Below, in pieces: positions 1 through 64,000 of a stretch of 64,000 nucleotides of DNA. Under the pieces are notes generated by a model. It worked only from the letters and a program-made list of their open reading frames with translations. It had not been told where the DNA came from and ran no database searches. A program made the position numbers and the translations under genes. Source of the DNA: Laetmonice hystrix (taxonomy: Eukaryota). Every line of letters starts with the position of its first letter. Positions within the stretch are counted from its first letter, which is position 1. The stretch covers positions 13,888,001 through 13,952,000 of the forward strand of contig OZ249453.1 in the NCBI GenBank assembly GCA_965235115.1. Reading direction: 5' to 3'.

Positions 1-1190
1 GGCCTACAATCTATCCTCAGAGGTTGGGATGGCCTACAATCTATCCTCAGAGGTAGGGATGGCCTACAATCTATCCTCAGAGGGTGGGATGGCCTACAAT
101 CTATCCTCAGAGGTAGGGATGGCCTACAATCTATCCTCAGAGGTAGGGATAGCCTACAGTCTATCCGCAGAGGTAGGGATGGCCTACAATCTATCCTCAG
201 AGGTAGGGATAGCCTACAGTCTATCCTCAGAGGTAGGGATGGCCTACAATCTATCCTCAGAGGTAGGGATGGCCTACAATCTATCCCCAGAGGGTGGGAT
301 GGCCTACAATCTATCCTCAGGGGGTGGGATGGCCTACAATCTATCCTCAGAGGTAGGGATGGCCTACAATCTATCCTCAGAGGTAGGGATGGCCTACAAT
401 CTATCCTCAGAGGGTGGGATGGCCTACAATCTATCCTCAGAGGTAGGGATGGCCTACAGTCTATCCTCAGAGGGTGTGATGGCCTACAGTCTATCCTCAG
501 AGGGTGTGGGATGGCCTACAATCTATCCTCAGAGGTAGGGATGGCCTACAGTCTATCCTCAGAGGGTGTGATGGCCTACAGTCTATCCTCAGAGGGTGTG
601 GGATGGCCTACGATCTATCCTCAGAGGTAGGGATGGCCTACAGTCTATCCTCAGAGGTAGGGATGGCCTACAATCTATCCTCAGAGGGTGGGATGGCCTA
701 CAATCTATCCTCAGAGGTAGGGATGGCCTACAATCTATCCTCAGGGGGTGGGATGGCCTACAATCTATCCTCAGAGGTAGGGATGGCCTACAATCTATCC
801 TCAGAGGTAGGGATGGCCTACAATCTATCCTCAGAGGTAGGGATGGCCTACAATCTATCCTCAGAGGTAGGGATGGCCTACAATCTATCCTCAGAGGTAG
901 GGATGGCCTACAATCTATCCTCAGAGGTAGGGATGGCCTACAATCTATCCTCAGAGGTAGGGATGGCCTACAATCTATCCTCAGAGGTAGGGATGGCCTA
1001 CAATCTATCCTCAGAGGTAGGGATGGCCTACAATCTATCCTCAGAGGGTGGGATGGCCTACAGTCTATCCTCAGAGGTAGGGATGGCCTACAATCTATCC
1101 TCAGAGGTAGGGATGGCCTACAATCTATCCTCAGAGGGTGGGATGGCCTACAATCTATCCTCAGAGGTAGGGATAACCTACAATCTATCC
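1..1190. repeat. 30-bp minisatellite (GGCCTACAATCTATCCTCAGAGGTAGGGAT)n, ~40 copies, truncated by the window start
   Basis: Unit recurs at period 30 with few substitutions and two 2-bp slips near 508 and 600; the ORFs here (MAYNLSSEVG)n merely translate the unit. Confidence 0.97.
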
Positions 1191-1310
1191 TTGGACCTAC
1201 AAAGACAGCATAATGCACTTCCATTATTATTTGACACATTGCACTAACTAATCACAACCATAATAATTTTTGTGGTAAACATAGAGACTAGGGAGAGAAA
1301 GACTACACAT

Positions 1311-1348
1311 TTCCGGGGAGGACGTTTAGCCATACGTCCTCCCCGGAA
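1311..1348. other. Perfect hairpin, 15-bp stem and 8-nt loop
   Basis: TTCCGGGGAGGACGT (1311-1325) and ACGTCCTCCCCGGAA (1334-1348) are exact reverse complements. Confidence 0.85.
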
Positions 1349-1480
1349 CTTTCGCCGTTCAATCAGTCACTTTCGTAGTAATGCCGAGAAAGCTCACCTT
1401 TGATGATCAAACGCCCAGTTAAAGAACATTTTATTAGATGAGACGTTTTATGTCGCTAGATGAGCCACTCACAGAGGAGC

Positions 1481-1631
1481 CATAGAGGCGGATTTGGAGG
1501 GGGCGACCACCCGCCCCCTTATTTCTGCAGACTCCTTTTGAAAGACACCCTTTTTATCTTTTTACACGTGCATACACCAGGCGCTTGCATGGGGTGTGCC
1601 CCCCTTTCTAAAATTCCTAGATCCGCTCCTG
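1481..1631. mobile_element. Short MITE-like element (…GGCGGAT…ATCCGC… termini)
   Basis: Left AGAGGCGGATTT and right AAATTCCTAGATCCGCTCCTG resemble the termini of the 20713-22395 element (…AAAATCCTAGATCCGGCCCTG); TIRs imperfect, no clear TSD. Confidence 0.35.
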
Positions 1632-3230
1632 CATATGTTGATGTCTTGGAGTCAGAACGGTACATGATGCTAAATGTGACCACTCGGAGTTGATAGCGAC
1701 AGAAATCTCCGGGGGTTTTACCTTTGAATACAGAGAACTCCGCATGGTTCGACTTCATTCACAGGATCAAAGCTTTGACGCGAGTCCTCATCATTGCTTC
1801 CATAATTCTGATGCGTAGTTCATGTTTATTTTGTTACTAGCAGTGTTCGCCCATTAGTCTTAAGCCCCTTTCCCACATTCTTGAAGTTGATCCCAAACTG
1901 CGACGATCTTGAGATCGTAGGGTATCGTAGGGAGATGGTGAAAAAGTTCTGGAGAAATCGTAGCCGTCAAAGAAATTTTTTTAGCATGCTTGAAATTTTG
2001 AGATTTAGTCGCCGACTAAAATACGTCACAGACCATTTCGGGAATGTGGGAAAGGGTCCGGTGGGCAAGAGGAAGTGAAATTCAAGAATCGCTGAGTAAA
2101 TTAATTGCACGCTTTAGATGGCAGATGGTTGCCAAATGGTCTTTACTGCCTTCTCCGTATCCCTGTCTTTGGACAAATCACGAATACCCATTGAGTGACT
2201 CCAAACAGGGTAATGTTTATAAACTGAGCGCAAGTCTCTCGTTTACTCTCAGAATGTCAGAACTTTAAAGCGAGGGTCTCTTCAGCATTGTGCAATAGGC
2301 GGTCCACCCTAACGGTCGATGTGCTATTTATAGATGTCAGTTCCTATGCTACAGCATAGGATGGACGTAGTTGTCAAATAGGTCACTAGGTGGTTGCGAG
2401 CATGGTCTAACGGGCGAGACTGTTGCTTTAAATCCGGAGGCCTACTTGACGGTTCATTGATGTAGTTATCTGCGTCAGTAGTGACTCACAGAGGGGGGGT
2501 TAAGGGAGTGAATACCATGTCAACGATTGACGTTAAATTAGAAGCCCTCACACCTTCGGGATGTAGAAGTTGTTCGTTTTGTCTATGTCTTTCATCAATG
2601 TGTAAAATGGTGACTGATCGTGCATATAATATTACAAAATGGGTCGATTAGTGTAGAATGGACCGTAACAAGGCTCTCTCAGTCTCCCTGCGAGAATAAT
2701 GATATCGATGTTGTTCTTATGATGCAATCTTTCTGACGAGACAAATAAAACACGTCATTAGACTTCATCAGCGCGCTGCAGCAGTACACTAAAGGTCCAA
2801 TTATGACAGTTTTCAAAATGGTGCAAAATTCTTTGAAAGAGCGTACAAATTCCAAAGCCGAATGTCGACCATGTGATCATGGACAACATGACTGCAGTTA
2901 TATTCATGGAGGTCTCCTGGCAGACAGACGAGAAAAATGATCATTAACGTCGATCTTATTCTATGAATAACAGATAAGGTCTTTGTGGCGTTCCATGAAC
3001 AGCCGTACTGGCTAGGATTTGCCCGCTCGAGACTTCCCATCATACAACAGTCTGATATTAATCGACAAGCTTTTCCCATCGATAAAAAAAGATGAATTCC
3101 TAACGAGACAAGAAAATGGCATAATTATATGCGAACCTCATAGGGCCACAGCGTCCTGCATATTTCATGGTGAAACCTCCGCAGTGTTGTTAATGTTCTG
3201 TTGAAAGAACATTCGTACAAAAACAAAAAG

Positions 3231-3673
3231 AATCGGTTCACGCCAGACAGGGCTATCACGGAACCGGTTCACGTCAGACAGGGCTAGCACGGAACCGGTT
3301 CACGTCAGACAGGGCTAACACGGAACCGGTTCACGTCAGACATGGCCATCACGGAACCGGTTCACGTCAGACAGGGCTAACATGGAACCTGCTCACGTCA
3401 GACAGGGCTAACATGGAACCGGTTCACGTCAGACAGGGCTAACATGGAACCGGTTCACGTCAGACAGGGCTATCACGGAGCCTGTTCACGTCAGACAGGG
3501 CTATCATCGAACCGGTTCACGTCAGACAGGGCTATCACGGAACCTGTTCACGTCAGACAGGGCTAACACGGAACCGGTTCACGTCAGACAGGGCTATCAC
3601 GGAACCGGTTCACGTCAGACAGGGCTATCACGGAACCTGTTCACCTCAGACAGGTCTATCACGGAACCGGTTA
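3231..3673. repeat. 31-bp minisatellite (GGAACCGGTTCACGTCAGACAGGGCTATCAC)n, ~14 copies
   Basis: Period 31 read directly from the sequence. Confidence 0.95.
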
Positions 3674-3784
3674 CGTCCACGTTTTTCCTAAATGATCTTA
3701 CCTGCAGTCAGTTCTCGTTTAGATTTTAAGTCGCTGCGGAGCGCAAGAAAAAACTCAACGAGGCAAACGTAAAAAAGTGGTACA

Positions 3785-5150
3785 ACCTCATCACGGTCAG
3801 GTGATTGATGGAGGGTCTTACTGACCTCATCACGGTCAGGTGATTGATGGAGGGTCTTACTGACCTCATCACGGTCAGGTGATTGATGGAGGGTCTTACT
3901 GACCTCATCACGGTCAGGTGATTGATGGAGGGTCTTATTGACCTCATCACGGTCAGGTGATTGATGGAGGGTCTTACTGACCTCATCACGGTCAGGTGAT
4001 TGATGGAGGGTCTTACTGACCTCATCACGGTCAGGTGATTGATGGAGGGTCTTATTGACCTCATCACGGTCAGGTGATTGATGGAGGGTCTTACTGACCT
4101 CATCACGGTCAGGTGATTGATGGAGGGTCTTACTGACCTCATCACGGTCAGGTGATTGATGAAGGGTCTTACTGACCTCATCACGGTCAGGTGATTGATG
4201 GAGGGTCTTACTGACCTCATCACGGTCAGGTGATTGATGGAGGGTCTTACTGACCTCATCACGGTCAGGTGATTGATGGGGGGTCTTACTGACCTCATCA
4301 CGGTCAGGTGATTGATGGAGGGTCTTACTGACCTCATCACGGTCAGGTGATTGATGGAGGGTCTTACTGACCTCATCACGGTCAGGTGATTGATGGAGGG
4401 TCTTACTGACCTCATCACGGTCAGGTGATTGATGGAGGGTCTTACTGACCTCATCACGGTCAGGTGATTGATGGAGGGTCTTACTGACCTCATCACGGTC
4501 AGGTGATTGATGGAGGGTCTTACTGACCTCATCACGGCCAGGTGATTGATGGAGGGTCTTACTGACCTCATCACGGTCAGGTGATTGATGGAGGGTCTTA
4601 TTGACCTCATGGCGGTCAGGTGATTGATGGAGGGTCTTACTGACCTCATCACGGTCAGGTGATTGATGAAGGGTCTTACTGACCTCATCACGGTCAGGTG
4701 ATTGATGGAGGGTCTTACTGACCTCATCACGGTCAGGTGATTGATGGAGGGTCTTACTGACCTCATCACGGTCAGGTGATTGATGGGGGGTCTTACTGAC
4801 CTCATCACGGTCAGGTGATTGATGGAGGGTCTTACTGACCTCATCACGGTCAGGTGATTGATGGAGGGTCTTACTGACCTCATCACGGTCAGGTGATTGA
4901 TGGAGGGTCTTACTGACCTCATCACGGTCAGGTGATTGATGGAGGGTCTTACTGACCTCATCACGGTCAGGTGATTGATGGAGGGTCTTACTGACCTCAT
5001 CACGGTCAGGTGATTGATGGAGGGTCTTACTGACCTCATCACGGCCAGGGGATTGATGGAGGGTCTTACTGACCTCATCACGGTCAGGTGATTGATGGAG
5101 GGTCTTATTGACCTCATGGCGGTCAGGTGATTGATGGAGGGTCTTACTGA
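3785..5150. repeat. 39-bp minisatellite (GACCTCATCACGGTCAGGTGATTGATGGAGGGTCTTACT)n, ~35 copies
   Basis: Period 39, nearly homogeneous; gives the artefactual 463-aa (MRSVRPSINHLTV)n ORF. Confidence 0.97.
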
Positions 5151-6749
5151 AAGTGTATCTACTCTAACGCAAGGTGAGAAGAACTTCAGCTAACCCTAAA
5201 TTATATTACGAACCAAACGTGTCCGAGCTGCCAGCTACTTACCAGCCCGCGCATCAAGGGGAGGGAATAACTCTTGACGACGTCCTCGGCTTGTAATCAG
5301 GTGAGAAGGTGACTTACGAACGCCAACCTTTTCCCAAATCAAGAACAGCCAATCAGATGACCCTTGAGGTGACCTTGGAAGGGCCACTGGCCCGGATGGA
5401 GGGCATCGCGGCATGGGGTGCTGCCACCTGGAGGCCATATTCTTTATTACGTCGAGGGGTTGACAGCCAGATGAGGACACAGCCGGCTGGCTGTCAGACC
5501 TAACACCCATCCAATAACCGCTTACAAAGCTTATTTTACTGGCAGGAGGAATTCAACCAAACAGCTACTAAAGTATTCTCAAAGCTAACTTTTGTCTTAT
5601 TCTTAAACAAAATACAAACATAGCATACACTGTTCACCGTAATTTACACCTATTTAATCGAACCTGTCTGGAAATAGCAACCACTATAGCTATAATAATC
5701 TCAAGATATATGTTAGGATACCCATTACACCCAGCGACTTACACATCTATTTACTTTTTTAAATTTTGTATAGGGGTCACAGGATGAAATTTTCTTAATG
5801 GGTATACCTGAAGATGAAGACTTCTTTTGTTAAACCTAAGAGTTCGATGTATCTACCAACTTGATCTTCCAATAAAACTACCTACCTACCTACAGAACCC
5901 AATCCGTCTTCAAAAGTTACTTCTACCCGACAAAAGCACTTTTGTCGTAAAAATAGCATTTTGTCCCTTGAAGCAAAATTTAGTGTTTAAATTAAAAATA
6001 TTGTATTTCATCTTCAGAATCCACTTTTGTATGACAGAAATACATGTATGGACTGAGGAGTAGATTTAGTAATACAATACATATTTCATTTCAGCCTGTA
6101 TCATATGATATGCTCCGTACAATATCCGAAAATGACACTACCTGCCTTTATATAAAGGAAAATCTGTGCGGCTTATCACGACTTGATATAGAATAACACT
6201 GGCAAGTACTCTCTTCACCACGTACCTATTTCATAGCATGTGAACACGGTATCAACTGTCAGAATGTTCATAAAGAATCCGTTTCTATAAAAGATATCAT
6301 TATGTGAGTAATTTTGCACGCACGTAACGCTGATATTCCACTCATTTCTGGAACAATCCTCATATTTTCAAGTAAAATGTTTGTACCACTCGGTGTGAGT
6401 TACCTGCGGTGTTGAAATAATCACCTTAGCACCACTAGAGACGAGTAAAGCGACGCTTCCTCGGTTAATTTACATTCTAGAATTACGAGGAGTGCACAAT
6501 GCACCTCGGAAAGAGGAAGATGTACTATTTCATTTCAGAGTGTTCAGAATATTTGATTATCAAGCTGAGGTCACTAGCCTTAAACAGCCAGAAGAAGTTG
6601 TACAGTAGAGCGATCACTGAGGACCGAGGTTGAGAAGATTTAAGAAGGGTGCTGTGGCCATCTTTCCTGGCCTGCCGCCGGCAGAGCCCCCTGGGGACAG
6701 TTGAGGGTAACGATGATCGAGTGCAACCACCGGTGGCGCCGGGTCGCCC

Positions 6750-9700
6750 GGGGTGTCGGGGGGTGATGGTAGAGCCAACTGTCCGCCACACTGGAGGAGG
6801 TGTCGGGAGGTGATGGTAGAGCCAACTGTCCGCCACACTGGAGGAGGGCGGGGTGTCGGGAGGTGATGGTAGAGCCAACTGTCCGCCACACTGGAGGAGG
6901 GCGGGGTGTCGGGTGGTGATGGTAGAGCCAACTGTCCGCCACACTGGAGGAGGTGTCGGGAGATGATGGTAGAGCCAACTGTCCGCCACACTGGAGGAGG
7001 TGTCGGGTGGTGATGGTAGAGCCAACTGTCCGCCACACTGGAGGAGGTGTCGGGAGGTGATGGTAGAGCCAACTGTCCGCCACACTGGAGGAGGGCGGGG
7101 TGTCGGGAAGTGATGGTAGAGCCAACTGTCCGCCACACTGGAGGAGGTGTCGGGAGGTGATGGTAGAGCCAACTGTCCGCAACACTGGAGGAGGGCGGGG
7201 TATCGGGAGGTGATGGTAGAGCCAACTGTCCGCCACACTGGAGGAGGTGTCGGGAGGTGAGGGTAGAGCCAACTGTCCGCCACAGTCGGGAGGTGATGGT
7301 AGAGCCAACTGTCCGCCACACTGGAGGAGGTGTCGGGAGGTGATGGTAGAGCCAACTGTCCGCCACACTGGAGGAGGGCGGGGTGTCGGGAGGTGATGGT
7401 AGAGCCAACTGTCCGCCACACTGGAGGAGGTGTCGGGAGGTGATGGTAGAGCCAACTGTCCGCCACACTGGAGGAGGGCGGGGTGTCGGGAGGTGATGGT
7501 AGAGCCAACTGTCCGCCACACTGGAGGAGGTGTCGGGAGGTGATGGTAGAGCCAACTGTCCGCCACACTGGAGGCCGGTGGGGTGTCGGGAGGTGATGGT
7601 AGAGCCAACTGTCCGCCACACTGGAGGAGGTGTCGGGAGATGATGGTAGAGCCAACTGTCCGCCACACTGGAGGAGGTGTCGGGAGGTGATGGTAGAGCC
7701 AACTGTCCGCCACACTGGAGGAGGGCGGGGTGTCGGGAGGTGATGGTAGAGCCAACTGTCCGCCACACTGGAGGAGGGCGGGGTGTCGGGAGGTGATGGT
7801 AGAGCCAACTGTCCGCCACACTGGAGGAGGGCGGGGTGTCGGGTGGTGATGGTAGAGCCAACTGTCCGCCACACTGGAGGAGGGCGGGGTGTCGGGTGGT
7901 GATGGTAGAGCCAACTGTCCGCCACACTGGAGGAGGTGTCGGGAGGTGATGGTAGAGCCAACTGTCCGCCACACTGGAGGAGGTGTCGGGAGGTGATGGT
8001 AGAGCCAACTGTCCGCCACACTGGAGGAGGTGTCGGGAGGTGATGGTAGAGCCAACTGTCCGCCACACTGGAGGAGGGCGGGGTGTCGGGAGGTGATGGT
8101 AGAGCCAACTGTCCGCCACAGTGGAGGAGGGCGGGGTGTCGGGTGGTGATGGTAGAGCCAACTGTCCGCCACACTGGAGGAGGTGTCGGGAGGTGATGGT
8201 AGAGCCAACTGTCCGCCACACTGGAGGAGGGCGGGGTGTCGGGAGGTGATGGTAGAGCCAACTGTCCGCCACACTGGAGGAGGTGTCGGGAGGTGATGGT
8301 AGAGCCAACTGTCCGCCACACTGGAGGCCGGTGGGGTGTTGGGAGGTGATGGTAGAGCCAACTGTCCGCCACACTGGAGGAGGTGTCGGGAGATGATGGT
8401 AGAGCCAACTGTCCGCCACACTGGAGGAGGTGTCGGGAGGTGATGGTAGAGCCAACTGTCCGCCACACTGGAGGAGGGCGGGGTGTCGGGAGGTGATGGT
8501 AGAGCCAACTGTCCGCCACACTGGAGGAGGGCGGGGTGTCGGGAGGTGATGGTAGAGCCAACTGTCCGCCACACTGGAGGAGGTGTCGGGAGGTGATGGT
8601 AGAGCCAACTGTCCGCCACACTGGAGGAGGTGTCGGGAGGTGATGGTAGAGCCAACTGTCCGCCACACTGGAGGAGGGCGGGGTGTCGGGAGGTGATGGT
8701 AGAGCCAACTGTCCGCCACAGTGGAGGAGGGCGGGGTGTCGGGTGGTGATGGTAGAGCCAACTGTCCGCCACACTGGAGGAGGTGTCGGGAGGTGATGGT
8801 AGAGCCAACTGTCCGCCACACTGGAGGAGGGCGGGGTGTCGGGAGGTGATGGTAGAGCCAACTGTCCGCCACACTGGAGGAGGTGTCGGGAGGTGATGGT
8901 AGAGCCAACTGTCCGCCACACTGGAGGAGGTGTCGGGAGATGATGGTAGAGCCAACTGTCCGCCACACTGGAGGAGGGCGGGGTGTCGGGAGGTGATGGT
9001 AGAGCCAACTGTCCGCCACACTGGAGGAGGGCGGGGTGTCGGGAGGTGATGGTAGAGCCAACTGTCCGCCACACTGGAGGAGGGCGGGGTGTCGGGGGTG
9101 ATGGTAGAGCCAACTGTCCGCCACACTGGAGGAGGTGTCGGGAGGTGATGGTAGAGCCAACTGTCCGCCACACTGGAGGAGGGCGGGGTGTCGGGAGGTG
9201 ATGGTAGAGCCAACTGTCCGCCACACTGGAGGAGGGCGGGGTGTCGGGTGGTGATGGTAGAGCCAACTGTCCGCCACACTGGAGGAGGTGTCGGGAGGTG
9301 ATGGTAGAGCCAACTGTCCGCCACACTGGAGGAGGGCGGGGTGTCGGGAGGTGATGGTAGAGCCAACTGTCCGCCACACTGGAGGAGGTGTCGGGAGGTG
9401 ATGGTAGAGCCAACTGTCCGCCACACTGGAGGCCGGTGGGGTGTCGGGAGGTGATGGTAGAGCCAACTGTCCGCCACACTGGAGGAGGGCGGGGTGTCGG
9501 GAGGTGATGGTAGAGCCAACTGTCCGCCACACTGGAGGAGGTGTCGGGAGGTGATGGTAGAGCCAACTGTCCGCCACACTGGAGGAGGTGTCGGGAGGTG
9601 ATGGTAGAGCCAACTGTCCGCCACACTGGAGGAGGGCGGGGTGTCGGGAGGTGATGGTAGAGCCAACTGTCCGCCACACTGGAGGAGGTGTCGGGAGGTG

Positions 9701-10493
9701 ATGGTAGAGCCAACTGTCCGCCACACTGGAGGAGGTGTCGGGTGGTGATGGTAGAGCCAACTGTCCGCCACACTGGAGGAGGGCGGGGTATCGGGAGGTG
9801 ATGGTAGAGCCAACTGTCCGCCACACTGGAGGAGGTGTCGGGTGGTGATGGTAGAGCCAACTGTCCGCCACACTGGAGGAGGGCGGGGTGTCGGGAGGTG
9901 ATGGTAGAGCCAACTGTCCGCCACACTGGAGGAGGGCGGGGTGTCGGGTGGTGATGGTAGAGCCAACTGTCCGCCACACTGGAGGAGGGCAGGGTGTCGG
10001 GAGGTGATGGTAGAGCCAACTGTCCGCCACACTGGAGGAGGGCGGGGTGTCGGGTGGTGATGGTAGAGCCAACTGTCCGCCACACTGGAGGAGGTGTCGG
10101 GAGGTGATGGTAGAGCCAACTGTCCGCCACACTGGAGGAGGTGTCGGGAGGTGATGGTAGAGCCAACTGTCCGCCACACTGGAGGAGGGCGGGGTGTCGG
10201 GAGGTGATGGTAGAGCCAACTGTCCGCCACACTGGAGGAGGGCGGGGTGTCGGGAGGTGATGGTAGAGCCAACTGTCCGCCACACTGGAGGAGGTGTCGG
10301 GAGGTGATGGTAGAGCCAACTGTCCGCCACACTGGAGGAGGGCGGGGTGTCGGGAGGTGATGGTAGAGCCAACTGTCCGCCACACTGGAGGAGGGCGGGG
10401 TGTGGGGAGGTGATGGTAGAGCCAACTGTCCGCCACACTGGAGGAGGTGTCGGGAGGTGATGGTAGAGCCAACTGTCCGCCACACTGGAGGAG
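6750..10493. repeat. G-rich minisatellite with interspersed 47-bp and 53-bp units, ~75 copies
   Basis: Core GTCGGGAGGTGATGGTAGAGCCAACTGTCCGCCACACTGGAGGAGGT with or without a 6-bp GCGGGG insert; periods 47 (6765 to 6812) and 53 (6812 to 6865) measured. Confidence 0.97.
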
Positions 10494-10770
10494 GGAGGAT
10501 ACATGGCACGTGACTGGAGGGAATGGGAAGGAGAGTGTGATGACTGAAGGGTGGGAGTGATGAATATGTCACGTGATTATAAGAGTGAAGATGACGTTAC
10601 TGGAGTGAAGGACCATGGCGGCAAAAGGTCACGTGACTGGATCAAGCTCGATCTTGTTTATCTTCGGATTACTTTCATGTCTGACCACATTACCAATCTC
10701 AAACTAAAAAAAACATAGGCAATTGGACCGATGGACTACATTACACAACACATAGATGCACCTTTTCTTC

Positions 10771-11118
10771 TTCCGACTGGGCCCGTTCTGTGTTATGAAA
10801 TTGGTGATTCTGTTTCCGACTGGGCCCGTTCTGTGTTATGAAATTGGTGATTCTGTTTCCGACTGGGCCCGTTCTGTGTTATGAAATTGGTGTTTCTGTT
10901 TCCCACTGGGCCTGTTCTGTGTTATGAAATTGGTGATTCTGTTTCCGACTGGGCCCGTTCTGTGTTATGAAATTGGTGATTATGTTTCCGACTGGGCCCG
11001 TTCTGTGTTATGAAATTGGTGATTCTGTTTCCGACTAGGCCCGTTCTGTGTTATGAAATTGGTAATTCTGTTTCCGACTGGGCCCGTTCTGTGTTATGAA
11101 ATTGGTGATTCTGTTTCC
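10771..11118. repeat. 43-bp minisatellite (TTCCGACTGGGCCCGTTCTGTGTTATGAAATTGGTGATTCTGT)n, ~8 copies
   Basis: Period 43 read directly. Confidence 0.95.
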
Positions 11119-12287
11119 GGTTTTGTGACCCGGGTCTCACTTAATGTAGCATATGACCTTCACACAGTATAAGACGTCTCAAAGAAAGGATGCCACTGCT
11201 ACCATAGCAACGAGATGATGTATGGCAAGTTGCATGGTGTGTTTTCTGTTAGCCATCATTGTACTGTTCCACACTCACGGCGTACAGAGGTCAGATTTAC
11301 ATAAATGGCTTAAGCTCTCGGCTGGCAGGGAAGCCGCCCGGTTTATATGAGGTAGTTTAGTCTTATTGAATCGCTCTAACTCACCCCGTCCCATCAGCGA
11401 GCTCGGTCAAGGTCCCCGATCGCATGCCTGGAACCAATTGAGAAAAGGCATTCCTCTGGTGCATTTGTTCCCCATTAAAACTGCTTGACAATTCAATCTA
11501 GGATTATCAACAACCTAATCTGCTGAACTGCATGTTTCCCATACTCTGTCAATTTATAGATGTATAGCATGGATGAAAACGTTTGTTATGATTAGGGCTA
11601 GAATATTGAATAAAACCGTACAGCCCTTTTGATGTAAGGTTAATGTGGTTGTAATAGTGCAATATAACTGCTTTAATTTGAATGTTTGAGTAAAGAAAAT
11701 TTATTGTTCTTGATGTTTTATTCTAACTGATATAGCAAGGGTAGCTTGTTTAGACTGGTTTAAACAAGAATACACCAATGCACTCGGCTGTGGGATTCCT
11801 GATTTATACGTCCGCGCCCATCATGACTGACTTTTTAGGGAAGATTTCTATCTCCACTGTGTAAGGCAATCGGGCGTAAACCCAGTTCAGGTTCAGAATG
11901 TCCGGAAACATTCGGGACCGGCCGGTGTGGCTGTCCACTGCCGACCGTCCCCCAGTCCCCACCCTCGTCTCGGGACCGGCCGGTGTGGCTGTCCACTGCC
12001 GACCGTGCTCCAGTCCCCACCCTCGTCCCGGGACCGGCCGGTGTGGCTGTCGGCGGGGTGACCCACTACCGACCGTCCCCCAGTCCCCCCTCGTCTCGGA
12101 ACCGGCCGGTGTGGCTGTGGACGGGGTGACCCACTACCGACCGTCCCCCAGTCCCCACCCTCGTCCCGGGACCGACCGGTGTGGCTGTGAGCGGGGTGAT
12201 GATGGACCCACTGCTGACCGTCCCCCAGTCCCCGCCCTCGTCCCGGGACCGGCCGGTGTGGCTGTGGGCGGTGTGACCCACTGCCGG

Positions 12288-14091
12288 TGTCAGATCGAAA
12301 AGTGACCCCCATGGAAAAGTGACCCATGGGTCACTTTTCTATTATAGAAATGTGACCCACACTATGGAAAAGTGACCACCCCCCAGATTTAGTTGTTCCT
12401 CCGTGATTATGTTATTGATAGAGACAATAGTATAGACCCCAGGGCCGTACCTAATGGGGGCAGGGGGCAGTTGCCCCCGCCCCTCCAGTAATTTTGGAAA
12501 AAAATTCCTTTTTGACAATCAGGTGGCTTTTAGCACACAGTAGGCCTACAGGTATTTGTATGGGGGTGGGCTTAGTGGGGTGCTTGTACCTGCTAATCCC
12601 CCTTCTTTCCATAGACTATTAAGGGTCATAATTCTACGGTATAAACAGTGATCCCCACCGTAAAAACAAGTCCTAATTATATTAGACAGGAATCCGACTT
12701 CTATAGAATGGAAATGTGACTCCCTGTCTGTCAAACCTAACATACATGTAATTTCATATGGGTCTGAATTCTATGGCATGAAAAAAGTGATCCCCACCCT
12801 AAAAACAAGCCAGGTATTGGACAAAATCAGAATTCTATAGAATGGAAACGGGACCCCTGTCTGTCTATATAATGTGTAATCATAGATGTGTAGGCTCCTA
12901 CACATCTATGGTGTAATTTCATATGGGTCCGAATTCTATGGCATGGAAAGGTGACCCCACCCTAGAAACAAGCCATTTATTCGACAGAAATCGAATTCTA
13001 TACAATGGAAATGTGACCCCCTGCCTGTCTACATAATATGCAATTTCATATGGGTCCGAATTATATGGCATGGAAAAGTGACCCCCACCCTAAAAACTGG
13101 CCATGTATTCGACCGAAATCAGAATTCTACAGTAATGGAAACGGGGCCCCTGTCTGTCTACATAATATGTAATTTCATATGGGTCCGAATTCTATGGCAT
13201 GGAAAGGTGGCCCCACCCTAAAAACAAGCCCTGTATTCGACAGAAATCAGAATCTGTCTACATAATATGCAATTTCATATGGGTCCGAATTCTATGGCAT
13301 GGAAAAGTGACCCCCACCCGAAAAACTGGCCATGTATTCGACAGAAATCAGAATTCTAAAGAATGGAAACTGGACCCCTGTCTGTCTACATAATATGTAA
13401 TTTCTTATGGGTCCGAATTCTATGGCATGGAAAAGTGACCCCCACCCTAAAAACTGGCCATTGTATTCGACAGAAATCAGAATTCTACGGAATGGAAACG
13501 GGACCCCTGTCTGTCTACATAATATGTAATTTCATATGGGTCCGAATTCTATGGCATAGAAAGGTGCCCCCACCCTAAAAACAAGCCCTGTATTCGACAG
13601 AAATCAGAACTTTATAAAATGGAAATGTGACCCCCTGCCTGTCTACATAATATGTAATTTCATATGGGTCCGAATTCTATGGTATGGAAAAGTGACCCCA
13701 CCCTAGAAACAAGCCATGTATTTGACAGAAATCATGTAAATTTTCAATGGGTCCGAATTCTATGGCATGGAAAAGTGACCCCCACTCTAAAAACAAGCCA
13801 AGTATTAGACAAAATCATAATTCTATAGAATAGAAATGTGCCCCCCTGCCTGTCTACATAATATGCAATTTCATATGGGTCCGAATTCTGTGGCATGAAA
13901 AAGTGACCTCACCCTAAAAACTGGCCATGTATTCGACAGAAATCAGAATTTTATACTGGGATTAGGACTGGGTCATTATTCCATAAGGGGGGTCAGTTTT
14001 CCATAATGGAAAAGTGACCCATGGGTCACTATTCTATATAGAAAACTGACCCCCGGGTCACGTTTCCATAGGGTCACATTTCGATATGACA
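12288..14091. mobile_element. Non-autonomous DNA transposon with TGT…ACA termini and 4-bp CCGG TSD (Ginger1-like), 1804 bp
   Basis: Left end TGTCAGATCGAAAAGTGACCC, right end GGGTCACATTTCGATATGACA; imperfect TIR ~70 bp; CCGG at 12284-12287 and 14092-14095; no transposase ORF. Class assignment rests on the known Ginger1 terminal and TSD signature. Confidence 0.72.
12700..13950. repeat. ~128-bp imperfect tandem repeat inside the Ginger-like element, ~10 copies
   Basis: CATATGGG anchor (one variant CTTATGG) at 12920, 13047, 13176, 13276, 13404, 13533 and 13661; units carry the GAAAAGTGACCC motif also present in the TIRs. Confidence 0.85.
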
Positions 14092-14698
14092 CCGGCCGTC
14101 CCCCAGTCCCCACCCTCGTCCCGGGACCGACCGGTGCGGCTGTCGGACAGGATGAGACACAGACAAGCATTGATTGCTGACATAACCGCTGGTCGCGTGA
14201 ACTTCTCGTTTGAATGATTGCCAACACCCGAGTCGTTCAGGGATATAAAACGACAAAGTGAATAAGTGAAGACTGATCGATTATAAATGGCGCTGATAAT
14301 GCAATAGGATTCTTCGTCTGATATTGGGAGTTAAAAGGGGGAATTGATTTCTGCCCCCCCCCCCCACCCCCCTGTGATGTGGGTATTGAGTCGGAATATT
14401 TCTCGTTCTGTCTTTGATGCGAGTATCAAAATGAGGTTCAAGTAGCCAATCTCAATACGAGTCATATCCCCATTCAGTATCTTCTAAAGGAAGGACTAAT
14501 GACTTAGTCCTCTAGAAGATATAGTCCTGTTTCACAGCGAATGAAGATATGTGCGATATGTCGCAGTCGCTGGGAGTCAGGAGGTTCACTGCTGCTGCTG
14601 CCCAGCTACATCACCATAACTGAAAATCGGAAAATATTTGTCCACGAGGATGGCGCTCACACCGTGCGCGCTATTCTCCATTTTCTGATGTAATCCGG

Positions 14699-15797
14699 GC
14701 ACAGGTGTTAACCCTCAGGACTAGCACAGGTGTCAACACTCAGGACTAGCACAGGTGTCAACCCTCAGGACTAGCACAGGTGTCAACCCTCAGGACTAGC
14801 ACAGGTGTCAACCCTCAGGACTAGCACAGGTGTCAACCCTCAGGACTAGCACAGGTGTCAACCCCCAGGACTAGCACAGGTGTCAACCCCCAGGACTAGC
14901 ACAGGTGTCAACCCTCAGGACTAGCACAGGTGTCAACCCCCAGGACTAGCACAGGTGTCAACCCTCAGGACTAGCACAGGTGTCAACCCTCAGGACTAGC
15001 ACAGGTGTCAACCCTCAGGACTAGCACAGGTGTCAACCCTCAGGACTAGCACAGGTGTCAACCCTCAGGACTAGCACAGGTGTCAACCCTCAGGTCTAGC
15101 ACAGGTGTCAACCCTCAGGTCTAGCACAGGTGTCAACCCTCAGGTCTAGCACAGGTGTCAACCCTCAGGTCTAGCACAGGTGTCAACCCTCAGGACTAGC
15201 ACAGGTGTCAACCCTCAGGACTAGCACAGGTGTCAACCCTCAGGACTAGCACAGGTGTCAACCCTCAGGACTAGCACAGGTGTCAACCCTCAGGACTAGC
15301 ACAGGTGTCAACCCTCAGGACTAGCACAGGTGTCAACCCTCAGGACTAGCACAGGTGTCAACCCTCAGAACTAGCACAGGTGTCAACCCCCAGGACTAGC
15401 ACAGGTGTCAACCCTCAGGACTAGCACAGGTGTCAACCCTCAGGACTAGCACAGGTGTCAACCCTCAGGACTAGCACAGGTGTCAACCCCCAGGACTAGC
15501 ACTGGTGTCAACCCTCAGGACTAACACAGGTGTCAACCCTCAGGACTAGCACAGGTGTCAACCCACAGAACTAGCACAGGTGTCAACCCTCAGGTCTAGC
15601 ACAGGTGTCAACCCTCAGGACTAGCACAGGTGTCAACCCTCAGGACTAGCACAGGTGTCAACCCTCAGGACTAGCACAGGTGTCAACCCTCAGGACTAGC
15701 ACAGGTGTCAACCCTCAGAACTAGCACAGGTGTCAACCCTCAGGACTAGCACAGGTGTCAACCCTCAGGACTAGCACAGGTGTCAACCCTCAGGACT
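14699..15797. repeat. 25-bp minisatellite (GCACAGGTGTCAACCCTCAGGACTA)n, ~44 copies
   Basis: Period 25 read directly; very homogeneous. Confidence 0.97.
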
Positions 15798-16702
15798 GAT
15801 TGATGGATGTTGGTGAATCTTGGCAGAAAGAGAACATATGGAATTTAAAAAAAGAAGATTAGGCAAATTTCTGTTTTATTTCAGATACTAGATCTACTAT
15901 AGATTGTGAAAGGGAGGATTCTGGAGCCAGGAGATCGATTCAATAAATGTTATTAGGATCAAGGAGAACTTGATCGAGATATGGATATTAGTGGTCTGGA
16001 GGCCATGTTTAGACGGCCGGGTTGAACAATACCGTGCAACTGCTGAACTACTAGAAGAATATGGTTCCTTGACCTTCTGTTCAACCCGTATTTCCCTTGT
16101 AGCCAGTTCAATACTAGCCACTCAATAACCCACTTTAAAGATCAATCCAAAAAGGTTCAGAGACCAGAAGCTCGTGTTACCTCCTCATGTTATTGTTAGA
16201 AAATCAATTTCTGGCCAATTTCCATTCCAGAAGAACAGATATTATTACACAGCCGTAATAAAGTGTTCTTGGAAGAAATCAATCTGTCGCGGGGACGGAG
16301 CAGTGGAGTAGACGCTAGGTTTGACGTTCTGACATTCTGACGTCACAATGGGTGTCAATAACGGCAACGTTTTGTTTGTCAAGAACTACATTGATTATAT
16401 TATCTCCATGAAATGTCACGAGTTCAAGGCAGACTGAAGGCAACAGTCGTAAAACTAATCTGAGTAACAATATGAGAGACTTGCAATGACAGTGAGCCGA
16501 CACATTTTAAAAAACCCTAAAGGGCATTACTGAGAAATGTCCGCAATAATGGCATCACATGAGGTAGTATTAACAACGAGAAAGAGTGGCATTCCAAGGG
16601 ACCATTGTTTACCTTCATGTCTACCAAACGCCCCAGACAAACTTCTCATCTCAATATAATTATGTATGTCAGCATAAACTGGGTAAATATTGTCTAAATT
16701 GA

Positions 16703-16772
16703 CCGGAAATAGAAACCGGGAAGTGATGCTGCGAGGAAACTACAGACTGAAGCTGTCCGCCGCCGTGTGAGT
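16703..16772 (+). promoter_or_regulatory. Possible promoter and non-coding first exon: tandem ETS-like sites followed by a GTGAGT donor
   Basis: CCGGAAAT (16703) and CCGGAAGTG (16716), a GC-rich segment, then GTGAGT at 16767-16772; motif evidence only. Confidence 0.2.
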
Positions 16773-16893
16773 TTGTCAGGGCCGCCGTGGACTGGTCACA
16801 TGTGCCGAGAGATCGCTCAAGTTATGATGGTGGCACACTACCAAAATTTGGTCAGGTCCAGGGAGTCTGGGCGAGCTAATAATCGGAGTGAAG

Positions 16894-17508
16894 TTACCAA
16901 CTGGAGTTATTGACTTCACTCCAGTCATCGAAATATCAATTATATATTACCAACTGCAGTGATTGACTTCACTCCAGTCATCGAAATATAAATTATATAT
17001 TACCAACTGCAGTTATTGACTTCACTCCCATCGCCGAAATATCAATTATATATTACCAACTGCAGTTATTGACTTCACTCCCATCGCCGAAATATCAATT
17101 ATATATTACCAACTGCAGTTATTGACTCCACTCCCATCGTCGAAATATCAATTATATATTACCAACTGCAGTTATTGACTTCACTCCCATCATCGAAATA
17201 TCAATTATATATTACCAACTGCAGTTATTGACTTCACTCCCATCATCGAAATATCAATTATATATTACCAACTGCAGTTATTGACTCCACTCCCATCGTC
17301 GAAATATCAATTATATATTACCAACTGCAGTTATTGACTCCACTCCCATCGTCGAAATATCAATTATATATTACCAACTGCAGTTATTGACTTCACTCCC
17401 ATCGTTGAAATATCAATTATATATTACCAACTGCAGTTTCACTTCCATCGTTGAAATATCATTTATATATACAAACTGCGACTTCACTCCCATCGCCGAA
17501 ATATCAAT
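16894..17508. repeat. 53-bp AT-rich minisatellite (TTACCAACTGCAGTTATTGACTTCACTCCCATCGTCGAAATATCAATTATATA)n, ~11 copies
   Basis: Period 53 (17001, 17054, 17107); last units degenerate. Confidence 0.95.
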
Positions 17509-18684
17509 GAAACCACCAGTGTTGATTTGTCTCACCTAATCAGGACAGACCTGCGGGTTTACTCAGATTTCATAGTGAGGTTATGCCAGAAGCACTTTCG
17601 TCTACATTAGACCATTTCCTGTGTACTGTCGGCCTGGCTGTCACAATATAGTTATAGCACTGGTCAGTGGTCTCACCCTCCTTAGCTGTCTCTGCCACAG
17701 GAATGGAAACAGGGATGCATCATGGGAAGTGTTTCTCTACGGCAGGATAGTAAAAAACAACTGATCCCCTCACAGAAACACCTCGTCAGTCATGTCAGTG
17801 TCGTACTACATAAAACAATACATCTATAGTTACTGGAATGTAAGAGGCACGTTTAAAAAATCCTCACAGAAACCTCATGCAACAATTTACAGTTCGTCGT
17901 TTTCCTTTCTCAATCAGTCAGTATTACAGGGGGTTTTTTTTCATTTTACATGTAATTTCAAGTTGCAATGAAATAATATTCCGATGATGATGGCGAGTAT
18001 ATCTCTATACGTTATTAGGCAATATCCGCATGGAACATAAACCAGGCAGTATCAACTGAGACCAATAAGAAAGGAGGTTCAGCCTGATAACCTGGTTTAT
18101 AGGAAAGTCCTTTAATAAAGGATGAAACACTGCATGGTTTTGATTCCGAGAAGGGACGGTAGAGGGCGCCTGACGATGTCTGTCTTTGATGACTTTCTCC
18201 GATGTTACTAGCTGGCCTAGCTTTTTGCTCTGTTCATTTGTGAGCCATTCAAACTGAAAGCATTAGCTCAGCCAGCTGTCAGTTGCCACTGTTGCTCCCT
18301 TTCAGTAACCACAATCCTATAAATGAATGTGAAACAACTGTACATAGCTTTATGTTCGAGAGAAGCAGCCGAGCTTCCTCTTTCAAACTATGTATTCCCT
18401 ATAGATAGTAAAATCCTAGCTTTGACGTGAGTATTACAATTCATCGAAAGCAGTTTTCTGAAAGTAGCTTCCCTTTGTGTTCACTATATTCTATCTGAAA
18501 TGTCTGTTAATGAGTGTAATCATGAGCTTCGACATCCATACATCGAAGACATCACCCAAAAAAACTAACCCCAGCTCGTCTCATGCAGTTTACCATTCAA
18601 ATGTTGTACAATTAGTCAAGTTTGTAAACCGTTTGTCGTTATGGTTATGCGTAATCTACATTTAAAGAAATCAAGTTAACAAAT

Positions 18685-18798
18685 ATTTCAGGCGTCAGCC
18701 AGCCGGGTTTGGCGTCAGGCGTCAGGGTTGGCGTCAGGCGTCGGTCAGCCGGGGTTGGCGTCAGGCGTTGGCCATGCAGCCGGAGTTGGCGTCAGGCA
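18685..18798. repeat. Short irregular GGCGTCA repeat cluster
   Basis: About seven GGCGTC(A) copies in ~110 bp. Confidence 0.7.
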
Positions 18799-19156
18799 AC
18801 GTGCCGATTAGCAGGGGAACGTCGAAGAAACCGTATCGGAGAAAAAGGGAAGCAAGCCGCCTGAGTTTCTTTTTGTGTAGTTTTTGTTGAGATGTTGAGA
18901 AGCAGCTGATTACACAGACAGGATTCTTACAGACTCAATGTGGTTCGTGTGGCGGAAACCCTGAGGCGGGAGAACTGTTCGTGCAACACCGAGACATTGG
19001 CATGAAACCTACGACATCTCAAAATGTGTGGTGTTGTCTGTGTTGATAATTAGATAATCCATGTTTATCAGACGTAGCAAAACAGATCAATCCAAAAGGC
19101 GAGGTGCATGCCTTTAGATTATTTACTGGATATAACGTGACGTCAAGAATGGTAGA

Positions 19157-20097
19157 GTGTGACGTCGTTTGGTCAGGGCGGTAATTACGTTCATATCTAT
19201 GACGTGACGTCAATTGGTCAGGACGGTAGTTACGTTCATATCTATGACGTGACGTCGCTTGGTCAGGACGGTAGTTACGTTCATATCTATGACGTGACGT
19301 CAGTTGGTCAGGACGGTAGTTACGTTCATATCTATGACGTGACGTCAATTGGTCAGGACGGTAGTTACGTTCATATCTATGACGTGACGTCAATTGGTCA
19401 GGACGGTAGTTACGTTCATATCTATGACGTGACGTCAATTGGTCAGGACGGTAGTTACGTTCATATCTATGACGTGACGTCAATTGGTCAGGACGGTAGT
19501 TACGTTCATATCTATGACGTGACGTCAGTTGGTCAGGACGGTAGTTACGTTCATATCTATGACGTGACGTCAATTGGTCAGGACGGTAGTTACGTTCATA
19601 TCTATGACGTGACGTCAGTTGGTCAGGACGGTAGTTACGTTCATATCTATGACGTGACGTCAATTGGTCAGGACGGTAGTTATGTTCATATCTATGACGT
19701 GACGTCAATTGGTCAGGACGGTAGTTACGTTCATATCTATGACACGTCAATTGGTCAGGACGGTAGTTACGTTCATATCTATGACACGTCAATTGGTCAG
19801 GACGGTAGTTACGTTCATATCTATGACGTGACGTCAATTGGTCAGGACGGTAGTTACGTTCATATCTATGACGTGACGTCAATTGGTCAGGACGGTAGTT
19901 ACGTTCATATCTATGACGTGACGTCAATTGGTCAGGACGGTAGTTACGTTCATATCTATGACGTGACGTCAATTGGTCAGGACGGTAGTTACGTTCATAT
20001 CTATGACGTGACGTCAATTGGTCAGGACGGTAGCTACGTTCATATCTATGACGTGACGTCAATTGGTCAGGACGGTATAGACCTGTACGTTCATATT
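19157..20097. repeat. 45-bp minisatellite (GTGACGTCAATTGGTCAGGACGGTAGTTACGTTCATATCTATGAC)n, ~21 copies
   Basis: Period 45; two units carry a 3-bp deletion; most units contain TGACGTCA. Confidence 0.96.
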
Positions 20098-20712
20098 TCA
20101 GAGCCGAAAAGCAGACGAGCTACAATTGATGGCATACAACCGTCGAGACCATGACCCGTCATGCCGTACTAGTTACTTTATCACACTGCTAGAAATAGAA
20201 ATAATACAATATCGCTGAAGGTCAGTTTCTAAGGACGTCCAGGCACTTAGGCACCGCGTGTTGTACGCCACAAAGTCATTGTAAGACAGTGTTATCTCGT
20301 GTCAATAGCGAGCCTCCAGCCTTCTGATCGAGAGTTATCACAGGACTCCGTTTGGGTGAACTGTCAGGATGCCGCGCCACTGGTCCATTTCCACATCCTT
20401 CGGCAATTCCCGGAAGACATCGGAGTCAGAATAATGCCTCGGACAAAGTGAGTTCCATCTAGCGGAACTTTTCTCTACTAGAGTGACCGTCCTTGCTCCC
20501 ACACACAGACGTTTCAAAGTTAAGCCGCAGAGCTTAAAATGGTTTAAGACATATAAGATCAACCAACAGAGCCAGTGATGATACGCCACTCGCCACTATT
20601 GAGTAAAATATATTATTCACGACTGAGTTAAATATATGTTATTTGTCGCAAACTACGATTGCTGACGCCTCTGGTTTATTTGAATTCCTGTCATGAATAG
20701 CATCCAGCAAGT

Positions 20713-22395
20713 CAGGGCCTGTTACAACCGATAATGTAACAACTGACCGATAATGTGATAAAGGTCAAAATTTTATAAATTATTACATTATCATTACATT
20801 ATCAACAACCTCTCCAACTAAAAATGTAATAATCGACCGATAATGTAATGAAATTCGGGAAAAATTGCTAACCGATATTGTAATACAATTTTGACGGATA
20901 ATGTCATAAAATACGCTATTATAATGTAATACCATCTTGACCGATAATGTAATAAAGTGAAGAGGCAAATCTCTACCCTGCCTTGGGGGCTGTCCATAAA
21001 TTACGTAACGCTTGGGGTGGTGGTTGGGTATGTAGGGTTCCGTTACAAAGCGTTACAGAGGGAGGGGTTGGGGTGTGTGAATAAGTGTTACATAACACCC
21101 AACTTATTAAAAATTACGTTCCTAAATTACGCCTTTTTATTATCCCATCCCCCATCCTAGGGGGATGGGATCTAGAAATGGTCTGGTTTCGGTTTCTGTA
21201 TTATATGCGTAGTAGATGTAGTAGTAGTAAACAGGGGTCGTATCTCGGTCGTTTTTCAAGATATCAAAGTCAAATTTGGTGGACATGTTGATAGTCACCA
21301 ACTCTGATCTGACAATGAGTCATGACGTTACATGAGGTAATGTATTGACGTTATGCCGTCATTAGTGTTCTGACTATTGGGACGGTTTTCAAGGTCAATA
21401 TGGAAACTTTTTAGAAACTGATGAACTGTCGGAATTGAGCAGAGACCTAATTCATTTTTTGCAAATATTTTGACCTTTGACGTGTCTGAGAGCTGGGTCA
21501 AAGGTCAGAAAATGCTTAAATGCCTACTTCTTCCTCGATTTTCATTAAAATTTTATTAAATTGCACAGGGATGGTCTCTAAAGAGAGGGTCAGTGGAATC
21601 CCCTTTGCTAGAATCGATTTGACCTATTTTCGTTAAACCACGTGACCTGAAAATTTTGAACAGTGGCCACTTTACATATCTATGGCTCTAACTCGGAAAC
21701 GGGGCCAGATAGGGCCATAGTTACTATTGAGCACGAATAGGAAGTCATGCATGCTCTTTCAATTGACGCCAAGTTTCATGACATAGCGTAACGTATGACT
21801 GTCACATATAACCGAATTTTATTAACCTCTTATCAATTTAACTCGTCCTCAGCCAAGTGGAACAGACCATGGCAGCGGTCAGTAGGTCGGGAAACCTTGG
21901 GATTCCCTGGTGGATGACGTGTAGCGTATCTTATTACACTATTGGTGAAAATTGTATTACATTATCGGTTAGAAATTCGATTACATTATCGGTCGATTAT
22001 TACATTATCGGAGTCAAAATTGTATTACATTATCGGTTAGAAATTTTATTACACTATCGGTCGATTATTACATTATCGGTTGGAGAGGGTGTTGATAATG
22101 TAATGATAATGTAATAATTTATAAAATTTTGACCTTTATCACATTATCGGTCAGTTATTACATTATAGGTTGTAACAGGGCCGGATGTAACCCCCTCTTA
22201 GAAATCTAGAAAGATTCTATCTGAACATGCTAAAGCCACATTTCCACCAGATTTCCCCAATGCACAGTGCACAGTGAGATTTTAGTTGGCAAAGGAGCAA
22301 AATATAAATGTAATATCTTGGTAATAAAGTGTTTTTTCACCTGTCAAATTGTTGCACCCCCCCCCCCCTTGAAAAAAATCCTAGATCCGGCCCTG
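20713..22395. mobile_element. MITE with CAGGGCCGGAT…ATCCGGCCCTG termini and apparent 5-bp TSD CAAGT, interrupted in its left TIR
   Basis: Removing 20720-22182 restores CAGGGCCGGATG; right end GATCCGGCCCTG at 22384-22395; CAAGT at 20708-20712 and 22396-22400. Confidence 0.65.
20720..22177. mobile_element. Non-autonomous TIR element, TGTTACA…TGTAACA termini, ~100-bp near-perfect TIRs, 5-bp TSD GGGCC (Ginger/TDD-like)
   Basis: Left TGTTACAACCGATAATGTAACAACTGACCGATAATGTGATAAAGG… matches the reverse complement of the right end with few mismatches; CCGATAATGTAAT subterminal repeats on both arms; GGGCC at 20715-20719 and 22178-22182; no ORF. Confidence 0.75.
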
Positions 22396-23207
22396 CAAGT
22401 CTGGTAAAAACCCGATGAACATTCAGCGCGTATACAGATGTGTGAACGAGACATGTGTAATTAATGACTGTATTGTAAATAGACTGTTAAAATACTTCCA
22501 GGCCAGCATAGCCTGGAGTCAAGTGGCAGTTGACCGCCTTTCATTGTTTTAACAGTAGTGACGCTGATACAAATACTGCTCGTTCAATCTTTTGGTGATT
22601 GATTCTCCCAGCTAGTAGCGGGGTGGGGTGAAAATTAGAGGAAAGAAATACTAGCAGAAGTATGATTATAAAAATATCATAGTGCCTCACCGATCCAACA
22701 ATAGACAGCAATGAGAAATATCAAGACACGTTAACACTTTCACGGTTTCTCATTTCATTATTGGCTGCAATCAAAGGGCAGAGCGCTTGCAAATCATACC
22801 AACGTTAGCATCGGTTGCCGGTAATGTACTCATTGCCTCATCAGACTCCAAGCTTGCAGTCAGATGATCACAGAGAGAGTTGTAAGATGAACAGATTAGT
22901 TTTCCATAGCTTAATCCGTGCCAAAGATATGTCTCAATTACAGGGCTATCTAATTTCATACATTGTTTGCACTTGACAGCACCACTTTAATCCAATCTGT
23001 GTTCAAAGCCCCATTCATGTACAATGTATAGCGTACTATATTGATAAACGCCTAACGTTTTTCTCATGACTTGAAAAAAAACGTAGATAAATTCCGCACT
23101 ATGTGACCTGAGGGGAAAAAGTATCATCTAATTAATATCATCGGTATATTATATCTTTCCTGCATCACTACTTCCAGAATGTCATGTTCTTCAGCTTCAA
23201 CCTATTG

Positions 23208-23719
23208 TACTATATACTTAATGTGGTGTAATCACCTATTGTACTACTTACTGTGGTGTAATCACCTATTGTACTACTTACTGTGGTGTAATCACCTATT
23301 ATACTACTTACTGTGGTGTAATCACCTATTGTACTACTTACTGTGGTGTAATCACCTATTGTACTACTTACTGTGGTGTAATCACCTATTGTACTACTTA
23401 CTGTGGTGTAATCACCTATTGTACTACTTACTGTGGTGTAATCACCTATTGTACTACTTACTGTGGTGTAATCACCTATTGTACTACTTACTGTGGTGTA
23501 ATCACCTATTGTACTACTTACTGTGGTGTAATCACCTATTGTACTACTTACTGTGGTGTAATCACCTATTATACTACTTACTGTGGTGTAATCACCTATT
23601 GTACTACTTACTGTGGTGTAACCACCTACTGTCTTACTTACTGTCGTGTAATCATCTAATGTAGTACTTACTGTGGTGTAACCACCTATAGTCATTAATT
23701 GTACTACTTACTCTGGTGT
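23208..23719. repeat. 30-bp minisatellite (CTGTGGTGTAATCACCTATTGTACTACTTA)n, ~16 copies
   Basis: Period 30; degenerate at both ends. Confidence 0.95.
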
Positions 23720-23779
23720 AACCGCCACTCCACACTTCATATTCTGCCAAGTCCTCAGCACTTAGAGAACGGCTCAAAA

Positions 23780-24700
23780 ATAATTACAGGGTCAACCTTG
23801 GATGTAATATCAATCATGCTTCCCAAAATGTAGGCTGGGGAAATTGTGCTGGGTGGTTCACCTACGTTCTAACTTCCAGGAAATGGCCCAAAATATTTCC
23901 AATGATTAACTGCCTCCATAAATATGACAAGACATGCTATAAAAGACTGCAACACAAATGGAGAAGTCCCAAGAGAGGCGGACTTGCCTGCAGTCTGAAC
24001 AGATTGCATTCATACCATTTCCCGAATGTTAGCCTTGCAATGGCGGGAAGCGGTCCTCCGGGCATTCTGGGAAGCCCCGGGGGAGCATTAATTGTGCCAA
24101 ACATACAGCGACGTTATTGAATAAGTGCGGGGTGTTGGAACTGTTGTCTGCAGGCCCTAGCACCACGTGACATCCTACTCGGAACCGTCGGTGGGGGACG
24201 ACAAATTGGATTTCGCCTCAGTGTCGCTAGGGCCCCAGGGAATGCGACATAGTCAAGTATTCCATGGGACCTTTTGTTGGCCAAGGTTTGCCGAGTCAGT
24301 GCCTGTCGTGGGGTGATTACTGGTTGATATAAGTCAGCATTTCACTTAGTCCCCAGGAGTGTAGGCACAATATGTGTCGCTCCGTGTTGCACTCAGCAGG
24401 CTGCTTCCTTTAGCACACAGTGAATCCAACTCCCAGACACACATCATCATTTTCCAGGACTATTCCTGCTGCCACCATATTATTACCCGACATCCATGTA
24501 GTGCAGTTCCTATTCACAGAAACAGTCTGCTAATTTCGGAAGTCTTGTAACTGCCACAGGTTTAGCCTAGCCATCTTGCTTTCCAGAAATACTGGAGTTT
24601 CCATTTGGATTGTGATCGCCGTTTCTAGGTAGGCCTATATTAAATTACGTGTGGGTCGCCAGTACAGTGGATTCTAGCAGTCAGAGGACCATCAGGCTTG
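23780..24700 (-). mobile_element. Degenerate non-LTR retrotransposon 3' portion (RNase H-like plus C-terminal region; I/Nimb-type)
   Basis: Frameshifted minus-strand pieces in the expected order: LHYMD/NNMVAAGIV (cf. YTDGSK…AAIV), IQFVVPH (cf. WVPSH), SRHCKAN (cf. RTGHC.LN), EAVNH and YILG; many stops; by-eye similarity only. Confidence 0.3.
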
Positions 24701-25609
24701 GAAAGGTGGGCTAAATATATTGGTTTGAGATCCACTTATTCTTTTCTTTCTTTTCCCTTGGGTGGATTTGAGGCTGTTTTGGGGTCATTGAAGAAGAGTT
24801 TGGGGGTTAGGTGGTTGTGCAAGCTGGCGGAAGGTTTATCTTGTAAAAACATGAGTTTTTGATATCAGGGCCATTCGAATTTATATAAAGTCGTTAGAAA
24901 AGACTGTAGCAGCTCTACGAAATTTTCATGGTTTCCTCCCGTTATCGGCTCACGATTAAGGGGGAACTTGTCGTAAATGTTTCGTGATTCACGCCTTCTT
25001 TAGGAAAAATGGGGAGTGTAAATGCGGTACTCAGATCAAGTGCGCATGACCGGAACCCCACTGCCAACCGGTTCCGGTTGACACGACCTCGGCGTGCTGA
25101 CCTGTGTTGTTATTTCACGTGTCACGTTCTGACTGCGCAGCTTAATGAATTGTGGCTAGTCTGACTTCTTCACGTCACTATGCAATGCTTAGCCGTTACT
25201 TTTTACCCCCAGCCTTATGCCTTCATTCGTTGTGAGTACCCAGCCCGTCTGCGGCCCTCGTTATGTCTTGAGAGAAGCCGGGTTGTGGTCCCGTTGTGAC
25301 AGATTTACTGCAACCTTCCGATGAGTAGCGCCCTTACGTTAGAAGGACTGTTAACGGTGTTAAATTATGAAAGCCAAACGAAAATCAATCATCTGCAATG
25401 TTTGTAATCGGTCCGCCTCTACTTTTTCTCCCGTTTTGTTTTTATGAAATACAGCCATTACCCTTTCACCCTTTAAGATGTTGATTTTCTTTGAATTAGC
25501 GCATTTTAAAAAATAATTGCAATACTCAACATCCTCCCTTCTTTCCGGGAATATATAGAACATTTCTGGGCGGAAGACTAGAAGATCACCACCCATACAA
25601 CGACTAAGT

Positions 25610-25770
25610 GACTGACTGACTGACCGACTAAGCGTCTGTCTGTCTGTCTGACTGTCTGTCTGTCTGTCTGACTGATTGTCTGACTGACTGACTGATTGAC
25701 TGATTGATTGTCTGTCTGACTGACTGTCTGACTGATTGTCTGTCTGACTGACTGACTGACTGACTGACTG
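25610..25770. repeat. Compound (GACT)n/(GTCT)n microsatellite
   Basis: Tetranucleotide runs read directly. Confidence 0.9.
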
Positions 25771-27138
25771 AAGAAAGTCGTGGACTGTTGAGCCATATTC
25801 AGGGCGAGAATAAACTCTTTAAAACTTATTTAGTCTGTGACCTATTGTAACGCCATGTCCAAGGGGGGTGATGATGAAGATGTTCATGCTTGAGACTGAG
25901 GCCAGTATACGTTGACTTGTGTATCCAATCAAACTATGCCATGAAGGCAAAGGTAAACAGATACTTAGAGAATTATAAATGTAATGAAGTTATGATATAA
26001 CGTAAATTTGCATTCATCCATGTCGCATACGTCGTAAACCGCTGGCTATGTACTGCCTCACCACGGATATGGGAGATAACGACATAATAATTATTACATG
26101 ACGATTAAATAGTATCATGGGTTCCCATATAACCCCTCCCCCCTCTTTCTCTCACTGGTGGGAATTTTCCAGTCTTCCCCTCAAGAGCAAGACTGATTTG
26201 TCCCATTTTCCACAAGCCATCACCATCCATGATTTAGAAAGGCGCAGATGATTAGTGCCTAACGTTTCCTGAAGAAAGCGATGACTGGATGATTTTATTA
26301 CTGTCCTAATGGCGCCAGTTAAGAACTGTCAGGCTAATTTTTTAAGAGGGCTCATGGGAACAATGAAGAACTTTTAACTTGATTAACCATGCTGATTAAT
26401 TGGTATTCAGGGCCAAATATTTCAGTAGGATTCAAGTTGGGTTCTGCGTACGTGCTGGGTTAATTTGGCGAAGAAGAGACCTGGATGAAATGGTGCTTGT
26501 TTCATATTCCACTCAGTACGAGTTCCTCCTCAGGTTTCTTTTTTGTTTGTTTCCGTTTTTTTTTTTTTTTTACCGTCTTGGACTGATTTTATTTCTCCCG
26601 GAGTTTGAATAAACATAATATTTGACTTGAGACAGCTTTGAATAGTGACAGGTATCGCTATATTTTGAATGCTGTCGCAGCTCACTTGAGCTACCGTGTG
26701 GGGCTTCCACTGAGTTTGGTCAATAATAACAAGTCTCTGTGACCGGAAGGTGGAGAGGACTCAGTGGTGACAATGGCGGCGTGGGACATCACCCAGCCCA
26801 AACACATATCTCAGAATCGATCTTCATGGCTGGACCCGTCCACTGGACGCTTCGGACAGCGCTGGCAGCGGCTCGAGGGCCGCGGATCTTCTGTATCGTA
26901 TTGAAGGTTAAACGGAGGTCATCGCTGTCAGGGATGTCGAGCGAGGATGGCGTGAAAGGCATTGTCGTGGCTGGAAATTGTCTGTGCAAGGATGGCGTGG
27001 AACTGGCTCCCGGACATGAGATGTTCGTACTACTTACTGAGGCGGTACAGTCGACTCTGGCTGGCCCGCTCTGTGACAGCTTTCCCCGGTGGACTCTGGC
27101 TGGTCCACGGTGGACTCTGGCTCGTCCACTAGGGACCC

Positions 27139-27180
27139 CCCTCTCTCTGTCTCTCTCTGTCTCTCTCTGCCTCTCTCTCT

Positions 27181-27222
<42 letters not shown>

Positions 27223-27565
27223 CTCCCCTCTGACTGGACACCATGCACCTCCCCCTCATCTCCCCCTGCGCCTCCACAGGTCTTGACACTACCTCCTCCT
27301 CTACTCCTCTTACTCTTCCCTCGCATTCTCTCTCTTCGTCTACCTGCCTCCGTCTTTATCCCTTGGCCATCTAGCTTCTTGTCCTCCTCCTCCTCCTCCT
27401 CCTCCTATCCTCCTCCCTCTGGCTGGACAACTCCTGGCTCCATCTTGACAGCACCTCCTCCTCCTCGTCCTCCTCCCTCTGGCTGGACAACTCCTGCCTC
27501 CATCTTGACAGCACCTCCTCCTCCTCCTCCTCCTCCTCCTCCTCCTCCTCCTCCTCCTCCTCCTA
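27139..27565. repeat. (CT)n and (CCT)n microsatellites with a ~60-bp local duplication
   Basis: CT run ~27139-27229; CCT runs 27384-27565; CCTCCCTCTGGCTGGACAACTCCTG…CATCTTGACAGCACC repeated twice. Confidence 0.9.
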
Positions 27566-28051
27566 CCCTCCTCCAGAGACAGCCGGTCGGGCGCCCCTCC
27601 TGTAACCTTCCCGGGGGTGGCAGACCCTGGGCCCGCGCCAGCCTCCCGTAAGACGGCCGTAATCGGGCCGACTCCCTCGGGAACCATCTCCCAGTTATGA
27701 GGGCACCTGTCATGCTTGGAAATGTCTGCTAATCATTTCAGACAGTCTGTACCATGACACCGCCACCGTGTGCCGCAGCAGGTTCACCACCAACAGAATG
27801 CAGACGTCGAGTTGTAATAACCCGCAGAGTTTTATCAGTTACCCTATAGATTTAATTCTCCACGGAAATTTGCATATCGCTCGCTCGTCATAACGTTTAA
27901 TTCAGGCAAGGGAACCCCTCTTGGCAGAGGTAAAGAAATTTCAGCAATACCACGGTTACTACTTGAGTTAAATTGGATTGTGTTGCGTTGGCACACACAT
28001 CCATAGAATCTATTGATAGAAATAAATAGGCCTACGTTAACTTATCTGAAA

Positions 28052-28960
28052 CTAGGATAGCCAAGGTCATATCGCCCGTCTCCTCAAGCTAGGATAGCCA
28101 AGGTCATATCGCCCGTCTCCTCAAGCTAGGATAGCCAAAGGTCAAGTGGCAGGTCTCCTCAAGCTAGGATAGCCAAGGTCAAGTCGCGCGTCTCCTCAAG
28201 CTAGGATAGTCAAGGTCAAGTGGCAGGTCTCCTCAAGCTAGGATAGGCAAGGTCAAGTGACAGGTCACCTCAAGCTAGGATAACCAAGGTCAAGTCGCCC
28301 GTCTCCTCAAGCTAGGATAGCCAAGGTCAAGTGGCAGGTCTCCTCAAGCTAGGATAGCCAAGGTCAAGTCGCCCGTCTCCTCAAGCTAGGATAGCCAAGG
28401 TCAAGTGGCAGGTCTCCTCAAGCTAGGATAGCCAAGGTCAAGTGGCAGGTCTCCTCAAGCTAGGATAGCCAAGGTCAAGTCGCCCGTCTCCTCAAGCTAG
28501 GATAGCCAAGGTCAAGTGGCAGGTCTCCTCAAGCTAGGATAGCCAAGGTAAAGTGGCAGGTCTCCTCAAGCTAGGATAGCCAAGGTCAAGTGGCAGGTCT
28601 CCTCAAGCTAGGATAGCCAAGGTCAAGTCGCCCGTCTCCTCAAGCTAGGATAGCCAAGGTAAAGTGGCAGGTCTCCTCAAGCTAGGATAGCCAAGGTCAA
28701 GTGGCAGGTCTCCTCAAGCTAGGATAGCCAAGGTCAAGTCGCCCGTCTCCTCAAGCTAGGATAGCCAAGGTCAAGTGGCAGGTCTCCTCAAGCTAGGATA
28801 GCCAAGGTAAAGTGGCAGGTCTCCTCAAGCTAGGATAGCCAAGGTCAAGTCGCCCGTCTCCTCAAGTTAGGATAGCCAAGGTCAAGTGGCAGGTCTCCTC
28901 AAGCTAGGATAGCCAAGGTCAAGCCGCCCGTCTCCTCAAGCTAGGATAGCCAAGGTCAAG
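28052..28960. repeat. 37-bp minisatellite (TCTCCTCAAGCTAGGATAGCCAAGGTCAAGTGGCAGG / …GTCGCCCG)n, ~24 copies
   Basis: Period 37 (28321 to 28358); two interspersed variants GTGGCAGG and GTCGCCCG. Confidence 0.95.
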
Positions 28961-30289
28961 CCGGCCGGCTTATCTTGAAGTGTTTTCAAGATATGAATCG
29001 TCGGAAATGTTCCTGACCTTGATTGACCTCCAAACGAAACTTAATATGACTTTCTGACCTTTGTTTATAGAAAGTATATGGCTACCTTGTTCACGTATAT
29101 TTAATCTGAACCCAAAATAAATTGGTACCCTTGGTGCCCATCATATGCCTTCCCCTTTCACCAAGTTTGAAAGAAATCCAGACCATTTTGTATTGCAGTT
29201 ATTGCTCCAAATGATATCCAAGATGCCCACGCAATTTGACTGATATCAAAAATATGTCTGACCTGCATCATCCTTAGATTATCCCTGATCATGTTATAAT
29301 CTCTCATGCATGCAAGGCTATGTCGTTATCTTCAATTGTTTTGGAGATACAGGCCATGACCTTTTTTTATTATTAGCATAACTTTGCTCAAGTAGAAAGG
29401 GACTATGATAAGGTATCCGGTCTCCCGTCCCTTCTGCTCTGGGTTCAATTGAAATAATTGAGTTCCTTACGATAAATACATTACATAGTGGCGCAGGTTT
29501 GGTAGGCAAGACTTGTGTAGTGCACCAGCGCCACCTACAGGCACTTCTAGCGGCCTGACGCCTTCTTGACTAATATATAGGGCTGCCATGTTGGCGTATT
29601 TGCTCTTAACAGAGTGTACATTGGCATATCCATACCCCTCCCCCCCCCCATTTGCTTCTACCTCGCACCAAATTTGAAAGACATCGGGAGTTATTGTTCA
29701 AAATGTGTTTACATCCCAGATGGCTGCCAAGCCGCCATTTTGAAATATATAAGAAACGTCTTTGACGTGCATCATCATCCTCAGACCATCCCTGATCATT
29801 CAGTAAAGTTTCATGCAAATTGACGCATACACTTGCGAGAAATCGCTTGCACAGCAGGAGCTCAGCAATCCTCAGAGGCACCCCCTGGTGGCTACCAAAT
29901 AATGATATCAGAAAACGATAGGTGGCAGCACATGCGTTCAGCTAACAGACTTGCAGGGATCACTGCATTGATTTCTTGTAGATTACGACTTAGAAAATTG
30001 TCGGTCAACACAAGGCTATAGTGCGTGGCTACTGTTTCCCGATTTATTGATGATTCAAACGCTAGATACAAGATAATATAGAAATAGCAGGTTGTTAGAA
30101 ACATGACTTGTAGGGCGTCATTGCCCTCCATCCCGTCAGCTTGGTATATCGGTGGGCGACCTCACCAGGCCCCTTGCTGGTTGCCCTGAATTCGTTTCTG
30201 ACTGCAATTTGTGGTGAGAAGCCTTTGATCAATAACCTTATAAATGTATATAACCTACAACTCATTTATTCCTAATTGTTACATTTTAG

Positions 30290-32143
30290 ATGTTTACATC
30301 TGGGATGACACGTCCGACTTCCAATACAGTGGCAAGCGGCGACTTGTTGCAAACGGTAATTACTTTCGTCACCAAGGCAAACAAGCTGAGGTCGAGCTAG
30401 AAGACGGCTGGGGAAGGGGTCACGAGGTCAAGGTCAGGCTGGAGGTCAAAGGTGGCGATCGCCAACCACAGGGTGTCATGCCTGACGATCAGAGGTTGGA
30501 TAATGAAGACGATGACAGAGGAGCAAAGTCTAAGGACAGGGCCTTGGAATACTGCAATCCTCCCGAGGACATCTCAGGAGGAGCTGAAGGTACGACCTCA
30601 AACAGCCCGGTCTAATTGCAATGATTGCCAGGTTATTAGCATTAATTAAAAATACTCATGATGTATGATCGTCTTAGCATAGTATGCAACACGTCATCAA
30701 ATATAGATCTATGCTGAAAATGTTATCGAGAGAAAGTCGTCCACCTATATCAAAAACACCTGAGGAAATATCGTTTTATTTTAACCTTTTTAATCACAAC
30801 TTCCGTTCTCCCAGACCGATTTTGAAAACCAGAGCTGTGTACATTGTTGGTATTTTTTTGATAACTTGATTAAAAAGTTAATGTGTAACTGACCTTCCTC
30901 ACTTGTTGCCTTCCTGATGACAGGCCAGGTACCGGCCGAGTACAACCTTGAACACGTCCATGCTGTGATCCGTCATGGGGTTCGATCATCCATGTACGCT
31001 GTGCCGGGCTACGAGACCCCTTGGATCCCGTGTGAGGTGATCGAGTCGCTAACCGCCACAGACCACACTGCCCGTTCCTACGTGAAAACTATGAAACGGA
31101 CGTGGGCTGGCCTCGCCCCTGAAAGTCAGGCGTTCCGCTTCGGTCTCTTCCCCCACAGTCGGTACTGTGAGGGCGCCCAGCTCACCGGCCGTGGTGCAAT
31201 GCAACAGATCCGAAACGGTCAGCACCTGCACAACGTCTACAAGAACCGGTGGGGACAGGAGCAACGTAGTCTCAAACCAAACCAAGTGCACGTTTTCTCC
31301 ACTGAATATTCACGAACCTACCAAAGTGCTATCGCTTTTCTGTTTGGACTTCTACCAGATCACAATCCTTCCTCTGTCCCAGTCATGTTCTCCCGTTTCA
31401 CAAACTTTTGCTCAACAAAGCTGACGGGATTAACGTGTGACTGCACAATGGCATACAGGTTAGAGGCAATTATTAAAAAAGAGTATGGAAAACGGTCGAG
31501 GAATAGTACATTACATGCTCACATAAAGAAAGACATATCGAACATCCTTGGTGTACCCAAAAACAAACTCCCTTGGGTGTCTGCACTCTCCGACGTTTTC
31601 AATGGTCACATCTGTCACAACATCAACCTCCCATGTTCACGTGTCAACTCGTCTCTGTGTGTCACGTGGCCGTTAATAGGTAAAGTGTGGGAGTTCCTTG
31701 ACACCAACGGTGCTGCTCAGCTCGCCAGCTACGCCTACCAAAGACAGCAACGTTTGCTGATGCATCCACTTCTGCACATCATCAGCCATCGCATGTACAA
31801 CGTAACGCTTGGCCGTGAGGTGACAAGATTTGTCCTCTACTCGGGTCACGACAAAACCGTCACGCCACTCACAACTGCCCTCGGCTTTCACGACGGAAAG
31901 TGGCCCAGCTTTGCTGCAAGGGTAGTCTTCGAAATGTACAGCAAGTCGGAGAATGACTCCGATAAGGACGTATATTATATCCGTGTACTTTACAATGGCC
32001 AGGATAAAACTCAAATGTTGCGCTTCTGTAAAGGCAAACTCGTCGATGGGTTGTGCCCTTTTGACGTGTTTCAACATTACGTGTTTTATGAAGACCTTCA
32101 ATATTTTGGTAAGAATACCTACCAGGAAGCGTGTATGTTGTGA
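30290..32143 (+). CDS. PXYLP1: 2-phosphoxylose phosphatase 1-like histidine acid phosphatase, copy A (5' coding exon not resolved)
   Basis: Exons 30290-30589 and 30924-32143 (phase 1, GT-AG). RALEYCNPP…EG, RHGVRS, SRTYQS, CHN…LPC, LYSGHD, FAARVVFE, VRVLYNG-like YIRVLYNG and CPF…Y..AC follow the PXYLP1/ACPL2 pattern as recalled. Candidate hydrophobic exon 30114-30213 lacks an in-frame ATG. Confidence 0.88.
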
Positions 32144-33889
32144 CATGGTCCTATACCGGGCTAGTGTCATGGTGTGGGCGGATTTTATAATGAAAGTGTA
32201 AGGAAGATAGCGCTTGTGCCGATGTTTGAATCAATAAAGCAGAGTAACATTTTTGTATAAACTGACCCGACTTATTGCGTTTGTCAAGAAAGAGACGTTG
32301 TATTGTTAAATTCCGAAATATGGTCACTACTTTGATATCCATTTTTTGAAGTATAGGTAGGCCTATTCTGGAATATTTAAAGAGCATGGTGGTTTTTTTT
32401 CTTTTTTCTTTTATTATATTAGTAAAAGAAATCTTTTTAATCCCTGCATTTCTATCCTTGCTGCTGAAAACGCTGGCCGTATTCAGTGTTCTAATTCTAT
32501 ACATCTTGAAGGTTTGGGAAAAAAGACTTTAAATCTGCATGTATTGCCTAGGCGTGTTTCATGCATCAGTTTTATTCAGTTATTGTTTACAATGAAGACC
32601 AGGTAAAATATGGCAGAAAGCAATCAGTAATTGAATCTAGCTTTCATTTGAGTGGGTGAAAACCAGAGTCTGCTATGTAGCATTTCTGTCAATATGAGTT
32701 AGGTGCATGTATTTTTAACATAGAGTTCTTTCTATGCCAGAGACTCCTATGTTGCAGCTTCATTGTATAGATCATAGGTGGCAGCACAAGACGCTGTCGT
32801 TCAGTGAAGACCAGATAGTGGATGGGCCACACCCTACTATCGACAGTCCAAGATGCAAAAAAACGTATGTCAAGAATCAGAGTAGAATCTGGTTCTCATC
32901 CCTAACAATACAGTTTGATTGTTAGTATAGCGCTTCTAAATCACAAATTTGTCAACCCCCCCACTTTTTGGGAACTTTCACTCAAAAATATGTGGTAGAA
33001 ATTATTTTAACCAAAGATATCAATATTCGAGCAAACTACTGATATTAAATAAACTGGAAACTTTGAACCCCATTTTCCCAAATTTTGACTTTGTGGGATA
33101 GTAGACTCGGGTCCTTGACCACTCATTTGCACTCAGATGTTAACATATATCCTCAATGGGAATAAGGTTCATGCGTCAATTTCCAGGATTCAAAGATGGG
33201 AGGGGGGGTTCGTGTAGGCCCCTATCAACTCACTACACTTTGTATCTAATCGACGGCTATACTAGCACAAGCTATTGTAAATCCGAAAAAATAAACCGGC
33301 CATATTATGAAAAGAGGCGCTTGTGCGTGTGGTTTTTTTTACCTTCAGTTTATTTATAATATTGGCAACGCCCCTGGTACCGCACTAGGCATCTATCTAT
33401 AGGGCCTACTGTCAGCCACATTTACGAACGTAGGCCTACGGACCGACGAACGTAGGCCTACATGGATTTACGACTCCTTTACGACTTCAGGTTGGAAGTT
33501 GATGGCTACCACATCACTCACCACATTATAGACCTACCTCCGCATCGCCTGCCCGTCTTCCCAGCCCCCTTCACCCCCCCCCCCCCCCACACACACACAC
33601 ACCCACACACTGCCTTCATGGTAACCGAGAACGTCAGATCGATTTTAGCAAGCGGCCACTGTCTGTGTGTTGGAGTAGCCGGGCGGCGGGCGGCATACAA
33701 GTTACCGGTACCAGCCGGCAGACAGCGGCCAGGTGAGATCGCGAGAGAAACCTTGACTCAGCTATTCACGGGGAAGGTGATTGTGCCAGCACACTATCAG
33801 TGCCTGGAAACGTGCCGACCTTGGCTGCGAGACATGTTGGCAGAGAGATGGTTGATGTAGTGATAGCCATGCATTCCGTCACGACTGGG

Positions 33890-34440
33890 GTCGGTGTTAC
33901 GTCTACAAGCAAGCACACACTGTCGCAGACTCAACATGCTCCCCGAGAAGGCCTGCGGTAAATAGTGTGGCCCTATTTGGATTGGAGAACTTCAAAGTGC
34001 GCCCATTGACATCAAGGTACGATTCATGTACAGACATTCGCCGTTTCAATATCTGCATGTTTAGTACTGTAATTATTACCTGATCCTCTAGAGGACGCCA
34101 AATTCTGGGAACCTTGCCTTCCGTCACTGGCCGCCTCCAGCTCCAGCTGGATCGTGGAGGCGTAGATTGTTCCTGGCGTGGCCATTGATTCACTGTATTG
34201 TGGTCGCACCATGCAGTGTCCGTACCGGGGACAACTTGGCAGTAACGTAAGTTTCGGAATCTGTGAGTGGTAGTAGTAGGCCGATCTGTCTCAGCCCAGA
34301 CTTGAAAGCGCACGACGTGTCAGTTATTGGTCCAGACGGGCAAGGGGCTGGAGCGACGGGCGTGGGCTGAGTTGGGGTTGACGTTATGGGAGGAAATTGG
34401 AGCCAGCTGCCTGACGTATTTGATCATGCCTTGTTTCACA
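33890..34440 (-). mobile_element. Degenerate Ty3/Gypsy pol (RT-RNase H) remnant
   Basis: Frameshifted minus-strand pieces in Gypsy order: GMIKYVRQLAP (cf. LGMV.Y..KF.P), AYYY…KLT, QLELEAA (cf. YSQ.ELEAL), TIYRRP (cf. I.YRPG); by-eye similarity only. Confidence 0.35.
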
Positions 34441-35325
34441 ACACAAGTGTGCTCTCCGTGCGTAGATAGGCCTATATATCCACTTAGACAAGGACTATCT
34501 GCAAGACTGTAACTTAACTCCCCGGGAGGAGATGAGTTTTCAAACGGTCCAATGGGATGCAAAAACAATTATGGGTGAAAATGACGACGTGCCTGTCCGT
34601 AGCGTATATGTAGTCTAAAGTCTGGTTTCCACTGTGGTGTGCACATTTCCGTTTCCCATTCGACCGTTTGTGCCTATTTCCTATCGGAGCGTTTCCATGT
34701 GAACGTTTTGTAGTCCGATTTGAATGAAACGCGCACATGGAAACACTCTCATATAGGAAATAGGCATAAACGATCGAATCGGAAACGGATAACGGAAACG
34801 TAGACATGTAGGCCTACACCCGGCTTTAGGGTCGTAACTAAGGGTCCAGGAGCAAAGTACCTACATTCTTTTCCTTTGTAATATAGGAAAATCTATGACA
34901 AACACAGAGTAATTTGACTTCCATATATTCCGATTGGTATATTAATTATTAGACCTCTTTACAGTTAGCAGTTTGGGTAATTGACTCACTCGTTCCGATA
35001 ATTATTGATCGGCCGTTAGTGAGTTGTGTGGTGATGCTACCGCGCCAACGTCCCCAAGGTAACTGTAAACAGTTTCGATATCGCGAGAGCAACAACATTT
35101 CTCATCAGTGTCTAATGCCCGATTTCCACCGGACGCGAGCGAGCGAATTGTTTTGGTGCGCGCGCTCGCGTCAAAAGTAGAAATGTAAGAGATTGCATAA
35201 ATTTCCACCAGAAGCGCGTCCGGTTTTTACGCCCAATTAGGCCTACCCCTTGAAAATAATTAACGTTACCCTTGGTAGTCCTACTTTCTTCTTATAAATA
35301 GGCCCTTTACTTGGGCCTAATATTT

Positions 35326-35529
35326 CGGTACATCGCCCGTGGTAACTTAACCCCCACGAAATTTGGTCGAAAGTATAAGATCCATAGCCCTGACCTTATC
35401 TCTAACCCTTAACCCCGGTCCCTACACCTTCCAAAAACTTATCCCTATCCCATCCCTATCCCTATCCGGGACCTTAACCGGAACCCGTGCCCAAAAACTT
35501 TGTGGGGAATTTACCATTGGGGAATAACG
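35326..35529 (+). mobile_element. ~200-bp dispersed MITE-like repeat; further copies at 39270-39427 (+, partial) and 53343-53525 (-)
   Basis: Shared CACGAAATTTGG…ACCTTATCTCT.ACC..TAACCCCGG.CCCTAC…TGTGGGGAA.TTACC; subterminal inverted motif CCC.TGGTAACTT / AAGTTACCATGGG. Confidence 0.6.
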
Positions 35530-35580
35530 AAAATTTCATAGTACATTGTATCCTCCGCGTCCTAAATGGGCCATCTGGCA

Positions 35581-35869
35581 AGCAGGTGGAAACTGTAATA
35601 CACGTTACACAGCAGGTGGAAACTGTAATACACGTTACACAGCAGGTGGAAACTGTAATACACTTTACACAGCAGGTGAAAACTGTAATACACGTTACAC
35701 AGCAGGTGAAAACTGTAATACACGTTACACAGCAGGTGGAAACTGTAATACACGTTACACAGCAGGTGAAAACTGTAATACACCTTACACAGCAGGTGGA
35801 AACTGTAATACACGTTACACAGCAGGTGAAAACTGTAATACACGTTACACAGCAGGTGGAAACTGTAAT
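35581..35869. repeat. 30-bp minisatellite (GCAGGTGGAAACTGTAATACACGTTACACA)n, ~9.5 copies
   Basis: Period 30 read directly. Confidence 0.95.
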
Positions 35870-36072
35870 AGGCTCACATAATTTGATGTCACAATACGCC
35901 CACACGATGACAACATGTCATAGCCATATAGCCATGACATGAGTCTGCCCCTACAATACTCCCCTACAGCCTTCGTTTGCCCTTCAGCCTTCGACACACA
36001 GACAGCACAGTGTCGCTTCTCCCCGAACACATGTCTGTGTGTACATCACCTGCCATTTTGAAAATAGTTTTG

Positions 36073-36206
36073 TGACGTCAGCCAAGCAAGATGGCGTTCT
36101 GAGTCTATTTCCCGAAATGAGTGGCGACATCTGGTGGCGATAAGAACCTAATGGGGAATCTATACCAACAGATGGCGCCACCAGTACAACTGGCGCCATC
36201 TGTCGG
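36073..36206. promoter_or_regulatory. Motif cluster upstream of PXYLP1 copy B: CRE, YY1-like and three CTCF-like sites
   Basis: TGACGTCA 36073-36080; CAAGATGGCG 36087-36096; CCACCAGATGTCGC (-, 36124-36137), CCAACAGATGGCGC (+, 36165-36178), CCGACAGATGGCGC (-, 36193-36206). Motif evidence only. Confidence 0.35.
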
Positions 36207-36322
36207 GTATAGGTTCCTCATTGCGAGAAATCCTGAGACATGATCATTCAGTGCACAAGTATAATACCTGACACCTTTCTTTTCATCCTTTCTAGATCTC
36301 CAGCCATTACTGTTCAAGCAGA

Positions 36323-39047
36323 ATGAGGCGGACCCCAGCGTTTCTTGCCATTGCCTTCTTTCTGGTGGCTGTCATCATTCCGCTGTGTGAGTTAATCAAG
36401 TTCTCCGTAGGCCTATGGGCCCGGTTTTTTAGTTCATTTTTCCAATCTTAAGACTGGAATTTTAAGACTGACTTGTGTTATAGTCTCTCATTGGCTGACC
36501 TCATTTGAAGGACCAGTCAGAAACTCTAAAACAAGAGTTCAGTCTTAAGTTTTGAATCTTAAGACTCAGTTTGAAACTAAAAACCAGGGCCAGGATTGGG
36601 TTGCTTGACGTGGGCGAGGAATGGACACTCTCTTTAGGACGAGTACAGATATTATACTGAAATTTACAGGAGGAAATGCTTAGAAACCTTTTATATTGTT
36701 GATAGAAGCAAAGGGTCTTTTTTGAAAAGTTCGTGCCCCTCTCCATTCTATATTATATTATGGACCTTGTAACTGAACTGTTTGACAGGGTGAGAACATT
36801 AAATTCAGGGCAAAGTTATTTATATCATGAGATTAATTTGCAATTATATGGCAGATATTGCATACCATTCAGCAAAAAGTCATATAAAATTGTGTTCTGA
36901 CGATGAAAAGACTGCCTTGATCAGGTCTGGGCTTCTAAATGGGGTTCGTTTTAAGCTTTGAACTGCGGTTGACAACTTTTAGCTTTGAAAGTTGTGTGGT
37001 TCTTGCGAATCAGTCGCAGAGTGACATCAAGTACATTGTTTTAAAACCATATTACATATATTTTCCCCATCCTCAATCTACCTTCGTAACTTTTATTATG
37101 TCTGGTTTTCTGCAGATTTTTACATCTCAGAATTAAAGTCTGACCTCCGGTATACTGGAACGCCAAAGTTTCCTGAAAACGGAATCTACCTGCGTCGCCA
37201 TGACAACGATCTTAACGCAACGCTGAATGGCGGCGAGCCCGAGGTCAGAGACCCTGGGGAAACGTCAAACATGGGGGTCACTGCACCGGAAGGAGTTATG
37301 GAAGCGAGGATAGGAAAGAGGAGAGCGCTGGAGTACTGCAATCCACCAAATTCAATATCAAGGGGAGATGAAGGTATTTAAACAATCTTGGCATTCTGTT
37401 CACTCAACTTTACGTAAATACGAGAGCGTGCAATGGTGGTCTATGCCATGTCCGTATCTAAAGTCATCTTCACGACGAAAAGAAAATATCGGACGGTAAA
37501 AGGGTCCGATTGTGTTATTGTCTCGCGGGTCCCCACGGGAACCGTCCCCACTGGAACTGTCCCCATGGGAACTGTCCCCACGTGGACCGTCCCCACGGGA
37601 ACCGTCCGCACTGGAACTGTACCGTCCCCATGGGAACTGCCTTACGCTACGAAAACATCATAAATTGGAACGGCTTAAATTGTTCTTTACAGAGGATTCT
37701 TTACTTCCGAATGTACTGAGACCACCAAATATTATATTAGGAACATGTTCTCTCGATGAGCGGTTCAGATAAGCTGGATTATGCTGCTATAAGACTGGTA
37801 TTATCTTTAGAAATACTAACGTGTGTGTTTTAATGTCTGGGTCACCAGGCAAGGTTCCAGGAGCGTACGTACTGGAGCATGTCCACGTGGTTGTACGGCA
37901 TGGTGCTCGGTCCCCGATGCAGCCGATGCCAGACCTGCTGCCGACGACACTCCCGTGTCACATCGACCCGGGAATGGCCGCCACTGACAGCATCGTCAAA
38001 TCTTACCTTGTGTCCATGAAGTCTCTAGCAGCCAGTCGGAAATTTCTCTTTGGATTGTACCCGCGCAGAAAGTTTTGCAAAGATGCTAGTCTAACTGGTC
38101 TTGGTGCCGTCCAGCACATCAAGAATGGGCAATATCTACATGAGGTGTATAGTAAAAAATGGCGTCGGAATAAGGTCGATATGAAACCCAACCAAGTCAA
38201 AGTGTTTACTACGAAATATTCCCGAACTTTCCAAAGTGCCATGGCCTTTCTCTTCGGGCTTCTGGGCGGTTTTAATTTATCCTCTGTTCCAATCACATTT
38301 TCCAACTCCTTGCACTTTTGCTTGGGATCAAATTGTCGCTGTCCTCTGGCCCAAAGCTTAGATACAATAATTCAAAGGGAAAGGGTAAGGTGGGAGGCCA
38401 GGAGCAGTCCGTTACAGGATCACATAAAGAAAGAAATATCGGACATCCTTGGTGTACCCAAAAACAAACTCCCTTGGGTGTCTGCGCTCTCCGACGTTTT
38501 CAATGGTCACATCTGTCACAACATCAACCTCCCATGTTCACGTGTTAACTCGTCTCTGTGTGTCACGTGGCCGTTAATAGGTAAAGTGTGGGAGTTCCTT
38601 GACACCAACGGTGCTGCTCAGCTCGCCAGTTACGCCTACCAAAGACAGCAACGTTTGCTGATGCATCCACTTCTGCACATCATCAGCCATCGCATGTACA
38701 ACGTAACGCTTGGCCGTGAGGTGACAAGATTTGTCCTCTACTCGGGTCACGACAAAACCGTCACGCCACTCACAACTGCTCTCGGCTTTCACGACGGAAA
38801 GTGGCCCAGCTTTGCTGCAAGGGTAGTCTTCGAAATGTACAGCAAGTCGGAGAATGACTCAGATAATGACGTATATTATATCCGTGTCCTTTACAATGGC
38901 CAGGATAAAACTCAAATGTTGCGCTTCTGTAAAGGCAAACTCGTCGATGGCTTGTGCCCTTTTGAGGCTTTTCGTCATTATATTTTATATGAAGATATTC
39001 AGCATTTTGGAAATAAATCTTACAAAGAAGCTTGTATGGTAAGATAG
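36323..39047 (+). CDS. PXYLP1: 2-phosphoxylose phosphatase 1-like histidine acid phosphatase, copy B (complete, ~506 aa)
   Basis: Exons 36323-36386 (MRRTPAFLAIAFFLVAVIIPL, type II signal-anchor), 37116-37373 and 37849-39047; phases match (1521 nt); TACTAAC branch-like site at 37814; RHGARSP and SGHD catalytic motifs. Confidence 0.92.
36418..36591. mobile_element. Short MITE-like element in intron 1 of PXYLP1 copy B
   Basis: Imperfect TIRs GGCCCGGTTTTTTAGTTCA / TGAAACTAAAAACCAGGGCC with internal TCTTAAGACT inverted motifs; TSD unclear. Confidence 0.45.
37525..37637. repeat. 15-bp tandem repeat (GTCCCCACGGGAACC-like), ~7 copies, in intron 2 of copy B
   Basis: Read directly. Confidence 0.8.
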
Positions 39048-39429
39048 AACAGAATATTTGTTTTCTGTTTCCCTCTCCGTCTTGTACTACCATTTATTGA
39101 TTTATAGTTGATCGCAATAATCTCCATACATGACGCCAATGTATTGACGGTAACTTGCCCTTTAAAAAAATTAATTTAATGCTTCCTAACCCGGTATTTT
39201 TGAAGTCAAAAAAGAGAGTAACGGTAAGAATGGTATTGCCAGTACATTTGATTCAGAACAGTTACTGTACGGTACCCACGAAATTTGGTTGAAAGTAAAA
39301 ATCCATGACCTTATCTCTGACCACTAACCCCGGACCCTACACATCCCAAAAACATTTCCCTATCCTGTCCCTATCCCTGAGTTTAACCCTAACCCCTGCC
39401 CAGAAAAAACTGTGGGGAAGGTAACCAAC

Positions 39430-39569
39430 GCATGGAACATAACCAGGACAGAGAGAAGGGGTTGTTTGTACAAAGATCCTGACGGAAATATTGCTAACTC
39501 TTTCACTAGTCTCCGGTTCACATTGAAGCGAAGCAGCACCTATTAACAGTCCTTCATGTTGTGTTACCG
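39430..39569 (+). pseudogene. Remnant of a fourth Cys-loop receptor copy (beta9-loop C-beta10 segment of exon 4)
   Basis: 39430-39545 translates to AWNITRTERRGCLYKDPDGNIANSFTSLRFTLKRSSTY then stop, homologous to 42760-42875; the following AGTCCTTCATG…TACCG resembles the exon-4 end, implying TM1-TM2 were deleted. Confidence 0.85.
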
Positions 39570-39573
39570 ACTA

Positions 39574-40108
39574 AAGGCCCGGCCACACAGAGCCGACTAC
39601 CCCCGACCCGATGGTCTGGGGGAGTCGAGTCGGGGGTAGTCGGCCCAGTCTGGCATGGTCAGTCGGCCGTAGTCGGGTGTTTTTCACCGACTGACCAGTC
39701 CGGTCGTTCATCTTGTCCTGCACAAGATGAGCGACCAAACGGTTTGGTCTGGTCGGGCCTAGTCGGGCCTGTGTGGCATACCTACCGACCAGACTCAACA
39801 GTCGGGCTGCTTACCAGCCAATCACAGCGCGCACCATACAAACGCTACTCCCAAGATACCCTGCGAGCGGGACAACACAAACAACATGGCGGAGTGGGAA
39901 CTACCGCTAGGGGAATGAATATAGTTACAATAGTATATACTGGTCACGAGTGGTGTCGCTAGTGTGGCATCCCACTCCCGACTTTCGGATCGCATTCAGT
40001 GTGGCATGGTTGGGCATATATCAGACTGACTGAGTAGTTGGCCGATTTGGACTCCCCGGGCCTCTGACCATCGGGTTGGGGGTAGTCGGCTCTGTGTGGC
40101 CGGGCCTT
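39574..40108. mobile_element. MITE, 43-bp TIRs (1 mismatch), flanked by TA
   Basis: AAGGCCCGGCCACACAGAGCCGACTACCCCCGACCCGATGGTC versus the reverse complement of the right end; no ORF of note. Confidence 0.8.
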
Positions 40109-41120
40109 TAGGGCCTACGGCACTCGTGGTCACTGGTGCTAATCGTACTTGGTGGCGCCACCTCGGGAGAATCATGTTGTGTTTATGCTCTTACAGCGCA
40201 GGTAGAATTTGATCTTGCAGTTGGGCAGGTGTTGAGATAGATATCATCATTATAATAAATTGAGTTGATTACTTTTGAGTGAGCACTAGGCCTAGATCTA
40301 TGCTTATCCGAAATGATTTCACACGTCACAGGACATGTGTACATATTGTATTTATTCTTCTACGATATGACATGATGTAGGTAAAGTGGTTGCCAGGTAA
40401 CGGTCAGCCTAGCTACTATTTATCTTAATGTCAGGCTTCGGATAACGCCAAAACACCCGATACTGCCTCAGGATGGATGTAAACTCCGTGATTCTATAGG
40501 GTTTTTGTTCGATATATTTACTGACCAGTGTGGTTCTTGCAGGATTCGCTCTGGTTACTAAAGTCTAGGGAGCCTAGAAAGGCCTATGTTGTTTATGCAA
40601 TGTCTTATAGTCATAGCCTTCCGGGGTCTTTTGTTTCCAATCTCGGCCCGTTGTTAGGTTATGACGTCAAAGACTGAGAAGAAGGAACGCTAGCCCCTTC
40701 ACAATCTGACGTCATAATACGCAGGGTACCAGTCTCAACTTCTATCATTTGGTCGCAACCCCCAGCCTTCCTCCAATCAATCTCAATCCACTTAGGCCTA
40801 TCCATCAATCCGACATGCCCCTCGTGCAATGTCGTCTAGGTAACTGGTCGACTGGGGCACCATGTTTGACATAGGCCTACTAATGGAAGATCGCCACCTC
40901 TGTCAACAACTGCAGGTGGCAACTGTTCTTCTTGTTTACTCTCTACCAAGCATGACTTAGGCCTATTTCATGGTCCGCCAACTGACTTGTCAGGAGGGAC
41001 GACTCCGTGCCTTGAAACAGTGGGTTAAAGACCTACATTGTCGATTTCCAATAGTTGGCAAGCCTACGTAAAAATTCGTTCAAATTCACGGTGGTGGTAG
41101 GGCTACAGCCGGGGAGAACC

Positions 41121-43811
41121 ATGTCGGAGGTAGGCCTATTCCTGTTTGTCGTTTTGGTTCTGACTGTAACTGGTGGTGAGGTTATGACGTCCCAAAGATT
41201 GAAGACGGAACGGGATCTCGTTCTTAATCTGACGTCACAGTATACTCGATATGCACGACCCGTCAAGGATCCAACTACAGCTGTTCAGGTGAAGGTGAAG
41301 ATTATATCCAAGAGGGTGATAGATGTGGTAAGTTAACACCTTTCTAAATTTCAGTATAGGCCTACTTTGGCCAAATCTGGCCGAGAAGCCCTGCTCATTT
41401 TGGTAATAAATAGGTAGAAGAGCGCACAGATCGATCAGGGCCCGGTTCACAAACAAAGTCAAGTCAATTTTAATTGGCTTGAAATCCATTTTAACCAATC
41501 AGGTTCAAGTAAAATTGATTTCAAGTCAATTAAAATTGACTTGACTTTGTTTGTGAACCGGGCCCAAAGCTACCCTTTGAGCATTAAAAGCTTTGAAATT
41601 CTTTGTTCTCACTGAGTGAGGGCTCTTCTTGCTAGAGGACTTTGCTGCGCGCACTGAGGCCTATGCTCCGCTCAGCTGGTATTATAGTCCTAGATCTTTT
41701 TCCTATCTTTTGTTACTTTTTTCAAAATAACAAAATAAGGGAATACAACAGGTAGGCCTATTTTGCCTCTTTTCAACGATGTTGCGGTGTCTTCCTTTTG
41801 TATGCCTATGGGATGTTCCTCTGTCTAAGTGCTAAATTTCCATTCATGTGGGCTTGCATTGGGACACATTAAGTAGGCATAGGCCTACATTACGCGCTTT
41901 GATAACGCTCATATTTCTTTCACAACTTTCAGTTGGATGCAGAAAGCACGATGCAGTGGGACGGATGGATTACACTTGTGAGCATTTCATGGTTATCTAT
42001 TTTTATAGTACTCAGGAAGTCGCATACGCCTCTGCACGCCCCGTTGGCAGCGACCTTCATGCTATACCTGCTAGAGTATTGAAATGATAGTCATGTCAAA
42101 TGTGTAGACTATTCGTTTATATGTGACCGTCTGTTGTATGTTAAGATCTGGAAAGACGAATTTCTGGTGTGGAACCCCGATGAATTTTCCAATGTCCAGA
42201 AACTGGGGGTATCCTCAGACGTGGTGTGGACACCCCCACTTTGTCTTGCTAATGGGTAAGGATCTCGAGAGTTTGTGGGTGTGGGTTTGGCGTGTAAGCC
42301 TAAGGGTACGTGTGGGTGGGGGTGGCTGTATGTATGTATGTTTATATGCGTACGAAAACATAAGCATGTGTATAACTGAATTTTAGATATGGATATGATT
42401 AAAGACAATCCACTCATACTGTAATTTTAATATTTTGAAAAGCCACCCACTGAAGAAAGACATTAATATCATCGTACTGTGTTTATATCGTTCCCGCCGC
42501 CTACTTATACACGCATAGCGCAGAGGATTTCAACACTCTAACAGCCGTCGACAGACATCTGTTTGCCTCAGTTGATTACACAGGACAAGTGGCGATGGCA
42601 TGGGTTAATAGCGTTAAAACCCGATGCGACATAGATGTTCGCTCCTATCCATTTGACATCCAGGTTTGTGAAGTACACATCTTTGGATGTGATGGGTACG
42701 ATGCAAAGCAGATGTATCTGAACTCCAATATAAGAACATTCCCAACGGAAGGCTTAAGTGCATGGAACATAACTAAGACGGAGATACGGGATTGTTTTTA
42801 CACAGATCCTGACGGAAATATTACTAGCTCTTTCACTTTTCTCCGGTTCACATTGAAGCGAAGCAGCACCTATTACCTGGCCAACATGATCATTCCGTCT
42901 GGGATACTGTCCCTGTTCCTCCCGGCTCAGTTCCTCCTCCCACCCGAGTCCGGAGAACGGGTGTCCATGGGACTCAGTCTGCTCGTGGCCAGCAATGTCT
43001 TCCTGCTTCTCACAGCTCAGAATGTACCACGATCCACCCAAGTCCTTCCCTTCATGAGTATGTATACCGTAGTAAAGGTTTCCAAAGTGTGCTGACCTTT
43101 CTGTCTGCACCCAAGTGACATCACTCTATATACCCGTAACGGTGAGGGTCGTAGCCTGTAGGCTGTAGTCTTGAGACCTACCAGAATATTGCTACACTTA
43201 CAAAATGAAAATATTGTTCCATGTGAGAAACTGATCTTAAAAAAAGAAAATAAAGAAAAAAACAATGAGGTCAGTTAGTGTTGAAAGTAATTATTACTTA
43301 TTCTATATTTTCTATATCTCTAGCTGTGGTCCTAATTTTCTTCATGGCGGTCAACATGATATCGGTATTAATATCGATCCTCATGTCAAGAATCAAGCTG
43401 CGGCCTACAGAATCCCGATTACCCCATGCTGTCAGGAACATCCTAAGGACCCTCGGTTACAAACATGCCTCATCGGTCCACCCAAAAACCACCTCACCAA
43501 CTCTCCCCGGGTCAAAGGTAGGAAAAGATTGCGACTCTTCAGACTCTGCACCAACTCTGCTAGATTCTCCTGGAACCTCGGCGAGGCGCCCGGTAGACAA
43601 AGGGGGATTCTCGGTAAATGACGTCATTCTGACGTCTGACGTCATCCAAAAGAAGTGGGACATCCTGTGTTCTTTCCTTGATGTGTTCTTCATGATGCTG
43701 ACCATCACCTTGCTCACCGTCGTCCCTATCACACTCTATGTTGTACTCACTGCCGATCGTTCATCGACAGTGCCATGGAAGTTTAAAGATGAAATATGCC
43801 AAAGATATTAG
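41121..43811 (+). CDS. Cys-loop ligand-gated ion channel subunit, nAChR-like non-alpha, copy 1 (~462 aa)
   Basis: Exons 41121-41327, 41933-41977, 42146-42255, 42519-43057, 43324-43811 (1389 nt, phases consistent; 45- and 110-nt exons typical of nAChR genes). Signal peptide, RPV, WxD.FLxWNP, Cys-loop CDIDVRSYPFDIQVC, TM1-TM4, PESGER before TM2. Confidence 0.93.
41439..41564. mobile_element. 126-bp foldback MITE (PIF/Harbinger-like), 48-bp TIRs, 3-bp TSD CAG/CAA
   Basis: GGCCCGGTTCACAAACAAAGTCAAGTC… inverted with one mismatch; absent from the paralogous intron sites (GACCAGAGCT at ~45567, GACCAGTGCT at ~49754). Confidence 0.8.
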
Positions 43812-44984
43812 AATGTACGTGATTTTTTTTTAAACTGCATGTGCAGAAAGTGTGACCCTGAGAATCTTTCTTGCGATGTATCCCCTCGGCGAATCATCCT
43901 CGCATGTATCGACCCTGTCTGCTGAAGAGGAGTGAGGAAGACGTTCTTACATTGACATTGTCCTCGTCTCATTAACTCTTCTTTTGGTTGAGCAGGTTCC
44001 AATCGTGCTGTATGGAATGCTCGACTTCGATTTGCATTATGAAAACGAGCTGCAATACGAGAAGCTTCAATCCTTAACTTCATTTGAAATTTCACGTTGA
44101 TATGTGACATTACGTGGATTGAATAGTGCTCCTGCATGTTTTCTGCTTCATCTTCTTTTGTTTCACTATGAAGCGCAACATGTAAATATTTCATGAGAAT
44201 TGTAACTAGATCTCCGTTAGTTGTGTGGAACACCAGTTAAAAAAAAGTCGGTAAATGTTGTTAGTGATTTACAGATGGGGCACCGATTAGACTCTAGGCC
44301 GACTTTAGTGCAGGCCTCGTCACGTCTTCTATGGGGGTAACTACCGCGCATGATCAGCTAACTCCACGGTTGATTTAACCCTAGTTTCTCAAATAAACTT
44401 CTGACAACGGTGTAAAGACTCCCTCACTTTTAGACTGACTCAAGCTTTCACATAACCGACGGACAAAAATCATTTTCCATTAGGACTATTTTCAATTTGT
44501 TTAAACTTCGATCCATCCTTTGCTTCCAGGGATTTAAATAAGCAGTAACTGATCAGCCACCTAATCTGCATCTGTCAACAATTCTACTCTTCTTGTTAAC
44601 TCTCTACCAAATGCTTCTGTTGATTTACTTCATGGTCCGCCCAAATGACTTGTAAATATTCTGTGCCTTGAAAGCAATTCATAAAGGAGAAATGTCATTG
44701 TCAATCGTCAAATTTTGTTTTCCATGGTTGCTACGTGACCGATATTTACCCTTCATGTGGAGTTGACGCTCAGCCAATAAAGCCATGCGTTATAGGCCAT
44801 GTACTTTGTTGACTATTTGTAGGAGCGATATTTATTCACGACTTTAGATTACCCATTGTAAAGCTGATCTCTGATATTATGACAGATTCATGTTTGCATT
44901 GGTGTGCTCTGCTTTGATATAAGACGAGCATTTGTAAACTTTGGAGTCAGATTTTGAAGCTGAAGAAAGCCTAGCAGAAGAACC

Positions 44985-47900
44985 ATGTCGGCGGTATTCC
45001 TGATTATCCTTTTGGTTCTGACAATAACTGGTGGTGAGGTTATGACGTCACAAAATTTGAAGACGGAACGAGACCTCCTTCTTAATCTGACGTCACAGTA
45101 TACTCGATATGTACGACCTGTCAAGGATCCGGCTACAACTGTTCAGGTTCACGTGAAGGTTACATCCAACAAGGTGATAGATGTGGTAAGTTAACACCTT
45201 TCTCAATTTCCGTATAGGGAGTGTCTATTTACCCAGCGGCTGGTTAAGTAAGGGAGAACGAGTTTGACTAACTAACTAGGCTAGCTAAGAAATTCAGTGA
45301 AGGCTAGGGGTAGGGATAGGGTTAGCATCAGCTTTATTTAATTTTCAGCCCGAACTAAATGGAAAGAGACATTTCTTCAGAGGTCTTATCAAAGCGCACT
45401 ATTTGACCAGCAGATATAATCCAATAGAATTCATGATTCTTGGTCACATGACCAATCTTCTGCTGGTTCAATAGCTTCTGCCTTCAGTATAGGCCTACTT
45501 TGGCCAATTCTGGCAGAAAGGCCCTGCTCATTTGGTTATAAATAGGCTACAAGATCACACAGATGGACCAGAGCTACCTTATTGAGCACTAAAAGCTATG
45601 GAACTCTTTGATCTCACTGAATGAGGACTCTTATTGTTAGAGGACTTTGCTGAGCGTAGGCCTACTTAGGCCTATGCTCCGCTCAGCTGGTTTTAGTCCT
45701 ATCTTTGTCCTCGCCTCACTTATGAGTAAATGGGGCAATTAAAATTACAAAATATGGGAATACAACAGGTAGGCCTATTTGCCCTCTTTTCAACGATGTT
45801 GCTGCATCTTCCGTATGGGATGTTCATCTGTCTCAGTGCTAAATTTCCATTGCTGTGGGCTTGCATTGGGACACATTAAGTAGGCATAGGCCTATGTTAC
45901 GCCTTTGATAATGCTCATATATTTCTTTCACAACTTGCAGTCGGATGCAGAAAGCACGATGCAGTGGGATGGATGGATTACACTTGTGAGCATTTCTTGG
46001 TTATCTATTTTTGGAATATGTACTCAGGAAGTCGCATACGCCTCTGCACGCCCCGTTGGCAGCGACCAACATGAATGCTATACCTGTTAGAGTATTGAAA
46101 TGATAGTCATGTCAAATGAGTATTCTTTTATATGTGACCGTCTGTTGTATGTTAAGTTCTGGAAAGACGAATTTCTGGTGTGGAACCCAGATGAATTTTC
46201 CAATGTCCAGAAGCTGGGAGTATCCTCAGACATGGTGTGGACACCCCCACTTTGTCTGGCTAATGGGTAAGGAGTGTGTGTGTGGGCGTGGGCGTGGGCA
46301 TTAGCAACAGGGTGTGGGTGTATGCATGTAGGGCCTAACAGTATTTTTCTTTTGAAATGCACGGGCATCAGGGGTAACCCAATTACTTTGACAATGTCCC
46401 TAAAGAGAAAAGTTGTATAGTCCTCTACAGGAATCGAACCCAGGCCCTAAGATTACTGCACCCATTCGCATAGCATAAGGTGTCGACATCCATGCCCGTG
46501 TGGGTGGGTGTGGGTGTATGTATGTTTATATGTGTACACAAACATAAGCATGTGCATGGCTGAATTTTGGATATGGAGAGTGATTAAAGACAATCCACTC
46601 ATATGGTAATTTGTAATATTTTGAAAAGCCACCCACTGAAGAAAGACATTAATTTTATGGTACTCTGTTTATATCGTTCCCGCCACCTACTTATATTTAG
46701 CGCGGAGGATTTCAACACTCTGACAGCCGTCGACAGACATCTGTTGGCCTCAGTTAATTACACAGGAGAAGTGGCGATGGCATGGGTTAATAGCGTCAAA
46801 ACCCGATGCGACATAGATGTTCGCTCCTATCCATTTGACATCCAGGTTTGTGAAGTACAGATCTTTGGATGTAACGGATACGATGCAAAGCAGATTTATC
46901 TGATCTCCAGTATCACATCCCCAACGGAAGACTTAAGCGAATGGGACATAACCAGGACAGAGAGAAGGGATTGTTTGTTCACAGATCCTGACGAAAATAT
47001 TACTAGCTCTTTCACTATTCTCCGGTTCACATTGAAGCGAAGCAGCACCTATTACCTGGCCAACATGATCATTCCGTCTGGGATACTGTCCCTGTTCCTC
47101 CCAGCTCAGTTCCTCCTCCCACCCGAGTCCGGAGAACGGGTGTCTATGGGACTCAGTCTGCTTGTGGCCAGCAATGTCTTCCTGCTCCTCACAGCTCAGA
47201 ATGTACCACGATCCACCAAAGTCCTTCCCTTCATGGGTATGTATACCGTAGTAAAGGTTTCCAATGTGTGCTGTCCTTTCTGTCTGCACCCAAGTGACAT
47301 CACTGTGCATATCCGTAACGGTGAGGGTCGTAGCCTGTATAGGCTGTTAATCTTGAGACATTCCAGAATAGTGTTACACTTACAAAATGAAAATATTGTT
47401 CCATGTGAGAAACTGATCTTAAAAAAAGAAAATAAAGAAAAAAACAATGAGGTCAGTTGGCGTTGAAAGTAATATTACTTATTCTATATTTTCTATATCT
47501 CTAGCCGTGGCCCTAATTTTCTTCATGGCAGTCAACATGATATCGGTATCAATATCGATCCTCCTGTCAAGAATCAAGCTGCGACCTCCAGAATCCCGCC
47601 TCCCCCACACTGTCAGGAACATCCTAAGGACCCTCGGTTACAAACATGCCTCATCGGTCCACCCAAAAAACACCTCACCAACTCTCTCCAAGTCAGAGGT
47701 GGCAAAGGTTTGCGACTCTACAGACTCTGTACCAACTCTGCCAGATTCTCCTGGAACCTCGGCAAGGCAGCCGGTAGACAAAGGGGGATTCTCGGTAAAT
47801 GACGTCATCCTGACGTCTGACGTCATCCGAAAGGAGTGGGACATCCTGTGTTCTTTCCTTGATTTGTTCTTCATGATGCTGACTATCATCTTGCTCACCG

Positions 47901-47992
47901 TGGTCCCTATCACACTCTATGTTGTACTCACTGCCGATCGTTCATCGATAGTCCCATGGAAGTTTGAAGATGAAATATGCAAAAGATATTAG
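44985..47992 (+). CDS. Cys-loop ligand-gated ion channel subunit, nAChR-like non-alpha, copy 2 (~459 aa)
   Basis: Exons 44985-45185, 45941-45985, 46157-46266, 46701-47236, 47505-47992 (1380 nt); same motifs and intron phases as copy 1. Confidence 0.93.
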
Positions 47993-48522
47993 AATTTATT
48001 TGTTTTTTTAAACTGCATGTGCAGAAAGTGTGACCCTGAGAATCTTTCTTGCGATGTATCCCCTCGGCAAATCATCCTCGCATGTATCGACCCTGTCTGC
48101 TGAAGATGAGTGAGGAAGGCGTTCTTACATTGACATTGTCCTCGTCTCATTAACTCTTCTTTTGGTTGCGCAGGTTCCAATCGTGCTGTACGGAATGCTC
48201 GATTTCGATTTGCATTCTAAAGACAAGCTGCGATACGAGAAGCTTCAATCCTTAACTTTATTTGAAATTTCACATTGACATATGACATTACGTGGATTGA
48301 TTAATGCTCCTGCATGTTTTCTGCTTCATCTTCTTTTGTTTCACTATGAAGCGCAACATGTATATATTTTATGAGAATTGTAACTAGATCTCCGTTAGTT
48401 TTGTGTAACACCAGTTAAAAAAACCTCGGTAAATGTTGTGAGTGGTTTACAGATGGTGCACCAATTAGACTCTAGGCTGACTTTAGTGCAGACCTCGTCA
48501 CGTCTTCTTTGGCGGTAACTAC

Positions 48523-48773
48523 GCGAGTTATCAAAGGTGCTGGCTCATGACACCTCGGACCATCACCTCACACTGCTGCGGTCCGGGTTCGATCCCCGGC
48601 CAGGGCTGCATGTGTGAAAGGTTTGTCAGTCAGTTCCTTCCCGAAGGTCGGTGGTTTCCTCCGGGCACTCCGGTTTCCTCCACCAAGAAAAACTGACTTT
48701 CATCATCATCTTCACCGCCGTGATATGACCCTGGCTGTTGCAAGGCGTAAAACCCCAAATACCCACCCACCCA
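48523..48773 (+). mobile_element. tRNA-derived SINE with V-SINE-like core and (ACCC)n tail
   Basis: Box B GGGTTCGATCCCC (48585-48597); core GGTTTCCTCCGGGCACTCCGGTTTCCTCCACC; tail ACCCACCCACCC; the paralogous spacer at ~44340 is empty (GTAACTACCGCGCATG). Confidence 0.8.
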
Positions 48774-49448
48774 CCGCGCATGATCAGCTAACTCCACGGT
48801 TGATTTAACCCTAGTTTCTCAAATAAATGTCTGACAACGGTGTAAAGACTCGCTCACTTTCAGACTGACTCAAGCTTTTCTAAAGCAAGGAACGTTCACA
48901 TAAATGACGAAAAATATCATTTTCCATTAGGACTATTTTCAATTTGTTTAAACTTCTATCCATCCTTTGCTCCCATGGATCTGAGTATGCAGTAACTGAT
49001 CAGCCACCCTGTTTGACTTACTAATGGATGATCGCTGCATCTGTCAACAATTCTGCTCTTCTTGTTTACTCTCTACCAAATGCTTCTGTTGATTTACTTC
49101 ATAGTCCGCCCAGATGACTTGTAAATATTCTGTGCCTTGAAAGCAATTCATAAACGAGAAATGTCATTGTCAATCGTCAAATTTAGTTTTCCATGGTTGC
49201 TAGGTGACGGATATTTTTCCTTCATGTGGGGTTGACGTTCAGCCAATAAAGCCGCGTTATAGACCAACATGTACTTTGTTAACTATTTGTAGCAGCCATA
49301 TTTATTGACGGCTTTAGATTAGCCGTTGTAATGTTGATGTCTGATATTATGACTGATTCATGTTTGTATTGGTGTGCTCCGCTATGATATAAGACGAGTA
49401 AACGTTGGAGTCAGATTTTGAAGCTGAAGAAGGCCTACCAGAAGGACC

Positions 49449-51872
49449 ATGTCGTCGGTATTCCTGATTATCCTTTTGGTTCTGACCGTAACTGGTAGTG
49501 TGGTTATGACTTCACAAAGTTTGAAGACGGAACGAGACCTCCTTCTTAATCTGACGTCACAGTATACTCGATATGTACGACCAGTCAAGGATCCAACTAC
49601 AACTGTTCAGGTTCTCATGAAGGTTTCATCCAACAAGGTGATAGATGTGGTAAGGTAATACCTTTCTCAATTTCAGTATAGGCCTACTTTGGCCAATTCT
49701 GGCAGAGGAGCCCTGCTCATTTGGTAATAAATAGGTACAAGAGCACATAGATGGACCAGTGCTACCTCATTGAGCACTTAAAGCTATGGAATTATTTGTT
49801 TTCACCGAGTGAGGACTCTTGTTGTTAGAGGACTTTGCTGAGCGCACTTATGCTCTGCTCAACTAGCATTAGTATAGTGTCTTCCTTTTGTAGGCCTATG
49901 GGATGTTCTTCTGTCTAAGTGCTATATTTCCATTAATGCGGGCTTGCATTGGGACACGTTAATTAGGCATAGGCCTACATAGGTTACGCGATTCAATAAC
50001 TCGTATTTCTTTCACAACTTGCAGTCGGATGCAGAAAGCACGATGCATTGGGACGGATGGATTACACTTGTGAGCATTTCATGGTTATCTATTTTTATAA
50101 TGTGTACTCAGGAAGTCGCATACACCTCTGCATGCCCCGTTGGCAGCGCCCTTCATGTTATATCTGCTATAGAGTATTGAAATGATAGTCATGTCAAAAT
50201 GTGTATTCGTTTATATATATGACCGTCTGTTGTATGTTAAGATCTGGAAAGACGAATTTCTCGTGTGGAACCCCGATGAATTTTCCAATGTCCAGAAACT
50301 GGTAGTATCCTCAGACGTGGTGTGGACACCCCCACTTTGTCTTGCTAATGGGTAAGGAGTGTGTGTGGGTGTGGGCGTGAGCATTAGCAACAGGGTGTGG
50401 GAGGGTGTGTATGTGTAGGTGCGTACAGAACAATAAGCATGCCCATGACTGAATTTTGGATATGGAGAGTGAGTAAAGACAATCCACTCTTATTGTAATT
50501 TTAATATTTTGAAAAGCCGCCCACTGAAGAAAGACAATAATTTTATCGTACTATGTTTCCCACTGCCTACTTACATGTAGCGCGGAGGATTTCAACAGTC
50601 CGACAGCCGTCGACAGACATCTGTTTGCCTCAGTTGATTACACAGGACAAGTGGCGATGGCATGGGTTAATAGTGTTAAAACCCGATGTGACATAGATGT
50701 TCGCTCCTATCCGTTCGACATCCAGGTTTGTGAGGTACAGATCTTTGGATGTGGGTATGATAGAAAGCAGATGTATCTGAACTCCAGCATAACACAATAC
50801 CAAACGGAAGACTTAAGCGCGTGGAACATAACTAAGATGGAGAGACGGGATTGTTTTTACACAGATCCTGTCAGAAATATTATTAGCTCTTTCACTATTC
50901 TCCGGTTCACACTGAAGCGAAGCAGCACCTATTACCTGGCCAACCTGATCATTCCGTCTGGGATACTGTCCCTGTTCCTCCCGGCTCAGTTCCTCCTCCC
51001 ACCCGAGTCCGGAGAACGGGTGTCCATGGGACTCAGTCTGCTCGTGGCCAGCAATGTCTTCCTGCTCCTCACGGCTCAGAATGTACCCCGATCCACCCAA
51101 GTCCTTCCCTTCATGAGTATGTATACCGTAGTAAAGGTTTCCAAAGTGTGCTGTCTTTTCTGTCTGCACCCAAGTGACATCACTGTGTATATCCGTAACG
51201 GTGAGGGTCGTAGCCTGTAGGCTGTAGTCTTGAGACCTACCAGAATATTGCTACACTTACAAAATGAAAATATTGTTCCATGTGAGAAACTGATCTTAAA
51301 AAAAGAAAAAAACAATGAGGTCAGTTGGCGTTGACGTTAAAATTAATACCGGTATTACTTATTCCATATTTTCTATATCTCTAGCCGTGGTCCTAATTTT
51401 CTTCATGGCGGTCAACATGATATCGGTATCAATATCGATCCTCTTGTCAAGAATCAAGCTGCGACCTCCAGAATGCCGCCTCCCCCACGCTCTCAGGAAC
51501 ATCCTAAGGACCCTCGGTTACAAACGTGCCTCATCGGTCCACCCAAAATCCACCTCACCAACTCTCTCTAGGTCAGAGGTAGCAAAAGATTGCGACTCTT
51601 CAGACTCTGCACCAACTCTGCCAGATTCTCCTGGAACCTCGGCAAGGCGGCCGGTAGACAAAGGGGGAGTCCTGGTAAATGTAGTCATCCTGACGTCTGA
51701 CGTCATCCGAAAGGAGTGGGACATCCTGTGTTCTTTCCTTGATGTGTTCTTCATGATGCTGACTATCATCTTGCTCGCCGTCGTCCCTATATCACTCTAT
51801 GTTGTACTCACTGCCGATCGTTCATCGACAGTGCCATGGAAATATGAGGCACGTTGTCCGAGGTATAATTAA
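49449..51872 (+). CDS. Cys-loop ligand-gated ion channel subunit, nAChR-like non-alpha, copy 3 (~459 aa)
   Basis: Exons 49449-49649, 50025-50069, 50242-50351, 50581-51116, 51385-51872 (1380 nt); same motifs and phases; distinct C-terminal tail KYEARCPRYN. Confidence 0.93.
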
Positions 51873-52313
51873 ATTTGCATTTTTTCCGTTGCATATAAAC
51901 CTCTTCAAAACGCACCAACAGCTAAGAGGGGCTGCTGTAATATTTTTAGTTTGAAGCCACGAATGGGCCTCTCTTAGGTCCGTACACGCCTCACACAGAC
52001 AGGACAGGGCTGGCTGCAGGATATTTTCATTTTCAGACGATATACTCTGCCCTATAACAATTGCTGCTCGTAACCTCTTAGTCTTGTCATGGATGGACAG
52101 ATTACAGACAAATACAATTAGAAAAATATGTTTCAGATCTAGTTGTAGTGTTAGGTAGGCCTAATATGCCCTTACAACATCAACACATAAAACTTTACTA
52201 CGAAATTTCATGTGTGATTGAATAAAGCCGGAGTGGCCTGCACTAGGTCTACCTCTCAAAGGTCGGCTACATTCGGCAGTGGCCATTTAACAGGTGTGTC
52301 TTCAGAGGCATAG

Positions 52314-52872
52314 TGGGGTGTCCACACTGAGCATTGAGTCGGTGTTGCGTCGTGTTCTGCGTCTGTTGCGCTCGAAAAGGCCGACGCAGAACACCAACCA
52401 GTGTGGACAGGCTTGCGTTTGTGTGAGGAAGCGCACGCTCCACTCCCCAAAGCACAAGACGACACAAGTCGGATATCTCAAAATCAAATTGGTTTGATTT
52501 CTGCGTGCGGGCAACACGGCATGGATGAGCGCAGAAGAGAACGCAGAGCAGTGTGGACAGCGCTACGTTCAGGACGGGCCAGCTCAGCGCGGGAAGCTGT
52601 GACATCACAGCACACCACCCGCCACCTGGATTGCCGAGTGGCGTCGGGCGCTGCGCTTTGGTGTGGACAGCACAGGGCTCGACGCAGAGCCCGACGCAGG
52701 GTCAGGATTGTCTGCTGCGCTGAATCCAGACGCAATCTAGTGTGGACACTGTTGCGTCGAACTGGAACAACGCAGCGGCAGCTGCGTCCTTGCCATGAAG
52801 CGTGCGTTGACCGTGGGTGCGCTAAACGCAGGACCAAACGCAAGGTCCCACTCTCATAGTGTGGGCACCCCA
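52314..52872. mobile_element. MITE, probably PIF/Harbinger-like
   Basis: TGGGGTGTCCACACT versus AGTGTGGGCACCCCA (imperfect TIR), flanks TAG/TAA, internal GACGCAG/AACGCAG repeats. Confidence 0.5.
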
Positions 52873-53855
52873 TAAGTAAAGACGCTATGCGTTCTGAGTG
52901 CTACAGCTCAACACAAAACCATGCAGAGATAAAAACCCAGGATAAAATTATAGTTCCCTTTTACTATTCAGCCTTCTAACAGAAACTCACTCACTTCGAA
53001 ATAAAAAACAACTAAAACAGTAAACAGTCCACAACAAAGTTTCACTCATACTATATTGTTTTTATCAAACGACAGTTGTACCAAATGGTCTGTCCCTCGG
53101 AACCGCCATCTTTATATTTTCAGCAGTCAAGTTCTGTACATTATATACATGTGCGTCAGCACAAACCCATCCAATGGTAGATTTGGGCCTAGATAGGGGA
53201 CTAGGACCATATGTGTGCCAGTTCAATGGTACATTTGCGAATAGATAGGATTACAACTTCATACAATACTTGGACGGTCAGGGTAATATATATTATGACA
53301 GTATTGAGAACCTTTCAAATCTTAGGGGCATCTAGAGTTTGGGTTATTCCCCCATGGTAACTTCCCCATAAACCTTTTGGGTAGAGGTTTGGGTTTAGGT
53401 TAGGAATAGGGATATTTTTGGGGAGGCGTAGGGACCGGGGTTAGGGATGATGGATAAGGTTGGGGCTACGGATCTTTACTTCTGATCAAATTTCGTGGGG
53501 TTTAAGTTACCACAGGAGATATACCAGAGTTTGCTTGACTCACCAACCTCCTCGACAAGCTTGTCCTTCGTAGACGTCATGAAATTTCAAATGGTTTACA
53601 TCTCAGATTTATGTGATGCACGTAGGAAGTTCTGAAAGTTCTGCTTCTACGATGAAATACTGTACAATAGCTGTCTGGTACATGACCAATAAATAAGATC
53701 GATAAGCCAATCAATAAGATGAGCATGAGAAATCTTGTGTGGTCATCTTCCGGGACAATATCTATCAGAGACTGGGGAGAACTCTAGGGCAAGTACTCCA
53801 TCACCATTTTCAGGTAAGGCACTACAGTTCTCATTCAAAGAGTTTTAGTACGGTA

Positions 53856-56800
53856 TCACAGTCCATGTTTGCATTCACAATCTAGCTACCCCGAGTGACC
53901 ATATCTAGGGTTGAGCGTTTGGCAGGGTACACCAAACGCTCTGAGAAAACGGTTCTTCCAATTATAAAGTTATCCAGCAAGATAAGAATGTCCTATTATG
54001 CGCAGTAATATTTTTGTAGTGTGCACACAGCTTTAGTAGAAACAAAAAAAATCTCTTAATGATAGTTAGACAGTAGAAGTGAGATGTACCTGTCAAGTTT
54101 TTGGCATGGATAAACCATATATCCAAGTGGGATACAAGATCTGAGGAGAAAGACGGATGACTTGACTATAAAAGAAAGGTATCAATTACCATCACTGATA
54201 AATGAATCGTATGGTAACTGGGAATGTGACTTGATCATATCCAACTCTCGGGCCAGCTCTTCAGTATGCCTCAGGCTTGATTCCTACAAAACACCAAACA
54301 CACGAAAACCATCATTCACTTTTTAGTACAGACTTCGTGCTGGCATGTGAAAGGACATATTTTCAGAAAATTTTCTCCACGATTATAAAATAAATCGAGT
54401 AGATAGTTAATGTTTATACTACCTGGAAACCTTTGAGTTTGGACTCGGTGAACCTTGAGTATTCTTTCTCAGCTTGCAGTTGTTTTTTCATGTCCCACAT
54501 TTGTTTGACAGTTTCTTGCTGGTTAACCTCAGCATAATCTGCCAATCGACTTATAGTCTCTCCGCTTTCCTGAAATAAAAAATGGAATTAAAAGTGCAGC
54601 AAAAACATTAGATTCACAGATTGATGTCATTTTTATTCATTCGTTTTTTATCTTCTGAATGTTTCGTAATGTATTTGTTCCACCTCCATACCTTGATCAT
54701 CTGGTGGGCTTTCTCTGCAGTGTCTTGTGCTTTCCGTCGTTCACTCTCCAAGCGATGTTTTTGTTCATAGTTCTCATGAACCAATCCTGCTTGATTTTTT
54801 CTGCAGCACAAGACCAATGACGTTATAGCATTCAAATTTATTCATATTTATATCATGGAAAAAGTAGCTCCATCAAATATAAAAATCACAGAAGATAACT
54901 TTAAGCAACCGATATCCTCGAGGTATACCTTGATTTAATCAATTCTTGCTGCAGTGTATCAAACTTAGATTTGAACCATTCGTGGGCGTCCGTTAGGTTG
55001 GAGGACATTTCTAATGATTCATTGTTGGCCTCCCGCAACTTTTTCTCTGTTTGCCTCCTGAGATCCTCCAACTCAGCTTCCCGCTGCCGAGATTCCTATA
55101 AAAATACACAAGACATGCCACAATATCTGATCTAGAGAGGAGTTTCCTATCATCCTGTCTGACTGCTGGACCTGTTCCAGCAATATTTTACATTAAAAAT
55201 CCCTTAAACCTGTCCAGTGCCACCTTCCTGCAGACATCTCACATGATGCGACATAAAAAAATTAATGTAGACTAAAAAAAATGTCACTTTATGGACTGGG
55301 AACATACTTTTTACGTTAATGACATTTGATTTAAACTTTAAGCCCATTCTAACATGTGACCAATCTGGCACTAATAGTAATACTGACATGATGCTCATCT
55401 CCAGACTGATTAGACTAAAAGAGTTGTTTTTGGTCTGGATGTATGCATAACTGAACATGCTATATGAAACAGCGCTGGTAGTGTTCACGGATACTTTTGA
55501 TATTAGAAATCCTATGGTTAATTAGCTGACAAAGTAACGGAGTAAGTACCAACGTGTTATGAAAAAACGACTGCCTGGAGGGAAACTGTTAACTTACATA
55601 CGTCCACGTGCATTCATTAAGTTATTCTATGAGTATGCAGCAGGATGTGGAATATTCGATTCCAAAATAATATTCTAAGTTGTAGAAAAAGTAAAAAGTG
55701 TCCTTCTAAAAATGGACTTTGATCAGTAATGTTATCTTGTCAGAAAATAAATAAATAAATAAATAAACACAAAAACTAGTACAACATGCAACTATTCTCA
55801 CAGCGTTGTCTTTAACCTTGTATTTACGCCGTAGTTCATCATTGCGCTTTCGCTCCTTGCCCAGTTGTTCCTCCTGTTGGTGTAGGATGGTGGCAGTATC
55901 TGCCTGGTTCTGTGCCAAGTTCTTCAGCTCTCCTTGCAGGCCAGACATACGCAACATGAACTTGTTGATTGTCTTTGCCTGAATAATTCAACACAATATT
56001 CGAAAAACAATCAACAAGTTAAATTTAGGTCTTAGTTTGCCTGATCTCACAATGCTTCATGTCAAAGTTTCATCAGTCTACTTCAGTCCTACCTGCTGTT
56101 CATTCTTCTTCACATAATCGCGATTCGTCTGCTCTAAGATTTCAAGTTGGTCGTTGATTCCCTACAAATACAACAAACAGGTATCAGTGTTTAGTCGACA
56201 TTCGATAAGTCATGACAAAATAATCCTAGTGATTTAAAACGATTTTATACAAGATGATAAACTTCAACATGGATACAGCCAACTGGGAGGTTGTGATCAA
56301 ATATAAAATAGCAACCTCGTGATAGCAAACCCTACAAGCTACCATACAAATGATTGAAACCCATCCCCTTCTACTGGGCTTAATACCTCCATAGAATGTG
56401 ACAAACCTGAAGGCTGCGCAGAGACTCGTCTTGTTTCTGACGTATCCGGGTCAGATGGTCGACCTGACTGCGCTGAGTGGCGATCTTTTCCTTCTGCTCA
56501 CGACTGGCGTACTCTAACTCTGTCACCTTATGTCGCAGTTCAGTGTTGGCACGCGACATTTCCCCATTCTTTGTCACAAGATCCTCAAGCTGCTTCCGTA
56601 CCTGTGGCAAGGTTTAGGACAAACATGATGAATTTCCTAACTCTTTCCCACATCCTTCACGGCTATCCCAGAATACCGTTTTACCTTTAGATAAAGTTCT
56701 AAGTATGAAGCTGGGCTTCCGCTAGCCGTTCGCCATGTTCGCATTGGCGAAAAACAGAGCAAAATGGCGAAAGAAAATATTGCAAAAAATACCATGAAAT

Positions 56801-59800
56801 GTTCCATGTTGTATGAAAAAGTGTTTATTTCACGTATCAGTTGCATTGTCTTTTTCGGTCGGGAGTCTCGAGATGTGGCTAAAGAAATTCTGATGTGGCT
56901 ACAGGATTTGGTTACCCATTTAGCCACGGTGGCTAAAGAAGATGATTGGCAAGAGGAAGACCAGTGAAGGCACTGGTTTCCAGGTATTAGTTTAAGGAAA
57001 ATGATACCAGTTTTACACCCTGTGCTAGAATGGAGACAGAAAATGGTGATGAGAAATCAGATTATTACCTCTGCCACTTCCTTGGAGGATTTCTTTAATC
57101 CCTTTTCTCTCTCCTTCCCCAACTGTTGTTTAAGGTTAGTAATCCTCTCTTCCGACAATCTCATCTCCTGCTTGTGTTCCTCACCAGCTGCTTCCCTATA
57201 GTACAATCATTAACAATAAATCAATTTCCTACTGTCTAAGGAAATTATTATACTGTCTATTTGGTATTATACATAAAATAATAATGCTTGATTTACATGT
57301 AGATTAATTATCCTTGTGCTGAATGCAATAAGTAGTTAGCTCTCCCAAATGTAATGAACATATGGTTTAATTATCCCATAAATTAATGATGTTATACACA
57401 CCTGGCAGTCTGCAGTTGCTCCAGTAGGTAGGACTTTTTCTCCAGCTGGTCCTGAAGTGTGTCTACAGTAGCCTGCAGTTGGCCGTTACTCCTTACAACT
57501 GTTTCTAAGGAACTAGCCATTTTGGCGTTGTCAGTCTTACACTGCTGTAGGGCCATTCTCAACGGTTCAATCTGACAAACAAAAAATACCTTACCTTGAA
57601 TAAGTATCCATAATAAATCTACATTCTTTTAGACAATACTACTTAAAGTTTACTTTACATTTCCTTCCAGTGGGCCAGACATCATCCTCAGTGTAACCAT
57701 CTTCAAACGTTTTTCTTGAACTTATTAAAATTAACTTATATATGTTTGTATCAGACGTACTTCCCTCGTCTCCAGTGTTTCCATGGAAACCAGTTTGGAT
57801 TGCAGGTTGTCATATTCCTTCTGCATCTGTCTCATGGCATGTTGGGTTTCAGTTCTACAAAAGGAAGATTTGAGAAAAAAAAAATTGAAGACTCGAATAA
57901 AGATTTGAAAAAATATGCAATATTTTGATAGGAGGCCGAGCCATTAGTCTGCGGTTACCAGTACTCCTCTTAAATGTGATCTTCGTTGTATCGTGGATTG
58001 TTTATTAATTATAACGGTGACTTACCTTTCATGTGCAAGTTTGTTGATCTGGGAGTCCTTACGTCCTAGTTCTATTTGAAGCCCTTCTATCGTCACCTGG
58101 AGTGACGAGTGCGACTGCATCACGCTTTCTAACGTGCTGGCGACCTTCTTATTGTCATCACGAGCATCACCAAGGTTACGCTGCATCCCCAACAACTGTT
58201 AACATTGAACCATGAACGAATTTCTGCTTTAATGACATCTACTAACCTTTGTCCATAAAACATCAAACTGGTCAGCTGATCTATTGCAGAAGGCAGGGGC
58301 AATGACCGTCAAAATCATACACTAGGTGGCGCCTCCTGTTGCTTCAACGTAAGATACCCGAGTGGTATGTGAAAGAGATGAAATCAGGTTGAAATAAAAA
58401 TTTGTGAAAATGTTTTTGAGACCTTCCGTTTGTCACGCTCTTCAATGGCCTCGACGTGTTGCAGCAGACGCTGGTTCTCCCTGATCGCCTCGTCTCGAGC
58501 TGCGATGGCCAGCCGAAAGTCTTCCTCCTTTCTCTCGCCAGTCAGCTGTGCCTGTTTGATTTGACTATCCAAGCGCTGCATGGCCATGCGGCAACTATTT
58601 AACTCGGCCTGGCACTACACAGACAACATAGCCACGAAAACTATTTATATTTATGTACGATAACATCACTTTTTACTCATTTCCATTCTCCAAAGATTAT
58701 TGTGAAGCAGAAAATTATTTCAAAGCCTGGAGGACATTTCTCTTTTGACGAGTGACATTATGTCCTTAACCAATACTAAATTAAAATTGCAACAACAATC
58801 TGGTTTGGAGATTTTATCAGTAAGAACTAATTGCTATTATCTCCATCATAAATAATCCAGATAAAATGTTTTATTCTTAATGCATGCCAGTTGGAATGAA
58901 GAGATTTCACCTTTTTGTAATTTGTCTCCAATGTGGAGGTCATCTTACGAGACTGGGAGAGGTCAGACTTGGCTGATGCTAAATTCTCCATGTCATGTTG
59001 TAGTTCCTCTACCCTACTCTGTAAGCGTCCCTTGTCATAAGCCAGTTTGTTCTTCTGCTCCATCATTGTTGCCATAGCCTTCTCTACCTGACCAGCTGCT
59101 GCCTGTGTTTGAAAAGAAAAATCTTTTTTATTTCCATTATTATTGGTGCCAAAGTTTTATGAGATCCATAAACTTCCGACGTGTAATTTTGGGATTTTTA
59201 GGAGATGTGTTAAGTTTTGCCGGTTAAACAAGGCGGTGTCTTTATGTTACAAGAGTTTAGGCACTGCCAAGAAATACTCACTGCTTGTTCCTCCACAGCA
59301 CCGAGTCTCTCCAGTAGCCGGGCGTTCTCTTGCTCCAGTTGTTTACATGCCTGCTGGGTGGTCTCACGGTCCAGCTCTACCTGCTGGAGTTGTGACTGTA
59401 GGCGGCTTCTCTCCTCGGCCATGTCGTCCACTGCCTGGTTGACCTGGAAATACAGTCTTCTGCTATCAAAATCAACAATTTCATCCAAGATATCCCACAC
59501 ATCCTCTTGGAGGAAAGATTTACTGGTTCATCTCATTCCCGAGCACTGTGACCTCACCTCATCCAGTAGGTTGTCTTTGTCTCGAACAGTTTTTTCTTTG
59601 TCCGACTCCTTCAGACGTAGTTCCTCCCGTAGTCTCGCCACATCCTCCTTGTGTCGGACTCTGACCTCCTCCAGGTCGACATCCCGTCTCTGGAGTTTCT
59701 CCTGAAGGTCAGTGACCTTTGACTCCAGCTGAGCACTACAACCACATGGTAAGATACATTAGGTACAATCAGGGTTGAACCCAATATTTTAAACGAACCT

Positions 59801-62462
59801 CTCTCAAAGTTAGAATCATAATATTAGCGATTTGTTCTTCTTAAAGTAACACAAATATTATGTCATCCTTCATTGGCTTGAATTTCCTGACTCTGACCCT
59901 CAAGGCTTGAACTAAATCTGTTTTTAAGATCAGACTCCCTCTCCGATTCTCATGTCAAAAGTGGGAGGGGCATATTGCTAATTAGTCTGCCCGGATTTAG
60001 CTCTCTAATATTGAACTTAATTTACAAATTCTACCAAAAACAGACTTAATGACTGAACAAAATCAACAAGGAATTTGTGATGTAAAGTTTCAAAAATCAT
60101 GCATCACCAGCATGGATTTCATGATGTAAAATTTCAAAGTCTGACTTTAAACTCACCATGAGGACAGTGCTTGGCCCTTCTCGCGACTCTCGGCACGTAG
60201 CTTCTCCTCCAACTGTTTTATATGTTCATCACCTTGAACCTTTCCTGCCAGATCTGTCTTTTTGGACTGTAAATCATCAACAATGTCAACACTTAATGAT
60301 TGGTCATAATGGGCGGGGGCCACAGGGTCATTTGTGACACATAACAATCAACATTATTTCATATTAAAAAATATCTTTCTCACTTCCAGTTCTTCTTCAT
60401 ACTTGGCAATAAGTTGAGCATTTTGAGAGGCTGCCGATTTCATGGCTTCATACAGTCGCTTGTTCTCCTTTTCCAGTTGTTCATGCGTGTCCTGAAAAAA
60501 TTTCACAGAATTCACACAAATGATTGTTTTTTGAATTAAACATGAGATAGTTTAAGACTAAGATATTGGTTTCTACTGTTATGGTGGCTAGTGATTGGCT
60601 TTGTGATCTATGAATCACAATCTCATAAAATTTCAGTTGGTGCCGAGCCTACAGACCTGTTTGTCATCAACAAGTTTCTGAGTCTGGTCGAGTTGCTGAA
60701 TGAGCTCATTGTAACGGGTTCTCATTTTGTTTATCTCCACCATCAAGTATGCCTTGTCCTCCTCTAACGATTCCACCTTACGTATGGAATCCCCTGGAAG
60801 ATACACACAGATCAAGTTTTGTAGGACCAGATGTTTATAGATTTTTATAAGGTCAAATCTGGTGTCTTCAGTATTCAGAATGAGAGATTTCCTTACATTA
60901 CAATTACATTTACAAGTTGTAACACAGATTTCCTTACATTACAATTACATTTACAAGTTGTAACACAGATTTCCTTACATTACAATTACAAGTTGTAACA
61001 CAGATTTCCTTACATTACAATTACATTTACAAGTTGTAACACAGATTTCCTTACATTACAATTACAAGTTGTAACACAGAGATTACCAGTGAGTATGGGG
61101 TTGGTACAATCTTAAGGTATAAAATCCAAGAAATGTGATACTGTTCAATAATGCTGCGAATCTATAATTTATATATTTCTAGTCTCCACACGAGACAAAC
61201 TGGAAACTGCCTTACCTGTCTCTGACTCCATCTTAACGATGTGTTCCTCTGCTTTATGCCGTCGATACCGTTCCCTCTCAGCTTCCTCGCTTGCCCTAAC
61301 ACAATCTCGTTTTAATCCGGCACAGGTAGTGTTCAGGTTTTTTAACTGGAATAAAGATCAAGAAATTTGAAGCTATTATTTTTTCATATATTACCTACCC
61401 CTAAAACATCCCTGTAATTCTCATTATGTGTCAGCCTTATTTTTTGAAAATTATGTTTGTGATACGTGGCTTGTTGTCAGACTTATTGAAGATGTAAGCA
61501 TAATATGTTCTAGGGTGCTGTCTCTAGTGTATTTTGAAACAAATTTATACAACTTTGTAAATTTATAGACATTTTCAATGTCATAATTTTGTAAATCTCC
61601 TACCCATAACCTCCGCAGCAACCTCACCTCATCTTGCTCCTTCACAACGACTGCTTCCATATCCTGGATTCGACTGAGCAGTGTGCTGTGAGACTCTTCT
61701 AGGCTTGCTCGTAGACTTGACTCACGGGCAAGCTCCTCGCGCAACTCATTTACACGACGACTCAGTTTCTGTTTGGTCACCTTCAGATCTTCTAACAGAA
61801 TGGATGCTTCAGACTGGACGAAAATAGATCATTTGTTTTCTCATTAATACTAGTATAAAAATGAAAGTTTTTATTCTAAAATCTACCAAGTTAGAATGAA
61901 AGTTTACCTTGCCAGAAGTAGCCACCTCTAAAGCCTCCTGAAGACGACGGACATCATCCTGGGCACGCCTCCTTTCCTCTTGAGCCTCTTTGCAGTCTTT
62001 CCGTGACTGAACCAAGTCGCGACTCGCTTTGTTGAGCTCTTTTTCATAAGCATCTGCTGTAACTGAAAGCTTTTCACTTGCTGAAAGCTTCTGTTCTTTG
62101 CTCATTTCAAGTTCTGCTTGTGCCCTGAGTAGATTTAATTTCATGGTTTGTATTGCACTTTCCATTTTACAAACCCGCGAAACAAGCGTTTCATAATTCT
62201 GGTGTAAAGTGCTTGGATCAGCGAGTCTGATTTTGTATGGGCTAACGGTGCTGCCTCCCACTCCGGTCCCCTTACCACTTTTTTTTAATGCGTCATCACT
62301 TTGGCTGCTTTCAAACCCCATTGTGGCCAGTTGATCAGCAAGCTGTTTTGCATCTTCTTCAGCTGACACTAGGCGGCATTGTAGGATGTTTAGGGTTTCT
62401 TGAGTATGCCCACCTTCTACTGGCAAAGGCTCAACTGATGGATGCATTATCTTGGACTCCAT
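53856..62462 (-). CDS. CCDC150: Coiled-coil domain-containing protein 150 orthologue (~1176 aa, ~23 coding exons)
   Basis: Exons (- strand): 62462-61908, 61813-61628, 61345-61216, 60793-60657, 60491-60384, 60266-60157, 59735-59558, 59443-59282, 59102-58911, 58614-58423, 58195-58026, 57854-57761, 57571-57402, 57195-57069, 56601-56407, 56161-56093, 55978-55817, 55095-54929, 54800-54692, 54569-54423, 54283-54190, and tentatively 54140-54090 and 53881-53856. All GT-AG with matching phases. Motifs ETLNILQCRL, NYETLVSRVCKMES, QIELGRKDSQI, IEPLR, AHEWFKSKFDTLQQEL match recalled vertebrate CCDC150. The last two exons are uncertain. Confidence 0.85.
60885..61080. repeat. 41/35-bp intronic tandem repeat (AGATTTCCTTACATTACAATTACATTTACAAGTTGTAACAC), ~5 copies
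   Basis: Read directly; lies in a CCDC150 intron. Confidence 0.9.
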
Positions 62463-62774
62463 GTTTGGTTTCACATTCCAAGATAACCAATTACTGATTT
62501 GTCATTGTATCCAAGAACTGAAATTGTAAAAATAAAATAAACTTTCCTTATTACCATGCAACAGCCTATTAAAATTCTTCTGAAGTTCTAACGTTAGACT
62601 TAGCCAGATCTAACTGGTTTGTGTAGTCTTCACAGTTTAAAGCTAAATGCAACAATCCAGCTACCGTATACCTTCCCACATGCCTTATACAATAAAGAAT
62701 AACATCAGCAATAAATGCAGGTCAATAGGTTTTACATAAACGAGAATGCCAACCTTAAACTACGAGTACCCTAC

Positions 62775-62930
62775 CTCTAGCCGAGAATTGAACTTGGCGC
62801 CATTTTACATCACATTATCACATGGGAGATTGATTCAGCCAATCAAAAACAGTCAGGTCACCCGGAAGTGTGACGTCGCCAGAGCCGCGAGTTTCGACCA
62901 GCTGTCAGATCGGGTGAGGATACAAGGTAG
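62775..62930. promoter_or_regulatory. Probable CCDC150 promoter and non-coding first exon
   Basis: Minus-strand donor GTAGG at 62774, acceptor AG at 62519-62518 before the ATG exon; YY1-like AAAATGGCGCC (-, 62796-62806); CCAAT 62839; ETS CCGGAAGTG 62862; TGACGTC 62871. Confidence 0.5.
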
Positions 62931-64000
62931 TCAGAGAGTCTAGACTGAGAGCTGCGAGTAAGATTATCCGTGTCATAGTACTAGGAGACCGATCAGCAGG
63001 TCTAACCACACCACTGACTTGGTGCTGATCCTTCTGAACTTCTGAAGATATGCCTGGGTGTGCTAGCTGAACGGTAGCCCGACGCTTCAGTGGCAGTGCA
63101 CACCATGTCCCCGGCCGTAGACTGCCGTAGTCTGTCACTACTGTCAGACTCCATCCATGACCCAACCAGTGTACATTTCATTCTCCAGTTGACAATTCTC
63201 CGTATAAATAATAGCTTTTAGCCATCATTTCATGCGTTGGAGGGTATTGCGACGAATTTCTGTTCGTTTAAGCGCCCGGTAAGAGATTTTTCACTATGTT
63301 GTCGATCGACCAAATTGGCATGTCTGGCCCCGTCCAACCACCAGTGCACGCCCGCCGGGAGCAAGGGAGTGCTGCCCGTTGTTGACTTGACCACCTGACT
63401 CGGGTGTCGGGTGAGGCATGGAGCCTGGGACAGGGCACGCATGGGACATGAAGTCATGTAATCGACATGGGCCGAGATAACCATTTGCCATAAGCCCTAT
63501 TGCTTGTGGCGGTTTCGGATCGCTTTAAACCAAGGAAAAATAAAACCAGAATACTGGTAACTGACTGACCGTGTTCCAAACCAGCTGACAGATAAGTAGA
63601 CCTGTGTAAGTAGCAGCCTATGCTATGATAAATCGAAGTATTCTACCGTAGGTGTAGAGACTATATTATAGACTATATAGCCTATAGACAGTATTAGACT
63701 TTTGGTACTGTAGTGTAGTACGGGGTCTACCGTCCATCTTCTATGGTACCAGTTAGTAGTAGCATAGATTAAGTACCGTACTTAATGTATGGTAGTACTA
63801 GTAGTAACTAGGCTTACTGAGTAGGAAATTAACCGTTTAAAGTACAGTAACTAAGTAAGGCTAGAAACACATGGACATGCGATTTTGTATGCGTTCTTTG
63901 AGTGCGTTAATGCAAATTTCACAACTGGAAATACACAAGGGTGTTTACCTGGCAATGCGTGCGTAGATAACTCACGCAATGGAATGCGATTCGAATGGGA

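Follow-up and report, generated by a model that had tools for sequence, protein, structure and literature searches.

Expansions of nAChR-like genes have been described in lophotrochozoans (Jiao et al. 2019, PMC6896357). Like the genes reported here, they lie in tandem arrays in spiralian genomes with many pLGIC loci, and many of their members lack the principal acetylcholine (ACh)-binding residues; in the oyster, the principal site is fully conserved in only 13 of 132 nAChR genes (PMC6896357). The expansions published for molluscs consist largely of intronless retrocopies (PMC6896357), whereas the genes of the present locus have five exons, and in their clade invariant cysteines have been added to loops A and B. 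A second comparison is offered by Alpo4 of Alvinella pompejana (PMC10338036, PDB 8bx5), also an orphan annelid Cys-loop receptor, which stands between the nAChRs and receptors of the 5-HT3 type. Both it and the present genes lack the vicinal Cys pair of loop C and are isolated in trees, and the similarity between them is modest (52.8 bits over the main exon). Alpo4 keeps the aromatics F103, W159, Y199, Y205 and W65, whereas all four principal-face positions are lost here. The cephalopod chemotactile receptors (CRs; CRT1, PDB 8eis / 9e6b) are likewise nAChR-derived, arranged in tandem, devoid of the ACh signature and diversifying in their pocket loops. Among solved structures, the best match comes from vertebrate muscle delta and other non-alpha subunits (PDB 2bg9_C, 6uwz_B; E 4e-17), which share with the present genes the absence of the loop-B Trp and of the vicinal Cys pair and the retention of the loop D Trp and of GE(K/R), at an identity of only ~30%. 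Such orphan receptors are by now familiar in both worms and molluscs, and the six-gene family analysed here is a further example.

The locus belongs to Laetmonice hystrix (assembly GCA_965235115.1). The window, i.e., the whole stretch that was analysed, comprises 64,000 nucleotides of contig OZ249453.1 (13,888,001 to 13,952,000, forward strand), and positions are those of this stretch unless the contig is named. Three nicotinic-receptor-like subunit genes lie on its + strand at 41121-43811, 44985-47992 and 49449-51872. A tandem cluster of three had been proposed in the sequence-only reading; the three genes are there, and the size of the cluster had to be revised, since a genome search placed three further copies on the minus strand a little past the window end (C30:13956439-13966669). 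The family therefore numbers six, arranged as two mirrored triplets. A relic of exon 4 (39433-39543, + strand) of ~37 codons is 78% identical to copy 2; in the genome search its match was longer and included a TAA. A tRNA scan of the cluster with ARAGORN was negative.

Each gene consists of five exons, among them one of 45 bp and one of 110 bp, sizes typical of nAChR genes; the 45-bp loop D exon was detected only once the introns were aligned. In copy 1, exon 1 (41121-41327) runs from the ATG at 41121 through the signal peptide, the N-terminal helix and beta1, has a weak Neur_chan_LBD match and ends in phase 0 after VIDV at the donor GTAAGT. The mini exon 2 (41933-41977), with loop D in QWDGWITL, is 45 nt long between CAG and GTGAGC in all six copies. 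Exon 3 (42146-42255; 110 bp, acceptor AAG, donor GTAAGG) covers beta2 to loop A, WTPPLCLAN, and matches Neur_chan_LBD at E 2.4e-8. Loop E, the Cys-loop, loop B (FGCDGY), loop F, loop C, TM1 and TM2 with GER are all encoded by exon 4 (42519-43057; donor GTATGT), which has both the Pfam LBD and membrane domains, and exon 5 (43324-43811; acceptor TCTCTAG) carries TM3, a short intracellular loop, TM4, a Cys-bearing tail and the stop codon. Copy 2, also on the + strand, has its exons at 44985-45185, 45941-45985 (45 bp, SDAESTMQWDGWITL, which contains DGW), 46157-46266 (110 bp, loop A WTPPLCLAN at 46238-46264), 46701-47236 and 47505-47992. Its exon 4 includes the Cys-loop CDIDVRSYPFDIQVC (46807-46851), loop B FGCNGY (46864-46881), loop C RDCLFTDPD (46966-46992) and GER (47131-47139). 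The exons of copy 3 (+ strand) lie at 49449-49649, 50025-50069 (45 bp), 50242-50351 (110 bp), 50581-51116, in which loop B is shorter by one residue (FGC-GY), and 51385-51872.

Under a single shared splice model, the reading frames of all six copies are uninterrupted (458-462 aa); the term intact refers here to reading frames and selection only. An exon 5 acceptor at GGTCAG, which takes in ITYSIFSISLA and under which copies 1 and 5 appeared frameshifted, was rejected. It was replaced by a polypyrimidine acceptor 50-60 nt downstream, TCTCTAG, which gives a 488-nt exon in 6/6 copies and an exon 5 intron with the same position and phase as in a 55% identical paralogue. With this acceptor in use, ITYSIFSISLA, which had been taken for the start of TM3, is intronic, and the upstream 1-nt and 2-nt indels are harmless. 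Three sequencing runs from one sample, their kind not on record, behave as DNA unitigs (introns covered, exon-exon joints absent) and have no indel at the copy 1 site in question.

The products have the architecture of a Cys-loop receptor. Exon 4 of each copy contains Neur_chan_LBD (PF02931) and Neur_chan_memb (PF02932) above the Pfam cut-off, and Neur_chan_LBD is matched again in exon 3. An atlas look-up returned generic Neur_chan clusters only. A hydropathy scan of the spliced models gives an N-terminal signal peptide and TM1, TM2, TM3 and TM4. The Cys-loop is formed by two cysteines 13 residues apart around xPFD, and CDIDVRSYPFDIQVC is invariant in 6/6 copies. At the cytoplasmic end of M2, the -1' Glu of GE(K/R), which confers cation selectivity, is part of SGERVSMG, which the paralogue shares with the six copies. 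The rest of the channel machinery is retained as well, namely the YPFD of the Cys-loop, the pre-M1 Arg, the M1 Pro, 2' Ser, 6' Ser and the M2-M3 Pro, and neither the entire pore nor any of the six extracellular cysteines varies between copies. Translation, Pfam and hydropathy thus bear out the signal peptide, Cys-loop, four TMs and GER that the sequence-only reading had seen in all three window genes. In HMMER searches, the closest solved relatives are delta and alpha7 for exon 4 (E ~4e-17) and 5-HT3A for exon 3 (E 3.5e-8). By sequence comparison, the predicted subunits are placed on the cation-selective nicotinic/5-HT3 side of the superfamily.

The ACh site is a different matter. Residue losses at alpha1 positions were read from HMMER alignments to solved receptors. 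Aligned without gaps to alpha1 residues 60-94, the loop A exon has Pro for Asp89, Cys for Val91 and Ala for Tyr93. Trp149 of loop B is the cation-pi residue of ACh-binding alpha subunits, and at its position copy 1 has Asp (FGCDGY), copy 2 has Asn (FGCNGY) and copy 3 has a one-residue deletion (FGCGY). In the alpha7 alignment, Asn faces the loop-B Trp and Leu-Phe faces the vicinal Cys pair. Cys192/193 are without a match, with Phe-Tyr or Leu-Phe in their place and a single Cys one position before. Tyr190 is replaced by Asp (HMMER) or Arg (hand alignment) and Tyr198 by Asp or Val (alpha7 alignment), where the alpha7 alignment is anchored on a conserved Pro and loop C is the least certain of the loop alignments. 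Loop D Trp55 is retained in 6/6 copies, the 45-bp exon having DGW at its position 12, and the complementary-face residues Leu109, Gln117 and Leu119 of alpha7 loop E read Ser, Ala and Ala (HMMER alignment to alpha7). The losses of Tyr93 and the Asp in loop A and of Trp149 in loop B, the single unpaired Cys of loop C and the survival of the loop-D Trp had all been noticed from the sequence, and each was recovered by alignment or translation. Moreover, one new invariant cysteine is found in each of loops A and B. Polar or charged residues (Asp/Asn, Arg, Asp) now line the pocket. Aromatics are still near it: a Tyr follows loop B, the tip of loop C has Phe/Tyr, and loop E has a Trp, so that the pocket may be a rebuilt cation-binding site. 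We infer that the subunits are unable to bind ACh canonically at their own principal face.

A search of the genome's own contigs returned at least 57 exon matches, with dozens of pLGIC loci. The nearest relatives are the 55% paralogue, 6.8 Mb off, whose TM1-TM2 is near-identical to that of the cluster, and ORFs of another assembly at 35-36% identity. The loop-B Trp is missing in these as well; the cluster, the paralogue and two of the other-assembly ORFs form a clade (SH-aLRT 98) with the Trp absent from all members. It is kept in 23/23 other paralogues examined in the same genome, which makes its loss specific to the cluster's clade. In a tree without CR sequences, the nearest named neighbours come from Owenia, an annelid, and Tubulanus, a nemertean, rather than from cephalopods. 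An exhaustive HMMER search of 1.84 billion representative proteins did recover relatives, and of the 150 best that were listed none exceeds 40% identity over the main exon; a word-indexed protein search with the main exon returned nothing at E <= 1e-5. As to synteny in a relative, no Neur_chan gene lies within 10 kb on the contig of a PXYLP1 orthologue (80% identity), which is weak evidence. Pairwise dS among the copies is 0.11-0.16. Judged by divergence and database matches, a recent and lineage-restricted expansion is supported; that it is lineage-specific had been supposed in the sequence-only reading.

The six genes are probably functional, recently duplicated orphan subunits of a nicotinic-type channel in a spiralian genome. 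The explanation that we prefer, and to which we give an even chance, is that these recently amplified orphan genes would contribute to a cation-selective pentameric channel, probably gated by a polar or charged ligand other than ACh. It is a fact against this explanation that principal-face losses also mark ordinary non-alpha subunits, which work only in ACh-gated heteromers. Such roles are filled by beta, delta, gamma and epsilon in muscle and by the neuronal beta3 and alpha5. The genes could accordingly encode lineage-specific non-alpha subunits that co-assemble with alpha-type subunits of the same genome into ACh-gated receptors and offer a complementary face at most, a possibility that we take seriously and nevertheless hold to be somewhat unlikely. 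The top solved-structure match is Torpedo delta, likewise without the loop-B Trp; the vicinal Cys pair is absent, all copies retain the loop D Trp, and many alpha-type paralogues with the loop C Cys pair and the loop-B Trp are available in the genome as possible partners. Against it, the loop E complementary residues are gone, the 55% paralogue has Leu at the loop D Trp position, and a 1:1 orthologue above 40% identity is not among the 150 best matches listed. It would also be unusual for structural subunits to occur as six nearly identical copies in tandem whose differences lie mainly in loops B, F and C. Tandem arrangement and fast diversification are more in keeping with receptor-like birth-and-death evolution than with a housekeeping structural subunit. 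The loop-B Trp and the loop-A Tyr are likewise absent from several of 63 aligned full-length database relatives, and as spiralian expansions and muscle delta subunits commonly lack the box, a non-cholinergic ligand is not proven by its loss. What had been read from the aromatic box as a sign of such a ligand is weakened to that extent.

A more specific proposal is that the family was recruited independently, in parallel to the cephalopod CRs, for a non-cholinergic cue, possibly an external one, with a polar or charged pocket braced by two putative extra disulfides, between loops A and B and between loop C and the C-terminal tail. In copy 1, these would join Cys117 to Cys178 and Cys213 to Cys459. 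We regard the proposal as unlikely.

It is doubtful, too, that the copies are young duplicates, silent or drifting to pseudogenes, with frames kept intact only by the short time since duplication or by gene conversion from a single functional copy. Pairwise dN/dS is 0.36-0.51. Values near 0.45 are relaxed for a nicotinic-type receptor, which is in keeping with decay and counts against the explanation that we prefer. Similarity between the copies is a mosaic, which suggests gene conversion. In addition, the exon-4 relic adjoins the cluster, and a search for RNA runs of the organism returned none, a result that counts against the preferred explanation as well. On the other side, neutrality is rejected for every pair (p <= 1.6e-3), and the pore and extracellular cysteines do not vary. 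Indels speak against decay as well. Across the six copies, the exons (1.39 kb) have 6 events, all multiples of three and hence zero frameshifts, as opposed to 65 in the introns, which add up to a similar length; most of the latter are not divisible by three, and some lie only a few bases before exon 5. By region, constraint is strongest in the loop A exon (dN/dS 0.11) and TM1-TM2 (0.14) and weakest across loops B-F-C (0.62), where the differences between copies are concentrated.

That the genes are orthologous or closely related to the cephalopod CRs, as parts of a single ancient clade of spiralian chemosensors for hydrophobic contact cues, is very improbable: both are tandem nAChR-derived families that have lost ACh-binding residues (as stated for CRs in passages of PMC11526382 and of PMC10338036 on van Giesen 2020), and yet by bit scores alone CRT1 falls below delta, alpha7, alpha3 and beta2 over the main exon (48.9 vs ~66 bits for delta/alpha7) and below 5-HT3A and alpha1 over the loop A exon (27.8 vs 35.8 for 5-HT3A), the named tree neighbours lie elsewhere, and the CR pocket is hydrophobic whereas the residues substituted here are polar or charged. 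These comparisons revealed no special affinity to octopus CRT1, and the relation to cephalopod CRs entertained in the sequence-only reading is not upheld.

In the preferred explanation, that of functional orphan subunits with a ligand other than ACh, the orthosteric principal face would have been rebuilt, the four box positions now being Pro/Ala, Asp/Asn/gap, Asp or Arg, and Asp/Val. The subunits would most likely form channels alone or with one another. Gating would be by some non-ACh ligand, and the six copies may be tuned differently through loops B, F and C.

Spiralian genomes contain hundreds of nicotinic-like subunits without an assigned function. To our knowledge, ligands have been assigned among these orphans only for the CRs of cephalopods. 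As a target for de-orphanisation, the six-gene family is compact, with the box residues gone, the pore and gating machinery intact and the variation between copies concentrated in three loops. Should it be sensory or non-cholinergic, it would represent a second, independent recruitment of a neurotransmitter-gated channel for a new ligand.

The sequence-only reading described a tandem cluster of three nAChR-like subunit genes, and these are indeed present on the plus strand at 41121-43811 (copy 1), 44985-47992 (copy 2) and 49449-51872 (copy 3), as delimited by six-frame translation and intron alignment. They do not make up the whole cluster. A search of the 627-Mb assembly, in which the window spans C30:13888001-13952000, places three further copies (copies 4-6) on the minus strand of the same chromosome, beyond the end of the window, at C30:13956439-13958858, 13960536-13962941 and 13964120-13966669. 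The triplets point towards one another from either side of a ~16-kb spacer, which holds an unrelated, multi-exon coiled-coil gene (58830-62501, minus strand). The closest partners by dS are the outer pair, copies 1 and 6 (0.109), and the inner pair, copies 3 and 4 (0.108), and the extragenic flanks of the triplets match in mirror order; duplication of a three-gene array in inverted orientation would fit this pattern. Because similarity elsewhere in the cluster is mosaic, gene conversion among the copies is likely, and dS is therefore unsuited to dating them. The cluster is real and was accurately described, and is better seen as a mirrored cluster of six genes.

A short relic of exon 4 lies at 39433-39543 (plus strand), where a longer genome-search match (~39427-39561) contains a TAA. 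The cluster is adjoined by a PXYLP1-like histidine acid phosphatase gene (PF00328), one of two in the window (30917-32143 and 37821-39047, plus strand), which are single-exon genes of 408 aa with a best named match in Capitella (41%). The C-terminal ~180 residues of this pair are almost identical and the N-terminal halves divergent; the near-identical stretch looks like a gene-conversion tract. Long minisatellite arrays occupy 29-1247, 3726-5117, 6525-10572, 19019-20154, 23179-23695 and 35487-35942 and are a source of spurious open frames on either strand; the 4-kb one (6.5-10.6 kb) combines 56-64% GC with a strong GC skew.

Copies 1-3 have five exons apiece, separated by GT-AG introns. Exon 1 (201 or 207 bp) encodes the signal peptide, N-terminal helix and beta1 and ends at VIDV in phase 0. 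Exon 2, a mere 45 bp between CAG and GTGAGC, encodes (S/L)DAESTM(Q/H)WDGWITL and was detected solely by aligning the first introns of the three copies. Exon 3 (110 bp) carries loop A, WTPPLCLAN, at its 3' end. Exons of 45 and 110 bp at these positions belong to the classical nAChR gene layout. Exon 4 (533-539 bp) covers loop E, the Cys-loop and loops B, F and C together with TM1 and TM2, and exon 5 (488 bp) runs from TM3 through a ~85-residue intracellular loop and TM4 to a 20-residue tail. For exon 5, the acceptor GGTCAG was rejected, as it gives the appearance of a frameshift in copies 1 and 5 and takes in ITYSIFSISLA. The acceptor ...TTTTCTATATCTCTAG, 50-60 nt further 3', is preferred since it yields an open exon of identical length, 488 nt, in each of the six copies, places the intron before TM3 at the same codon and phase as in the single-copy 55% paralogue of the cluster, and leaves the 1-nt and 2-nt indels upstream as ordinary intron indels. 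TM3 would thus begin immediately after LPFM, giving proteins of 458-462 aa, and ITYSIFSISLA, previously taken as its start, becomes intronic. In a hydropathy scan, the spliced models show four hydrophobic segments besides the signal peptide.

Intron 3 of copy 2 holds an insert of ~170 bp (~46339-46512), missing from the other copies, with an antisense tRNA-like T-arm, GGAATCGAACCC; ARAGORN called no tRNA gene over the region. With a unitig depth of ~4e5 vs ~100 elsewhere, the insert is probably a tRNA-derived SINE of very high abundance. The indexed sequencing runs include three with the locus, all DNA unitigs from one sample; a search among them for RNA runs of the organism found none.

The genes contain Neur_chan_LBD and Neur_chan_memb (Pfam) and retain canonical gating and pore elements (Cys-loop CDIDVRSYPFDIQVC, pre-M1 KR, M1 Pro, the -1' Glu of SGER, 2' Ser, 6' Ser and M2-M3 Pro). 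Relative to alpha7, the pore has 9' Val for Leu and 20' Gln for Glu, and also differs at 12' Asn. The acetylcholine-binding residues fare differently. Residue equivalences, taken from aligning the loop A exon without gaps to alpha1 60-94 together with the alpha7 alignment, bear out the reported loss of the aromatic box with loop D Trp kept. Trp86 and Tyr151 (alpha1 numbering) are retained, while Asp89 is replaced by Pro, Val91 by Cys, Tyr93 by Ala and Thr148 by Cys. Trp149 is Asp in copies 1 and 6, Asn in copy 2 and deleted in copies 3-5. Tyr190 is Asp by HMMER alignment or Arg by hand alignment, Cys192/193 become Phe-Tyr or Leu-Phe with a single Cys one position before, and Tyr198 is Asp or Val. 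The complementary face keeps the loop D Trp and, in loop E, has Ser, Ala and Ala for alpha7 Leu109, Gln117 and Leu119. Polar or charged residues, instead of hydrophobic ones, are predicted to line the pocket.

All copies share a set of six invariant extracellular cysteines, two in the Cys-loop and one each in loop A, loop B, loop C and the C-terminal tail. The 55% paralogue shares those of loop C and the tail and has neither the loop A nor the loop B cysteine. In canonical receptors, loop A Asp89 forms a hydrogen bond with the backbone of loop B (residues 148-150). The cluster has Pro at 89 and Cys at 91 and 148, and position 91 presumably lies on the same strand face as Asp89, so that a loop A-loop B disulfide in place of this contact is plausible. 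None of the aligned database relatives carries the loop A cysteine, and only one, P0076, has a cysteine at the loop B position.

How unusual is the loss of the box? Within the genome, all 23 next-best paralogues keep the loop-B Trp, many with the alpha-type Cys pair, and its loss is therefore specific to the cluster clade. This clade includes the 55% paralogue at 7.156 Mb, 6.8 Mb from the cluster (loci L007/L032, G000:C30:7155840-7159963, minus strand). In this paralogue the loop-B Trp is missing too, Leu stands in place of the loop D Trp, and the last residue is Cys. In a 176-sequence tree, the cluster and the paralogue group with two ORFs of one other assembly (SH-aLRT 98), which share the TM1-TM2 signature and lack the loop-B Trp; Owenia, an annelid, and Tubulanus, a nemertean, supply the nearest named neighbours. 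Together with Capitella as best named match of the adjoining PXYLP1-like gene, these point to a spiralian host, probably an annelid or close to the annelids. An exhaustive HMMER search over 1.84 billion representative proteins listed no match above 40% identity among its best 150. As a separate observation, four alpha-like loci (L018, L021, L026 and L027, on C19 and C2) have the loop C Cys pair and loop-B Trp but no Glu at -1', and their M1-M2 loop is shorter by two residues (TP--GQKV vs PxxSGEK); these may be anion-selective nicotinic-type subunits.

Beyond this genome, loss of the box is common. Several of 63 full-length database relatives aligned lack the loop-B Trp and loop-A Tyr, the top structural match, Torpedo delta, likewise lacks the loop-B Trp, and a full set of principal-site residues is reported for only 13 of 132 nAChR genes in oyster (Jiao et al., PMC6896357). 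The absence of the box is thus insufficient alone as a sign of a non-cholinergic ligand. The most likely reading, to which we give an even chance, is that the genes encode functional orphan cation-channel subunits that would not bind acetylcholine at their own principal face and whose tuning would lie in loops B, F and C. The main rival, that they are lineage-specific non-alpha subunits working within acetylcholine-gated heteromers, is a tentative possibility.

That the genes are decaying or silent duplicates is improbable and disfavoured by the selection and indel evidence. Reading frames are intact in all six copies, and the six exon indel events over 1.39 kb are all multiples of three, vs 65 events, mostly not multiples of three, in introns of about the same combined length. 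Pairwise dN/dS ranges from 0.36 to 0.51, and neutrality is rejected in 15/15 pairs (p 2e-6 to 1.6e-3), which are non-independent. Regional pN/pS is 0.11 in the loop A exon, 0.14 in TM1-TM2, 0.28 from loop E to beta7, 0.62 in loops B-F-C and ~1.0 in a 15-residue beta1-beta2 strand; it was run on the GGTCAG model of exon 5, which leaves these segments unaffected.

Kinship with the cephalopod chemotactile receptors is very doubtful and finds no support in similarity scores against solved structures, where the main exon matches Torpedo delta and human alpha7 best (E ~4e-17, 66 bits), followed by alpha3, beta2, Alpo4 of the annelid Alvinella pompejana (52.8 bits), 5-HT3A (49) and octopus CRT1 (48.9), and the loop A exon scores 35.8 bits with 5-HT3A, 30.4 with alpha1 and 27.8 with CRT1. 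The cluster adds a new member to the orphan nAChR-like subunits already known from spiralians.
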